A stretch of 64,000 nucleotides of DNA from Cenococcum geophilum (Eukaryota): the NCBI GenBank assembly GCA_050273025.1, contig CP158635.1, forward strand, positions 10,788,001 to 10,852,000, given 5' to 3'. The number at the start of each line of letters is the position of its first letter. Within the stretch, counting starts at the first letter, position 1. Of the stretch, positions 1-64,000 are shown one piece after another. A model generated the notes under the pieces. That model saw only the letters and a program-made list of their open reading frames with translations, made no database searches and had not been told where the DNA came from. The position numbers and the translations under genes are program-made.

Positions 1-1855
1 GCAGCTAAACTAATGCTAAGTATACTAGAACGAGTTCCTCTCTAGTTTTAACTTTAAAATTATATATAGACTAGGAGTATAAGGTACTAAGCTTAATAGC
101 CTAGTACACCGCTCGCAAGACCTCCCTTAGTTAAAAAAAGACCCTTAAAATTAGTTCCAATAATAAACAATCCTAAAAGCACGGAATTTAGCCTTAGGTA
201 TACTACCTATAATAAAGTTAACAGTACCTGAGCTTTATACTATAGAACTAGAGTTACCTCCTAAAATTAATAAACTTATTACTACGGTATATAACACCTC
301 TATTAACCTATTACTATATTAACTTATTACCGTAAAGACTGCTAGCGCCTATATGCTACCTACTAACCTCTAAAGCCTAGGCTAGATTAATATAGCAGCC
401 TTAGAAGTAAAAGAGAATAGACTCTATTATAGAGGCCGCCTATTTATCCCTAACTTAGAAAACCTATAACGGCAACTAATTTAAATAGCCTATAACCTCC
501 GGTTAAGCGGCTACCTAGGTAAAAAAGGAACCTATAAGCTCCTTAGCCAATACTACTTCTAGCCTAAGATAATAGACTTAGTTAAACGCTTTATAGGTGC
601 CTACTACGGTTATAAGCGCGCTAAAGCCTTTAATATAAAGTACTAAGGACTATTATATCCTCTACTAGTACCTATACGACAATAGGCAGACATTATTATA
701 GATTTTATTGTTAACCTACCACCCTATAAATAACACGGCCGTACCTATAAGAATATTCTTATAATAATATACCAACTTATAAAAGAGCGCTACTACGTCC
801 TAATAGAAGGCGTAGCCGTTAGTAATATTACTAACGCCTTTTTCTGCAAAGTTTACCAATTATATAGGTTACCTAACTTAATTATATCCGACTAAGGTAT
901 ATAGTTTAACTCCGATATATAGAGACAAATTTGCTAATACTTTAGCATCTCCGTTAAAATATCTATATCCTTTTACTATAAAACTGCTGGGTAACCGAAA
1001 AACGCGAATGCTAGTATAAAAGCGTACCTATAATAGGTAGTCGTCTATAGTTAAGATAACTAGGTAGATTACCTTCTACTAGGTAAATTCGCAGTAAATA
1101 ACTACGTCTTAACCACTATAGGACTTACCCCGTTCTTCGCGAATAAGGGCTATTACCCCTAATCTAGTATAGAGCCACTAGAACCTATTAATAAGAAACT
1201 GCTATATAGAAAACGCCTTAAGATGCTACTTGCCGACTAGTATGCAGACTGTATAAAAAATCTACTTAACTACTATAAGGGAGAAATGGCCTAGGCTTAA
1301 GTAAAGTAGGTTTACTTTACTAACTGCTATAGAACGCCACTACTGGAGATACGTGTTAATAATTGGGTATAGCTAGATATACGCAATATCTCCATATAAA
1401 GGCCTATAAAGTTACTTAATTATAAGAACCTTAGCCCCTATTAAATTAAATAAGTTATTAATAGAGGAGCCGTATATAAGCTAGAGCTCCTATCTACCTT
1501 AGCTACCCGTAGGATATAGCCTATATTTTACCTATAGCTACTATACCTTTACTAGCCTAACCCCTTACCGGGATAGATATAGCCTAAACCCCTATTAGTA
1601 CTAATCTGAGATAAGAACGAATATAAGAACCATAAGGAGTAGACCATTAAACAAATTATTAACTCTAAATACTTTGGTAAAGGTAGAGGACGGCGGCTCT
1701 ACTATAGAGTTATCTATATAGGATTTAATATAGACTAGCCAGAATAGTAACTATAGGAAGACTTTAAAAACACAAAGGATTTAATTAGCGATTTTTACTA
1801 TACGAACCCATAGAAACTAGGCCTAAGTAGAGATTTTGTACCTAATCCTCTATAG
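1..1855 (+). mobile_element. RIP-degenerate Ty3/Gypsy chromovirus pol 3' part (integrase + chromodomain), family C; host of later insertions
   Basis: De-RIP reading gives integrase-like HPG..TY.LL..YFWP (~505-570), TPFFANKGYHP (~1125-1160) and a chromodomain-like EWTIEQIVDSK...Y.V.Y.G...PEWQPWED (~1637-1765). The element continues at 4622-4801, 12758-12792 and 19335-19636. Confidence 0.8.
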
Positions 1856-2057
1856 TGTTAGCGACTTAGTTAATTAAGGCACGAGCACGGTATAAGGGAC
1901 GCGCAAGCCTCTACGATTGGATTGTCTATAAACGAGAATCTAAAGCTAGAGAAAGGAAAGGAGAAGAAGAGCAGCGCCGATCGAAGTAGGGTTCTTTTAT
2001 GCGGTCCTCTAGTCACGTGACCGCGAAGTTCTGCCAAGTTCTGCCAGTGCCGTAACA
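1856..2057 (-). repeat. 3' LTR, family A
   Basis: TGTTA...TAACA termini; direct repeat of 4415-4616; related to 20113-20339, 44128-44351 and 49899-50122. Confidence 0.92.
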
Positions 2058-4414
2058 TTCCCCTCCCTCCGTAAAAGCCTGCCCTTAGGCTTTATATATC
2101 CGTATTATGCCTATAGGGCGTTCTTATCTTTATGTTCTTCCGGTAGCTTATTGTCTTTACTATACTAGTACTCTATCTACTCGTTTAGGTACTTTAAGGG
2201 TCCTAGTTTATTAGGGTAACGGCTATAGAATTCTTAAAGCTTATAGGAACTGCTAATAAAGTTCCATATAGGGTACTAGATAGGGTTTAGATTATAGCCT
2301 TTCTAACTAACGTGGTACTTTAGCGTTTTCCTTACTAGTTTATAGGCTAGTACTTCTTTAATTTCCTATTTATCGTCGCTATTAACTTAAATTAGTAGGG
2401 GAGGTTCGTTCTTTTATTTAGGCAATAGGTTGTTTATAGCTTTTTATAGCTTATCTAGTAAGAAAATAGGGTAAACCTTAATTAAATCCAGGAGCTTTAT
2501 TTTATATAAGTTACCTATCTTTTTAAAACCCTTATATGGTCCCGCTATTTAATAGTCTAGCTTATAGCTAGGCCGTTCTATCTTCTAGTTCTTTGTTATA
2601 ACCTAGACTATATCGCCTATAGTAAAGTTAGGTTCGCGCCTATACTTATTTACCTGCTATTCTATTAATTTTTAGGCCTTTTCTAGATTAAGCTATAAGC
2701 CTAAATAGCCTAGTTATTTTCTCTTTAAGATTATATTATAGCTTCCTAGGTCCGTAATAAGGAAGGGGATATTATACTACCTTTATCTATTAATATAAAG
2801 GTAAATCCGTAATATAGTTATAATAGGTAGCCTTATCCGTCCGTTATACCCGCGAATAAAAATTAGTTTAGGCAGTTCTTTAAAGGGTATATTTAAAAAG
2901 TTAGCTAGCTTTATAGCGTATTAGGTATCTATTAAGGTAAAGGTATTTACTTTAGAGTTAGCTAAAGTAGAGGTTAAAACTTAATATCTATTACGGAATA
3001 AAGTATAAGGGATAGTGAAGCTTTTTTTACTAACTAGCTAACCTAGATTAATATATAATATATTAATCCCTTTTAACCCTAAAGAGGAGTCTTTTTTTAG
3101 GGTTCCTCTTTTTCTAACTCCGTACTATCCTTCTAGATTAATAAAACTTTATCCCTTTTTATGTTTATTAGGTAGTCTTTTATAATATAGCCCTTTTAGC
3201 CACAAGAGAAGTAGGCGCCTTAATTGCTAAGGGCCTATATATAGGGGCTGCTATATATAGGCCGAGTATTTACTGGACCTATAGTAGGACTAGCTATATA
3301 GCCAGCTGCTATATTGGCGGTAGGCTATATAGCTAGTGCTGTGGGAGTTATTAATTATACTAGGGCACTACGGGCCGTTCTTACGTTACTTATAATCTAA
3401 TTTAGAGGGTTTTTAGCTTTATACCGTTTAGCGCGTGCCTTAATTTAATAAAGGCCTTAGTTAATAGCTAAGTACTAATCTATAAGTTCCTTTAGCGTCT
3501 ATACAGTAGTAAAAACTAGTAGTACGGCCCGCTATAGGTCTAGGGTAAGCTTATTAAATAGGTCTAGTATTAAATCTTTCTAGGGAATTTAGGCTTAGCT
3601 AGCTAGGTATAAAAAGCGAGTCAAAAAGGTTAAAAAGGTCTCTATTGTTTTTATATTTAGGCCTTTATAATTAAGGTGGGCGTTTTATACCTTAAAGGGG
3701 TCCTTATAGATAGAAAATAAGTAGTTAATTATTTCTTCTTTAGAGGTAAAAGGGTTTATTAAGTCCTTGGTATATTACGGGCGTAGGTACATTTAGGTGT
3801 CCCTATTAGTACGGCTAAAGATATAGGCTATTTAGGCCTAAGGGGTAGGAAAGTAGTTAGTATTAACTTTAAGCTTATCCTATAATTAGAGCTTCCAGTT
3901 ATTAAATATAGGGTTTGTTCCATCTATAAGCAATAGGGGATCCGCGACCTTTATAGACCGCGATAGTACTATATAGGGCTTAGTGGGTCCGCTAAGGCGC
4001 TAGGATACGGCCTTAAGGACCATAGCAAGTCTCTAGGTATTTAATAATTTATTACTAAATATAGAAGTAGGGGTATCTCTAGCTTTAAGCAGCTCTTACA
4101 GTTATTTAATCTTAGTATTAGCTACTACTAGCTCTGCCTAGGGGTTTAAGATATTAACTATTTTATTATCTAAGGTATTTAAAGGTCCTGCAGCTGCTTT
4201 ACTAGCTGCTGTATTTCTTAGCATAGTAATAGGAGTGTTAGATAATTTTAGGTAAATTCCTTAGGGTTCTGGTCTATGCTTGTCCTATTCTTAGGGTTTG
4301 TGTTTTTTTTATATTCTTTAGTTCTAGTTCTTATTTTAGTCTTTATTCTTATTTTAGTCTTTAAATATATTTAAGTTCCTTCTTAGGAAGAAAGGGTAGA
4401 TAAGCTTTAGATAA

Positions 4415-4616
4415 TATTAGCGACTTAGTTAATTAAGGCACGAGTACAATATAAGGGACGCGTAAGCCTATACAATTGGATTGTCTATAAACAAGAATCT
4501 AAAGCTAGAGAAAGGAAAGGAGAAGAAGAGCAGCGCCGGTTAAAGTAGGGTTCTTTTATGCGGTCCTTTAGTTACGTAACCACGAAGTTCTACTAAGTTC
4601 TACCAGTGCCGTAATA
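4415..4616 (-). repeat. 5' LTR, family A
   Basis: Same length as 1856-2057 and differing mostly by C>T/G>A transitions. Confidence 0.92.
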
Positions 4617-4801
4617 TATAGGAGTCCTTAGAGAGTTAAACCGTTATATATTGCTACGTAAGGGTAAATTGCCGTTAAATTACCGTTAGATTGCCGTAGA
4701 TTGCCGTTACATAATAGTAAAGTGCAATTATATAACTGGAAATTATTAAAATGTCTAGAAACTTTAACCAGCGGTTAAAGTTATCTAATTAGTTAGATTC
4801 T

Positions 4802-5226
4802 TATAACGGAACCTTGTAGCAAGAACTACAATAGGCTCGTTAATGGGCTAGGTGTATAGGAAATGCAAGTATAAAAGTCAATAACGTAATAACAACTGGT
4901 GGAGTAGTTGCCTAATAGATTAACTCCAATTATATTCTAAGAATTACTACAAAGAAGGAACTATCTAGGTAGGAACTAAGGGTCCTTAAATACACAACCG
5001 TACTCTTATAAAATCCTTCTTATACGTAATATACGTCTTATATATAAGGTACATAAGTTCCTCTCATTCCTCTTATTTAATACGTAGCATATTATATAAC
5101 CTCAGTTACTATTTCTCATCATATAGTTCTATTGGCTCTATTCCAAACCGTGCCTAGATTAACTAACTAGCTTCTTCCGTCTCTTCTTTAAGTAGTTATA
5201 ATATCGTACTTAAAGCGTCTATAACA
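4802..5226 (-). repeat. 3' LTR, family B
   Basis: Direct repeat of 12328-12752, next to the PPT. Confidence 0.92.
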
Positions 5227-5364
5227 CCATCTCCCTCCTCTTTATCTTTATCCTTAAAGATTCAAAACATCTCTAAGTCGTTTACTAGAGGTGTAATATC
5301 TATTTAATTAATTTGGTTAATATCATTGCTTATTATACCTAAAGTAATTTCTTCTTTACACGCC

Positions 5365-5900
5365 CAATGTCGTGCTCGCATTATTACTATAATATTATCT
5401 CTTAGTGAAATTATGCCGTCTCTGTATTCTCGTTATTCGAAAAAGGGGTTAGTTTATATTACGTTAGTAAACCCATCTTCGTAATAACCGTCCTCTTATT
5501 TAGAGTGTACTAAAGCGAATATTTATTTATCCTATAACGTTCGCTCTACTTCTAATACTAAATATACGCGACCTATTACTCTTAATAGTCGTCTAGTTCC
5601 CTAATTAATTTGTCTTAGGGTTTTATATTTAATCTACTACTACGCGGCTAGATAGTAAACTATTATAAGCCCTTACTAAGTTAGAACATTCTTATAATAC
5701 GGAACAGAAGGCCCTAAATACTCAAATCACGGCATCTACTCATCTACTTTGTCTTAAGAAGGTTCATAAGAAGGTTTATTTTAAGAAGTGGAAACTTATA
5801 AAATAAGGCTTATAGGAACTAGGTAATAAAAGAACGGATTCTCCTCTAATAGAGAAGGAAACAGATCTAAGTAGTTCAGCAACTACTCTTCTTAGGTCCC
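5365..5900 (+). pseudogene. Antisense accessory ORF remnant in the family B 3' region, Cys-rich (Zn-cluster-like) motif
   Basis: De-RIP reading of ~5370-5550: RARI.A.ILSLGEIMPSPCSRCSKKGLVC.TL.NPSS.QPSSC.ECTKAN...SCDVRS. A related copy lies at ~20480-20750 (minus strand). Boundaries are approximate. Confidence 0.5.
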
Positions 5901-8900
5901 CCTTAGGTGACTTATTCTTTAGCGATCCTTCTTTATTAATGCTGCCTAACCTAATTTCTTCTAATACTCCTATACCTTTCCTATAGCGTTCTTTAAATTC
6001 TCTAGTAGCTCCTAGATAGTCTTAGTATAGCCTATTTACTTAACCTCGTACTATATTTCGTTATTAATGTCCTTATAATTAATAATCTTTAAAACTTACT
6101 ATTCATCTTCATCTTATCCTTTATACGTGTCTACTTTATAAACCGATAGCTTAACATTCCTATATACTGGCTCTAGCATTACAATATACTATATAGGGTA
6201 GATCTTTATTTTAGCTAGTAGGTTTAACTTAAATATAACTAGTGAAATTCTCTATATAATTTTAAAAGGTCCTAGTCTAACATAGTCTAATTTCTTACTT
6301 AGTCGTTAACTCTTGAAATTTTTATATAGTAGCTACACTTTATCTCCCTCCTTAAGATCTAGTCCCTTAGATCTTTTAGCATTATAGTACCTTTTTATTC
6401 TCTTTTATACTTTCTTTACTAATTCCATAAGGTCTATATAAAGATTTATCAATATCTTTATTCTCTCTTTAGCTATACTACTCGTTTTCTTTACTTACCA
6501 TAGTAATAACGATATTCTCGGCTCGTACCCATAATTTGCCTTAAATAGTAATATGCCTATTCCTTCTTAAGGTGTTGCATTATATGCAAACTATATAATT
6601 AGTAATAGCGATACCTAATTATTCTGTATATAATTAATATAATACCTTAGGTACTACTCTAGTGTCTAATTTAACCTTTCCGTTTAACCGTCTGTCTGCG
6701 GATAATATACGGTAAAAGTTGCTGCTTAAACTCCTTACTCCGCTAAGAATACTTTCTAAAATACTGCTACAAATCTTAGATCTCTATCCAATATAATCTT
6801 ACTTAGTATTCTATATCTTACAAACACTTCTTTAATATAAATTCTAGTAATATCTTCCACTAAGATTTCTTCTATATATGCTATAAAGTATCCCCACTTT
6901 ATAAGCTTATCTACTATTACTAAGATCACGTTATAATCCTATCCAGTAATAGGATCTTTTAATTTTAGCAACTTAATAATAAAGTCCTATAATATAACCT
7001 CCCATAATCTCTCTGGTATTTTAATAGGTTATAGCCCTTTATATAGCTTATGCCTCATTAGTTTATTCCTTTAGTAATCTAGATATTCCTTTATAACCTT
7101 TCTAGCTATCTTCTAAATTCTATTAATAATATACTTCTCCTAGAGTCTCAACACTAAGCCCATAGCTCTATTATGTCCTTAGGTTAGTCCCTTATAAAAG
7201 TCTTCTATAAACTACTCTACTATGCTTCTTAGGATATACTTTACTTCTTAATTTTCGTATATATCCGTCTATAAATCTTTTAGCTATACTTCTAGAATTC
7301 TTTATACCTAAAAGCTTTCTAGTGTCTTATAGACTTTTTTTAGTTTATTATCTTCTTAAGTTGCTATAATTTTTAGATAATTATACCTAATTAATCCGTC
7401 TATATCTTTCCGTAATAAAGCCCCTAATAGCTTTCCCTTATTTTATAGTTTAGTTTTATAGCTTAGGGTATTTGCCCGCATATTGTCTATACCTTTAGTA
7501 TACTAAATCTTGAAATAGTATTCCGCAAGCATCTCTGCCTATCTAACCTATCTTTAGTTAAGTTCCTTTATCGTTAGGAATCCTATTAGGTTCTTATAAT
7601 CCATTTTAACTATAAATGGTTTTTCTATACCTTATAAGAATGCTCTCTATTTCTTTAATGCTGTAACTATACCTAACAACTCCTTATTGTAGATATTATA
7701 GTTTAACTCTAGTAGTGTTATCTTTCGACTATAGTATGCTACTAGATGCCATCTATCTTAATGCCTTTATATAAAGTATACCCCTAGTATATAGTCTAAT
7801 GCATCTATTTCTACAACCGTCTCTAGTTCTAGTTGGTAGATCTTAAGAACTGGCTCCTAGGTGAACAACTCTTTAACTTTCTTAAAGAGTTCTCTTTACT
7901 CCTTTCTCTATACCTATAGTTCTTCTTTCTTTATTAACCGCGTAAATGGCTTAATATCTTTTAACTACTACGCTATAAACCTTTTATAGTAATTGCAAAA
8001 CCTTAAAAACAATCTTAACTGTATAATATTCTCTAATTTCTACTAATTCACTATAGCCTTAATCTTTTTTAGATCTATACTAAGTTGGCTTAATTTAATA
8101 ATAAATCTAACAAAATCGGTTTTCCTAGTAAAGAATTTGCATTTCTTAATTGCTACTAGCATCTATTCTTCTTATAGTCTCTTTAAAACCTATTTAACGT
8201 ATTCCCCGTATTCTTTCTTAGTTATTAAGTAGATAATAATATCGTTAAAATATGCTATAATAAATTTATCTAAGTGTTCTCCTAATATATTATTAATACG
8301 CTTCTAGAACGTTGCTAGTACATTTATAAGCCCAAATTATATAACTAATAGTTTGTATAGTCCTTCCTTTAACCTAAAGGCTGCCTTTTATTCATCACCT
8401 TCCTTAATCCTAATTTAATAGTACGCCTATCTTAGATCTATCTTCATGAAGATTTACGCATTACCTATCCTATCTTAGATTTCGCTAATTAAGGGTAAAG
8501 GATACCTATCCTTCCTGGTAATGCTATTTAACTATCTATAGTTAATACATAGCCTTAGTTTACTATTCTTCTTTAGTATAAATAGTACTGGATAACCCGC
8601 TGATAACTACAATAGTCTAATATATCCCTTTTATAGATTTTCCTAGATAAACTCTTTTAACGCTCTACCTTCTTCTTTAGTAAGCTTATAGATTAAAAAG
8701 AACCTTAGACTTATTCCTAGCTCTAATTCTATCTTATAGTCCTATACTATATATTCTAACAGCTTTTTACTTTCTAGTGACTATAGTTTCTTACCATACT
8801 TATAGTATCTCTTTAGTATATAACTTAGTCCTTTTTCTATTTCTTCGTAGGTTGCTCCTACTTAGTACTATACTAACTTAGCTTATTGTTATATCTTACG

Positions 8901-11900
8901 GCGTTAAGTATTTCTAATATTGACCTAACCTATAATCTAATTAATCCTTAGATTGTATTTCTATAACTAAGGTATACCTAATACTACCTTATCCCGTCCT
9001 AATAGTAGGATATTAAAAGATATCTTAATTTATCTTCCTTTAATAGTTATCTAAATAGGTCCTATTTTAAGATTAATAATTCCTCCTCTATAGGTTATTA
9101 GATCTCCTAAAATCGTAATTAATAGGTAAGGTTACTCCTTTTATCTATAAGGTAGTCCCATTCTCTTAACTACTACTAGTAAGATATAGTTTTATATTAC
9201 TCTACTATCTATTAGCGCTTTAAACTGCTAATCTTACTAATTAACTTATAAATTTAGGTATTGTCCTTAAATTCCTTTAAGGGTCTAAGGCTCTACTACT
9301 AGCTCCCTCTAGTTCTATAGGCCTCTACTTTTCCTAACTATTAGCTACTTAATCCTAGTATACTTAGCTTACTCTTTAGCCAATACTTTATTTGCTTTTT
9401 ATCTTTAATATACTATAGATACATATTCTTTAGGTATTCCCACTACTATTATCCGTCTAAGTATTCTTCCGTAAGGAATTTTCCTGGTTAAAGTACTAAA
9501 CTTCCTTTCTCTTAGATCTCTATTAGATGCCATCTATATATATATTTGGCATTTCTATACTATTACTTATCCGTTATCTAGTATATCCTTATAAGGTATT
9601 TCCAATTCTTTTTTTTTAAATTCTTATATATTTCGTATATATCGTCTACGCATATAATCCATGATATTATGTAATATACTAGGTGCTTTAGGTTAACTCT
9701 TAGCTCGTCTTTATCCCTAAGTTTAAACCTTTATTATGCTGATCTAAACGTTATAACTTTATTCGCAGGTATTAAGATACGCCTCTTACTTCTCTAGTCC
9801 TCTAAATATTCCTCTAGATCCTTTGACGTTATAATTAAGGCTCCTTTAATATACGTTATAGCCTTCTCTATAATTAGGTGGTTTTAGATAACTTTTTTAT
9901 CTAACTATATATAGAAATCTTCCTACTTATTATTGTGCCTTTACCTATACCACTTTTGGTATAGCTGCTAAAGTATATATAGTCTGTCCGTAAGGAAATA
10001 TCTTCTTATTACTATATTGTAATAGCCCTTTATATATCGTTCCTTAAACCTAGTTAGAATTCCTAAATCCTCTTTTTATTCCAGTTTAGTAAGCCACTTA
10101 GCTCTTAGTATACCTACTCTTAGCCTATTAGTAATTTTTTATACTAGTACTCTATCCTTTATACGTCCTAATATACTAGATCTCTTATCTAGTTTCTATT
10201 CTTGCTATACGATGATTTTTTGCCTAAACTCTTTTATAGTTTCTTTTGGTTTGCGCCTTACGCTCTAATCCTTAAAGTCGTCTTACTTCTTAATTTTAGT
10301 ATTAACTTTTTAATCTTTAGGCTAAATACTATACTCTTTTAGTAAGTCTTCTAGGTTTATATATCTGTCTCCTAGTCTAATTGCTATTTGTACTACAGAT
10401 TCTCTAATTTATAAAGAAGCTCCTTGCCTCTTATTTATAGGTGTCCTAATTTATACTTTAAATTCTTAACCCCTTAGATTCTTTAATCCTAAACTTACTT
10501 CTAACTTAAGCTTAGCTCCTGCCTTAGTCTAACTAGGCTTAGCTAGTGTCCTCGTCTTATCTTAAGAGTTCTAGATCTCACTTATCTCGTCTTAAAAATC
10601 TTATACTATTAGGAATTCTTATCCTAAGCTTATTTATATATCTTTAAACTAAGCTACTACTCTGCTCTATTAGTTTCTATCCATTATAGGTCCTTAAGCT
10701 TACCTTATCTTATCTTAAGAATCTTAGTTATCTCTTATCTTATCTTAAGAATCTTAAGCCTTTAGCCTTTTGCCTTTATTAAGTGCCAAAGTAGTTTACT
10801 ATCTTACTTCTCTTATATCTTGCAAAGCGATAGACATTATATCTAGTGGGGTTTTAATCCCTACTAATATTCCCTATTCTATAGTGGAATTATCCTTTAC
10901 CTTTAGTATAACATCTCCGAGGTCTACTCGCTCCTAGTAAGCGGCCCTTATTACCTTATTATTACAAAATATTTCGCCTATATTAAATTTATCGTCCTTA
11001 ATATCCGATCTGTAAACTAGTTTATTAATTCCTCTATATCCTATAGGTGCTAGCTCCTATAGCTAATAGCTTACGCTATACTTAGCATTCTTATAAATTT
11101 GGTATATATTATTATAATAAAACGCAAAACTTCTAATTAAATATTCTTTTGTTCCTCGTAGTATATTATCATCCCTTTATATATATATATTGTCTACTAG
11201 TCTTATACCCTTTACTATATAGTGACTCTATTTATTTTTATAGTCTCTAATATAATAACCCTATTTTCCATAATTTATATAAGCTCCTTTTTTAAACTAT
11301 TTTTCTTACTATAGAGTCCGCCTAAATATCTTCTGCTATTAAAATCCCTAATTCGGCCTCTACTTTTTAGACCTTTAATTACTTAATCCTTATCCTCTAG
11401 GTTTCTATAGTTTGCTCCATCTCTTATAGGCTTCTTTAGTACTACTTAGGTCTATTAGCTCTACGCTATACCATAGTTTCTAACTTAGCTTTTATTATTA
11501 CGTACTCTACGCCTTATATAATTATAGAACTCTATCTTAGCCTTTCTTAGCCTATTCCCTTTAGTAAATCTAATTATTAATCTTAATCGCCTAATCTATT
11601 AGTTCTCTTAGAGTTTCCGTATCTTCCATTAGAATAATTACATTCTAGACTTTAGCCTTAAGTCCCTATTTATACTATGCTATAAGCGCCCTATTATTCT
11701 ACTCTACTTATATTACTAGTGTTTAGAACTATATTATATACTTAATTGCTAAAGTTTATTATATAAGGTTCTGGAGTTTTTTTTCTACTATAGTTATCCC
11801 TTCTGGGTCTCTAAATATCTGTATAAGTTATTCTACAAATCCTTCCTAACTTAAGAACATAAATCGCACGTCTTAGTTAGTAGTCATTATTCCATTTACC

Positions 11901-12327
11901 TATATCTCCATAAGGTAAGATTTAAACTACTTAAGTGCTTTTCCTAATAAGAATAGTCCCACATAGGCTATCCGATCCACGGGTATAGGTAACTTTACTT
12001 CCTCCTATAAGACCTTAAAGTACATCTATATAAGGAATCCTTTAAGCTTTAACCTCTCTCCTATAAATCTCTTAATTAATAATAGCTTAATCTTTGCTGC
12101 TCCTATCCTATTAAGTCTTTCTTCCAACACTATATTATTAGCTATTAGCTAGTTAACTACCTCCTATAGCTGTCTAACCGTCACAGGTTGCTATAAGTTA
12201 GTATCTACTATACTAGTATTACCTCCTGTCCTTAAAGTAGTTGCTGCCATTAATGGCGTCATAGTGGCTGCTTTTAGTAGCATATTATTTAACTTCTTAT
12301 ATTAATACTATAACTGGGTAGTAATTA

Positions 12328-12752
12328 TATAACGGAACCTTATAGCAAGAACTATAATAGGCTCGTTAATAGGCTAGGTGTATAGGAAATGTAAGTATAA
12401 AAGTTAATAACGTAATAATAACTGGTGGAGTGGTTGCCTAATAGATTAACTCTAATTATATTCTAAAAATCACTATAAGGAAGGAACTATCTAGGTAGGG
12501 ACTAAGGGTCCTTAAATACACAACTATACTCCTATAAAATCCTTCTTATACGTAATATACGTCTTATACATAAGGTACGTAAGTTCCTCTTATTCCTCTC
12601 GTTTAATACGTAGCACATCATATAACCTTAGTTACCATTCCTCGTCACATAGTTCTATCGGCTCTATTCTAGACCGTGCCTAGATTAACCAACTAGCTTC
12701 TTCCATCTCTTCTCCAAGTAGTCGTAACATCGTACTTAAAGCATCCGTAACA
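12328..12752 (-). repeat. 5' LTR, family B
   Basis: Direct repeat of 4802-5226, followed by TSD ATTCT. Confidence 0.92.
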
Positions 12753-12792
12753 ATTCTTAGGTACTAAGCCTTATTATATAACGTTATTGCAA

Positions 12793-15700
12793 ATACTAAA
12801 ACCTTTACCGCACATATAACCTTACTAAAAGGTAGCGCCGCACTTTTAAACTCACCTATACCCATCTTCCTATTAAAAACAATCGATTTTCCAACTTTTA
12901 AGGCCTAATTCCTACTGCCTAGCAAGCTAGAGGTGGATTTATTCCCCTTTTACCCCCTTTTACCTAAGAGAAAATTCTCTTAAGAGGTGACCCTAGCTTA
13001 TAAGTAAGGTAGGGGTAGAAACACTAAAATACTAAAATATAGACTTTTTATAGGTTTTTCTTCTATAGAAAGTAAAAGCCTAATAAAATAGGGGGTGTAG
13101 GTATTTTTCTATATCTCCTTTAGTCAGATTTTCCTTAGTAAGAGAAGGATTGCCTTTTTGGGCTTTTCTGCTAGTAAAAGCCTAACAAGTCCTTTTTTCT
13201 AGTAGTTTTTTCTACTTCTAACAGAGAAGAAAATAACTATTATAGTCTTTTTACCTGGTTTTTCTACTACTTTTTAGTCTAATTTCCCCAGAAGCTCTCT
13301 AGTAGGGTTAGTAAGGAAAAAGGATATAGAAGGATAGTCAAAATTAGAAAGGCTTTTTACCTAGTTTTTTACCTCTATGCTAGGAGATAAGAGACCTAAG
13401 GAGGTTATTATCTACTAAAAAAACTAGGAACCCCCCCTATAAGCTATAAGCTATAAGATATAAAATGCTAAAGGTAAAGGCTACTAAGCCTAAAATAAAG
13501 CCCCCTATAGAGATAAGCGATAACGAATTCTTATCTACCTCTTCTACTTATTCTTCTCTATCTTCTCTATGTCTATTTAGAAAAGATAAAGATATAAAAG
13601 AAGTAGATAAGCCGTCTCTAGCTTATACAAAAAACTAAAGAAAAAAAAACTGCCCCTTATTGTCTTTTAAAAAAGATAGCTAAAACCTAAAAAGAAACCT
13701 AGTAAAAATGAGGTCCTCTATAGCTAGTTTATACTTCCCCCCTCCTTCTTTAAAACAATTCCTATAAAAGGCCCTAGAAAGCCTAACCCAGGCTTATTTA
13801 AGGCTAGAAGGAGAAAGTAAGGAGCAAGTTAAATATATTAGGGACGACGTATAAAGAATTATAGTAGGAGAAAATCCTTCTATAAAGGAAACAGAAAAGG
13901 AAAAATAGGAGACAGATATCCTTAAAGGACTAGTAGAAGAAGTAAGAGCCCTTTGTAAGGAGGTAGCCCCCAAAACCTATACAGAAAAGTTAAAGAAGGG
14001 CCTCTCTTCTTCCACTTACTCTTCTTCGTCGTCGTCTTCTCTTTCTTCTACCATCTCTTCTTCTTCTTTACCCCCTACCTCCTCCTTAATTCCCTCTACT
14101 AGTAAGGCAGCTAGTAGTACTACCAGTTCTACAAGCCCTACCTCTACTAGAGGGAAAAAGAAGCATCTATAAGAAAGAGGACTAGTCTTAGTTACAGACC
14201 AAAAGGACCAGCCTCTAGATATCTTCTCTATACAAAATATAATTAATTAACGATTTATGTCTAAATTATAAATAGAGAAGCTAGTTATAGCTTCTATAGC
14301 TAGAACTAAAGAAAAGCAGAATATTCTCCTTATAATAACGGAGGAATATAATGCAGATTTTCTAGTTAAATATAAAGAAGTCTGGTCTAGCTGCTTCTCT
14401 TTTAAAAGAGAACAAAAACTAGAGCCCTAGGCTTAAATAGTAGCTTATAGCGTCCCTATTCCCCCTTTTCTAGGAGAAGGAGGCTCTAAACTTCTAAAAG
14501 AAGAAATAGAGACCTTTAACCCTATTAGGATATAGGGACTACCTAAATAGATCTCTTTTAGGGCAAAGAGATATAATCCACAGACTAGGTTCGGCTCTAT
14601 AGTATTTGCTACAGAAAATAAGGAGAAAAGATAGGAAATCCTTAAGTAGAAGGAAATCCTAATTGCAGGGGTAGCTACTAAGGGAGTTAAATACCTAGAA
14701 GTCTCTCCTATTATATAGTGTATAAGCTGCCAAAAATTTGGCCATATAGGAGATAGATGCTCTACTAGGGGCTGTCGGTTTTGTGTAGCAGTATATATAT
14801 CTAAAGACCACTTCTGCTCGAGTTATAATACGATAGGTAAGCCTTGCGAGCATACTACCCCTCTTTGCATTAATTGTAAAGAAAAACACTTTGCTACTAG
14901 TAAAGACTGCCAGTCTTTTAAAGCAGCTAAGTTAATATACCAATAAGTATACACTTAGAAGGTTCTATATAGGAAGAAGAAGAAATCTCCCTAGCTTCTA
15001 AAGCTAGAGGGGAAATCTCCTTTATACAATATAATGTAGGGAAAAGATAAAAAGTATAGCAAACCCTACTAGAAATAGGATTTAGGAGAAAAATAGATAT
15101 TATTCTAGTACAGGAACCTAGTACCTGGAAAGATAGGCAAAAAGGATCCTATTTCTCTATTCTATATCCTGCATTTAATCTTATTCTTCCTAGTAATCTA
15201 GCTATTCGTCCTAGAGTAGCTATCTATATAAGGAAAACTAGTTCTAGTGTTCTATAATATAGAAATAGGGAGGATATCTGTAAAGATATAGATACTATAG
15301 CACTAGAAATCTATGGCCAATTTAAAAGATTCTTACTACTTAATATCTATAACGAGAGACAACTAGACGAGAACTCTAGAACCCAAAGAAATAGTATAAG
15401 TACTATCTCCAGAACCATTCTAGAACTAGAAATAGACCTCCCTTTTATACTAATAGGAGACTATAACCTACACCACACACGGTGAAATATGCTAGCGAGG
15501 AATCTAACTAGAGAGGCTAAAGAACTAGTAGACTGGCTAGATAAATATAACTACTAACTACTAAATTTAGGCGAATAGGAAGGGACCTTTTATAGATCTA
15601 ATATAAGGGAAAAGTCTATTATAGACCTAGCCTTCTATTTAGGAAACTTTCAAGAAAACACCTGGGATAATTGGACTATAATAAAAGATACAGGATCTAA

Positions 15701-18700
15701 TTATAAGACTATAGTATTCTCTCTATTTACTAGAGAGACGTAAAGATACCTAAACCCTCTTTAAGAAACTCCTTTCTCTATAAAAAAGGCAAACTAGGAG
15801 ATTTTCTCTACTTCTTTAAAAGAGAAAGTTCTAGAGCTAGAACTAGAAGTAAAACTTTTAGTACTAGAGGAACTAGTAGGAGAAAACCCCTATATAGAGA
15901 TAGGAGAAAAAGGTCCCCTAGCCTCTCTAGAAGATTCTTATAGACCTAGGGATAGAAGCTTAAGTACACTAGTAGACAATCTAGTAATAGATCTTACTAG
16001 CTGTATAAAGCTAATAGTAGAGAAAGCTATCCCTAGATCTAAAACCTGTAAATTCTCTAAACTATGGTGGAATAAGGAGCTTCTAAAAAAAAGACAAAAA
16101 ATGGCAAAACTAGGAAGACTTTAAGAGGAATAACCTACTAGAAGTTCTAGACTAGAAGCCTATAAAGAAGCTAAAAATTAATACTTCTACGCAATAAGAG
16201 AAGCTAAGACTAGCTACTAGAATAGCTTCCTAAAAAAAGTATAAGGAAAGGAGGTCTTTACTACCCTAAAATATATAAAGGAGAGAAAATTAAGAATAAT
16301 CCCTAGTCTATAGTATAGTAAGGATGGGACTACTAGACTAGTAGAAAGCTTCGAGGACTAGTATAAAGCTTTTATAACTACTCTATTCCTAAAACCCCCC
16401 CCCCCTTCTACTAGCCCTATAGAGTGGAAGGACTACATAATAGACAATAAATGGGAATGGCTAGAACTAGAGAAAATAGAAGTTAAACAAGCAATTTTCT
16501 CTAGCTTTAATAAAAAGGCTCTAGGACCAGGTGAGATATCTTTTATAATTCTATAAAAGGCCTACCCTATTATAGAAGATCTTCTATATAGAATCTATAG
16601 GATTTTATTTATCCTAGGCTATTAGCTAAAGGTCTAGAGAGAAGCTTAAGGAGTTATTCTCCCTAAAGTAAATAAGGAGGACTATTCTTTACTAAAGGCC
16701 TATAGACCTATCTCCTTACTAAACTGCCTAGGAAAGACTCTAGAAAAGATCTTTACTACTAGATTAGGATATCTAGCTAGTACTACTAGCTTACTTTAAG
16801 ACTTTTAATTAGGAGGAAGAAGACAGCGGTCCGTAATAGACGCAGTCTTACTATTTCTAAATAATATCCAACCTAAAAATAGTAGGAAAAAAGCTAGATA
16901 AAGGATAGCTACTACGTTATTCCTAAACGTAAAAGGGGCTTTTAACTATGTCTCTAAAAACCAGCTTTTATCTATCTATAAGGAACTAGGACTACCTATA
17001 GCGTTTACACAATAGGTAGCCACTTTCCTTAGCAATAGAAAGCTACAGCTTTCCTTTAATGGGTAAATATAAGAAAAAGTAAAACTAGAAATAGGGATAC
17101 TATAGGGATCGCCTATATCCCCCATTTTATTTATACTATATATACGTAATATCTGCAGCATATAGACAGAAGGAGCCTATTCTCTTAGCTATATAGACAA
17201 TTTTGCAATTACAGTTACTTTAAATTCTGCTAAATCTAATTGTAAAAAGCTAGAGAGAATAGCGCTAGAGCTAATATCTAAAGCTAAAGAAGATGCTATT
17301 AGTTTTAACGTTAGCAAAATAGAGCTTATATACTTCTACAATAAACGTATTACTATAGAAGAAGGGTTAAAGCTAGGAGACGTAGAAATATCCCCTAAAC
17401 CCCTAGTTAGGTGGTTAGGGGTATTCCTAGACTCTAAGCTTACTTTTAAATAATATATAGAAATACAAATCTCTAAAGCAAAGGCAGCTTTCTATTTAAT
17501 TAGAAGGCTAGGTAATATATAAAGAGGTTTATCTCTATAAGCCCTACGACAGCTCTATATAGCTTGCGTTACTACTATAGTAGATTATGGAGTATAATGC
17601 TGGTGGAAAAGCAAATCTAGAGACTACCTACTAGATAGGTACCAATCTCTATAAAATAAGGCCCTAAGACTAGTTCTAGGAGCTTTTAGAGGATTTCCTA
17701 GCTAAGCTATAGAGATTGAAGCCTCTATTCCTCCTCCTAGAATTAGATTTAAAAAGCTTTGTAATAACTACGCATTAAGAATCCTAAAATTTAAGGAAAA
17801 ACACGTAATTAAGAAGGTCTATATAGAAGAGATTAACAAAGATAGGGACGAATTAGCAGCTAGTTCTAGCTCTAATTCTAGCCCTAGAAACTCTACTATA
17901 AAGTATCTCTTACAGCTAAAGACACAGCTACTATCTCTAGCCTCTAGAGTTTAGCAGCTAATTCAAAATTAGAAAATAGAGAGAATCTCTTTAGAATGGT
18001 AAAAACCGTAGTCTCCTTCTATTTATGCATCCTTTTCTATCTCGAAAGGTAGTAAGGAAGAAGCTGTATAAAAACATCTAAGACTAGTAAAAAATCTATA
18101 AGAATCCCTAGAGTGGGACCTAGTAGATATATACTATACAGATAGCTCTAAAGACAATAAATTAAATGCAGCTGCCGTATATAAAATAGGGGAGAGAAAT
18201 AGGATTAAATATATAACAAACTGGAATCTAAAACCCTATATAGAAATTATAAACGCAGAGATCTATGCAGTCTATAGGGCCCTAAAACACCTAAAACAAT
18301 AAAGACTAGAAGAGAAATAAGTCTATATCTTTATAGATAGCCAAGCGGCTATTAAGAGATTATAGCTTAATTCTTTTATAGGGGGGTAAGAACTAGTCTT
18401 TAAAATTATGTAAAGCTGTTCCTATCTAGCTAGTAAGGGGATCTCTATTAACTTCTACTAGATTTCTAGCTATTTAGGAATCTATAGGAACGAAATAGCA
18501 GATAAGCTAGCTAAAAAGGGCCTTTTTAGAAGAAAACTATAATCTTCTTATACCTCCCTAGCCTATATAGGGAGAGCAGTAAGAGAAAAGATACTAAAAT
18601 AGTGGAAAAATAACTGGCAACAGAATAAGAATAAAGGAAAACACTATACTAAGATCTGTAAAGGAAGTCATTCCTTTTCTCTTAAAGCCCCTAAGGATAA

Positions 18701-19321
18701 ATATCCTAAAAGGCTATTTTAAATCCTTCTCTAAAGTAATAGGGGGGGAGGACGAAGATAGTAGATGCTTTAGGGAATGTAGAGCACTACAAACCCCTAG
18801 GCACCTACTACTAGACTACAACCTATATAGAGAAGAAAGAAGAGAAATGTAAAAGAAACTAGGCTCTTCTCTCTCTCTAAAAAAGCTATTTTGTATATAA
18901 AAAGGAAGAGAGGCGCTTTTTCTATTCCTAAGTAGGACAGGGATAGCCACTAGAAAGTGGCTAATAACAGCAGGATCTATAGAAGGAGATAACTCCTACT
19001 AGGCTCTTAGTAAAGAGATATTAGTAAGTAAAAGGACAGAAATAAATTACAAAAGGACAGGGGTAGGCGTTAGGACTTCTTATTTCTTATAGTTTTCTAT
19101 CGCTTTCTTATTCCCTAGTAGTTGCTTATAACTTAGTATTTTACTAAGGAATTATAAACTCCTAGTTTAGGGGCTTATAAACTACTAGGACATAGTTACT
19201 AGTACATGTTAAGCTGCCCTAAGGGATTTATATATATAGGACTATAGCGTCATAGCCTAGAGGCTGCATGCGCAGTATTGTACGTAGTATAATACAACGG
19301 ATATAAAAAAATATAAAAAAA
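12793..19321 (+). mobile_element. Full-length RIP-inactivated LINE (Tad1-like): ORF1 with CCHC knuckles, ORF2 endonuclease-RT-RNase H
   Basis: 13-bp TSD AACGTTATTGCAA (12780-12792, 19322-19334); A-rich 3' tail. ORF1 C..CQKFGH.GDRC (~14720); endonuclease DIILVQEP (~15095) and GDYNLHH (~15455); RT G.PQGSPISP (~17095) and SYIDDF (~17190); RNase H YTDGS (~18135). Confidence 0.93.
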
Positions 19322-19443
19322 AACGTTATTGCAAGCCCTTAGTAATATTCCCTTTTTTTTTCTTTATACCTTAAGTATCCTTTTTATATATATATAGTAA
19401 CCATAGCGTCGCTAGAGCTCCGCCTTTATAGGAGGGGGGATAA

Positions 19444-19636
19444 TATTATAGAACCCTACCGTAGGGGCCTCTATAGGAGAGTCCCGTGCCCTTATATACA
19501 CCTCGCGTATAGCTTATATTAGCTACGCGTAGGTATATTACCTCCTTACGCCCTTAACCCTTATAATTAATCGCGTAATGTCTTATAGACTCCTTAAATA
19601 TATACATTCTATAGCCACTACTTCTAACCTATAATA
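19444..19636 (+). repeat. Probable 3' LTR of the family C element
   Basis: Preceded by purine tract AGGAGGGGGGA; RIP-altered TG..CA ends (TATTA...TAATA); family A sequence resumes immediately after it. Confidence 0.6.
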
Positions 19637-20339
19637 TAGCAGGACTATATAGGGTTCTTAAAAAAATAGGTAACTTATATAAAGTAAAGCTCCCAGATTT
19701 AATTAAGGTTTACCCTTTTTTTGCTAGATAAGCTATAGAAAGCTATAAATAACCTATTACCTAGATAAAAAACGAACCTCTCCTACCAATTTAAGTTAAT
19801 AGCGACGATAAATAGGAAATTAAAGAAATACTAGTCTGTAAACTAGTAAGAAAAACGCTAAAATACTATATTAGTTGGAAAGGCTATAACCCAAATTCTA
19901 CCTAATACCCTATATAAAACTTTATTAGTAGTCCCTATAAGCTTTAAAAACTCTATAGCTATTACCCTAATAAACTAGAACCCCTAAAGTACCTAAATAA
20001 GTAGATAAAGTGCTAGTATAGCGAAGACAGAAGAATATAAGGATAATAACGCCCTATAGGTGTAATATAAATATATAAAGTCTAAGGGCAGGCTTTACTA
20101 AAGGGGGGGTAATATTATGGCACTAGCAGAAAACGGTCAAACTTAGGTAGCAGAACTTAGTAAAACTTTATGGTTATATAACCTAAGGGACCGTATAAAA
20201 GAATCCTACTTTAACTCGCGCTGCTTTTTTTCTCCTTTCCTCTCTCTAGCTTTAGATCCTTGTTTATAGACAATCTAATTATATGGGCTTGCGCGTTCCT
20301 CTTACCGTACTTATACCTCGATTAACTAAGTCGCTAATA
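19637..20339 (+). mobile_element. Family A 3' remnant (integrase end, chromodomain, PPT, LTR 20113-20339)
   Basis: Reverse-complement similarity to 1856-2550; PPT AAGGGGGGGT at 20101. Confidence 0.85.
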
Positions 20340-21309
20340 GAACTATACCTTTTTATAACCCTTTATAAGACGGTTTAGCCAAGTATAAGTAGTTAGTTGC
20401 GCTTATAGGGCTTAAGACGCCTTATTAGAGCGACGCTAAACCTTAGTAAGAGCTAGGGATAGTTTACTCTTTAGTTTTTTAGCTGCTATTAATATATAAG
20501 ACCCTAAGATAAATTAAATAAGGTACTAAATAATTATAAAGAATAGTAAGACGTATATACTTAGCCTTAAAAATGGATTAAATATTATAGGACGATTGTA
20601 TATTTACTCGCGTATACTTAGTATATAAAAAAGGTTAGTAACTAAATAGAGCTATAATTATAATATATACTAGCTTTTTTTTATATAATAAGAATAGGAT
20701 GGTATAACTTTACTAAATAAAAAAATAATAGTTACTAGCTAGTTATAATAGTTAAATATAAAGGATTTAATGAAAGGTATTAGGAATAATAAAGGTTATT
20801 AAATTAAAGATACGAATACTATACCTCTAATAGATAACTTAAAAATAGGAAATATCTTTAAGGATAAAGATAGAAAGGAGGGGGATAGTATTATAGACCT
20901 TATATTAGTAGTAGTACAACTACTAAGAAGAGATATAAATAGGTTAGTTAAGATAGTATAGGAGGCGCTAAAACTAATTAAGCTATAGAATAAGGAGTAG
21001 CTAAGTTATATAGCTAGTTACGTTATAGGGTTAGAATATAAAAATATAGGAATATAGAAATGTAACGTGCCGATATACTAATATACTAACATACTTAGTA
21101 TATTTCTTAGGCATAGTATTAAATACTTAAAGGACTATAATCCCTACCTTAGATAGTCCTCTTCTTTATAGTAAATCTTAGAATATAATTAAAGTTAATC
21201 TATTAGGTAACCTACTCTACTAGTTATATTTACGTTATTAACTATTTTATATTTATATACCTAGCCTATTAATAAGTCCACCGTGGTATTTCCTATAAGG
21301 CTTTATTAT
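20340..21309 (+). mobile_element. Family B-related 3' remnant with LTR (~20889-21309)
   Basis: Diverged reverse-complement match to 4802-5650; PPT GAAAGGAGGGGGA at ~20873. Confidence 0.7.
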
Positions 21310-21598
21310 CCCTTAACTCGCCAAAATTCGTCCACACGTTATCGATAAGAATTTACCAATCAAATCAATGCATTAAAATCGCTGTGCTCAGGAATATACA
21401 GCTGATGTGGAGAGTTTCGAAATCGGGAGAGGCCTTTTTTAAAGCATAATTTAATTAAACATTATATTGAGTCGGCTGAACAAGGCCTATGTCATTGGAA
21501 GTACGATTAGAAGGCATAGTTGATGGTTTATATTGATTAAATCTATTAAGCCTGTTCCGCACGGACTACTTACTTTGTGGACGTTGGCGGGTTAAGGG
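21310..21598. mobile_element. 289-bp MITE with CCC...GGG ends and 2-bp TSD (AT), CMC/EnSpm-like architecture
   Basis: TIRs CCCTTAACTCGCCAA..CGTCCAC / GTGGACG.TTGGCGGGTTAAGGG; AT on both flanks; removing it restores the host LTR end. Confidence 0.8.
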
Positions 21599-21989
21599 AT
21601 ACCTAGAATAGAAAATTGCTATTAGTCCAATTAAGGCGGTAAGCGGAACTAATATCTTTGTGGTAAAAGTGGGTAAACGCGTATAGGGTATTACGGGGTA
21701 GTTTTATAATAAGGTAGGAGAATAAGTTAAAGGTAGAGAAGAATTAAATTAAGGTAAGATAAGATTAAAACCTAAGCTCCTTTTATAAGATATATAATCT
21801 TAAGTCCTTTATATATAATAAGAAAGCGAACTAATATAATTAAGGTATTACGGACCCCTTAATAAAAATAGTATAACGACTAATAATGTGGATAGAGAAC
21901 GCTATTAAGTTAGTTACGGTACGGGCTATAATAGACCTAGTAGAACTATATAATAAGAGATAGTAAGCGAGTTATATAGTATATATATA

Positions 21990-22771
21990 AGGAGGGTTTA
22001 TAAAAGTATTAAAAATATTTAAAGACCTATAATCTCTATCTAGATAGTTCTCTTTCTTATAGTAAATCTATTATAGACTTATTACTACTTATTCCTATAA
22101 AAGGGGTTTTAAGCTTATTAGGCCTTAGAATTTCATATCCTATAAGGGATTTTTCTAGTTTTTATAGTAGATAATAATCTCCTTAGGTCTTTTATCTCCT
22201 AGTTTTTAAAGTAAAAACTAGGCAAAAGGTCTTACTAGTTTTCACTATCCTTTTATGCTCTTTTTCCTTATTAATCTTACTAGAAGATTTCTATAGAGAT
22301 TAGTCTAAGAGGTAGTAGAAAAACTAGCTGAAAAAAGACTAGTATAGTTCTTTTCTTTTCTTATTAGAAGTAGAAAAAACTATAAAAAAAAATTATTTAT
22401 TAGCAGAAAAGCTCTAAGGGTAATCCTCTTCTTACTAAGGAAAATCTAACTAAAGGAGATGTAGAAAAGTACCTATACCCCCTATTTTATTACGCTTTTA
22501 CTTTCTATAGAAGAAAAACCTATGAAAAGTCTATATTTTATAGTTTTGGTATTCTACCCCTGCCTTACTTATAAGCTAGGACCCCTTTTGCCAAGGCTTC
22601 TGCCGTAGAATAAAGGGGGTAACAAGGAGAATGAATCTACCTCTAGCTTGCTGAGTAGGCGGAATTAGGTCTTGGGAGTTGGAAAAACGGTAGTTCTTGA
22701 TATAAAGTTGAGTTTGCGTAAGTTTTAAGTTGCGGCGCCACCTTTTGGTAAGGTTGCATGTGCGGTGAAAA
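21990..22771 (-). mobile_element. 5' fragment of a LINE related to 12793-19321
   Basis: Reverse-complement similarity to ~12800-13520 (5' UTR and start of ORF1). The left boundary is approximate. Confidence 0.8.
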
Positions 22772-23059
22772 GTACCCGTCGCAATATTTGGCTGGGACAG
22801 ATGCATAGAAACATGAGAACTGCCTGGCCGGAATTGCGATTGTATGACGCATGTACCATGCAGGCTTCCGGCCATGCACATTGCTTTCAGCTAGATACTT
22901 CTGAAGGCAGCCGTCCAGACCCCCCCCCCCCCCGCTTGCCAGGTTACATTCCCGGGGTAAGCGGATTTGCGCGGCTCTAAAACAAGATTACCGCTGTTTA
23001 AGGCGGGTGCCTGCGTGTGGAAGCCTTCATAGCTGATTAACTTTGCCTGACAAGCTCCA

Positions 23060-24030
23060 TCCAAACTAATTAGAGATGCCTCAGTAGAGTAAGGTAGTTG
23101 CTACTTACAACTATAGGCGGTACAAAATTCTGCGGAGGTAGCACTAATGTAAGGTTATAGAGGTTACCACTGATAATACTGGATGACGCAAAGGTAGAAC
23201 GATGAGGGGTTAGAGTCTTAGCAGAGGTAGCACTGTTGCAAGGCTGCAAGAGTGGTGATGTCGACCGAGTGGCAATATTGACCGAGTGGCGATTGTTAGT
23301 CGTCGTCGTCAGCGTCGTCATCACCTTTTCGCTACCTCATATATATATATAAGGGCTCCTAGAGCCACCTTAAATAGGCAGACTTCTCATTCTTGATCCT
23401 CCGATCGATAGGTGACGCCGGAGAGCAGACATGGAATGCTGAACCTAGGATTTCAACAGAGGTGGTACTGCTAAAAACCTATAGCGGTTGATACTAGATG
23501 ATGCAGAGATAGCAAGCCTAGAGCATTCGAGGCTGCAGTTTTAATAGAAGTGACGACGATGCTGATTGATGTAAAGGCGATAATGCTAAGAAGTTGTAGA
23601 AGTGTAAGCACAAGCGCTTAGAGATTCCAATAGAGGTGAGGGGTTTGAGGTTGTAGAAATGAAGACGTTTGGAGATCCCAGAGCTGGGAGGCGTGGCCTG
23701 AGTAAAGGGGAGGTTATAAAAGTAAAGAAGCTTAGAGAGCACATGACCATGGTAGCAAAGCATTGGGCCTTGATCATGGCAAAAACTTTGAGAGAATAAC
23801 AGACAAAACCTCAGCAGGTGTAGAGACGGTAAGATCGAGTATTTTCAAATTTGTATTCACGTAGAGCTTTGCAGAGTTTTAAAGAAACCACATTTAATCT
23901 CCGCAGAATCTTCCCAACTCTGTACGTCTCCCCTGGAAACTCTACTGCAGGTTCTATTGAGAAGGCTCTCCATTAGGTCTCTGCAAAATGCTCTGCACGA
24001 AGCCCTCTACAACGCTACGCCACGTCTTGT
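23060..24030. repeat. Degenerate, partly RIP-affected repeat-like sequence of unknown class
   Basis: Recurring GYAGAG/CTCTRC motifs, short internal duplications and only short low-complexity ORFs. Confidence 0.3.
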
Positions 24031-24316
24031 CAACTGTTACAGCTCGTAGAACTTGATGATAAGGCGTTGGCTAATAGTAAATGACCAATTAGGGCTTGGT
24101 GGTAAAGTATTGTAAGTACTAGGTTATTTCGTATTTGCTCAAGTAGCTGTAGGGTTTTAGGAAACGTACAGCAAGAAGGTTTGGCGAGAAGTTCTGTATA
24201 GACGATGATGAAATAAGATGATGGCCGTACGTGCCATTTTTATAAGTGAACGGTGTTCACTAATCTGTTACGCCAATATCAATGATCGATCATGTCTTCC
24301 TTGCGCCTGATTCATC

Positions 24317-26095
24317 TCATCCTTGCAATAAAGACGCCTCTGCTTTCCCTATAAGCTCCGAAACCTCTACTAGACCTGGGCGTTGCCTTGCTAAGAGAAG
24401 GACGTCGGCTCCAATCGCATCATCCTGTATCCCACTTTCTTTACTCCGTACCCTACTCTCCAGGAATTTCTTTGCACTGCCGACCTCTTCCCGCCACCAT
24501 CTCCTCGCTGCCTCCTTTGTTTCTGCCGCACTTCCTTCTGGAAACTCTTTGCCTAGTCTTTCAACAGAGAATAGTTTAGTGCCAGACCTCATTATATTTC
24601 GATGCTTACCCTTCCACTCCGGTGCTCCAGCTGTACAGGATCTGATACATTCCCTCAATTCCATAGGTGTTGATCGAAACTCCGGAAATCGATGGTCCCA
24701 ATCCAGCTCCCGGAAAATCTCAATACCAATCCCACAATTAATCGAACCCATTGACTCAAAGATACACCAGAGCAACTTTCCTAGCATGAAGACCTGCGCC
24801 GCCTCCATCTCGGCCTGTGTGAGGGAAAGCCAGGCTGAGCTGAAGCCCCGTTCTGAGTTGCAGTATTTGTCGGTTTGTGTCAGAGGCTTCCAATCAGGTA
24901 TGAGAGAACGCAGCAGTGCGGTGCACTTTGCCTTGACTGGTTTGCATTCGACGCGCGTCGCAATGTACTCTTCGTATTCGATGTAGGCGACTTCGGGAGG
25001 AGACCAAGAGAACCAACCGCCGCGCTGCTCAAGGTCGATTAGCGTTGCGTGGCGAATACCGTCATGGGTACTCAGGAGGACGTTGTCGGGTTTGAGGTCA
25101 GGGTAAAACCCGGGAGTTGAATTGTTGATGTGTATCAAGGCATGGGTAACTTGACGAGCCCAGCGAAACTGGTCCCGCAGAGAAATAGAGGGTAGGATAC
25201 CGCATCGAGAGTGAGAGAGCGTGTCGCGAAGCGTGCCTAGGGGGTAGTACGGAAGGATGAACCCGCACACGCCTTCTTTGCCGCCAAAGCGACAGCGCTT
25301 CGTTACGATATATAGCGGTCGCGAGATGATGTTTGGGTGGGGCTCCATGGACAGAAGCATCTTAAGTTCGTGATATAGATACTTCACATCTCTCACTAGA
25401 GATTTGAAGACGAAATTCTTTGAAGGATGCCGAGTCGGTATTCGAACCAGAGTGATAGCTTCGTGGAGTTGGAACTGCATCTGCAAATCCGTGAGGTCGA
25501 CAACCTCGGGCCAGTTTTCAGGGGGGATGTTCCAGATTCCTCGCAACGTCTTTACCGAATACCATTGTTGTTCTACCTCGTATGTTGGGTAAAAATGGAT
25601 ATCCATTTGTCGGACATCACCGCGGACTGCGTTGATGTCTATACGACAGCCAAACGGCATGTTGTTGTACTCCGATTGGAAGCTGGGGAACTGTCCAGAC
25701 CAGAATTCTAACGCTCGCAGCACATGTTGGGAAATGCCAACCCGCGTGGCTTGTTCACTCCTCAGCAGCATTGTTGAACCCGACTGCAACAATTGGCGAA
25801 GTTGAAATGAATACTCATCTTGACCGGGAATGCACACATCAATCCGTAGCGGTGGGTGTCCAAGTGCAAAAGTAGGTACAGCAAAGAACCGAGTCCCGTC
25901 GACGTCAACCCCGTCAAGACGCCATTTTGGATGTTTTTGAGGACTAAGGCTTTCTATGCGGTTCTTAGGATTCAGGCAGGAACTCTCCCAGCTCGATGGA
26001 GCTACGGGGAGATCCTCATCCCATCTCAAAAGAGAAGAACTGTACGCAGCTGTGGGGTTCAGCACTGCGTCGAACATGGCTGTTGAAGGCTCCAT
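24317..26095 (-). CDS. Atypical protein kinase-like protein (~592 aa, single exon)
   Basis: ATG at 26095 (MEPSTAMF); VFK lysine, HELKML helix-C Glu, catalytic loop YPDLKPDN, IDLE where DFG is expected, VFMLGKLLWCIFE subdomain IX-like. Confidence 0.85.
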   Translation of the reverse strand: MEPSTAMFDAVLNPTAAYSSSLLRWDEDLPVAPSSWESSCLNPKNRIESLSPQKHPKWRLDGVDVDGTRFFAVPTFALGHPPLRIDVCIPGQDEYSFQLRQLLQSGSTMLLRSEQATRVGISQHVLRALEFWSGQFPSFQSEYNNMPFGCRIDINAVRGDVRQMDIHFYPTYEVEQQWYSVKTLRGIWNIPPENWPEVVDLTDLQMQFQLHEAITLVRIPTRHPSKNFVFKSLVRDVKYLYHELKMLLSMEPHPNIISRPLYIVTKRCRFGGKEGVCGFILPYYPLGTLRDTLSHSRCGILPSISLRDQFRWARQVTHALIHINNSTPGFYPDLKPDNVLLSTHDGIRHATLIDLEQRGGWFSWSPPEVAYIEYEEYIATRVECKPVKAKCTALLRSLIPDWKPLTQTDKYCNSERGFSSAWLSLTQAEMEAAQVFMLGKLLWCIFESMGSINCGIGIEIFRELDWDHRFPEFRSTPMELRECIRSCTAGAPEWKGKHRNIMRSGTKLFSVERLGKEFPEGSAAETKEAARRWWREEVGSAKKFLESRVRSKESGIQDDAIGADVLLLARQRPGLVEVSELIGKAEASLLQG

Positions 26096-26999
26096 GATGA
26101 CTGAAATCGCCCAGAAATGAATTAACAATCCGCCCGATTGAGCTAAAAGCAATACAAGCAGTCAATGATCCAAAACCAATATCGCTTTCGCGTCTGAAGA
26201 AAGGGGGATTCTACCCAGAGACCGCCACGGTCTGCGCGTAAGAGCCACCAGTCACGCAGAGTTGCAGGATGATTATTCCTGGCACGGCCTCGTGGACCTC
26301 CAAACCGGTGAAGCACTGAAAAAAGAGCCGCAACGTTTAGGATGCCGTCCGTCATATGATCATCCATCGGTGTAAAACACGAAGAGAGCCGGAGCGGTTT
26401 ATTGACGAGTCACACAGGTAAGACGTTAACCAATAATCATATGATTTACTTTTATAAACTGACTAGACCAGTGATCGGTGAAGCCGGAATACGACTATGA
26501 GTGTTACAATGCAAGTTGCCTTCTTCTAGTCCACGTTGCCTTCCCAGAGTCGAGACTGAACCGTCAGTGCTGATTCGCATATCGGAATAACGAGCCCATC
26601 CCCCGCATATTGCCTCTGCCGAGCCGTGCGAGTCACCCTTGGTCATTGTGGTGATCGCCTGCAGATTATCCAAAAGCTATGATGAAGGCGTCGCCCTTTC
26701 GATGCATCCAGGTGAAGGCAACGTAATGGTTACACTGCTTCGGACACGTCCATGTGCCCATGTCCTTTCTACACAGCCCGAGCATCTTCCGAAATTGGAA
26801 CGCAAAAGCCTGGCACGAGTGACGTTGTTTGAAACAAGAGCTCAACCCTCGAAAAAGGGTGCTGTTATGAAAGAAGTTAGGAATAGTAGAACAAGAGTCA
26901 ACAAGCTGAGATGTAAAAAGAAGCGTGCATTGTTAAGCATGTTATCAATTTAATAAGTAGGCCGTAAGATTTGATCGTGTATATAAAGAACAGAAAATT

Positions 27000-28371
27000 T
27001 CAAGAGCACAACCTCTCGCTGAGCTTAAAACGCAGTTTTGGTAGTGCAACAACATTCCACTTTTCCTCCAATTCATTACTCTCATAAATCCGTTGATTCC
27101 CCATCTGGAGTTGATAAGGCAACTTCCATGCCAATTCCTCGTTCTTCAACCACATGCGGACAAGATAACGAGTAGCTCTAGGGTCGTCTTCGAAAGCCTC
27201 TCTTGAGTGTAACAAAGCGTGATTGTTAATGAACGTCAGGTCGCCGGGTTGTATGTCCAGAATCAACTGGCTTTCGCGTGCAAGAGATTCAATCAGGTCG
27301 AGTGCTTCGCGTTGTTCTCCGGAAAGCACCGGGAAGCCCTCTGTTCTTTTGACATTATTAAGACCTATGAGAGGCTCCCGAGCAAAATTTAAAATGATGC
27401 GTCCACCATGATAGAACAGTAGCGGCCGTGTATTGCAATCAAACAATCTGCCGCGACTATTGTGCGTTTTAGGTTAGATAGCCAATTTAGAACCAACTCG
27501 CGTATGCCAGAAAACTAACCTATCGAACGGCCAGTTGGGACGGGCCAAGACCTCCAGCAGATCTGGTCTTGTAGCTGCTATCTTGTTGTAAATTGTCCAT
27601 GAAGCTGCAATGATGTGATTACCTCCTTTTGCGGCGCAATTTCTTGTTTGAAGAGCAAGTATGTCGCAGAATGCGTCTGTGTGGAATGTCTTTGATCTAG
27701 ATTAGTTTTTGAAGAAGAGTTAAGAGGGGGGTAGCGATACTGAAGCTCGGGTCGAAAACCTTGTGGGCCGATTTTGTTGCGATTCGCGGGAATTTTTTGC
27801 GTCGGATATATGCACTTCAAAATGTCATGAATAGGGGGAAGTAAACTAGAAAGATTAAAGACATACTAAGCATGCTTCCGTCATCATCTTGCTTTGCCCT
27901 CTTTTCCCCAATGTAGCTTGAAATCCCCAAGAATAATAGGATGTTGTCCTCCGATGAATAATGGTTGGGATCCAGCCCTCGAATATTCACAAATCCTTTG
28001 CCATGGTGTAGATCTTCTGCGTAGTGAAGGAGCATTTTACCTAGTGTTGGTAGCGGAAAGTTATGGCGGTTGACTTCATTCCCATCCCGACCAAGACCTG
28101 ACTCTTCTTAGAAACGGAAACCAAAATTCATCTAAGAATACGATAGCTCACTCTTGAAATATGCCAAAGCAGTGCGAATTTCAAATTTGTGCTGTGCAGT
28201 TAACTCGTGCGTATAGTCTACGTGCGTGTGAAAGCTAGACGCATCCCAAGTCAGGTCACCCGTTAAGACCGACGGCCAGTATTGTACTTGTTCTGAGATA
28301 TTCGACAGGCTCGATCTGCAGGGACTACAGGGAGCTAAGCCTAGGGCCTCGGCCAATGTTCCTGGTGCCAT
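27000..28371 (-). CDS. TauD/TfdA (clavaminate synthase-like) Fe(II)/2-oxoglutarate dioxygenase, 5 exons
   Basis: Exons 28371-28152, 28097-27867, 27814-27741, 27689-27520 and 27456-27000 joined by GT-AG introns; HxD motif FHTDA, distal His in NNHALLHSR, R.LVRMWL. Confidence 0.9.
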
Positions 28372-29323
28372 TGCAAGAGAGAAAGCAGTGGAATTCGACC
28401 GTGATGTGGTTGCAAGACGACTTGGATATGCCTAGGTGAGAGCGGCCTGTGGTAATATTTGATGGGAATGGCTGAAAGGCTTTGGATGTTATAGTGGATC
28501 TACCGCGGCTCTATCCAGTATGTAGCATTAGGCTCAAAAAGGATGCTTCTGATAATGGTTGCCCGAAGACTGAAAGATCATTGCTCACTCGAAGCGGAGC
28601 CCTAACGACGAAACAACTTTCCTGCTAGCAAGCAGCTGTGGATAGCCACACTACTCTCTTAGGAGTTCGACTGCTCAACCCCAGTCGAATCAGCCAGCAA
28701 TGCTTCAAGCAGCATTTTGAGCTATGTAGAACAAACGCTCTAACCAAATGCGGTGGTCGGAGGCGAATCACCAAGACATGAGAGGCGTCCGCCCGCAACG
28801 ACACCAGTAGCATCCTCAATTTACCTGATGCACAGACAGAATGAGATCTGTCACCTGGCCGCAGATAAGTATATAGGAGACAATTGGTCCTTGATAATTA
28901 ACTATGATAGTCATCACATGCTCGGTGGCAAGAGCACAGAGGGCGCCATGGGCGGATTCCAAGTTCCTGGATAAAAAGATCTAGCGCTTACAGTGCGGTC
29001 GAGTTCCTCGGTCGTTGGAAACACATGATCCCATGAGTTGGTAGGGGTCTGACCAAGAGGGAGAGGTGAATCCGTTAATCAGACAACGAGGTTCTTACAG
29101 CGTAGAGGCTTATAATCATTCATCATTGGCCGGTATGCAGCCAACAGAAGTACTGGTATGCCCCAACACATGCAGATCTACCCCGCTCCGGTCAAGACAA
29201 GGCAACTATCGAAAGAAGCAGCTTGCAGAACCAGACGTTATTCCTTAAGGGGATATTAAGAGCCTCCGTGACAAGATGCACCATAGATTTAGCCGGGAAT
29301 TGATGGAACATCAGAGGTGTATT

Positions 29324-31641
29324 CTAAACGGCCGGTGAATGCTCGTAGGTGTCGCGCGGAGACCAGTCTATGTCGAAGAGCTGACTAGTAAACCAGTAGG
29401 TATCCTCATACTGATCAGTAAGGCTAACGGCTTGCAAAAGCGACACTGTTGACTGTTAGTGCGCATTCGCTGGCGGTTATGTTACTTGATAATCACCATT
29501 TTGATTAACCCGCTCCTTGATTTTCTCCATGAACATGATCTGCTCGCTATCTAATTGAGCCATTTTCCGTATCTGAGGTATTGCCCAGTCAAAGTCTGGA
29601 TGGAATGGCTGCTGACCTTTACAGCAGTAGTGGAAGTGGGCTAGAATTGTTTTGGCTCCAGAATGTGTTGCGCGAACGAGCGGCATGTCAAGGTAACGCA
29701 CCTGAGAGGCATCAATACCGAAAATCGAGGTTTCAAAAAATAATTCTGTCTCACCTGAGCTTGTCGCCTAGAGGCAAACTGCCTCTGAAAGAGCACTTGG
29801 AGCTCGTAATTGTGCAGTAGTATGAATGAGGTTAAAAATATGGGATACCAATTGCTTGGTTTGTTCGAGAGAACTAAGCCTTGCAAACCGTGCAATGTAT
29901 CATGCCTCAAAGGCCCTAGTATTCGTTGTATGATAACTGAAGCTAATTGGTAGTCTATGTACGGAGGAGGTGATATCCAGTCGTAAAACGGATTCTTCAG
30001 GCTTTCGGCATTCAGCGTATCGTCACCACAGCATCTCCAGCGTGATTCGATGAAGCGACAGACAACCCACAAGCGTAGGACGTTACGAAGCAACTTGTTC
30101 TTACGAAACGGTTAGATTGTGAAAGAGCTTAACGCATAGATGTAAGGGGTTACTAACAGGCATCGGAAACACTGACAGCCGAAATGCAACATGGAAAACA
30201 TCCCAGACCAAGCTATCCGTATCATCCAGCATTGCGTCGAGATAAGATCCAACGCTTTGATCTATATACGCGTTGATAGTTTCGACAGCAACATCTGGGT
30301 CTGCAATCGCCCAAGGAATACAATACATCGATCGTCCTTTGAGATCTAAAGAATTTTTTTCGTACGGCGGATGGAATTCTCGAACTTCTAACCTCAAAAC
30401 TATAGAGCTTCGGTCTTGAGTAACATCTAGAAATCTAGTTTTAGCCCCCACCCAGTCCTTAGCGATATGAAAGTCTCCATAGGTTGGTCCGATCATGGGG
30501 TGTCTCTTGTAAAAAGGCATGTAATCAAGCCCAGTTCTAAAAAGCACACTATCCGTAATCTTGTATCGAAGACATGGGAGTCGAGTAATACGGGTCATGA
30601 TTCCCTGGCATGATATACAAGGTCCTTTGGGATTGGTAAGGTCTAGTTTACACTGCGAATCATCAGCTGTATGATCTGGATGCGAAGCTAGCCATTAATG
30701 AGTACCCTATTTCGCTGCATTCTACACCTTAGACAGGCATTGAGTTGGCGTGTCAAGCTTGTCTCTTTTCGTATCCTGTCATCTTTGAACGGCTTTCTCT
30801 TGGTCTTCACTTGTGACAAAGCCGTTCCAGGTGAAGACACGCTAGCCACGCATTCTGTATCGGGTTGACGTACACAGCCAGTGCTAAGACCGTCAGGCTT
30901 CGGTGCCAGATATTGTAGAGGGATTGAATTCCTCAACGGGGAGACCTCTGGTAATTTCGAGACGACGTTTGGCTGCTGTTGTACATACGGGGAACCAGCA
31001 AGACTCATAATGGCAGTATCACTAGTGTCACTGTTCTCCGAGCTTTCAGTTAACGCATCAATCTCTGTAGACTCGCCGGACCACGGAGGTGTAATTTCAG
31101 TCCACCCATTATTATCAGAATCATCTGAAGATGACTGATGCAAGAGCAACGGACGAGACGATATCAAGGATGTATTCCAAATGGAATCGGAGGTGGAGTC
31201 GAGTGCGGTATCGCTGTCGTGCGATGTCCAACTGATGCTTGTATGATCTTCTTTAGGCGCAGAATTACGAAACTCTTCTTCAGTCGTTGTATGATCCACA
31301 GTATATGCTTCCTCCGGAAGCACACCTGGGTTTAACGGAGGGAGATTCGACCGGTGCTGGAGGAGAAAAGAAGGTACAGGCAGGGATATGCCGACAAAGG
31401 GAATTCCTAAGTCCGGGTCATAGCTGTCGTAAGGTGGTAGAATGCTATCATGCTTGCTTCCGACTACTGAAGTAATGTTCTGCTGTTCAGATGGCCCAGG
31501 AGCTGCCGGATTGGTGGCAAATTCTTTCGATGCAGCTGCAAGCTCGTTAATGGAGATGCCCAAGATACTAGCGGCCTGTCGCAGAACTTCGAGCTGATTT
31601 TCGGAGAAGGCCTGCTCCCCGGGAGGTGGTTGCGAGTCCAT
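29324..31641 (-). CDS. Zn(II)2Cys6-like fungal transcription factor, multi-exon
   Basis: ATG at 31641; Ser/acidic N-terminus; basic stretch then CLRCRMQRNR|C(x10)CISC(x10)C across an intron at ~30655-30705. Downstream exons match ORFs 30101-30598, 29641-30093 and 29477-29701; last exon ends YWFTSQLFDIDWSP...AV* at 29324. Confidence 0.8.
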
Positions 31642-32052
31642 AGAGCTGCGCTTTGAGCAAAGCTCAGATTGTCCTAACCAGAAGATTCGATCTAAGTGGC
31701 CCGCTCCCCCAACTCCAAACACGCAACACGGCGCTAGAGTACACTAGTTGTTGATTGTGTGAATAGCGGTGGGAAGGGGGTTGTAGGAATAGCTTGGCGC
31801 CGCTACCATACCACGTGCATTTCAATCATGGAGCAAGTTTAAATTCGCCGAATGCATACGGACACTGTTGTCGAGACAGTCGTATCTGAATTTCAGGTCC
31901 AGATATTTCGGAGAGCAGAGTGCGGATTTGACGTGTATCTGCTCTGTTGCCCCGAAGATATGTCGTGCAAGAGTTAGGCGCTGATGTGTTGCAGATCCTT
32001 TGGTGCGATGATAACGCGAATATCGCAGATGACCACTTACGACGTTCCGTGA

Positions 32053-32268
32053 AAACCGATGAGAGTGTCATTGATGCACAGCTAAACCGATGAAGCCTTC
32101 GTCGGGCGTCCATGATGAAACCGATGAGCGTTTCAGCGTGTAATATTTGCGGCTCAAACCGTAGATGCACTCTACCAATTAGAATCCTCTAATAGAAAAC
32201 CGGTGTGGACTTCACCGATGGTAATGAACCAATCATAGTTTAGCTCAGCCCTATGCATCCCCGATGCC
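32053..32268. promoter_or_regulatory. Clustered CCGATG motifs in the divergent TF/Nudix intergenic region
   Basis: AAACCGATGA at 32053, 32084 and 32118; CACCGATGG at 32213; CCGATG at 32261. The motif contains the CGG triplet typical of Zn2Cys6 half-sites. Confidence 0.35.
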
Positions 32269-32586
32269 TGATTTTCTATCTCACGACATTTACATAGACG
32301 CTACTCTGCCTTTAAACTATTACATGCATACAAAAGCTGCTAACTCCCTCTTCTGTTTCGAAATCCACCAAGATGAGGAATTTGATTCGCTACTTTGGCC
32401 TACATGCAAGCAACGTTTTTGGCTATTACCAACATCTTCAAATGTTTATGTGGCCTGCTTTTCTTTACCTCTTTTGGCAAGTTTGCTTCGTCTACTAGCC
32501 ACAAGAAAAATCCTACCAATAGTATGGGGATAGATCAGCACTCCTTTGGTCTTGGGCCGAGTTTTAGCAACGGGACAGACAGTATC

Positions 32587-33591
32587 ATGATTCCTGGCAA
32601 AGAATTCAACAGCTTAGACCTGATTAAACAGATTGATACGTGAGTATTTCTCCACTCAAACGCGTGAGGGCTTCATTGAACCATCAACTATTCATCCAGA
32701 TGGCCATATTATCAACATGGCCCAGAAGAATATCGAGCATTCGTCGATGACTACTACTATTTTATCGTTGAGGGATACAAGGCACCCCTAGGTTACACAC
32801 ACAAGTCGTTCGTGGAGGCCATGAATTGGCTTCCATATTGGCATATCGACCATGAGAAACGTCTTTTAGTTCTCTCCGGAATATCTAGTCTCAATGAACG
32901 AACCAATGCCATGCAGGCTACCCTTCGCCAGGGGCATACGGATGGCAGAGTCCAATGTTTGCGGAAGTGGGGGAGGGAGCTCATTGCAGTTGTCTCATCT
33001 ACTGGAGAACACGTATTAGATATGGATCTTTGCGGCGTCGATATATTTGGTATTATCACGTCTGGTGTTCACCTAACCGCGTACGTTAGGACTGAAGAAG
33101 GCTTGAAGTACTGGGTTCCAAGAAGAGCAATGACGAAGACGCCGTATCCTGGGATGCTCGATAATACCGTTGCTACAAATCTTGCTTCCGGGCAGAAGCC
33201 GCTGGAGAAGCTTGTTCAAAGGGCCTTAGAAGAAGCCTCCATCCCGGAAGCTTACACGCGGTGGTATGCAAAAGCATGTGGGACAATCTCGTACCAAATG
33301 TCTCGGACCAATGATGGCAAGCCAGGTTGCCAACACCATGTCCAGTATGTATACGAGATGGAATTAACACCCGAAATTGTTCCAACGCCGTCTAATGGTG
33401 AAGTTGAGAGGTTCCGGTTGATGAGCCTTGAGGAGGTGGCTGAAGCTCTGGCCCGTGGAGAGTTTAATTTCCGTGCCATGACCTGGATAGCACATTTTGT
33501 TCGGCATGGGATAGTGAATGCTGAGAACGAGGCAAATTTAGCGGAGGTCTGCGCTCGACTGCATCGGAAGCATGATATTTTCATAATATAG
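32587..33591 (+). CDS. Nudix hydrolase (YJR142W/thiamine-pyrophosphokinase-related type), 2 exons
   Basis: ATG at 32587, intron ~32640-32698; FGIITSGVHLTAY, WVPRRA.TK.PYPGMLDNTVA, Nudix-box-like LEEASI, P.NGEVE.F.L. Confidence 0.85.
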
Positions 33592-35453
33592 GCAGGATAC
33601 GATAATGGCTATGTTACTTGTGTTCAACTCCACTACTCTCGTAGACTCAATATGTGATTGAATCGATTAATTTTTAGAATTTCTATACAACACCGTCGTA
33701 AAAGCCTCACCCCCGCCTCACTTTTCCCAGTTCCAACCCTTAGGAGTAAATTTCATCGGTTCTAGGAACTGGCCCATCTCAAAATGTGACTGGTCAGTGT
33801 GTACATGGCTCTGGGCCCCAACCATGAACCACAAGGGCGGCTATTCCGGGCGCCTCCGCATTCTTAGAAGAGCTTGGTGAAGCTTTTGGTTGGTTCGTGG
33901 TTGGACCAATCCATTCCTCTCCTAGAAACCGGGGAGGCGTCTTTCCTACCTGGGCCGAACAGCCGAACCGCGCCAAGACCGATGAGCACGGCTACCGGTC
34001 TGTCAATCACATAGTTTGGCATATGTGCCCTTACTGCCATGATTAGGCTCAATTCTGCGCATGTCGAATTAGAAACACGCCTGAAACCAGGCACACGTTA
34101 GTAACCATCGTGAAAGCCCTACCATACCCCATGATGGAGGCAATGAGAACTGACCCCACTCAGCTTTCTAGGAGTCAACACGATGGAGGATTGTACGGTT
34201 GTACAGCTCAGAGCGGTCCAGGCGGCCGGTAATTGGCTTAAAGGACAGTACGTCCATACCATCTAGGTTGGGGCGATATAAATAAGTACTTACCACCTTG
34301 AAATGGAGTGATTTAGCACCTGAGCATACTGAATCCTCTTAACTCATCCCTGCAAGCGTTATCCCTCGATAGCGTCACTGCTATTTGATCCTTCTACCAA
34401 CTCTTAACATGGATTTAGCTCAACTGTCCTTCAATAATGAGGATTACCTAGTCTCAGACATGAGCGCAGAATTAAATAATCAAGTACCAACCTTCACCGA
34501 TTTTTTGATACTCGCAAGGCCGTACACATCTGACCTTTGCTTCAATGGTATATATCCACTCTTCTATGATCAGATGAATATTATTCAGCACAATGCTTAA
34601 CTTGAAGCCCAGAATTTTCCGCAGAGGATGTCACAAACCACTGTCATGAGAAGATGGCTGAATCCGACTTGTGGTCTGTTGAGGTAGGGTCCCGGTAAAG
34701 CCAGATTACCACAGGATTGACAAAATTAGGCTGTTAATGGCGACGAGGTGAAAGCCTGCAAGAGCTTCCCATTAAGTGTGATTAGTGATAATTTGGCCAC
34801 GCGGAGTGCCCGTAGCGTGCTGTTAGTAGGGGTGGCTATGCTTGTGTTTCTTGCAATGTGGAGTTTCAACTACTTGGATTTCTGTTAAGTTTATGACCTT
34901 GTTCGTGTTTGCATTAATACTGGATGGTGTTATTGTCAGCAGACGATCTCTTGAAGGGAGGCAATAAATTCCTGACTCCTAATTAGACGGACCGGGCGTA
35001 AGAGGAGTGTTGTTTTCCTTTGGTTTCGGTACTGTTGCGTTGTTATGACGTGTCCGGCAGCTCGGTTTCGCGTATACGTACGTTAATTCCTGTAGTTTTA
35101 CTCTGGATGAAAATATTTATTGATAATTCTGGTATCGGTGCTTGTGTCCCATCAATACATTTCAAAGAGTTGCTGCAGCCATAGAAGGACGCCTATGAGT
35201 AGTATGCAACCAGGGGAATTCGCAATGAAAAGGATGCTGATTGGCGATTGACTTCCTAACGCCCGCTCAAGCTCTAGGTTGAGAATACCTGGATATGGTT
35301 GCTGTTGGAAACCAAAAGACGTGATGAGCCATGGCAAATAATTTGGAATAATATAGATAAAGAAAAGACTTAATTGGGTATATAATCCTGACTCCAAATC
35401 CACATCGACAATGTTTGACCTTACACCAAGACAACTTACAAAACAATTCCTGA

Positions 35454-38350
35454 TCAAGTAAACTTGACTTCGTTAAATAAACTCGCCCTCACTTGCAACA
35501 GGGCAACAAGTTCCAAAACAAACTCTTGTAAAATGACCACATTCGTAATGATGTGACTTAAACTAGCCTCTCTGATGTCATCCTCATCTTCAGTCTCACC
35601 ATTCACCGACGCGATTGCATCAGATCGTTCTTTGGTGGGTTCAAATGTTTTGCTGTGCACTAACTTAATCTCACGTCCACCTTGGAGTCTTCGGAATTTG
35701 ATTCTTTTCTTCAAAGCCTCTGCATCCGCAATCTCCGCTAGGTTGCTAAAAACATCCGCCATGAGGGTTGTTTGGCGCTGCTGAACCCTTGGGATAGGAG
35801 AGAGTGTGCGCGAAGGGGCCGGAGAGCTAACCAGAGTTTGACCGCCAAGTTTCGATGAAGGTGCTGGAGATGCAGTAGGTGTATGCCTCAGATCTAAGCC
35901 TTCTTTCCGGCCTCGTGGAGACTGCGAACGTGAAGGGGTATTGGAACTATCGAGAACGTGTTTGGGGATCTGCGGAGTCCAAGTACCTGGAGGTAGTTCT
36001 ACCGACCGACGGGTAGATTGCGGCTGTGTTGGTGTTGATCTCATTGCTTCACTAATGTCTTCATGCACACGGAATGCTTGCTTCCGATTTGCGACATGCT
36101 GGTCAAAATCCGGAACGTTGGTTCGCAGTTGATCGAGTTGCGATTGCAAAGATTGGAGGCAAGCAAGCAGAGAAGGCGTGTGTTGAATGGCCCAAGATGG
36201 CTGACGACTTGCTCTGGCCATATTGACAAGGTAGTCGTCCTCAGTCTCAATGCCGCCGCCTTGATCAGAGACAGGCGTAAATTGGTACTTTGAAGGTTCA
36301 ACAGCGAGCCAGCCTTCTAGGCGTAATTGTGCGCAAGCACCAAGAGTCACAAAAGCCTCGGTTAACCCAAGATTTGTCTCAACGTCGTTTGTGAGGAACC
36401 GTAGGAGTAATTCTAGCAATGACTTTAAGAGAGGATCTTCAGGAATTAAATGGTGGAGATCAACATCTCGTGGACCGTCGACGGCAAGGTAGTCAGTGTT
36501 CGACGTTCCTGTATTGGGTAGAGTCAACAGGCGTAATGAGCAAGGATGGTTTTCCAATAGAGCGAGCGTATCCTTTACATGACTATCATACGCTTCATCC
36601 ACACCTATCTCCCCTGCCAAAGACATCGCAAGAGAAAGATATGCTTCCATTTCAGCATTTAGAGCACCGACAGTCCGTTGTGGCTCTTTGATATGAATAT
36701 CAACGGCTTTTAACAAGGTCCCAACGGCATAATTATGGTTTTTACTGAGGATGACAGTGGTTAATTTTAAAGCTGCGATAACGGTTTGCGGGTTCTTTGA
36801 TTCAGTGCTAGTGAGAATGAGATCGACTAGATTAAAAAGAGAGGGGTTCAGCCTATCGTCGTCATCCTCGGGTTGAGTGAGCAGCATCAAGGACATTCGG
36901 CGTTTAGCAGCTACAGGGGAGCGTTGAGTTCTTGACCTCGTCTCCGCCGGATCAGGAAGAGCAAGTAGATAGTGTAGGATCATGTGCACCAACTCTGGGT
37001 GATCTAGCGAATCAAGTATGCGTCGGAGATAAGTTAGAACTGCTACAGAAGAGCCACCATCAACATCTGAAGACTCTAACAACGAGGGATACCTGAAATG
37101 CGTTAGTGTATTTTGACAATAATGTGGTTCATTCTTACAGTAGCTGCTGAAGAAATAAGACTTGAAAATGGTCGATCAGGGTTTGTCTAACGTCGATAGA
37201 TCTGCAATGCTCAAGGACATCTTGCCAAAATGTCAAGTAGGAGAGAAAGGTATCCATATGTATTTGAAAGTCTGGAGAAAATAGGCTCTCAGCTTGTGAG
37301 GAATTGTGCATTTCTCCATAATCAGAAAGGGTCAAAATAATAGGTAAGTCTTTTCCAGGGTGGAGAATTGATAATTTCCTAGTGTAGATTAGGACTGGCG
37401 AAAAAATTAAGGTCGATGAATGCAAACCTGCTAAGTTGACTGTACAAGGCTCCGAGTCCGCTTGCCATAAGGGTGGGAAGATCGCTACCAACTATCCACT
37501 GTTCTAGATCCTGTGATTTAGATGCCGATTCAAAAATATAGAGCAGGCCAGTCCGAGCAAAATCTCCAATTCGGCCTTCATGGTGGACATGGTCAATCAG
37601 CTGATAGCACAAAGGAAAATCTTCCTTCTGCGTGACGCCAGCAAAATTGACTTTCTGATTTATTGACTGTCCATCGGTATCCTTTGCATGAGAGGTGAAC
37701 CACACTGGCAGTATTTCCGGTTGTAACCTGATTTTCGCTGATATCCCAAATAAAAGCTCTACAATCTCCGCTTCCGTATCTTCCCCGACTACCATACTAC
37801 CAGATCCGACTATTCGTCCGATGAAGGTCATGAGCGCTTGCGCAAACTGGTCGCTCTCAAGAAAGTCTTCCTCTTCGCTGTCGATAAGTGCTCCGAAAAC
37901 AGCAACAGCGTCTTTAACGATCCCCTCATTGTATGCCGTTGAAGCTATCTTAGAGACTGCAATGTAAATCTGAGAGGAGGCAGAAAATGACAGGCAGAGA
38001 TGAGGCGCTGGCGAACGAGATTCATCGTTAAGTATAGAGGTGAGTCGTTGGAAGGAAGCTCGAATGCTCTCGACGGCTTGAGCATCGGATGCCAAAGAGG
38101 ATGTTTTATGCCATGTTTGCTATTTCATGGTTAGCCTTACGTCTCTTTTAATGGAGTTGTGTATCTGGGCGGACGGACAAGAATTTGGCTGTAAACCCGC
38201 TTGAAGCGTGCCAGGCGCTGCGGCGGGTTGTTCGCTGTCGACTGTTTTTTCTGAGTCCCGACACCGGCGATCAATCGCGCCCACTAGGAGAAATTTTTGT
38301 GAGTATTTGAGAGATAATTTAGACGCTATAATTTAGCTTACAAAGTCCAT
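35454..38350 (-). CDS. fhipA: FHIP/FAM160 (RAI16-like) FTS-Hook-interacting protein homologue, multi-exon
   Basis: Spliced start MDF|WARLIAG; HHEGRIGDFARTGLLYI, LMASGLGALYSQL, FLQQLLYPSLLESSDVDGGSSVAVLTYLRRIL, NVVILQEFVLELVALLQVRA. Confidence 0.85.
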
Positions 38351-38831
38351 AGCAACGTGCTATCTACAGTCCATCGTCACTTCAGTTGCTTTCGGGGGAA
38401 AGATTAACGTGTTCCTGTTCGGTTTGCGGAGCTACCGCCATATCCCCGGAGTTGTTGCAGAACGTCCTAAAACGAGATTTGAGAACGAAGTGAAACCTTT
38501 GAGGTAATATGCTTATATGCACTATACCACAACATTATCTGTCGCTAGGTATATTGATATATCTTTTTATTAAATTGAACTTGAAATCCTACTTTCGGTC
38601 ACGTGATTACATATAAATTTACCAAAACGGACGCTATTCATCTGAAAACTACCTCAAAGGAAGCACATCCTTTTACGAGAACCTTAAAATACTCCGTTCG
38701 GGCAGCAGTGCGGGAATTGGGGGTGAGGTAAATAAACAGTTGACCATAATCGAGCAAGCTCTACGATGTCTCGCATGGATATCTCTAATACTACAATTAA
38801 TTCACGTCGTCGTGTAACTAATGATATATCC

Positions 38832-40469
38832 TCATCCCAGCCGGACCCTCCTCCATATACGGAGACACTCCTGTAAGTCTGATACCACACTCCCCGTAGG
38901 CTCTGTGGCAGTGTTTTTAATTACGAAAAGCACACAGGACGCAAGAGCGAAAAGCACTTGCGACTCTTTCACAGCCTGGAAATGCGTCTTTGCCATGCCG
39001 CCACTCTGCGTCCAAGTCTTCCACTGATCCAAAATCATAGATATCGCTTTGGCAAAGCCCTCACTTTGAACCATGCCAAACAAAATCTGTTCCACGAGAG
39101 CAGCGATAGTCGTAGTCTCCTTGACATACCCTTTGCCAATAAGCCACTTGCGATTAGCTTCAGCGACGACCGCAATACCAAGTTTCCGGGAAGTCATAGC
39201 TTCTGTCATCTCTTGCTCCTTGCGTCTCTCTTCTAATAACCGCCGCCTCCTATGCTCGTTGTGGAAATCAATAGCCTCCTGCTGGACGCGTTTCCTGCGC
39301 GCAGCTTCCCGCTGGTCAGGCGGCAGCCGCATCTCTTCCTGGATTCTCCGAGCCTGCTCCGTAAATTTAACGTGCCGTTCGAATTGATCGGCCTGGCTGT
39401 CGTGTGGTGTTCGCCAAGCTGGGACTTCATCGTCAGCCACGACTCCCATAAGAACCATCACGCCGCAGGGAACAGTTTCTCGTCGCGCGACTGCCAGGAT
39501 ATCGTCTGGGATAGCGAAACTCCATAGACCGCCTTGAGGTGCGCCAAGAGCAGTTGCAGCGCATGAGAACCAAAAGCTCGAGTTGCAACAGTCGCTGCCA
39601 TCGCGTTTATCGTGGAGATGTGGAAGCGCAAGTTTGTGTTTTGGCTCATCTTCCCGGTAGGCTTCATCTATACCGGAGGACCCAATTCGTAGTCGAACAG
39701 TAGAGCCATGGTTCGAGTATAACGAATTGGTTTCGCTATCCCGTTCACTGTCATCCTCAAGAATACCCTCTTTTTCTTCTTTACTCGCTTGAGTCTCCTT
39801 GTCCTCCAAAGCTAGCAAAACGTTATCCCCTTTTTGCGGAGGTCTTATCCGTGTCCAGTAAGGCGGTAAGGAATTGCAATTCCTCCGATCCCATTCTTTC
39901 TTCCAATTCAGCGACAATGATAGTATGCCATCAGAGTCATCTGAAGTTGCAACAATGAGTACAGCATCCGCTGTAGTTGGTGCGAGTAGCAGCTTTGTTC
40001 CAGCAGGCGTCCAAAGTCCGGAATTTCTCAGATCGCTGAATCCAGCTTGACTCGGCACTGCTCCTCTATCAAGCAGGAACGCAACGAGATGTTCAAAATC
40101 TATTTCCGCCTGCGGTTGACTCAACTCGTCATGATATTGTAGCCTGTACGCTTTGACTCCGATTACCATCTCTTTCCAGTTGAATATCGTCCAACTACCG
40201 CCTTTCAGGCTCGAAGGCGACTTCGAAAGCTCGAAATAGGGAGGGTCGGAGCGGTCGAGGGGTGTAATGCTGCGCCGAGGTATCTCGATTTCGACAATGC
40301 CGGAGAGGAGAGTGCTTCGAGTAATCGCCGTGACACCATTCTTGTGGAGGGTTCGCTGGATTTCCCGTAGGGTCAAACCACTCTTGAGAACCGTGTATAT
40401 TGTAGGAAGAACCCCTAGCACTGCTAGGGGAACACCTACGTAGGTGATCGCGTCGACGGCGGAGACCAT
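38832..40469 (-). CDS. Conserved-looking fungal hypothetical protein (545 aa) with N-terminal hydrophobic segment and charged coiled coil
   Basis: Long single-exon ATG ORF; ITYVGVPLAVLGVLP hydrophobic stretch; R/E-rich helix. Confidence 0.8.
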   Translation of the reverse strand: MVSAVDAITYVGVPLAVLGVLPTIYTVLKSGLTLREIQRTLHKNGVTAITRSTLLSGIVEIEIPRRSITPLDRSDPPYFELSKSPSSLKGGSWTIFNWKEMVIGVKAYRLQYHDELSQPQAEIDFEHLVAFLLDRGAVPSQAGFSDLRNSGLWTPAGTKLLLAPTTADAVLIVATSDDSDGILSLSLNWKKEWDRRNCNSLPPYWTRIRPPQKGDNVLLALEDKETQASKEEKEGILEDDSERDSETNSLYSNHGSTVRLRIGSSGIDEAYREDEPKHKLALPHLHDKRDGSDCCNSSFWFSCAATALGAPQGGLWSFAIPDDILAVARRETVPCGVMVLMGVVADDEVPAWRTPHDSQADQFERHVKFTEQARRIQEEMRLPPDQREAARRKRVQQEAIDFHNEHRRRRLLEERRKEQEMTEAMTSRKLGIAVVAEANRKWLIGKGYVKETTTIAALVEQILFGMVQSEGFAKAISMILDQWKTWTQSGGMAKTHFQAVKESQVLFALASCVLFVIKNTATEPTGSVVSDLQECLRIWRRVRLG

Positions 40470-40831
40470 TGAGTTGTACCCTCTGCCACAGCGGAGACGG
40501 TTTTAGGCAATGAGGGGTGTGGCATGGTAGGCAGAATAGAACGCGATGCGGCTGACGGGTGATTTGCTCACGCAGGGGGCTGTTTTAGCGATAATGACCG
40601 AGGCACGTGAACGCGCGACAGAGAGTACTTCTCCAAACATTATTCTGGCAACACCCTTGTGTAAAAGCCACTTTTCGTCAACATTATTGCTATGTAATGA
40701 TATTGGTGCCTAGATTAGGCAACCAGGGTAAACAAGAGTCGCAACGGAGCTACCGGGCATGAACATGGGACAAGGCGGCACTAGCGTGTGGTTATTTCGG
40801 CGTCGCGCTAACATTCTACACCACCCTGGTG

Positions 40832-40986
40832 CATCCGGTTGAAAGCGCGTGTTGATCTTGGTCAAACGGCAGAGTTTATACCTTTTAAAGTAATACGCAC
40901 AGCCATTTCAATGTATTTTTACCTTTTTTTAGGTGTAAATCTACGCGTTTTGATTAGCGTGATCAACATGCGCTTTCAACCGGATG
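40832..40986. mobile_element. 155-bp Tc1/mariner-type MITE
   Basis: ~26-bp TIR CATCCGGTTGAAAGCGCGTGTTGATC / GATCAACATGCGCTTTCAACCGGATG, extending imperfectly inward; flanked by TG and TA (one TA copy altered). Confidence 0.75.
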
Positions 40987-41208
40987 TATATCTCTTCCGT
41001 GACTGCTAGTACGTATTGGACTTACCACTAAAAGCTACCACACAAATCAGAAAGGTTAATGAGGGAACCGCAAAACGACGGATAATTAGTCACTAACAGC
41101 TTGTAGCCTAATAGTGTCTCTCAACTATGAATTCGATTTGATTTTAGTATAAAGTCTCATCTTGCTCCTTCACAGCCAGATTTCCTACATCATCTCAACA
41201 TCTTCATC

Positions 41209-43344
41209 ATGGTGTTAGAACGAACAGGCCGCATCAAGCTCCCTGGCTTCGGTCTACCTGTCAACACTATGGGCGATGAATTCTCAAAGTGGGATTCGGA
41301 GAAGCGGGTGCATCCACGTAATCGTTTTCCTAATGTTATCATGGACAGGGAAGCCAACCCGGTGACAGTGAGGGAACGCTTGATGACTTACTTCATTAAC
41401 ACCACCACAGATAAGCCGGAGTGGGATTGGAAGGTGTTTGATGAAGAGATTGTTAATAGGTGGCGGAACGAGGCTCTTTTTCCGGATACTGGATACTTTT
41501 CGGAGCAGATGTTTGATTATGTGAGTTTTGCTATGAAAGTCTAGCTACCCCAACAACACCCCCAATCCCTCAATATCTCAATAGCGAGTCTCGAAGTTAG
41601 TTCAATTTTCTTTGTATAATTTATACTTCGACATCCGTTTTGGTTGGCTTCCAATCTCAGAGGTTTTGCTCTTGAGTATAAGTCCTAGTAGCTCCATTCT
41701 ATTAACACAATTCATTTGGAATGTGGCACCCGTTACCATTACATCCTAACAAAACATATAGTGCATCGCAGAGCTCCGTGACAAAGCCAAGAGGTTCGAG
41801 ACAACCAACACAATCCCCGTTTTCGACACAGACGCTGCTGTCATCAAGACCGACACTACCATTCCCTCCGAATTAGTCCAAGCTCTTAAAGACGCCGTTA
41901 GACCTCTTGAGAACATATCTGAACACCACAGAGACTGGCTCCAATGGTCGGATAAGAAGGTTCTTGATCTCGTCCATCCATCACTATTCCCACTTATCTA
42001 CGGCCGTACGAGAGTTTTGCCAACTGGCACAGTGGGATTGGAGAATTGCATTGAAAGCTGTGGCAAAGGAGATATTATCGGAGTCCCCGCGGAAGAAGAA
42101 CCTCAGAGCCGTCCTTGGCATCATTCTTACTGGTCAACCCGGTACCAGTGGCTGCCATGTGATGTTAAATTTATAGAGGGTGATGCTGTCAGAATTACCA
42201 GCTATATCAACAACTTGCATCCAGTCACGCATGCAAAGCTCTATTCTGTACTAGAGAAGATTATCCAGAGAGTTGTACCACTATGGAACGAAACATTATC
42301 CTGGTATGATTGCTTCAGCAGATTACGAATCAACGTCCAGGATTGTGAGTTCACACACGCAGAGAAGCAAGACAAGGCGGCTGCCGACATGGCGAATCCC
42401 TCTACGAAAGCAAGAACCTCTCCGATGAAAGAACATGACGAGGACAAGGAAGAGGAAGAAGGGGATGAAGACATTGACGGCGAAAACTCCGATGAGGGCA
42501 TGAATAGTGAGGACAGCGAAGACGAACGGCGCAGAACTCGCATCGTTTTCCAACCCGAACCACGGCCCTACACTCCCATTGCCGCAAAGCCCCACAGAAC
42601 TCCCATCAGTCTCTCTCAAGACTTCCAAGCCTCTGGCATCCAAATTTTCGTCAAACTAACGAACATACATCTAACACCAGAGAAGCCTACCTACGATGGC
42701 GGGGTATGGCACACTGAAGACCAGCTGAATGAGCGTATCTGCGCATCGGCGCTTTACTATTATGACCAAGACAACATCACCAACTCTATGCTTGAGTTTC
42801 GCCAAATGGTCTTTGACGAGGATATTATGGGGGATGATGCTTATAAAAAGGTACAAAGCCTTGCATCTTTCCCTTCCAATCTTACTTCTTACGTCTCGTG
42901 CTATTATAGGAAGGCTACGTCGATGTTGAGGATATTTTTGATGTCGGGCTAGGCAGACCATGTCCCCAGGAGATTGGCCGCATCCTCACGCGCGAGGGAA
43001 GACTGATAACCTTCCAAAACGTCCTCCAGTGCCGCGTTGCGCCCTTCGAACTTATCGACGAAAGCAAACCTGGACATTGCAAGATCCTCGCTCTATTCCT
43101 TGTCGACCCAAATATGCGAATCCTGTCGACTGCAAATGTACCACCGCAGCAAAAGCAGTGGTGGGCGGACGCAATAGTACAGGGCAACGAGCGACTTGGC
43201 AAACTGCCGCCCAAGTTGATGGCCCAGGTTGTGGATGGTGTGGATGACTTCCCGATTAGTCTGGAGGAGGCGAAGGAGATTAGAGAACAGTTACGAAGGG
43301 CCGTTATCTCAGTAAGCGACTCAGATGGCAAGAGCAGAGCGTAA
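41209..43344 (+). CDS. DUF4246-like protein (2OG-Fe(II) oxygenase-like fold), 3 exons, possibly degenerate
   Basis: Exons 41209-41520, 41762-42850 and 42910-43344; VLDLVHPSLFPLIYG, YQWLPCDV, ITSYINNLHP, Y.GG.WH.E.QLNE.ICASALYYYD, ILALFLVDP, STANVPPQQ. Confidence 0.8.
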
Positions 43345-43524
43345 GGCGCACTCACTAATACTAAAGTGTCACTAGTCTCTGCCTAGGAAACATCACTTTC
43401 TTTTAACCAATCAGCTGTCTGATAGCATTAAGTCTGCCCTGCCGTCTGAGGGCCTATGGTGTGAGTTTTGGTGAGGCACGACTTCAATTTTCGCAATTTT
43501 GTAGAGTTGTGGCCTGTGCGCGCG

Positions 43525-44127
43525 ATCTATCCGGTTGGGCGGATAATAATCCTATCCGAGGATAACCCGGATATCGGATAATATCCGGATAATATCTAGA
43601 TATCCGCAAAAATTTAACAACAGGGTTCTGTAGTGGGTGCTATAGAAATTATAAGTAGCGGGATTATAGGGCTTAATATTTGGCGTATAATAAAAATTCT
43701 TAGCCTATAGCGGCGGCAGTAGGAGCACTAGAGGGTGGGAATTAGATTGTGGAACTAGAGGATAAGGAATAGATAAAAGTTACTAAATTTAGACTGCTGG
43801 GTCTCCTCTCCTTTCTACTATTTTTATTTTATTTTATAGTATTTTATATAAAGAAAATCATAAATAAAGAGGTAGAAAGGAGATATCTAATTAGTAGGAA
43901 AGCTAAAGATATTTACTAAGGCTCTGCACCAAGCTCTATACGAGGCTTTCCCTAGGCCTTATTCTGCAGAGCTCTTATAAGTTTTATATCTATATAATAT
44001 CACTTATCCTTAGGATATTTAGATAAAAGTGGTACTATTTTAAAGCGCTTTACAAGCTCTATAAATCTATACTAATAGAAAATTTATTTATTTAATATTA
44101 GGGGGTGTATTATAAGTATAAGTATAT
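43525..44127. repeat. Repeat-like sequence with clustered ATCCG/GGATA motifs, possible DNA-transposon end; marks the onset of RIP
   Basis: Dense ATCC(G)/GGAT motifs at 43525-43607; the sequence is interrupted by the 44128 element and resumes at 50128. Confidence 0.35.
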
Positions 44128-47100
44128 TGTTAGCGGCTTAGTCAATCGAGGCATAGGCACGGCAAAAGGGACGCGCAAGCCTGTACGATTGGATTGTCTA
44201 TAAACGAGAATCTAAAGCTAAAGAAAGGAAAGGAGAAGAAGGGGAGCGCCGCTCGAAGCTATATACGATCCTCTAGTTACGTAACTACAACTATATAAAA
44301 CTATCTAAAATTGTCCGCTACAATCCACCGTTTTCCATCAGTGCTATAATATTACCCCACCCTCTAAAAAAGCCTGCCCTTAGGCTTTGTCGTTAAAAGT
44401 CTTAGTAAGAGAATCTAACTAATTAGATAACTTTAACCGCTGGTTAAAGTTCCTAGATATTTTAAGACCTTATATAACTAAGAAATTTCTAGGGTATTCT
44501 TGTCCTTATATTTTTCTAGTAGCTTATTATCTTTGTTATACTAGCATTCTATCTACTTATTTAGGTACTTTAGCGGTCTGGGTTTATTAGGGTAATAGCT
44601 ATAAAACTCCTAAAGCTTATAGGGACTACCTATAAAGTTCTATATAGGGTACTAAGTAGGGTCTAGGTTATATCCTTTCCAACTAATATAATACTTTAAC
44701 GTTCCCTTTATAAGTTTATAAGCCAGTATTTCTTTAATTTCCTATTTATTATCGCTATTAACTTAAATTAGTAGGGGAGGTTTATTCTTTTATCTAGGTA
44801 GTAGGTTATTTATAGCTTTTTATAGCTTATCTAGTAAGAAAATAAGGTAAACTTTAATTAAGTTTAGGAGCTTAACTTTATATAAGTTGCCTACTTTATT
44901 AAGAATCTTATACGGTTCTTCTATTTTATAGTCTAGCTTATAGCTAGGCCGTTCTATCTTTTAGTTCTTTATTATAACCTAGACTATATTACCTATAGTA
45001 AAGTTAGGCTCGCGCCTATACTTATTTACCTACTATTTTATTAATTTTTAGGCCTTTTTTAGGTTTATATAGGCTACTTTCTAGGCTTCTTCTAAGCGCT
45101 TAGCGTACTGCTAGGCTTCCTTATAAGATAGTTTTTCGCGTACGGTCTAGGGCCCTTTTAGTCTTTCCTAGTTAAAGCTTATATAGGGTAAGTAACCTAT
45201 TTCTAGTTAAATAGGGGCAAATCCGGTAGAGTTATAGGGTAGGGTTGCTTAGGCGTAGTCTATTAAGGGTAATAGTTTAGCCTAGTTATTCTAGAAGTAG
45301 TTAATAAAAGGCTAAAGTCTCTAGTCTAAGTATTAATTTATAATCTTCGTTTAACTATCTATCTAGGGGTAATATACTATAGAAAGCTTTAGCTTAATGC
45401 CTAAGATCTAGGTAAACTTATTCTAAAAGGCTAATATAAACTATAGCCTATAGTTGGATATAATAGTATCTAGTAGTCCATAAATTCGGTAAATGTAGTA
45501 AATATATAATTAGGCCGCCTCTTTAGTATTAATATTCTTATAATAGGGAATTAAAAATAGGCGCTTGCTAAAGCGGTTAACTAGGATTATAACTATATTA
45601 TATCCGTTACGGTCTAGAGGTAGCTTATAAAAGTCTATAAAGATATATTATTAGGGGCGGTTGGGTATTAAGAGGGGTTTTAATAGTCCTAGGGTCTTAT
45701 TTCGTAGAATTATAAACCTATAGTAGTTATTATAGTTCTGTATATAGCAGTTAATATTTATAATTATTCCGGGCCAGTAGTAGCGGTCGCTAATAATCTT
45801 ATAGGTTTTATTTTTTTTAGGGTAGGCCGTAGAGACCTAGGTATATACTTTGGCAATAAGCCAAGTCTATAAGTTCTGTTCCTCTATTACCACTAGCCGT
45901 TTATAGTGCTTAAGTAGTCTACTTTTAAGGGACTATAGGCTAGAAACATTCTTTGCCTTTTTATGGTACTTCTATAGAGAAGGGGCTGTACGGTTTACCT
46001 ATAGTAGTTTATTAATAAGGTCTAGTTCTATAAAGTTAATAGGGCATATCTTAGTATTTAAAGAGTCTGTATTTAGTTCTACCTATATTTAAGAGTTAAG
46101 GTGCTCTAGTTATAGTAGCGCTTAGGTCTATAATAAGATCTTTATAGCTATCTAGTTATTTATATCCTATTTACGCCTTATAAGAGCATCCGTACGGTTA
46201 GTAGCGCCTAGCTTATATATAATTAGGAAGTTAAACTAAAATAGGGTATCCGCCTAGTGCGCCTATTAGGCTATAAGGGCCTTTATTATTATAAAATATT
46301 CTAAGGCCTTATAATTAGAAACTACCTAGATAGACTTAGGGGTGCCTTCTAGTTAGGCTCGCTAGTGCTAAAAGCTAGAGATAATAGCTAGCATTTCTTT
46401 ATTATAAATTGGGTAGTTTAGCTTAGCATCTACTATAGTCTTTAAATAGTAAGCAATAGGGTACTATTCTCTGTTTATCTACTTTTGGGAGTAAACGCTA
46501 GCTATAATACTATCTAAGGCATTAGTTTCTAGCATTAAGGGCCATTCTAGGTTAAAGTGGGCGAGTAAGGGAGTAGAGGCTAGTCGTTTCTTAAGCTTAT
46601 TAAAGGCCTACCTATATACGGTATTAAAGTAAAAAGGCCGGTCCTTATAGGTAGGTAGGCTTAGTAGCTAGGTAATTTTGCTATAGTTTTTAATAAAGCG
46701 TCGGTAGAAGTTATAGAACTCTAAAAATAACTATACCCCCTTTACGGTTTTTAGGGGTACCTATTAGTTAATTACAGCCGTCTTTTTTAGGTCTACCTTA
46801 ATCCCGTTTATACTAATAATAAACCCTAGGTATTTTATATGCTTAACACTAAATTCTAACTTCTTAATATTAGCTTAGAGGCTAGCTTCCTAAAGCTGTT
46901 ATAGGACTTTATAGATATATTCTTTATATTCCAGTTTATTTTTAGAGTAGATTATAATATTATCTAGGTATACTATATAGAAGTTATTAAGGTAGTTAAA
47001 TAGTATATTATTTATATATCGTTAGTATATAGCCAGTTCGTTAGTTAGTCTAAAAGGTAGTACTTTATATTTATATGTTCCGTAATAGGTTTAAAATATA

Positions 47101-50100
47101 ATAAGATTTTCTAATTTAGGGTTTATTTTAATTTAGTAAAAAGCCTAGCGGATATTAAGCTTCGTAAAGATTTTAGCTCTACTTATTTAGGCTAAAGTCT
47201 TATTAAGTAAAGGTAGTAGGTAGCGGTTTTTAAGGGTTAAGTTATTAAGCTTATAGTAGTTAATACAGAAACGAAGTCCTCTATTTAGCTTTTTGGTAAA
47301 AAAAATAGATAAATTAAAAGGGGCTTAACTAGGCTTAATAAAGCCCTTATCTAGGTTATTAATAAAATACTACTTTATAGCCTATAATTCGGCAGTAAAT
47401 TATTATTAGAGGGGGCTATAGCTAAGGGTAACTACCCTATCCGGCTTAATTTTAATCTTATAGTTATATAGTCGGTAAAGCGGAAGTATATTAGATACTG
47501 CTTTAGAGAAAGTATCTTTAAATTTCTAGTATTAATAGGGCAGTTTCTATTCTACTAACTCCTTATCTATAAGCTTGCCTTTTTCTTAGGCTAGGGCTTC
47601 TTTCTCTTTAATTATTTAATTAATTTCGTATAAGCTAGTTATAATGGTAATAGTATTGGGCTAAACTAGGTTCTAGTAGAATCCTATAGCGTTAATATAG
47701 TAGATATTAACTAGTAGGAGGTCTATAGGTTTCTTTATAGATATTTATTAGGCCGTATTTTGCGGTATAAGGTTTCTAGTCTTCCTTAGCTTACATTCTA
47801 TTTTCCATAAGTTGTCCTTTTAGTTTATTAGTTTAGTATATTATCTAATATCCCTAGCCTTCCTTTATGGCTGCGTAGGGCCTAAGTTCTCTATTAGGGA
47901 CTTAGCTAGGCTACTACCGACTTCCTAAGTCTTTAGTGCAGGTAGTGTAATATAGGCAGTCTAGGGGCGGCGTAGTATACGGATCTGTTGCGGATTAAGC
48001 TATATATCCTTCTTAAAAGCCTAGTCCTTACGCGTTATATTAGCCTAGTAAACGGTGTTTATCTACAGCCGTATAAGGTTTTCTATTATAATTCTAATCT
48101 CTTTTATAAAGGAAGGCGTTAGGGGTATAGTTTTAGGCTAGATAAGCTGCCTATTCTATACGTTAAGCTATAAGCCTAAATAGGCTAGCTATTTTCTCCC
48201 TAAGATTATATTATAGCTTCTAAGGTCTATAATAAGGAAGGGGATATTATACTACCTTCGTCTATTAACGCGGAGGTAGATCTATAAGATAGTTATAATA
48301 GGTAACCCTATCCGTCCATTATAACCGCAAATAGGGATTAGTTTAGGTAGTTCTTTAAAGAATAAATTTAAAAAGTTAGCTAGTTTTATAGCGCACTTTA
48401 TATTAATTAAGGTAAAGGTATTTACTCCTAAGTTAGCTAAAGCAGAGGTTAAAACTTAATATTTATTATGGAATAAAGTATAAGGGATAGTATAGCTTCT
48501 TCTACTAACTAGCTAACCTAGATTAATATATAATATATTAATCCCTTTTAACCCTAAAGAGGAGTCTTCCTCTAGGGTTTCTTTTTTTCTAGCTCTGTAT
48601 TATCCTCCTAAATTAATAAGACCTTATTTATTTTTGCCTTTATTAGGCAGTTTCTTATAGGGTAGCCTATTTAACCGTATAAGAAGTAAGCTCCTTAATT
48701 ACTAAGGGCCTATATATAGGGGTTACTATATATAGGCTAGGTGTATACTAGGCCCGTAGTAGGGGTAGCTATATAGCTAGCTACTAGGTTAACTATAGGA
48801 GTTGCCAATTATACCAGGGCACTATAGGCTGTACTTATAGTACTTATAGCCTAGTTTATAAGGGTTCTAGTTTTTAGCTAATTAGTGCGTGCCTTAATTT
48901 AACGGAGGCCTTAGTTAATAGCTAAGCAATAGTCTATAAGTTTCTTTAACGTCTATACTATAATATAAGCTAGTAATATAGCCAGCTATAGGTCTAGGGT
49001 AAGCTTATTAAAGAGGTCTAGTAATAGGTCTTCTTAGGGGATCTAGGCCTATCTGGCTAGGTATAAAAAGCGGGTTTAAAAGGCTAAAAAGGTCTCCGTT
49101 GTTTTTATGTTTAGGCTTTTATAGCTAAGGTAGGCGTTTTATACTTTAAAATGGTCTTTATAAATAAAAGATAAATATTTAAATATTTCTTTTTTAGAAA
49201 TAAAGGGGTCTATTAAGTCTTTAGTATATCGCGGACGTAAATACGTCTAAGCGTCTCCGCTAGTACGGCCGAAGACATAGGCCATTTTGGCTTAGGCGTT
49301 AGGGAAGTAGTCTATATTAACTTTAAGTTTATCCTATAATTAAAGCTTCTAATTATTAAATATAGGGTTAGTTCCGTTTATAAGTAGCGAGGGATCTATA
49401 ACCTTTATTAACCGCTTTAGTACTATATAGGCCTTAGTAGATCTATAAAGGCGCTAAAATAGGGCCTAAAGGACTATAGTAAGTCTTTAGTTATCTAATA
49501 ATGACTTATTATTAGATATAGGGGTATCTCTAGCTTTAAGTAGTTCTTATAGTTGTTTAATTTTAGTATTAGTAGCCGTAAGCTCCGCCTAGGGGGTTAA
49601 AATATTAATTATTTCTTCGTCTAAAGTATTTAAGGGTCCTATAGCTGCTTTACCTACTGCTATATTTTGTAATATAGTAGTAGGGGTATTAGGTAATTCT
49701 AGGTAATTTCTTTAGGGGTTCTAGTCTATATATATCTTATAGGTCCTTTCCTTAGGATTCTATTCTTTTCTTTTAGGTTCTATCCTTATGGTCCTAGTAA
49801 TGTCCTTAGGGTCCTATTGTATTCTTGTCCTATTTATAGTCTTATAGATATATTTAAGTTCCTTTTTAGGAAGAAAGAGTAAAGTAAGCTTTAGATAATG
49901 TTAGCGACTTAATTAATTAAGGTATAGATACGGCAAAAGGGACGCGCAAGCCTATATAATTGGATTGTCTATAAACAAGAATCTAAAGCTAAAGAAAAGA
50001 AAGAAGAAGAAGGGGAGCGCCGCTTAAAGCTATATATAATCCTTTAGTTACATAACTATAACTATATAAAACTGTCTAAAATTGTCTACTATAATCTACC

Positions 50101-50122
50101 GTTTTCTATTAGTGCTGTAATA
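44128..50122 (-). mobile_element. Full-length RIP-inactivated Ty3/Gypsy chromovirus, family A
   Basis: 224-bp LTRs at 44128-44351 and 49899-50122; TSD TATAT (44123-44127, 50123-50127); PPT complement at 44352; de-RIP RT YLDD (~46960), RNase H ETDASD (~46520), integrase and chromodomain. Confidence 0.93.
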
Positions 50123-50882
50123 TATATTAGGGGATTTTGCTAAGACTATCTAAAGACCATTAGCTAATAGGTCTATTATCTAAGAGGGCTATTTAGCCTA
50201 TTCTCCGCAGGTCTAATAATATATGGATTGTTAATGCCTCCTAACGAAAATTTTAACCTAAGTTTATAAGTAATAAGCTGATAAATTAATCCAAAGCTTT
50301 AATTTAGAGCTTTATTATATAGACTTTATTTAAATATATATAGAGATAAGGTTTTCTAGGGGGAGACCCCCTAAGACCCCCCTATATAGAGCTTTTACTT
50401 AATTTAAAAGTAGTAATAAGATTAAGGCACCTTAGTTACCACTAGGTAAGGATCTACTATAGTAACTAAGGCGCCCTACTTAAGCTAGGCTTAAAAATTA
50501 TATTAGTTATAGATCTAGTATATATTTAGACTATAGAGCTTTAATATAGAGCCCTCTACGTATAATCTAATATAGTAGATTATAATTATAATTTAAAGCT
50601 TTATATACTAAATATTTTTAACGCCTAATAACTAAATCGCTATATAGTTAGAATTAAAGTCTACTGCCCTAACTTGATTAAATATACGTATAAGAAGAGA
50701 TATAACTATATACTAAGACCCCTCCCCTAATAGGCGAAGGCGGTGCGACTATAATAGTATAAGAGGCTAATTTAACTACGTCAGGAAAAATTTTACCAGC
50801 ATTTTCGCAGCATTTGGCGGCATTTGGCGGCCAAATGCGCAATCCGCGCACTATAACGTGTAGCGTATGGTATCAACTTAGG

Positions 50883-51215
50883 TGCGGCATACTGCCGCAT
50901 CTAACAACGCGATGTAGCATACTGCCGTATCCAATAACGCAGTGTAGCATACTGCCGCATCTAGCAACGCGGTGCAAGTATACTGCCGCATCTAATAACG
51001 CGGTGTAGCATTCTGCCGTATCTAATAACGTAGTGTAGTATTCTGCCGCATCTAACAACGTAGTGTAGCATTCTGCCATATCTAATAACGTGGTGTAGTA
51101 TTCTGCCGTATCTAATAACGTGGTATAGCATTCTGCCGCATCTAATAACGTGGTATAGTATACTGCCGCATCTAATAACGCGGTATAAGTATACTGCCGT
51201 ATCTAATAACGCGGT
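50883..51215. repeat. Tandem array, ~11 copies of a 30-31 bp unit (TGTAGCATWCTGCCGCATCTAAYAACGYGG)
   Basis: Directly visible periodic repeat without spacers. Confidence 0.95.
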
Positions 51216-51370
51216 ACAGCTAATTGCGTATTTATAGCTACCTAGGTAAATAGTGCCTTTATTCTATTAAGCTCTCTCTATACTTAATATATAATTAATA
51301 TATAATACCCCCTTTATATATTTTATATATCTTACTTACTTTAAGTAATAAATAAGTATTACTCTTTCCA

Positions 51371-51537
51371 TGTACTTAATAGTATTTACTTAGTTTATAT
51401 AGTTAGTAGTATTTACCTATTCCGCGTAATTAGTATACTTTACTTAGTCTGCGTAGTTAGTACCCTTTACTTATTCTATATAATTAGTACCCTTTACTTA
51501 TTCTACGTAGTTAGTATTTTTTACTTATTTTATGCGC
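51371..51537. repeat. Tandem array, ~6 copies of a ~27-bp unit (TAGTTAGTACCCTTTACTTATTCTACG-like)
   Basis: Directly visible degenerate periodic repeat. Confidence 0.8.
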
Positions 51538-51599
51538 CTAGCATATATTATATAAAGAACATATTTTAATCTAATAGTAGTATAGTATAACACCCTTTA

Positions 51600-53760
51600 A
51601 TTAACCTACTATTTTAAGTTTAATATTTATATAAGTCCCGCCGCGATAGTAGTACCGTACTATTAAACCCCTAATTATCTTTATTCTCGCTATTATTTTC
51701 CCTATCTATTTTACTACCTTCTTTACTCTTATCCTCTTTATCGCCGTTATTTTCCCTATCTATTCTACTACCTTCTTTACTCTTATCCTCTTTATTAGTA
51801 AATTCTAGTATTACTAGTTTATCTTTACTCTATAGGCGGGCCTTTATATCCTTTAGTATAGCACTATTTATAATATCTATAACCTTAGACTTACCGGTAA
51901 AAGTATACTGCAAGATATAGTAATTAATTCCTATTTTCTGTTTATTATTACCTTAAATTTATTTAAGGCGCGCTTAGATAATATTAATGTTATAGTTATA
52001 ACGTGGTTTATAAGCGAGCGGCGAATACAAGCGAGCAGCGCACCTTGAAACTCACCAAAAATTGGAAAAATCGCACTTTAATATCTCGATAACCACTTAA
52101 TAATAAATTCTAATAATTTAGATTTAGGCTTTTATATATACTCTATAGCTTCTATTAAGATTATAGAGTAAATAGTTTAATAGTTTTTAAAATATTAAAA
52201 TTTGGGGGCTAAAATAAGGCTAAATTACTATATCCTACTATATCTTAAAAACTATAAAGCTCTTTACTATATAATTTTAATAGAAGCTATAAAGTATATA
52301 TAAAAGCCCAAATCTAAATTATTAAAATTTATTATTTAGTAGTTATCGAGATATTAAAGTGCGATTTTTCCAATTTTTGGTGAGTTTTAAGGTGCGCCGC
52401 TTACTTATATTCGCCGCTCGCTTATAAACCACGTTATAGCATTAAAATTATTTTATTAGTATACTATAAAAAGGAGACCTTATATATAGTTTTAGGGTTT
52501 ATTCTTTATAACGAATATACTAGGCTACCGTTATCCTATTATATTATCTTTATTAGCCTATATATAATAATTAAAATAGTATAATATTATAATATAGGAA
52601 ACGGTAGTAAAGTACTATAGTATATAGTAAGTATCGCGATATAACGTTGCGATATAATTAATATAATATTATATATTTACACTTATAGTATACGGTTATT
52701 AAGTAAACCTATTATTATACTTAGGATTTAATTCCTTTAAATCTTTTATAGTATCCTTAAACGGATTACTAATTACCTATTAAATCTATAGTATCTTATC
52801 TCTAGTTACGTTTTATATCTTATTAACTTATTATAGAAGTAGCTTACATAGCCTTTTATTACGCTTAGGTTAGTAGCTCTTCTAGGTATTTTATAGTTGC
52901 TCCTAACTATTTATAATACGCTTTAGTAAGTATAGTAAGAGGCTTTCTATAGATTTACCTATAATTATAGCGTTAGCTTTAAACTTATAAATAACTTATA
53001 TTCTGCTTTTATAGTCCTTAAGAGTATATTAAATTGCTATATATATAAGCTATATTATATTAGCTATAATAGGCAAGAAGAGGTTAGTATTATTCTTATT
53101 AAGGGTAAGTAACCTTAGCCCAGAATTAAAGAACACGCGCTTAATATAATGTATAATAATTAGTGCCTTAAATCTTGTCTCTCTATCCTAGCCTTAGTTA
53201 GTTAGGTATAATAAAAGGTAGAGTACTAACTAGGCCACTAAGCGTAAAGCGGTTATCCTTAAGTAGTTCTACTACTTTCTTTACTATAGCCTTAGTATCT
53301 AGTTTAAGGCAGTAATAGCTCCTGGTAATAATATCGCGTACTATATTTATTATATAATACTAAAATACGCTAAGCTAGTTATATAGCTAGAAAATTAGTT
53401 AGTATAGTACTACTAAATTTAAGGACCGTAAACCTTATATGCCGCTAGCCCTAGTGGCATACTTAATACTCTATTTATTAGGTTTCCGTAACAGTCTATA
53501 ATAGTAATTACCTCTTTCTATATCTACTTTATTAGTATATTTAAACCACTTATATTTATTTCCGGCTAGGGAGAGAAATAGAGCTCTTTAGGCATAGAGC
53601 CTATTATTACTTATATAATAAGACGTGTCTAAGTAATACCGTATATCTTTGTATTAACTAGGCTAAGTAGCTGCTTTATATATTGTCTAAAGTTATTCTA
53701 TAGCGGTTATTTATTTAAGTAATATATGCGTTTCTTTTAGGTATGGGTTTTAGATATTTT
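51600..53760 (-). pseudogene. RIP-inactivated DUF6532-like gene with acidic C-terminal repeats, interrupted by a MITE
   Basis: De-RIP ~52970-53270: LLEDDRFT...RFEAPIIIHCIKRVFFDSG...LF.PI.ADNIAY...AIQHTLKDYESG....EF; D/E-rich duplicated segment at 51680-51800. Boundaries are approximate and the domain call is from remembered motif pattern. Confidence 0.5.
52001..52434. mobile_element. 434-bp Fot1/pogo-type MITE with ~175-bp TIRs
   Basis: Starts ACGTGGTTTATAAGCGAGCGG, ends CCGCTCGCTTATAAACCACGT; TA TSD on both sides. Confidence 0.9.
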
Positions 53761-54329
53761 AGGGTTGCTTAAGGTTTATAGGCTTTTATCTAATAAGAAC
53801 GGAACTATCCGTTAGGATAACGTTATTAAAATTAATAATAATAGGTTATACTATAGCATATTAATAATAGTCTTGCCTTTTAATAGAGACAGTTACGGTA
53901 TAGAGCCTAATATTATCCCCTTTAAAATCCGGATTATCTTAAAAGCTACTACTTAACTTATAGCATCTTTATTTACTTTTCTACGGGATAGGTAGAGGAT
54001 AAGTATATTAGTTTAGTAAAACTATTTAACTTTTATACGCACCTTACTTCCCTAAAAGACGCTAGATAGTCTGGAGTCTTATACTTAATATACTTTAAAC
54101 AATAACCTAGTTAACTTTTATAATATAAATTAGGTATTTCTTACTAAGTATATAGAAAGGAGCTTTAATAAACTTATAATAATAAGTTAGAAGGGCGGCC
54201 TAACTATCTATTAGGCTTTATAATAGGGTAATTAGATTGCCTTACTATAGCGTAGGGTCCTACTTTATATAATATTTTTTCTATACCGCATAGAAGCCTA
54301 GTTCTTTGCGATATTTACCTACTCTTAAG

Positions 54330-57300
54330 GTAAATAGTATGGTGTATAGGATATAAAGGGTAGCTAGCGCATAGAGGGTAATGTGTAGTGGTGTTATGTT
54401 CTAGTTTATTATAGTCGCGGCAATTTACCCCTTTATTATAATCCGGCGCCGCTAGTTATAACTTACCGCTATTTTAGTTAAGTTATATTTATTTACCGCC
54501 TAGTATAAGCCTATTTTCTTACATATATATTAACCTGTGCCCTATTTATTTGCTTAAAGTCTTTATTATATATAGTATTATATATATCCCAATTACTATA
54601 GTTATTTATAAAGAAACAGTCTATAATATTAATATTCGTCGGTATAAGTAAGATAGGCCTTATAATATAGTTAATATTATATATCTAGAGGGCATCTAGC
54701 GTGCGTTTTATCCTACTATTAGATAGCTTTATACTCTATACTCTAAGTATTCTAGTTCTTATATTAATTTTACTACCGTTATAAACTTAAAGGGTCTCTA
54801 CTAATGCACTAGCGTATTTTAGGTATTTACCCTTACTATCTAATTACCTAGTATCATGGATTATAAATAGCAGATAAAGCCTCCCCACTTTATTGCTATA
54901 GAGGCTGTCGTTTGCCTACTTATATTCTTATACTATTATAGCATTATAGTAGGGGGCTTTAGTATTAGCCTATAACGGGGTATATTAAGCAAATACCTTA
55001 TTAAGCTTATTAGTGTTAGTGGCATTCTTCCTAAAGTAAATATAGTATATAACGCTGTAATGGATACTTAAGGGTATCTTTAATACCCAATTATTATCGG
55101 CCTCTAGTTAGTTAACGTCCTAGTTTATTTACTAGATTCCGTTAATCTACTTACGGTATTCCCTTATAAAGGGGGCTAGTTTAGATATAAGGTCGGTAAT
55201 CTTTATCTAGCGCTATACCTCCTTAACTATACGCCAGATAGATATATTAATTCTTTAGTCTTAAAGTATCTAAGTTATATAGTCGTTAAAGTTCCATATA
55301 TATAAGCGATATACGTATATAATAACTATAGGACCTAGTTATATTATCTATATTGCGCTTATTAGGTCTACTATATTAATTATATTAGTTAATGTCTATA
55401 GCTTAAGTTCGTTTTAAAGTATAGTGTTAAGATATATAGTGTTATATTATAGCATCTGCTCTTTATAGTTGTTCTATTTATTAGTCCTACGGTAGAATAC
55501 CTTCTATAGCTTATATACTTACTCCAAATACTTTATATCTATACCTTTAATTACTCCTAGTTGCTAAATACTCTCTAGATAGTAGGTAATAGCATATAGC
55601 TTAGAAATATTAAAGTGTAGTAGTTTTACCTTACTTAGTTAAAACAGAAGGAATATATCCTTTATCTTATCCATTCTATAAATAGCTACTACTAGGTACT
55701 GGATGGTTAATTCATTGTGTAATATATATTAAAATAGTATAGTAAAGTCCACAAACGCCCGGATAAATAGCATAGCGCCTTTATTTTATTTTAGTAAGGG
55801 TACTATAATGGGGACCAATTATTGTAACAGAGATTTATATATCTTTTCTATTTATTAGCCGATATTTACCTAGCTATCCCATACTATTATATTAGTAAAT
55901 CGTTTCACCTATATAAAGCGAGTGGTAATAAGTGTATTAATATTTAATATCTCCTAGCCGCAACTATCTATACGCGGGATATTAAGGCCCTAATATTTTC
56001 TAGCCTATATTTCGCTTTATATAAGCCCCTTAATCTAGTGCATAAGATATTTACTAGTAAGGCCTTTAAGCACCTAGTGTAGGAAATTAGGCGCCATTAT
56101 CTTATAGATATTAGATAGATTATAGCCCTATATAAAGTTATAGAACGGCTAAATATAATCTAAGTTATTCTTTTTATTAGTATCGCAACCTTCCTACTAT
56201 ATTTATATTTGGTTTTTTGTTAATTAGTATATACGGAATAGCTACGGTTACTAGATAGCAGTTATTAAATTATACCGTTTATTTGTATATATATAATAAG
56301 TTAAATATTTATAGCTACTTTTAATACCTATAAGCGTGACCTGTTCTTTATAATTAGCTATAAATATAGCTAGAAGTAAAAAGTAGTGTTAATTCTAGCC
56401 ATCTGTGTATAGGAGATATACTCCTTCTTTACTAGCTTTTTCTAACGCTATAGGCATTATTAGCATAACTATACTAGCAGTAGAGTTATCGCTAAAGTAT
56501 ACGTTTAAGGATAGCTATAAGGGTCTTATATTATACCGCTAGTTATATTATTTAGTTACTAGGTATATAGACCAGGAGGTATATAAGTAGTAATAGGGCT
56601 AGTTAATTTACGGATTGTTAAATATATAGTTTAATATTTCCAATTAAAATATAGAGCGACTATACTTTCTTACCGCCGGCGTATTATATTAGTTAGGTCT
56701 TATTACTAGCTAATATAATTAGCACTACGGTTACGCTAAGCGGTAGCTACTTTTACATCTCCTACTACCAGTCTACCGTGTTAAGCTTATTATATATTCT
56801 TATTTCTACTAATAAGTACTACCTTATTAGTGAGAAAGTTATATCTCTTTAGAAGGGCTATAACTAATAAGAAAGGATATAATCTTTAGAGCATTTTAGT
56901 AACGTACTAGCAGCTACTAGTCCCCTACGGTTATAATTATTTTAATTTACTATGGTTAATTACTCTTAGATTATATCTATTTTAAAAGTAGTTTTACTTT
57001 AATATTATTAGCACTCTAGTAAGAAAAATGGTTGGTAAATACTCCCTAAAGCCTAATATTATTAAACTATTTATTAATAGCGCGGTTAGAAGTCCCGTAG
57101 CTTACCTACTATAAACCCTATATATATTCTGCCTTACTGCTAAATAAATAAAATAGGGGAGGTATCTTATTTAGTGTACTGCTAGTACGCTTAATACGCG
57201 GCATAATATTGTATACTGCCGTAGTATTGTCCATAGTTTATGGATTTCCTTAGTTCCGTCTTAGAGGCTTTCCTATAGCGCGGCTAGTAGCCTCTTTAAA

Positions 57301-57800
57301 TATTTTAGTCTAAAAGACGTCTATAAATATTCTAGTTAAAGTTTACTAATTAGTCTTAACTATCGCTAGGTTATATACCCTATTAAATGTTACGGAATTA
57401 TTATTATAGTGTATATCTATAGCCCCGTTATTCGGCTTATTAATAATATTATTACCTAGAGCTTATATAGGTGGCCACTTATTACCTTGCTCTAATTTAG
57501 CCTTATAATTAGTTATATAATGCCCTTTTAAGGTTTAATAGTATAATAGTGCATTATCGTCTATATATTATATAAGTGGCCACTTATTATATTACTTTAG
57601 CTTAGCCCTATAATAGGCTGTCTAATACTTCTCTAAGCTTTAATAGCGTAAGGGTATATTATTATTTATTTCTTTAATATTAACGCCCTTATATCTACCC
57701 TTCTTTTATTTCTATTATTTTAGATAATATTATTTATAATAGGTTAGACCGCCCATGCTTTTTACTTTAGTCCTATACTTTCTCTATTACCGCTAAATAG
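54330..57800 (-). pseudogene. RIP-inactivated Plavaka-family transposase
   Basis: De-RIP motifs in the expected order: T.DWWWEMQKQLP.GATVVPIILASDKTQLT..AGGK.AW.LYI.IGNI (~56630-56780), MAPDFLHQVLKG (~56060-56098), QWTGK (~55850), RAFVDF...QY..H (~55715-55762), HFNIPKLHAI.HYPESI (~55565-55617). Ends are approximate. Confidence 0.8.
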
Positions 57801-58389
57801 AGCTTATTTATAAATTGCCGCATTAAGCTATAATTTGCTATAGTTTAGTTAGAAAGAAGCTGAAAATAATATCTATATAGAACCGTATATTTAAAGTAGT
57901 ATTTATAGCTTATACTATGTTATAAGCTAGTTAAGATAGGAGGAGTATAATAAGAGTACGGCAATATCCGTGGATACTAACGCGCTAGATAGTGTAACCC
58001 GTTACGTTTTACGCTAATTTACGCTAGATCGCGTTACGTTAGGCTAGGAGACTCTACTTATTACTAATGTCGCGGTGCCTTTTTATTATACTAAGCATAG
58101 GATTTTAAATACCACTATTTCCTACTTAGGATACTAGACTGTTTTTTATAATAGGACGCGATATATAATAGCGGTATACTGTAAATACGGCGTAGTATAA
58201 CTCTATAAGCGCTATAGACCCGTAAAAAGATATACAGCTTATTACTGGCTTAGGCATTACTGTAGAGAGACTTAATACTATTAAGCGGACTTTTAAGTAG
58301 GTTATTATTAAGGACGGCATCTTATATGTTTTATTTCGCGGATAACTAAATAATTTACTACGTAAGTAGGCGATTTAAAAAGTTATCTA

Positions 58390-59445
58390 TTAGGTAATAG
58401 AATGTGAGAAGGTACTAGCGCTATAAGTATATAAGGCTATATAGAACATACTAGCCCGCGTATAGTTAAATATATATAAGAAGATAAAGGTGCTAAAACG
58501 GCCTGGCATTAACTATATAATAGATGCGGAAAGGGGGTATACGGCTACTATAAACTTATAGAGTTTATTTTAGCTTAACTATATATAGAACTACAGCTAT
58601 AATCTTAAACGACTTGTTATACTACTTTATAGGCGGAAACTAGATAGTATAAACTTAGTCCTAAGTATAGACGTGGCCTTAAGTCTAGTGTTGCTGTTTA
58701 ATGCGCCTTAAGACCTACGCATAGTTAAATATTAGCTACTAGTTAAGATGTTTTTAGAGGCCGGGGTAGATTATAATAAGGAGTGGATATAGGCCGCCTA
58801 TATAGAGATTATGCCTATCCGAAATAATGGGGCCTTAAGGGCTGCTCTATTAAGGGCAGTTTATTATAGGGTAGACTAGGTTATATTTACGACTATCTAT
58901 AAAGATAGTATATAGATATCCGTTATAATTATAATATATTACTAATATTTATCTAGCCCTATTTTTAGCGCGATACGTTTTACTAGGCGGGCTAGAAGGT
59001 ATTAATTAATTATAGTTAATCTAATCTACGTAAAGATAGTGACTTTAGTTAAGTTTGCCTTATAGCGAGACCTCCTATTACACTAGGAAGCCCTAAGATT
59101 ATTACCTATATATATAATCTTAGGTTATCTAGATATAGTACGGCGAATTGCCTTTACTATAGGCTCTTTTATTAGGGACAACTATATAGACATTATATTT
59201 ATCCTATGTTTTACTAGCTAGTAGCTAGTATAATAGGATAGGTATTATTTTAAGGGCCTATGGTATTAGCGACAAGTTTCTTAAAATATAGTAACGGCGT
59301 ACTAATACTAGGAATAGTATACCTAATATAAGCAGGAGAGGGTATTAGGTCACGTTGCCTTAGCGGCAGCTATAGTAAGAAAAGGATTAGATCCTATTTA
59401 AGGTTATTATAGTTTAGCGAAAATAGAGGCGGCCTATACTATATG
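58390..59445 (-). pseudogene. RIP-degenerate ORF-like region of unknown function (Pro/Gln/Ser-rich after reversion)
   Basis: Codon-like structure with mostly TAA/TAG stops on the minus strand; no recognisable domain. Confidence 0.25.
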
Positions 59446-60124
59446 GAGAGTAATTAATAATAGTTGCGATTGCTAGTAAGATATCTAGACTATAATCTAA
59501 CTAATTAAGTACTTAGGGAATGTTTAGTTATAAGTTTAGATTAGAATAAGGGCTTTAAAATAGAGTTAATTTAAAGCTCTAATCTAATTCTAAGGCGACC
59601 GTTCGGTTAAATTCTAGTTTAACTTAACTTTAGCCATAAATTTTTAATGTTTTAAAAAACACGCTAAAAGTTACTAAAAAGTTGGTAACTTTACTATATA
59701 TAGAATCTAAACTAAGGTCTTAGTATTAATTTAAATTAGGAGCTTAAAGCTCCTTATTTAAACTCTAAATTAAATCTAAAGGCTTTAGATTATATACGTC
59801 TATATAACCTATAGATCTATAAACGCGTATTAAATTAGGAAGGAACGCGTTCTTTCTACTAGACTTTTAGTTTAGATTTAAAAGCGATAGATTATAACTA
59901 AATAACCCCTTAAAATCTGGATTATGGATTAGTATTAATTAACCGCTAGCCTATAAGGGATAGAAACTAGGATTACTAAGCTTTATAAATTAGGCTATCT
60001 TTACCGTAATATACTTATCTATTTTAGAGATTATAATTATTAAAAGTTTATCTTATTTAGCTGTAATATATAATATTATAATATACCGTATTTTACCTAG
60101 TACTATAGTAAAATTATAAATGCT

Positions 60125-63100
60125 AAAGGCCTATAGCTACCGCCGCTCTTAACTTCTATCTAGTGTCCCTATTTAAGGGTCTCGCTACTAATAAAGTCTA
60201 TAATATCCGTTTTTACTACCCTTCTTATATTCCGACGCCACTAATATCCTCTCTATTATTATTATTCTTGCTATTATTACTAGCACTATCCTAGCCGTTA
60301 TTATTAGCGCCCTTTCTATCGGCCTTATTTTACGCTTTAGTATAATTACTAGTACTACTAATATTTACTTTACCCGCGAAGTTAGGGATAGTAATATTAA
60401 AGTTAACGTCTATACTATATAAAATGGGCGTATAATCGGCTGTATATTGGCGGTAGATACGCTATATAGTTTTATTAACGTTAAATAGGGTAATAAGTTG
60501 CTAGAAGTACTCTTTTTACTTAGGATTCTTAAGGTTAATAAATACCTTATTATTCTTATACTACTTCTTAATTTTATAGTACGCGGTATTTATAAAGGTT
60601 TTGTTGCTAGTATAATAATTATAGACTACCTAAGGACTACCGATAATAATAAGGCCTGCTTATAGTCTAGTAATTATAAAAAGGTTCCTCGCTATATCCT
60701 AGATAAATTTTAGTAGACTAGCAACTATTATATTATATACTAATAACTCTACCTAGCCGCCTTGGATGCTATTAACGGTAAAGACCTTAATCTCGCTAAC
60801 TACTAACGCAAATTTTTGCCACTTACTGCTATCTTGCTGGGCGTAGCACTATTCTTTAAGCGTATGCAGTGCTGCGGAGTAGATGGTAAGTTAGGCTGTA
60901 TATAGAACGGTAAGGCTAACCTTTAATGGCTTAAATTTAAAGTTTATTAGCGCTATGGCCACCTAGAATACGCGTTAAGTGTAGACTAGGTTATACGTTA
61001 ATTAGCTAAGCTTATTTACCTATATAGTACTATTAACGGCAAGGAAGGTAATAGGGTAGTCACAGCGCAACATATCCTTAAAAAAGCTCGCCGCTAGCTT
61101 TAACTGCTCTTGGTCCTTAACTATTAGGCTTATCTAAAGCTAGCCGTGTAGTAGGACGGCATTTATGAGATATATAATGTCTTTAATAAATTAATATTAT
61201 AGTAAGAACTATACTATATCTATACTAGCCGTAAGGAGATGCGTATAGAGGGAGATGGATTTTTAATAGTGGAACGGATTATCGAAATTAGGACTAAGGA
61301 TTAGTTTTAGTTAGTATATATTATTAAGGAGAACCTAAGGTATAGGGTCGCTAGCCTAGATTTATAAACCTCCTTAGATTAAATATAGTCTACTTTAGGT
61401 AAACCTAGTAAGACTGCCCAGCTTAGATACCTTCTTGGCCTTATTATAGAAAACTACGCGTATAGCGCTAATAGAATATATATAAGTCTATAAGACTATA
61501 TTAGGTGTTATAAGAATAATATTAGCCTTCTTAGCTAGGTCTATAATAACTACGTTAGCCGCGAGTATTAATCCTATCTTATTATTTTGCGTTATATTGT
61601 CACTAAGCGTAAATTAGTATAAGTATTAGCGGAATTTAGCGTATTTAGTTGTATTAGGGTCTGTAATAGGATATAGGTTTCTATTACTATTTAGGATACC
61701 TATAAGGCGTAATAATTACTAACCTTTAGATAAATCTATAACCTATAACCGCTTATTAAAGCTAATAGCATTACTAGCCTTAAACGTACGGTAGAGTAAG
61801 AATGCTATATTTAGCATAGACGCGTCCTTGTTAATTATAGTATAGTTATTCTATTCCTTAAAATACTTAGGATAAGTATTAATACCTACCGCTGTTTGCT
61901 GTATAACGGCATCCTACTTATAGACCTTAGTTTCCGTTAAGCGTATATAGTGGCGAAGGATAATAGGAAATTTAGCGGGACGGCCTTACGTAATTAGTAC
62001 CTTATAGTCCTCTATAAGCGTATTATTAATTATCTTAGCTAGCATATTTAGTTAGTAATTAAGCGGCAATAGGACCTAGATTCTAGTAGGATCCTACTAA
62101 GGCGACCTAAGTTAATACTAGTATCGTACTAAGATAGTTAGGAAGGTTAATTTCCTAACACTACTAGGGCCTTATATTAGCAAAATACCGCCTATTATAT
62201 ATTTAAGCGTAGTACAGGCATCTATTTGCTCTTTATTAAGTAGCAGTAAAACGGCCTTAAGGGCATTATTAACTAAGTTCTTCCTATACTTAGCGATATT
62301 ATAGTTAAAGTAATTAATATACGGGAGATCTATAAAGTTATTAGATAGCGTAATTTAGCGCTTAATATAGAAACTGTCGCCTCCTTACTATAGGTGGTAT
62401 AGAGTATTAATCTTTTAGGAGATTCTAACCTTAGGGACACGCTTAGTTACGAGATATTTAATACCCTATACTATAATTAGGGCCTTACTTAGGTTACCAA
62501 CTATTATAAAGTTGTTACTGCTTAGGATATACTCTAGAGCAAATATAGGGTTTAGTATAAACTTATAACCCACCTATAGTTAAAAAATAAAAGTATAGTA
62601 GTTATAGCCGGAGCTAAAGGGAGTAGTATTAATAATAACTTCTTCCTAGCTGGCCTAGCTATCTGCGTCTTTACCTAGGAATAAGATATTAATAATAGAG
62701 TTAGTATAAAGGGCAAGACTATTAACTATTTAGATAGTAGCGTAGTAGACTTAGTTTGCGCTACCTAAGAAGGTAATAAGATAAATAATAGTAGGTACCT
62801 AGGGGTTCTGATTAACGGCTTTAAGGCTCGCGACTATGGTATAGAACTGGACTATAAAATACTTAAGAACGCTATTGAACTAATACCTTACGGGGATTTT
62901 ATATAATGGTCGGTCCTCCACTAAGAGCTATATACTAAGTTGGATATTTATATTATAGTTCTTCTACTAGCGACCTAAAGGATTATTAACGCTCTGCTGT
63001 TATAGGCTCGCGTTTAGGCTCGCGATATAACTATTAAGCTATTTAGTGCCTAGTGTAAAGAAGTAGACAACGACTATAGGATTATTTAACAGCATATTTT

Positions 63101-64000
63101 AAGCTTTATAGATTTGTGGTATAAACGGGCCGAAGTCCCTGTTAATAAAGAAGTACTTACTAAGTAACGTGCGCGTACCTAGTGTAAGTTTATTAGAGGC
63201 GATAATGAACCTAATATAGTAAAGTTATAGGGTTATAGTATCTTGTGGGAGAATATAAGTAAGATACTTAAGCGTAGTTAGACGTAATAGTTGTTAAGTA
63301 ACTAGAGAAGCAGTATTAGTAGTATTAACCTTAATATTACCGGCGATATTGGTATTTGTAAATCGGATAGACGCCGTCTTATATAAATAATAAGTAGGTA
63401 TTCTACCGGTCTTGTAAGACGCCTAGAATATAATACTATATGCTATAATATACTCTTTAATAATTTGCATAACAAACTAAACTATAAAGTAGTTATTATT
63501 TAGAAGCTAAAGTATATTTAAAGGTTCGGCTATTACGGAATTGCTGTCCTTTATATAGGTGTCTAGATTATCTACTAGGCTATCTACTACTAGATAGAAG
63601 CTGGCTGTATTAAGAGGTTTAGGTAATAGAGAGGTAGTAGTACCTAGTGCATCTACCTTACCTAAAGCGGTTACGGCGTCTATTACCTAAATTAAAGTAG
63701 GTCTACTTATGCAATTATTAATATTATACCCTATAACTCCGTAGTTCTTATATACCTAACTATAAAAGATAGTTTAATGGTCTAGGGAGCTATAGTTTAG
63801 GCAAGTTTACTTTTTCTTACCTAATAGCTAGGGACAGTCTCACTTTCTATAGCCTATAGCACTATATTAGTTACACGTTATACTAGGATAATTACTCTTA
63901 AGATAACTAGCTTCCCTATAATTATTATATATAGGGTTAAGGCAGTTAGCTTTAAAATAACTAGCCTTACTATAGCCGCGATAAAGTTAAAAAGCTTTCT
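60125..64000 (-). pseudogene. RIP-inactivated Upf1/Sen1-like (DNA2/NAM7, AAA_11+AAA_12) SF1 helicase with at least 4 N-terminal CCHC zinc knuckles; 5' end beyond the window
   Basis: Single minus frame of ~1290 codons. De-RIP: four CX2CX4HX4C (~63765-63985); L..EQ.DA then LLIQGP.GVGKST (~62145-62235); VVF.DEA (~61436-61458); VLLGD.HQLKP and NPF..Q.SISLY (~61250-61335); QYR (~61195); TVDSIQGG (~60757-60780); D.ARN....TR...GLIIIG (~60640-60700); acidic tail. Confidence 0.8.

Follow-up and report, generated by a model that had tools for sequence, protein, structure and literature searches.

The window analysed here, 64,000 nucleotides of Cenococcum geophilum contig CP158635.1, ends in a block (50719–64000) that raises two questions: whether it is a single transposon, and whether the helicase it appears to encode is part of that transposon. 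The preliminary description regarded the block as one multi-gene element of more than 13 kb, with four co-oriented RIP-mutated coding regions, among them genes for a Plavaka transposase, a zinc-knuckle Upf1/Sen1-like helicase and a DUF6532-like protein, and with a CCCC terminus.

RIP decay and the gene relics

In the block, TpA/ApT is 1.66, (CpA+TpG)/(ApC+GpT) is 0.34 and the GC content is 0.31; the corresponding values for the gene island at 23–44 kb are 0.80, 1.20 and 0.47. Between an intact-looking copy (L004) and the window there are 68 differences; C>T and G>A changes, most of them at CpA/TpG, account for 65. The dinucleotide indices, the GC content and this transition bias together bear out the proposed RIP mutation. 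No stop-to-stop reading frame longer than 109 aa was found within 48–64 kb, as expected from the earlier statement that the coding regions had left no entries in the ORF track. Three co-oriented minus-strand gene wrecks, killed by RIP, lie within 50.7–64 kb. The fourth gene that had been claimed was not found by a protein search of frame f1 over 59256–57811, the one frame covered. The features are as follows, in the order of transcription.

60219–64000, minus strand: relic of a zinc-knuckle Upf1-like SF1 helicase gene, equivalent to aa 90–1355 of the intact protein P0002; the window end cuts off the first ~90 codons
57808–60218, minus strand: helicase–transposase spacer of 2.4 kb, no gene shown
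59515–59910, strand not given: MITE-like insert in the spacer, with 19-nt TIRs
54496–57807, minus strand: Plavaka transposase relic (tblastn of P0028, Pfam)
52969–53196, minus strand: DUF6532-like domain relic (profile 106–179 of 194)
51999–52434, unstranded: nested palindromic MITE-like insertion, outside the element proper, with 211-nt arms that are 91% complementary
51693–51795, unstranded: third short array, 54 bp x 1.9, 97% matches (TRF)
51359–51529, unstranded: second subterminal array, 27 bp x 5.9, also with periods 54 and 81 (TRF)
50887–51215, unstranded: subterminal tandem array, 30 bp x 10.9 (TRF score 402, 86% matches)
50719–50886, minus strand: putative 3' terminal region, the true end being bracketed to 50623–50790

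The transposase relic was aligned by tblastn with aa 1–317, 317–434 and 410–1085 of an intact relative (P0028, 1085 aa) at 53–61% identity. It contains ~99 in-frame stops and a 1-nt frameshift near 56852–56855; the extra A behind 56852 is present in other copies of the transposase. Comparison of spliced and unspliced protein forms places an intron of ~50 nt near 56503. The Plavaka profile PF18759 scored 30.0 and 27.7 bits in two frames of the window (cut-off 26.3), 52.8 and 36.7 bits in a second RIP-mutated copy from a metagenome contig (L003), and 253.7 bits in P0028 (profile 9–325 of 325). The Plavaka assignment thus holds, with scores above the cut-off in all three. Read by eye, P0028 has CSIC followed by H-x4-H downstream of an ADG stretch.

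The DUF6532-like gene probably spans about 52700–53900, in the same frame as the domain relic. In the window, DUF6532 (PF20149) scored 15.8–18.9 bits, short of its 24-bit gathering score; the corresponding position in L003 reached 26.4–29.7 bits, above that cut-off, over profile positions 106–179 of 194 only. In the window itself the match is weak. A two-copy merge of the window and L003 (C over T, G over A), made for stop counting only, left frames too closed for gene mapping. P0032–P0034, short ORFs of RIP-like composition, were rejected as candidates for the fourth gene.

The repeat unit and its ends

L003 is collinear with the window (L003 10266–22315 with window 64000–52435) at 85.5–87.6% identity, and 11,191 aligned positions contain 1357 transitions and 61 transversions. 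Its flanks are unlike those of the window (upstream a different repeat family, downstream an inserted LINE-type RT), and its nested insertions differ as well. This long-copy comparison rests on two copies, the window and L003; no second copy of the block was found within the window itself. Summed contig depth, which is not equivalent to copy number, was determined in 21 bins from 50808 to 64000, with the MITE bin left out, for four public runs. The block bins ranged over 10,971–19,789 in X1, 882–1,263 in X5, 2,226–5,181 in X6 and 999–1,585 in X7, and the helicase bins in X1 averaged ~0.88 of the transposase bins. The neighbouring LTR element had a depth of 209,000–292,000. In X1, 48,443 short contigs aligned to the window, with differences that were nearly all transitions. 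The intact genes point in the same direction: the JGI source lists the helicase P0002 and the transposase pieces P0018 and P0019 each as "3 contigs, longest 20005", and in ENA the helicase pieces P0008 and P0010 and the transposase P0014 are each on a contig of 19,995, although co-location is here read from equal contig sizes, with the DNA unseen, and ~20,000 may be a common cut size.

Because L003 is collinear within other flanks, depth is flat in four runs and the intact genes are on same-size contigs, the block acts like a single repeat unit no shorter than 15 kb. This supports the conclusion that all three relics (helicase, transposase and DUF6532) belong to the same collinear repeat unit, present in multiple copies, and the L003 copy and the depth in four runs agree with the earlier suggestion that the region, helicase included, was multi-copy. 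The unit extends past the window: beyond 64000 lie the start of the helicase gene and no less than 1.5 kb of 5' region. Along the direction of transcription it comprises 5' arrays, the helicase, the 2.4-kb spacer, the transposase, the DUF6532 gene, three tandem arrays and the 3' end.

TRF recovered the two subterminal tandem arrays noted earlier and added the third at 51693–51795, where one X1 contig skips 56 bp (joint 51687 to 51744). A motif scan found three copies of GCATTTGGC at 50810–50838, and L003 and L004 have a related 10-bp array, inverted, in their 5' regions. An array of the motif GCATTT(T)GG lies near both ends, in opposite orientation. The 5' region beyond the window, seen only in L003 and L004, contains a 163-bp x 2 array and a GGCATTTTGG x 5–6 array. 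The palindromic MITE is absent from L003, is bypassed by X1 and X5 contigs that join 51998 to 52435, and has a local depth ~3x that of its host element. In the spacer, the segment 59516–59887 is missing from L003 and present in L002.

At the left side, summed contig depth in X1 drops from ~34,500 (50622) to 1,702 (50666); the 5' end of L003 is bracketed to 8343–8510. A RIP-tolerant alignment of the window's left end with L003 8130–8700 gave no TIR above the shuffled range (19% and 8% of shuffles reach the score), so the candidate start CAAATGCGG (L003 8343 vs window 50634) was dropped. A terminus word scan found no matching ends, neither a TSD nor an empty site turned up, and the termini published for Plavaka (TGT..ACA, CATCA..TGATG) with 2–3-bp TSDs were not found. 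The CCCC terminus at 50719 thus came without a TIR, a TSD or a matching second end such as GGGG, and only the bracket given above stands. Both termini are putative. Of the single transposon of more than 13 kb proposed at the outset, the repeat unit and three genes are retained, and the CCCC/GGGG ends, the TSD and the fourth gene are not; likewise, the gene order recurs over 11.2 kb in L003, with boundaries that are putative.

The block is quite probably a RIP-inactivated copy of a large autonomous cut-and-paste transposon of the Plavaka lineage, which measures at least ~15 kb with its two nested MITEs, with the helicase and DUF6532 genes as kept accessory genes. An accidental composite, in which a helicase element or gene came to lie beside Plavaka once, for example by nested insertion, and was then copied with no working part for the helicase, is a rather unlikely alternative. 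No TIR or TSD was found to enclose the block, a spacer with no gene shown parts helicase from transposase, and nested insertions are frequent in the block, all as a composite would have it. However, depth is flat over all parts in the four runs, the collinear L003 has other flanks, intact helicase and transposase are on same-size contigs in two sources, and one motif array occurs both at the 3' end and in the 5' region that precedes the helicase. The four intact helicase variants described below also keep every motif.

The helicase and its origin

By tblastn, aa 90–1355 of the intact P0002 (1356 aa) were placed on 63998–60219 of the window at 62% identity. All 77 in-frame stops of the relic are at Q, R or W codons. 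A word-based protein search retrieved P0001 (1355 aa; zf-CCHC, AAA_12) at 59% identity, with 100% of the query covered. When the window's own frames, with X in place of each stop, were compared with Pfam and PDB, no helicase match appeared, because RIP hides the helicase; the word-based search against an intact relative succeeded. The source calls P0001 a "cellular nucleic acid-binding protein" and nothing more.

Six CX2CX4HX4C knuckles, GPGGVGKS and DEAG are found in every one of four full-length intact variants, which are 93–97% identical. The Walker A and DEAG motifs are thus present in 4/4 intact variants and mutated in the window copy, where the CCHC knuckles are RIP-mutated relics from about aa 96 onward. 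In Pfam, the intact relatives scored 75.3 bits for zf-CCHC and 71.6 bits for AAA_12; AAA_11 reached 22.1 bits in an intact relative, below its cut-off of 27. These scores and the alignments with P0001 and P0002 confirm a zinc-knuckle helicase, and of the helicase profiles suggested for checking, zf-CCHC and AAA_12 were recovered, with AAA_11 falling short. "Upf1/Sen1-like" is best narrowed to Upf1-like: the best PDB match of P0001 is UPF1, over the RecA2 domain only (aa 1008–1223, E 6.7e-13). UPF1/NAM7 RNA helicases (PDB 2xzo, 2gjk, 2xzl) are the best solved relatives, and Walker A and DEAG are present here; in contrast to them, RecA2 alone aligns, AAA_11 stays below the cut-off, and the CH domain of UPF1 is replaced by six N-terminal CCHC knuckles. 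The 490-aa middle region gave weak Atlas matches to ZNFX1, DUF6469 and UPF1/SMUBP-2 1B domains with scores of at most 0.86, which are therefore leads only.

It is very unlikely that the helicase is a captured fragment of a host gene, carried as passive cargo as in Pack-type transduplication and without function for the element. DNA transposons often capture host genes, and the name given by the source would suit a host protein. However, the helicase ORF is complete at 1355–1377 aa, and in L004 it has a start of its own, preceded by 1.5 kb of sequence. All four variants are open, with Walker A, DEAG and the six knuckles kept, and of the 8000 candidates that the word-based search scored, one protein reached E<=0.01, with no other relative of near length.

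It is extremely improbable that a much larger element, for instance a Starship, carries the block as cargo, or that the block arose by a single segmental duplication: the block does run past the window end, so that its full extent is outside view, but no DUF3435 tyrosine recombinase or other recombinase was found in six frames of 50719–64000 or three frames of L003 8300–22400 (nor the DUF3435 captain in 44100–50718), tens of thousands of diverged short contigs speak against a single duplication, and the flanks of L003 are unlike the window's.

Proposed mechanism and known relatives

For the Plavaka-lineage element preferred here, the DDE transposase would recognise the subterminal repeats and then cut and paste the whole unit. 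The element would have kept the helicase and the DUF6532 protein as accessory proteins; they would not be neighbours by chance. Their roles are guesses. The preferred guess for the helicase is that its knuckles bind nucleic acid and that ATP-driven unwinding aids DNA-end processing in transposition or shields element transcripts from RNA-based silencing; the DUF6532 protein may bind the subterminal repeats, by analogy with TnpA in En/Spm. The element would have been amplified to roughly a hundred copies, most of which, the window copy among them, were then killed by RIP.

The Plavaka lineage, reportedly first named by Iyer et al. in 2014, is related to CACTA/EnSpm and is known mainly from mushrooms and rusts, with TET/JBP as the sole accessory, and from red algae, with other cargo. 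Maize En/Spm (CACTA) has the TnpD transposase, TnpA and subterminal repeat arrays but no helicase. The block resembles it in having subterminal arrays close to its ends and in encoding a second protein beside the transposase; CACTA termini were not seen here, and a helicase is found only here. AcademH is a DNA transposon with a helicase. Like AcademH and Helitrons, the block encodes a helicase inside a DNA transposon, but here it is a separate gene of the Upf1-like zinc-knuckle type beside a DDE transposase, and no Rep/HUH was found. Neither Helitron Rep/HUH nor Pif1 families were matched in six frames of the block or three of L003, where RIP could mask weak matches. Helitrons combine Rep with a Pif1-like helicase, according to the available text of PMC12730594.

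The same text describes PlavakaA and PlavakaB of Agaricomycotina, in the CMCT clade, with TGT..ACA or CATCA..TGATG termini and 2–3-bp TSDs (PMC12730594). As far as that text goes, the present element resembles them in its PF18759 transposase, presence in multiple copies, DDE cut-and-paste type and possible accessory gene; their accessory is TET/JBP, whereas a CCHC/Upf1-like helicase and a DUF6532 protein are found here. The element here also differs in its size of at least 15 kb, and neither the published termini nor the TSDs were seen. RIP is evident in the host genome, in contrast to the Agaricomycotina origin of those families, and the available part of PMC5751038 documents RIP in Pezizomycotina. 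Red-algal giant Plavaka elements (PAG1–3, 17–19 kb), in the portion of the preprint available (bioRxiv 10.1101/2025.02.11.637652), are likewise large, with several co-transmitted accessory genes and tandem arrays adjoining an accessory gene. Their accessory genes are a methylase/SET, a ParB-like/2OG-oxygenase and one of unknown function, with no helicase mentioned in that portion, and their hosts belong to another kingdom.

The preliminary description knew of no Plavaka element with an SF1B helicase, and none was found in the literature searched (Plavaka papers and a supplement, as far as their text was available). Within that literature, the combination of a Plavaka transposase, a zinc-knuckle helicase and a third gene was not found described for the Plavaka group. 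A more far-reaching idea, tentative and rather doubtful at present, is that of a distinct Plavaka lineage of RIP-competent ascomycetes that has enlisted the Upf1-like zinc-knuckle helicase and the DUF6532 protein as indispensable partners for its DDE transposase, with the helicase serving the element's own transposition or evasion of RNA silencing, and with copies that are intact, spliced and probably active persisting in fungi associated with roots and soil. If true, this would be the first group of cut-and-paste DDE transposons with a dedicated SF1 helicase.

In sum, 50.7–64 kb of this window should be annotated as dead transposon DNA and not as host genes. A many-copy Plavaka with a helicase and DUF6532 in a RIP-bearing fungus would widen the host range and gene content of the group, and linkage to Plavaka would give the orphan family DUF6532 a genomic home. 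Intact protein variants are present in public data, and the helicase-partner idea can therefore be tested; the family would be a case, open to testing, of a DDE transposon equipped with its own helicase.

Gene relics of the element

Relics of three genes were recognized on the minus strand of the right-hand block (50719-64000), in the order helicase, transposase and DUF6532-like gene. The preliminary description had counted four coding regions. Between the helicase and the transposase, the most promising frame (59256-57811) was searched exhaustively with HMMER; it gave three short ORFs of RIP-like composition, and the fourth region was dropped.

Features of the window and the basis for each
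44124-50123, minus strand: RIP-mutated Ty3/Gypsy-type LTR retrotransposon (RVT_1, RT_RNaseH_2, Integrase_H2C2; 229-bp direct repeats)
50124 to ~50640: another abundant repeat, recognized by contig depth
51985-52450: palindromic insert (arms of 211 nt); 51999-52434 is absent from contigs in the public runs X1 and X5
57807-56854, 56857-56504 and 56508-54496, minus strand: transposase relic, placed by tblastn with P0028
59515-59910: segment of ~396 bp flanked by TIRs of 19 nt, shared by the window and L002 (a metagenome fragment), missing in L003 (a second RIP-mutated copy)
63998-60219, minus strand: helicase relic, placed by tblastn with P0002 (aa 90-1355, 62% identity)

Pfam searches (six frames, stops as X) and PDB searches (three frames) of the window's own translation found no helicase. 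In a large protein collection, the minus-strand frame from 63998 matched P0001, a full-length relative of 1355 aa, at 59% identity over 100% of the query (1473 bits). P0001 carries zf-CCHC (75.3 bits) and AAA_12 (71.6 bits), with AAA_11 at 22.1 bits, below the cut-off of 27; its best solved relative is UPF1, in the RecA2 domain only (E 6.7e-13). The zinc-knuckle helicase proposed earlier is confirmed, as Upf1-like. The 90% cluster of P0001 has 13 members, and the full-length proteins P0001, P0002, P0006 and P0012 are 93-97% identical; six CX2CX4HX4C knuckles, GPGGVGKS and DEAG are kept in all four. The start of the gene lies outside the window, its first ~90 codons being past the 64000 end. 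Of the 77 in-frame stops in the relic, 44 stand where the intact protein has Q, 19 where it has R and 14 where it has W, the pattern left by RIP.

The Plavaka profile PF18759 gave two minus-strand matches in the window, both above the cut-off, and the frame 56556-54400 matched P0014 (657 aa, 63% identity, PF18759) and, more distantly, three other proteins. The transposase cluster includes the 1085-aa Logan forms P0028 and P0029; P0028 scores 253.7 bits against the Plavaka profile (positions 9-325 of 325), and the identification as a Plavaka transposase holds. The relic has ~99 stops, and its frame shifts by 1 nt near 56852-56855; an additional A follows 56852 in other copies. The JGI genomic ORFs P0019 and P0018 extend into and leave an intron of ~50 nt (window ~56455-56503); the exons are joined exactly in P0028 and P0029. 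Because AAILK joins PLEKAGKEG directly in P0028, where P0019 and P0018 run into the intron, P0028 looks like a spliced product, and there are hints that intact transposase copies may be transcribed and spliced somewhere. A tandem repeat of 105 bp x 1.9 lies at 57463-57662, in the N-terminal coding part, and is matched by a repeated acidic AELEQ..DEW segment in the intact protein.

DUF6532 scored 15.8 and 18.9 bits in the window, below the cut-off of 24, and 26.4-29.7 bits at the corresponding place in L003; the match covers only profile positions 106-179 of 194, towards the C-terminus. The DUF6532-like gene proposed for the window, left below threshold there and recovered in L003, is accepted with moderate certainty.

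The claim that RIP had filled these genes with stops proved right. TpA/ApT is 1.66 and (CpA+TpG)/(ApC+GpT) is 0.34 in 50719-64000, compared with 0.80 and 1.20 in the gene island. Against L004, an intact-looking metagenome relative (GC 0.49), 65 of the 68 differences are C>T or G>A in the window, 43 of them at CpA/TpG and 15 at CpG. No stop-to-stop frame longer than 109 aa was found in 48-64 kb.

A probable single repeat unit

Scanning metagenome contigs with P0001 revealed four loci. L003, 24 kb out of a 57.7-kb contig, is collinear at 10266-22315 with window 64000-52435 (85.5-87.6% identity); the 11,191 aligned positions show 87.3% identity and differ by 1357 transitions and 61 transversions. 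They are different loci, with different flanks and nested insertions. Two segments of the window, 51999-52434 and 59516-59887, are missing from L003, which carries additional stretches at 15976-16131 and 17800-18445. On the downstream side, a reverse-transcriptase-like insertion of LINE type (L003 22335-24065) interrupts L003 ~20 bp past the window's nested-MITE site; directly upstream of its Plavaka copy lies the repeat family of window 4785-12539. This separate family, with strong negative GC skew, also occurs at window 20347-21318, likewise in the left AT-rich block, and spans L003 547-8342.

Contigs from Logan were aligned to the window at 80% likeness for four runs, which cover two species labels and a root metagenome. 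Tens of thousands of short contigs matched (48,443 in X1), and the differences were almost all transitions. Summed depth was flat across 21 bins of 50808-64000, ranging from 10,971 to 19,789 in X1 and similarly flat in X5, X7 and X6; the sole exception was the bin of the nested MITE. Since single contigs in X1 have a depth of ~90-110, the family comprises on the order of a hundred copies, a figure drawn from contig depth, which is no copy number.

The contig record "3 contigs, longest 20005" is shared by the intact helicase P0002 and two intact transposase pieces, P0018 and P0019; helicase pieces P0008 and P0010, like transposase P0014, each lie on an ENA contig of 19,995. This suggests that intact helicase and transposase sit on the same contigs, co-location being read from equal contig sizes only. 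Given the second copy, the flat depth, the intact partners and the shared end features, the best reading is one repeat unit measuring 13,282 + 1,756 = ~15.0 kb or more, and the earlier view that the helicase, transposase and DUF6532 relics belong to one multi-gene unit is upheld.

Element ends, nested insertions and setting

Upstream of where the helicase begins, L004 and L003 share 1.5 kb or more of sequence, with a 163-bp x 2 array and an array of GGCATTTTGG x 5-6.5. Copies of GCATTTGGC at the element's 3' end in the window have the orientation opposite to the 5' GGCATTTTGG array. The two subterminal tandem arrays described earlier, 30 bp x 10.9 and 27 bp x 5.9, are present, together with a third of 54 bp x 1.9.

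At the left boundary, the drop in depth lies at 50622-50666 and the element's first motif stands at ~50790; the 3' end therefore lies somewhere in 50623-50790. The "CCCC" at 50719, previously put forward as the terminus, falls inside this interval and is a possible end, and no TIR was detected between this region and the 5'-end region of L003 (8343-8510, where another repeat ends at 8342 and L004 begins at 8510). Neither a TSD nor an empty site came to light, and the termini published in the available part of PMC12730594 were not evident at the bracketed ends.

The palindromic insert at 51985-52450 has ~3x the summed depth of its host and is thus a separate, more abundant small element. Either the segment at 59515-59910 is a nested insertion specific to a subfamily, or L003 has lost it by deletion.

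The GC-normal gene island at 23-44 kb (GC ~0.47) includes ordinary genes for DUF4246, NUDIX and RAI16-like proteins and is flanked on both sides by AT-rich blocks (GC ~0.30-0.34). Within it, a ~155-bp MITE whose 26-nt TIRs are 96% complementary lies at 40832-40986; a 77%-identical copy is inserted at 15976-16131 of the L003 Plavaka copy. The LTR element at 44124-50123 has ~15x the summed contig depth of the Plavaka element, and copies of it are inserted in other Plavaka copies (joints 50122 to 55115; 61487 to 49878).

Relation to described Plavaka elements

In its available sections, PMC5751038 lists helicase among the accessory domains used to filter DNA transposons and states that RIP is documented solely in Pezizomycotina; the accessible part of PMC8955403 names Plavaka, KDZ and DUF6532 side by side among the domains enriched in two species of Ganoderma. 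In the searched literature, as far as its text was accessible, no Plavaka element was described as carrying an SF1 helicase, which does not in itself establish absence in print. The roles of the helicase and the DUF6532-like gene in the element's mechanism are guesses.

According to the available text of PMC12730594, the Plavaka families reconstructed from Agaricomycotina have TET/JBP as their accessory gene; "helicase" appears there for Helitron only, and is absent from the supplement as available. The red-algal giant Plavaka elements (bioRxiv 10.1101/2025.02.11.637652), in the accessible portion of that preprint, have three accessory genes and no helicase. The window element differs from both. 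In sum, 50719-64000 is probably one dead copy of a large DNA transposon from the Plavaka lineage, with a helicase of the CCHC/Upf1-like kind and a DUF6532-like gene alongside its transposase.

Follow-up and report, generated by a model that had tools for sequence, protein, structure and literature searches.

What protein was encoded by a stop-ridden, minus-strand reading frame at the end of the window (the whole 64,000-nucleotide stretch of DNA analyzed here), and what could a mobile element gain from carrying its gene? The initial annotation, made from the sequence alone, had read the frame as a hidden, intronless SF1B helicase with four tandem CCHC knuckles, carried by a repeat, that might aid transposition or interfere with host silencing.

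A RIP-inactivated Upf1-like helicase gene

The gene spans 4.05 kb in a single frame, and most of it lies inside the window; it starts at extended position 64265 (G000 C1:10852265), 265 bases past the window end, and alignment to an intact relative, P0002 (1355 aa), suggests that its stop codon is at 60215-60213. From position 63998 downwards, the minus frame contains 78 stops among 1261 codons, nearly all of them TAA or TAG, and residues 1-1347 of P0002 align with the window copy in one frame, with 59% identity. The DNA bears a strong signature of RIP (TpA/ApT of 1.7-1.9), and 498 of the 540 residue differences from P0002 are reachable by C>T/G>A changes alone, compared with 110 on average, and 134 at most, in 200 shuffled pairings, which rules out chance or artefact. 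Because of the RIP damage, the family remained hidden until the intact relative was used: the window protein, with X at the stops, matched nothing in Pfam or PDB, a profile of 18 helicase copies likewise yielded no PDB match, and AAA_12 was matched by 4 of 18 copies. Every Upf1-like SF1 motif is present in P0002, as aligned with host Upf1, Dna2, and other helicases, and, when mapped onto the window copy, the motifs follow one another in one minus frame in the order originally annotated. The features of the gene are listed below, with the core, motifs, and knuckles mapped from P0002:

60213..64000, minus strand: RIP-inactivated Upf1-like SF1 helicase gene with N-terminal CCHC knuckles (frame reading and alignment to P0002)
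extended 64049-64008, minus strand: knuckle 1, past the window end
63711..63983, minus strand: knuckles 2-6 of six (C-x2-C-x4-H-x4-C), RIP-damaged (Pfam zf-CCHC on P0002)
63983-63942, minus strand: knuckle 2
63929-63888, minus strand: knuckle 3
63875-63834, minus strand: knuckle 4
63803-63762, minus strand: knuckle 5
63752-63711, minus strand: knuckle 6
62270..63500 (approximate limits), minus strand: family-specific N-terminal domain, then a region weakly like the Upf1 stalk/1B barrel
60660..62240, minus strand: helicase core, containing motifs Q and I-VI
62240-62223, minus strand: motif Q
62174-62151, minus strand: motif I
62069-62046, minus strand: motif Ia
61454-61431, minus strand: motif II
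61331-61305, minus strand: motif III
61208-61191, minus strand: motif IV
60779-60753, minus strand: motif V
60692-60660, minus strand: motif VI

The number of knuckles needs correction: P0002 has six rather than four, five of which fall within the window, the overlooked one being that at 63752-63711. The knuckle strings previously obtained by reverting RIP are close to the P0002 sequence, although inexact. Such CCHC arrays match two RNA-binding proteins, Air2 and the retroviral nucleocapsid. The family-specific domain comprises about 190 aa (P0002 residues about 260-445), and a search of residues 258-445 against the atlas returned no matches; in profile comparison, the region before RecA1 bears only a weak resemblance to the stalk/1B barrel of Upf1 (hhalign E 0.031, probability 1.6%). 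Relatives with 35-43% identity (P0003-P0007) contain 4-7 knuckles and have kept the Walker A motif, the DE pair, the Q of motif III, and the R of motif VI, which shows that the helicase has long been constrained. In further family branches (P0125, P0129, and P0151), knuckles are present at the C-terminal end as well, suggesting repeated gain of nucleic-acid binding.

A separate clade of fungal helicases

The assignment as an Upf1-like helicase was upheld by the AAA_12 domain, matched by P0002 above the cut-off of 27 bits (E 8.7e-20, 71.6 bits), and by the PDB matches, with Upf1 the best, followed by Sen1, ZNFX1, and SMUBP-2, and a family profile match to Upf1 at 2e-82; AAA_11, the other domain expected, stayed under the cut-off of 27 (E 1.5e-4, 22.1 bits). 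Family membership points to the SF1B type with 5'-3' polarity. Orthology to the named host proteins, in contrast, did not survive phylogenetic analysis: AU tests rejected a clade with Upf1 (p-AU 1.6e-5) and one with L095 (p-AU 6.7e-7), a host protein that we read as Hrr1/SAD-3-like and whose best PDB match is ZNFX1. The family forms a separate fungal clade (support 99/97), and the members with N-terminal knuckles group in a clade of their own (98/98), apart from the single-copy host relative. In the Pfam search, the UPF1_Zn_bind (CH) domain was found in the host Upf1 gene (L089) and was absent from P0002.

Overall, the fungal family is large, 164 representatives having E values of at most 1e-10. 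No relatives were found in viral contigs (query P0004) or prokaryote genomes (query P0002), and a word-index search with P0002 returned only the self-match. One single-copy, stop-free relative without knuckles lies upstream of ordinary genes (C3:14340228-14344220), so that membership in the family does not imply a transposon role. Like Upf1/NAM7, Sen1, IGHMBP2/Hcs1, Dna2, Aquarius, ZNFX1, Hrr1/SAD-3, and MOV10, the helicase has an AAA_11/AAA_12 core with all motifs, but, unlike these, it is mobile, combines six CCHC knuckles with the unmatched 190-aa domain, and has no CH, nuclease, R3H, or NFX1 domains. Upf1-like helicases also include enzymes of DNA and hybrids, namely Dna2, IGHMBP2, and Sen1.

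The helicase gene as cargo of a Plavaka element

The repeat is a Plavaka TIR transposon 20.4 kb in length. Its TIRs measure 26 bp and its TSD 2 bp, and, besides the helicase, it encodes a Plavaka transposase and a Snf2-like ATPase:

50777..50804, plus strand: left element end, 2-bp target duplication (50777-50778) and 26-bp TIR starting CGTCAGG
50871..51218, no strand: subterminal tandem repeats within the left end (self-comparison)
52600..53700, minus strand: decayed open frames (column reading of copies)
54496..57640, minus strand: Plavaka transposase, RIP-inactivated, its frame split over three segments, 57640-56960, 56800-56504, and 56499-54496 (Pfam PF18759; intact P0153)
58100..58950, plus strand: decayed ORF, also in a sister Plavaka family (32% identity)
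extended 66200-70300 (L021:2200-6300), plus strand: divergent Snf2-like SF2 ATPase gene (column reading, motif-level resemblance)
extended 71169 (L021:7169, C1:10859169): right TIR end, the element running 7.2 kb past the window

The transposase gene, which probably contains introns, matches PF18759 (E 8.3e-9 and 1.4e-7) and is 63% identical to the intact P0153 (E 1.9e-27 against the same profile); all 11 transposase pieces match PF18759, 10 of them over the cut-off, both window pieces included. By eye, P0153 contains CSTC, HAITH, and then a downstream E, the assignment of the catalytic acids being our own reading. The ORF at 58100..58950 had no Pfam match in any of three copies. For the Snf2-like gene, Helicase_C was matched under the cut-off by all seven C-terminal pieces (best E 4.9e-4); none of the seven N-terminal pieces matched Pfam, and the N-terminal half was also without a PDB match.

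The 2-bp duplication was observed at three of four empty sites, the fourth being ambiguous. The targets at these sites, CG and CA as well as TA, rule out a strict TA target, although all filled copies have TA; TA flanks of RIPed elements can mask other 2-bp targets. Accidental duplication of a host gene is contradicted by the TIRs, the TSD, and the transposase linkage, and an origin of the knuckles from a retroelement Gag is excluded, as they share the frame of the helicase in the intact protein and belong to a TIR element. IS3EU, with termini TAYGG..CCRTA and a 6-bp TSD according to the accessible text of PMC12730594, was likewise rejected, given the Plavaka transposase and 2-bp TSD of the element.

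At least 48 distinct helicase loci are spread over all 7 contigs of the genome, and a transposase of the same family lies within 12 kb of 33 of the 48 and within 45 kb of 46 (chance, 0.03 per locus). The helicase gene is almost certainly transposon cargo. Stops were present in all 36 loci scored against P0002; RIP, and not RNA silencing, ruined every copy examined, and the helicase therefore did not save the element family. Transversion polymorphisms among the copies are even across codon positions (39/37/32), so that the copies evolved without selection once inserted, which would hold for any cargo.

Copies that escaped RIP, from other samples, do occur in RNA-seq contigs. In run X10, a 4396-nt contig begins 208 nt above the ATG and has a length that fits one mRNA, and a 5181-nt contig spans the Snf2-like side of the element. 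In the RNA-seq contigs, which give neither strand nor expression level, a 63-nt GT..AG intron, oriented on the helicase strand, is spliced about 740-800 nt 5' of the ATG, so that the gene is intronless in its coding region but not upstream of it. No reads matched in the raw-read run X24, of which 12% was read (no test), and runs X19-X20 gave small word shares only.

The same genome harbors a sister Plavaka family of about 21 kb, with ends CATCAGG and at least 13 transposase loci. In the two copies examined, the transposase and the middle ORF are accompanied by two Snf2-like genes, and an SF1 helicase was found in neither copy (best profile E 2.2, vs. 8.5e-73 for the window copy). Because this family multiplied without it, the helicase is optional cargo, and the earlier suggestion that it aids transposition is weakened.

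Comparison with described elements

The closest parallel is PlavakaB of the CMCT clade, described, in the accessible text, with a PF18759 transposase containing C(2)C, H(3)H, and a final E, termini 5'-CATCA..TGATG-3', a 2- or 3-bp TSD, and TET/JBP genes proposed to be anti-silencing cargo (Kojima 2025, PMC12730594). The element shares the PF18759 transposase, short TIRs, 2-bp TSD, and possession of an accessory gene. It differs in its termini, CGTCA..TGACG, the commonest left end, CGTCAGG, being one base off; in its host, which is RIP-active and presumably an ascomycete, whereas the families in the accessible text of that paper are from Agaricomycotina; and in its 20.4-kb length and its cargo of an SF1 helicase and a Snf2-like ATPase instead of TET/JBP. 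The word "helicase" has 0 occurrences in the accessible supplement text of PMC12730594. As in AcademH, KolobokH, and Helitron transposons, reported to carry DEAD/Helicase_C or PIF1 helicases (PMC10799480, accessible text), a DNA transposon encodes a helicase beside its transposase, but here the helicase is Upf1-like, knuckle-bearing, and optional within the lineage. The SF1 helicases of insect LINEs, one of which is described in the accessible text as having weak silencing-suppressor activity (PMC5563155), are also transposon-borne, with intact motifs, and were proposed to blunt RNA silencing; those, however, are of viral origin and fused to the retrotransposon ORF2, in contrast to this stand-alone fungal Upf1-like gene of a DNA transposon. 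A search of the openly accessible literature found no Upf1-like helicase described in a Plavaka element or in any other TIR element of fungi.

Possible roles of the helicase

Our preferred but tentative reading is that the intact helicase may act as an optional RNA-unwinding accessory shielding the element from host RNA silencing. Precedents for such a role are the TET/JBP cargo of PlavakaB, the SF1 helicase of insect LINEs, and the part played by SAD-3 and SAD-6 in Neurospora meiotic silencing (see below). The knuckles would bind single-stranded RNA, and the motor, moving 5'-3', would strip RNA-RNA or RNA-DNA duplexes or proteins from the element transcripts; such stripping would leave fewer precursors of small RNAs. 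The Snf2-like ATPase, whose gene is placed divergently, may act on chromatin or DNA to the same end. It is somewhat unlikely that the element instead captured, as a passenger, a member of a fast-evolving fungal helicase family that benefits its host, perhaps through antiviral or non-self defense, or benefits nobody. The even transversion spread and the mobility of the sister family without the gene would fit such a passenger, as would the presence in this genome, from the wider family, of one intact single-copy member and two relics with no match to the element transposase within the 30 kb inspected. Against it, the helicase has a fixed position in an element family numbering at least 48 copies, the gene is transcribed from the internal region of the element, as judged from the RNA-seq contigs, and the N-terminal-knuckle branch stands as its own clade.

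A direct contribution to transposition, whereby the helicase would unwind DNA or clear R-loops at the ends or the donor site of a very long element and increase the yield of excision or integration, appears improbable. The presence of a DDE transposase and another ATPase in the same element, the textbook action of Sen1, IGHMBP2, and Dna2 on hybrids or DNA, and the helicases of AcademH, KolobokH, and Helitron would all be compatible with this role, but the spread of the ~21-kb sister element without the helicase and the resemblance of the knuckles to those of RNA binders argue against it. Neurospora meiotic silencing employs the helicase-like SAD-3 and the SNF2-domain SAD-6, according to the accessible text of PMC5555490, and the two enzyme types of the element are the same. 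Together with Upf1 being the nearest solved structure by sequence, this would accord with a decoy that replaces, and thereby poisons, host Upf1 in mRNA decay or the SAD-3/Hrr1 complexes. A decoy is nevertheless very unlikely, because the Upf2-binding UPF1_Zn_bind domain is missing, the protein groups with neither host protein, and the catalytic residues, needless for a pure decoy, are conserved.

An extension of the proposed anti-silencing role, which is speculative and which we deem unlikely, is that the zinc-knuckle Upf1-like clade serves fungal mobile elements as a dedicated, interchangeable module against silencing, passed among unrelated classes of transposons in the manner of TET/JBP genes. 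Here, it would be paired with a Snf2-like ATPase to counter the same two steps as are used in host meiotic silencing: silencing that depends on an RNA helicase, and the detection of unpaired DNA that depends on SNF2.

Fungal transposon proteins that counter RNA silencing are scarcely known, and the case proposed so far for Plavaka, in the accessible text of PMC12730594, is that of TET/JBP against DNA methylation. The element is a recently active, multi-gene test object, with intact helicase and transposase sequences and un-RIPed copies in RNA data, and the sister family provides a natural helicase-free comparison. The element further hints at where part of the large fungal family of Upf1-like helicases came from.

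Helicase Gene at the Window Locus

The helicase gene at the window locus is real but dead: the minus frame starting at 63998 contains 78 stops in 1,261 codons, and the protein read from it, with stops as X, matched nothing in Pfam or PDB. Alignment of 18 X-read copies recovered P0002, a 1,355-aa relative and the single intact protein found, the closest solved structure to which is that of Upf1 (E = 7e-13). The initial annotation had expected AAA_11/AAA_12 matches for the consensus protein, and P0002 matches AAA_12 (E = 9e-20) together with zf-CCHC (E = 2e-21), AAA_11 being sub-threshold. A single-frame alignment of P0002 to the window copy runs from 64265 to 60243 (window numbering carried past 64000) and comprises 801 identical positions, 498 explicable by RIP, and 42 others. 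All SF1 helicase motifs claimed by the annotation map from P0002 onto the window copy in the same order; the tandem CCHC knuckle array is also present, with six knuckles (five inside the window) rather than four.

A Plavaka Element Carrying the Helicase

The first search of the C. geophilum genome (178 Mb in 7 contigs) yielded 42 matches at 40 places, with 87 to 90% identity to the window stretch. Similarity between the copies spans 50776 to extended position 71172, and the element terminates in inverted repeats that pair over 29 bases with 93% identity. Among 23 assembled copies, 17 left and 17 right ends were located, 14 of each flanked by TA. Empty sites were sought for 11 two-ended copies and found for four, three of which display a 2-bp duplication, the fourth being ambiguous. 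Because the unfilled targets read CG (window copy), CA, or TA, the TA flank is in part a RIP product. The right flank of the window copy (L021:7172-7480, about 7.2 kb beyond the window) recurs 12 kb further on (L022:9346-9654; 309 bp, 94%); the window element seems to have inserted into another repeat, a sister copy of which supplies the empty site. Column-by-column reading of the copies produced the following layout.

53700-52600, minus strand: unclassified open frames
57640-54496, minus strand: Plavaka transposase (PF18759)
58100-58950, plus strand: unclassified ORF
64265 to 60243 (extended), minus strand: SF1 helicase, aligned to P0002
66200-70300 (extended, beyond the window), plus strand: SF2 ATPase

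PF18759 was matched in all 11 transposase pieces, which identifies the transposase as Plavaka; the SF2 gene is putatively Snf2-like by motif reading. An intact transposase, P0153 (63% identical), lies on a contig of 19,995 bp, approximately one element length, so that the contig might, as a guess, represent a complete, undamaged element. Three merged searches set a lower bound of at least 48 distinct helicase loci in the genome; for 46 of these 48, a transposase of the same family lies no more than 45 kb away, in agreement with the earlier proposal that the helicase is carried by a repeat. Among Plavaka transposons, the element stands out as a variant with new cargo.

The window (C1:10788001-10852000) consists of AT-rich RIP blocks at 1 to 23 kb and 44 to 64 kb (TpA/ApT ~1.5 to 2.1) with a gene-like island between them; this island (23000-44000), with a repeat block on either side, is RIP-free and contains several long open frames (≤614 aa). 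The RIP pattern suggests a filamentous ascomycete. At 51985-52450, the window copy carries a ~435-bp palindromic insertion (arms 85% alike) that is missing from the other aligned copies and looks MITE-like.

Thirteen transposase matches at 36 to 41% identity mark a second Plavaka family, of which two copies were examined among at least 13 loci.

C4:8666900-8688000 (L140-L142): second-family copy
C5:17862500-17884300 (L143-L145): second-family copy

The two copies share ~21 kb, with CATCAGG-type ends visible in one, and both encode the transposase and two Snf2-like genes, a middle ORF being detected in one. No SF1 helicase was found in these two copies (profile E = 2.2 vs 8.5e-73 on the window copy); its slot is filled by the second Snf2-like gene. 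Given this sister family devoid of the SF1 helicase, the helicase appears to be optional cargo.

Phylogeny of the Helicase

A search of 1.84 billion representatives with P0002 retrieved 642 proteins at E ≤ 0.001 and 44 at 1e-30, and look-alike clusters in the atlas are mainly ascomycete. The five nearest full-length relatives (35 to 43% identity) have four to seven N-terminal knuckles and retain the core catalytic residues; such N-terminal knuckles occur in 12 of the 80 family proteins of ≥700 aa. In three other family members (P0125, P0129, and P0151), four or five CCHC knuckles are C-terminal instead.

The genome encodes its own Upf1, Dna2, and Aquarius (Pfam-named), as well as genes that we take to be Sen1, Hcs1, and MOV10-, Hrr1/SAD-3-, and ZNFX1-like. 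In helicase-core trees (FastTree, 98 rows retained from 166 after a coverage filter; IQ-TREE, 33 rows), the P0002 clade stands apart from all these host helicases (support 99/97), with its depth uncertain due to long branches and sampling by similarity to P0002, and the N-terminal-knuckle proteins form one branch (98/98). Constrained trees uniting this branch with Upf1 or with the Hrr1/SAD-3-like gene, two of the kinships raised by the initial annotation, were rejected. The helicase belongs to an unnamed fungal clade.

Further relatives were found in the same genome.

C3:14340228-14344220 (L114/L115): knuckle-less relative, stop-free, 1,331 codons, one place only
C6:14489100-14489960: decayed relative
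C5:412955-416468: decayed relative
C7:5873770-5876434: decayed relative

The C3 gene is flanked by a RIPed block on one side and by ordinary genes on the other. At the DNA level, the C6 and C5 relics are 77% alike; the C7 relic has, ~4 kb away, a 400-bp stretch matching window 59512-59913. Within the 30 kb fetched, no P0153 match was found near any of the four loci, which, together with the stop-free state of the C3 gene, argues against a purely mobile family.

Apparent Transcription of Un-RIPed Copies

The un-RIPed 5′ stretch of the helicase gene is present, wholly or partially, in 20 of the 24 listed runs from 11 studies, mainly of soil, root, and fungal samples. Four runs were compared with L084, an un-RIPed metagenome copy of this 5′ end; contigs give neither strand nor level. 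RNA run X10 contains a 4,396-nt contig starting 208 nt above the helicase ATG, a length that fits one unspliced mRNA (208 + 4,068 coding + ~120 nt), and a 5,181-nt contig reaching towards the Snf2-like gene. In another contig, an intron of 63 nt (GT..AG, same strand as the helicase) located further upstream has been removed, which would not be seen in DNA. The coding region fits the intronless description given originally, which fails further upstream. Run X9, for which RNA status is a guess, provided five contigs, X18 one short contig, and the raw-read run X24 no reads on L084 in the 12% sampled. With P0002 intact and an un-RIPed copy in the X10 contigs, the window element has relatives that are intact and seem to be transcribed.

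Possible Role of the Helicase

Cut-and-paste transposition with TIRs is established for the CMCT clade, and the transposase would accordingly mobilize the 20-kb unit via its TIRs, leaving the 2-bp duplication. The helicase and Snf2-like genes diverge across a 2-kb spacer in which two kinds of repeat, one inverted and one direct, are possibly shared promoter elements.

L021:627-715 and L021:1777-1858: inverted repeat pair, ~85 bp
L021:1350-1710: direct repeat, ~200 bp

The helicase could assist the cutting reaction or act on the transcripts of the element. Because the sister family lacks the helicase and the accessory domains are of RNA type, we infer that the latter is preferable. The knuckles, which resemble the RNA binders Air2 and nucleocapsid, would load the motor onto single-stranded RNA; the motor would strip duplexes or bound proteins from the transcripts, and less small RNA might then be produced. 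Three papers offer precedents: TET/JBP cargo in PlavakaB (PMC12730594), an insect LINE helicase (PMC5563155), and host meiotic silencing employing a helicase and an SNF2 protein (PMC5555490). An anti-silencing function is one that we doubt slightly more than we credit.

RIP and the Fate of the Family

Over 561 bases, 120 of the 124 differences between L084 and the window copy are C>T or G>A, hitting 69 of 82 CpA and 37 of 78 CpG sites. Since the differences are almost all of this kind, the family would have been nearly identical before RIP and probably spread recently. Metagenome copy L082 (1-1677) has eight stops yet a low TpA/ApT (0.88), suggesting a mutation context different from the CpA-type RIP of the window copy. 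Across 31 element copies, 7,167 of 7,976 variable columns are purely A/G or C/T, and stops interrupt all genome matches scored against P0002 (36/36) and P0153 (68/68). Whatever the role of the helicase, RIP killed the helicase-bearing Plavaka family in this genome.
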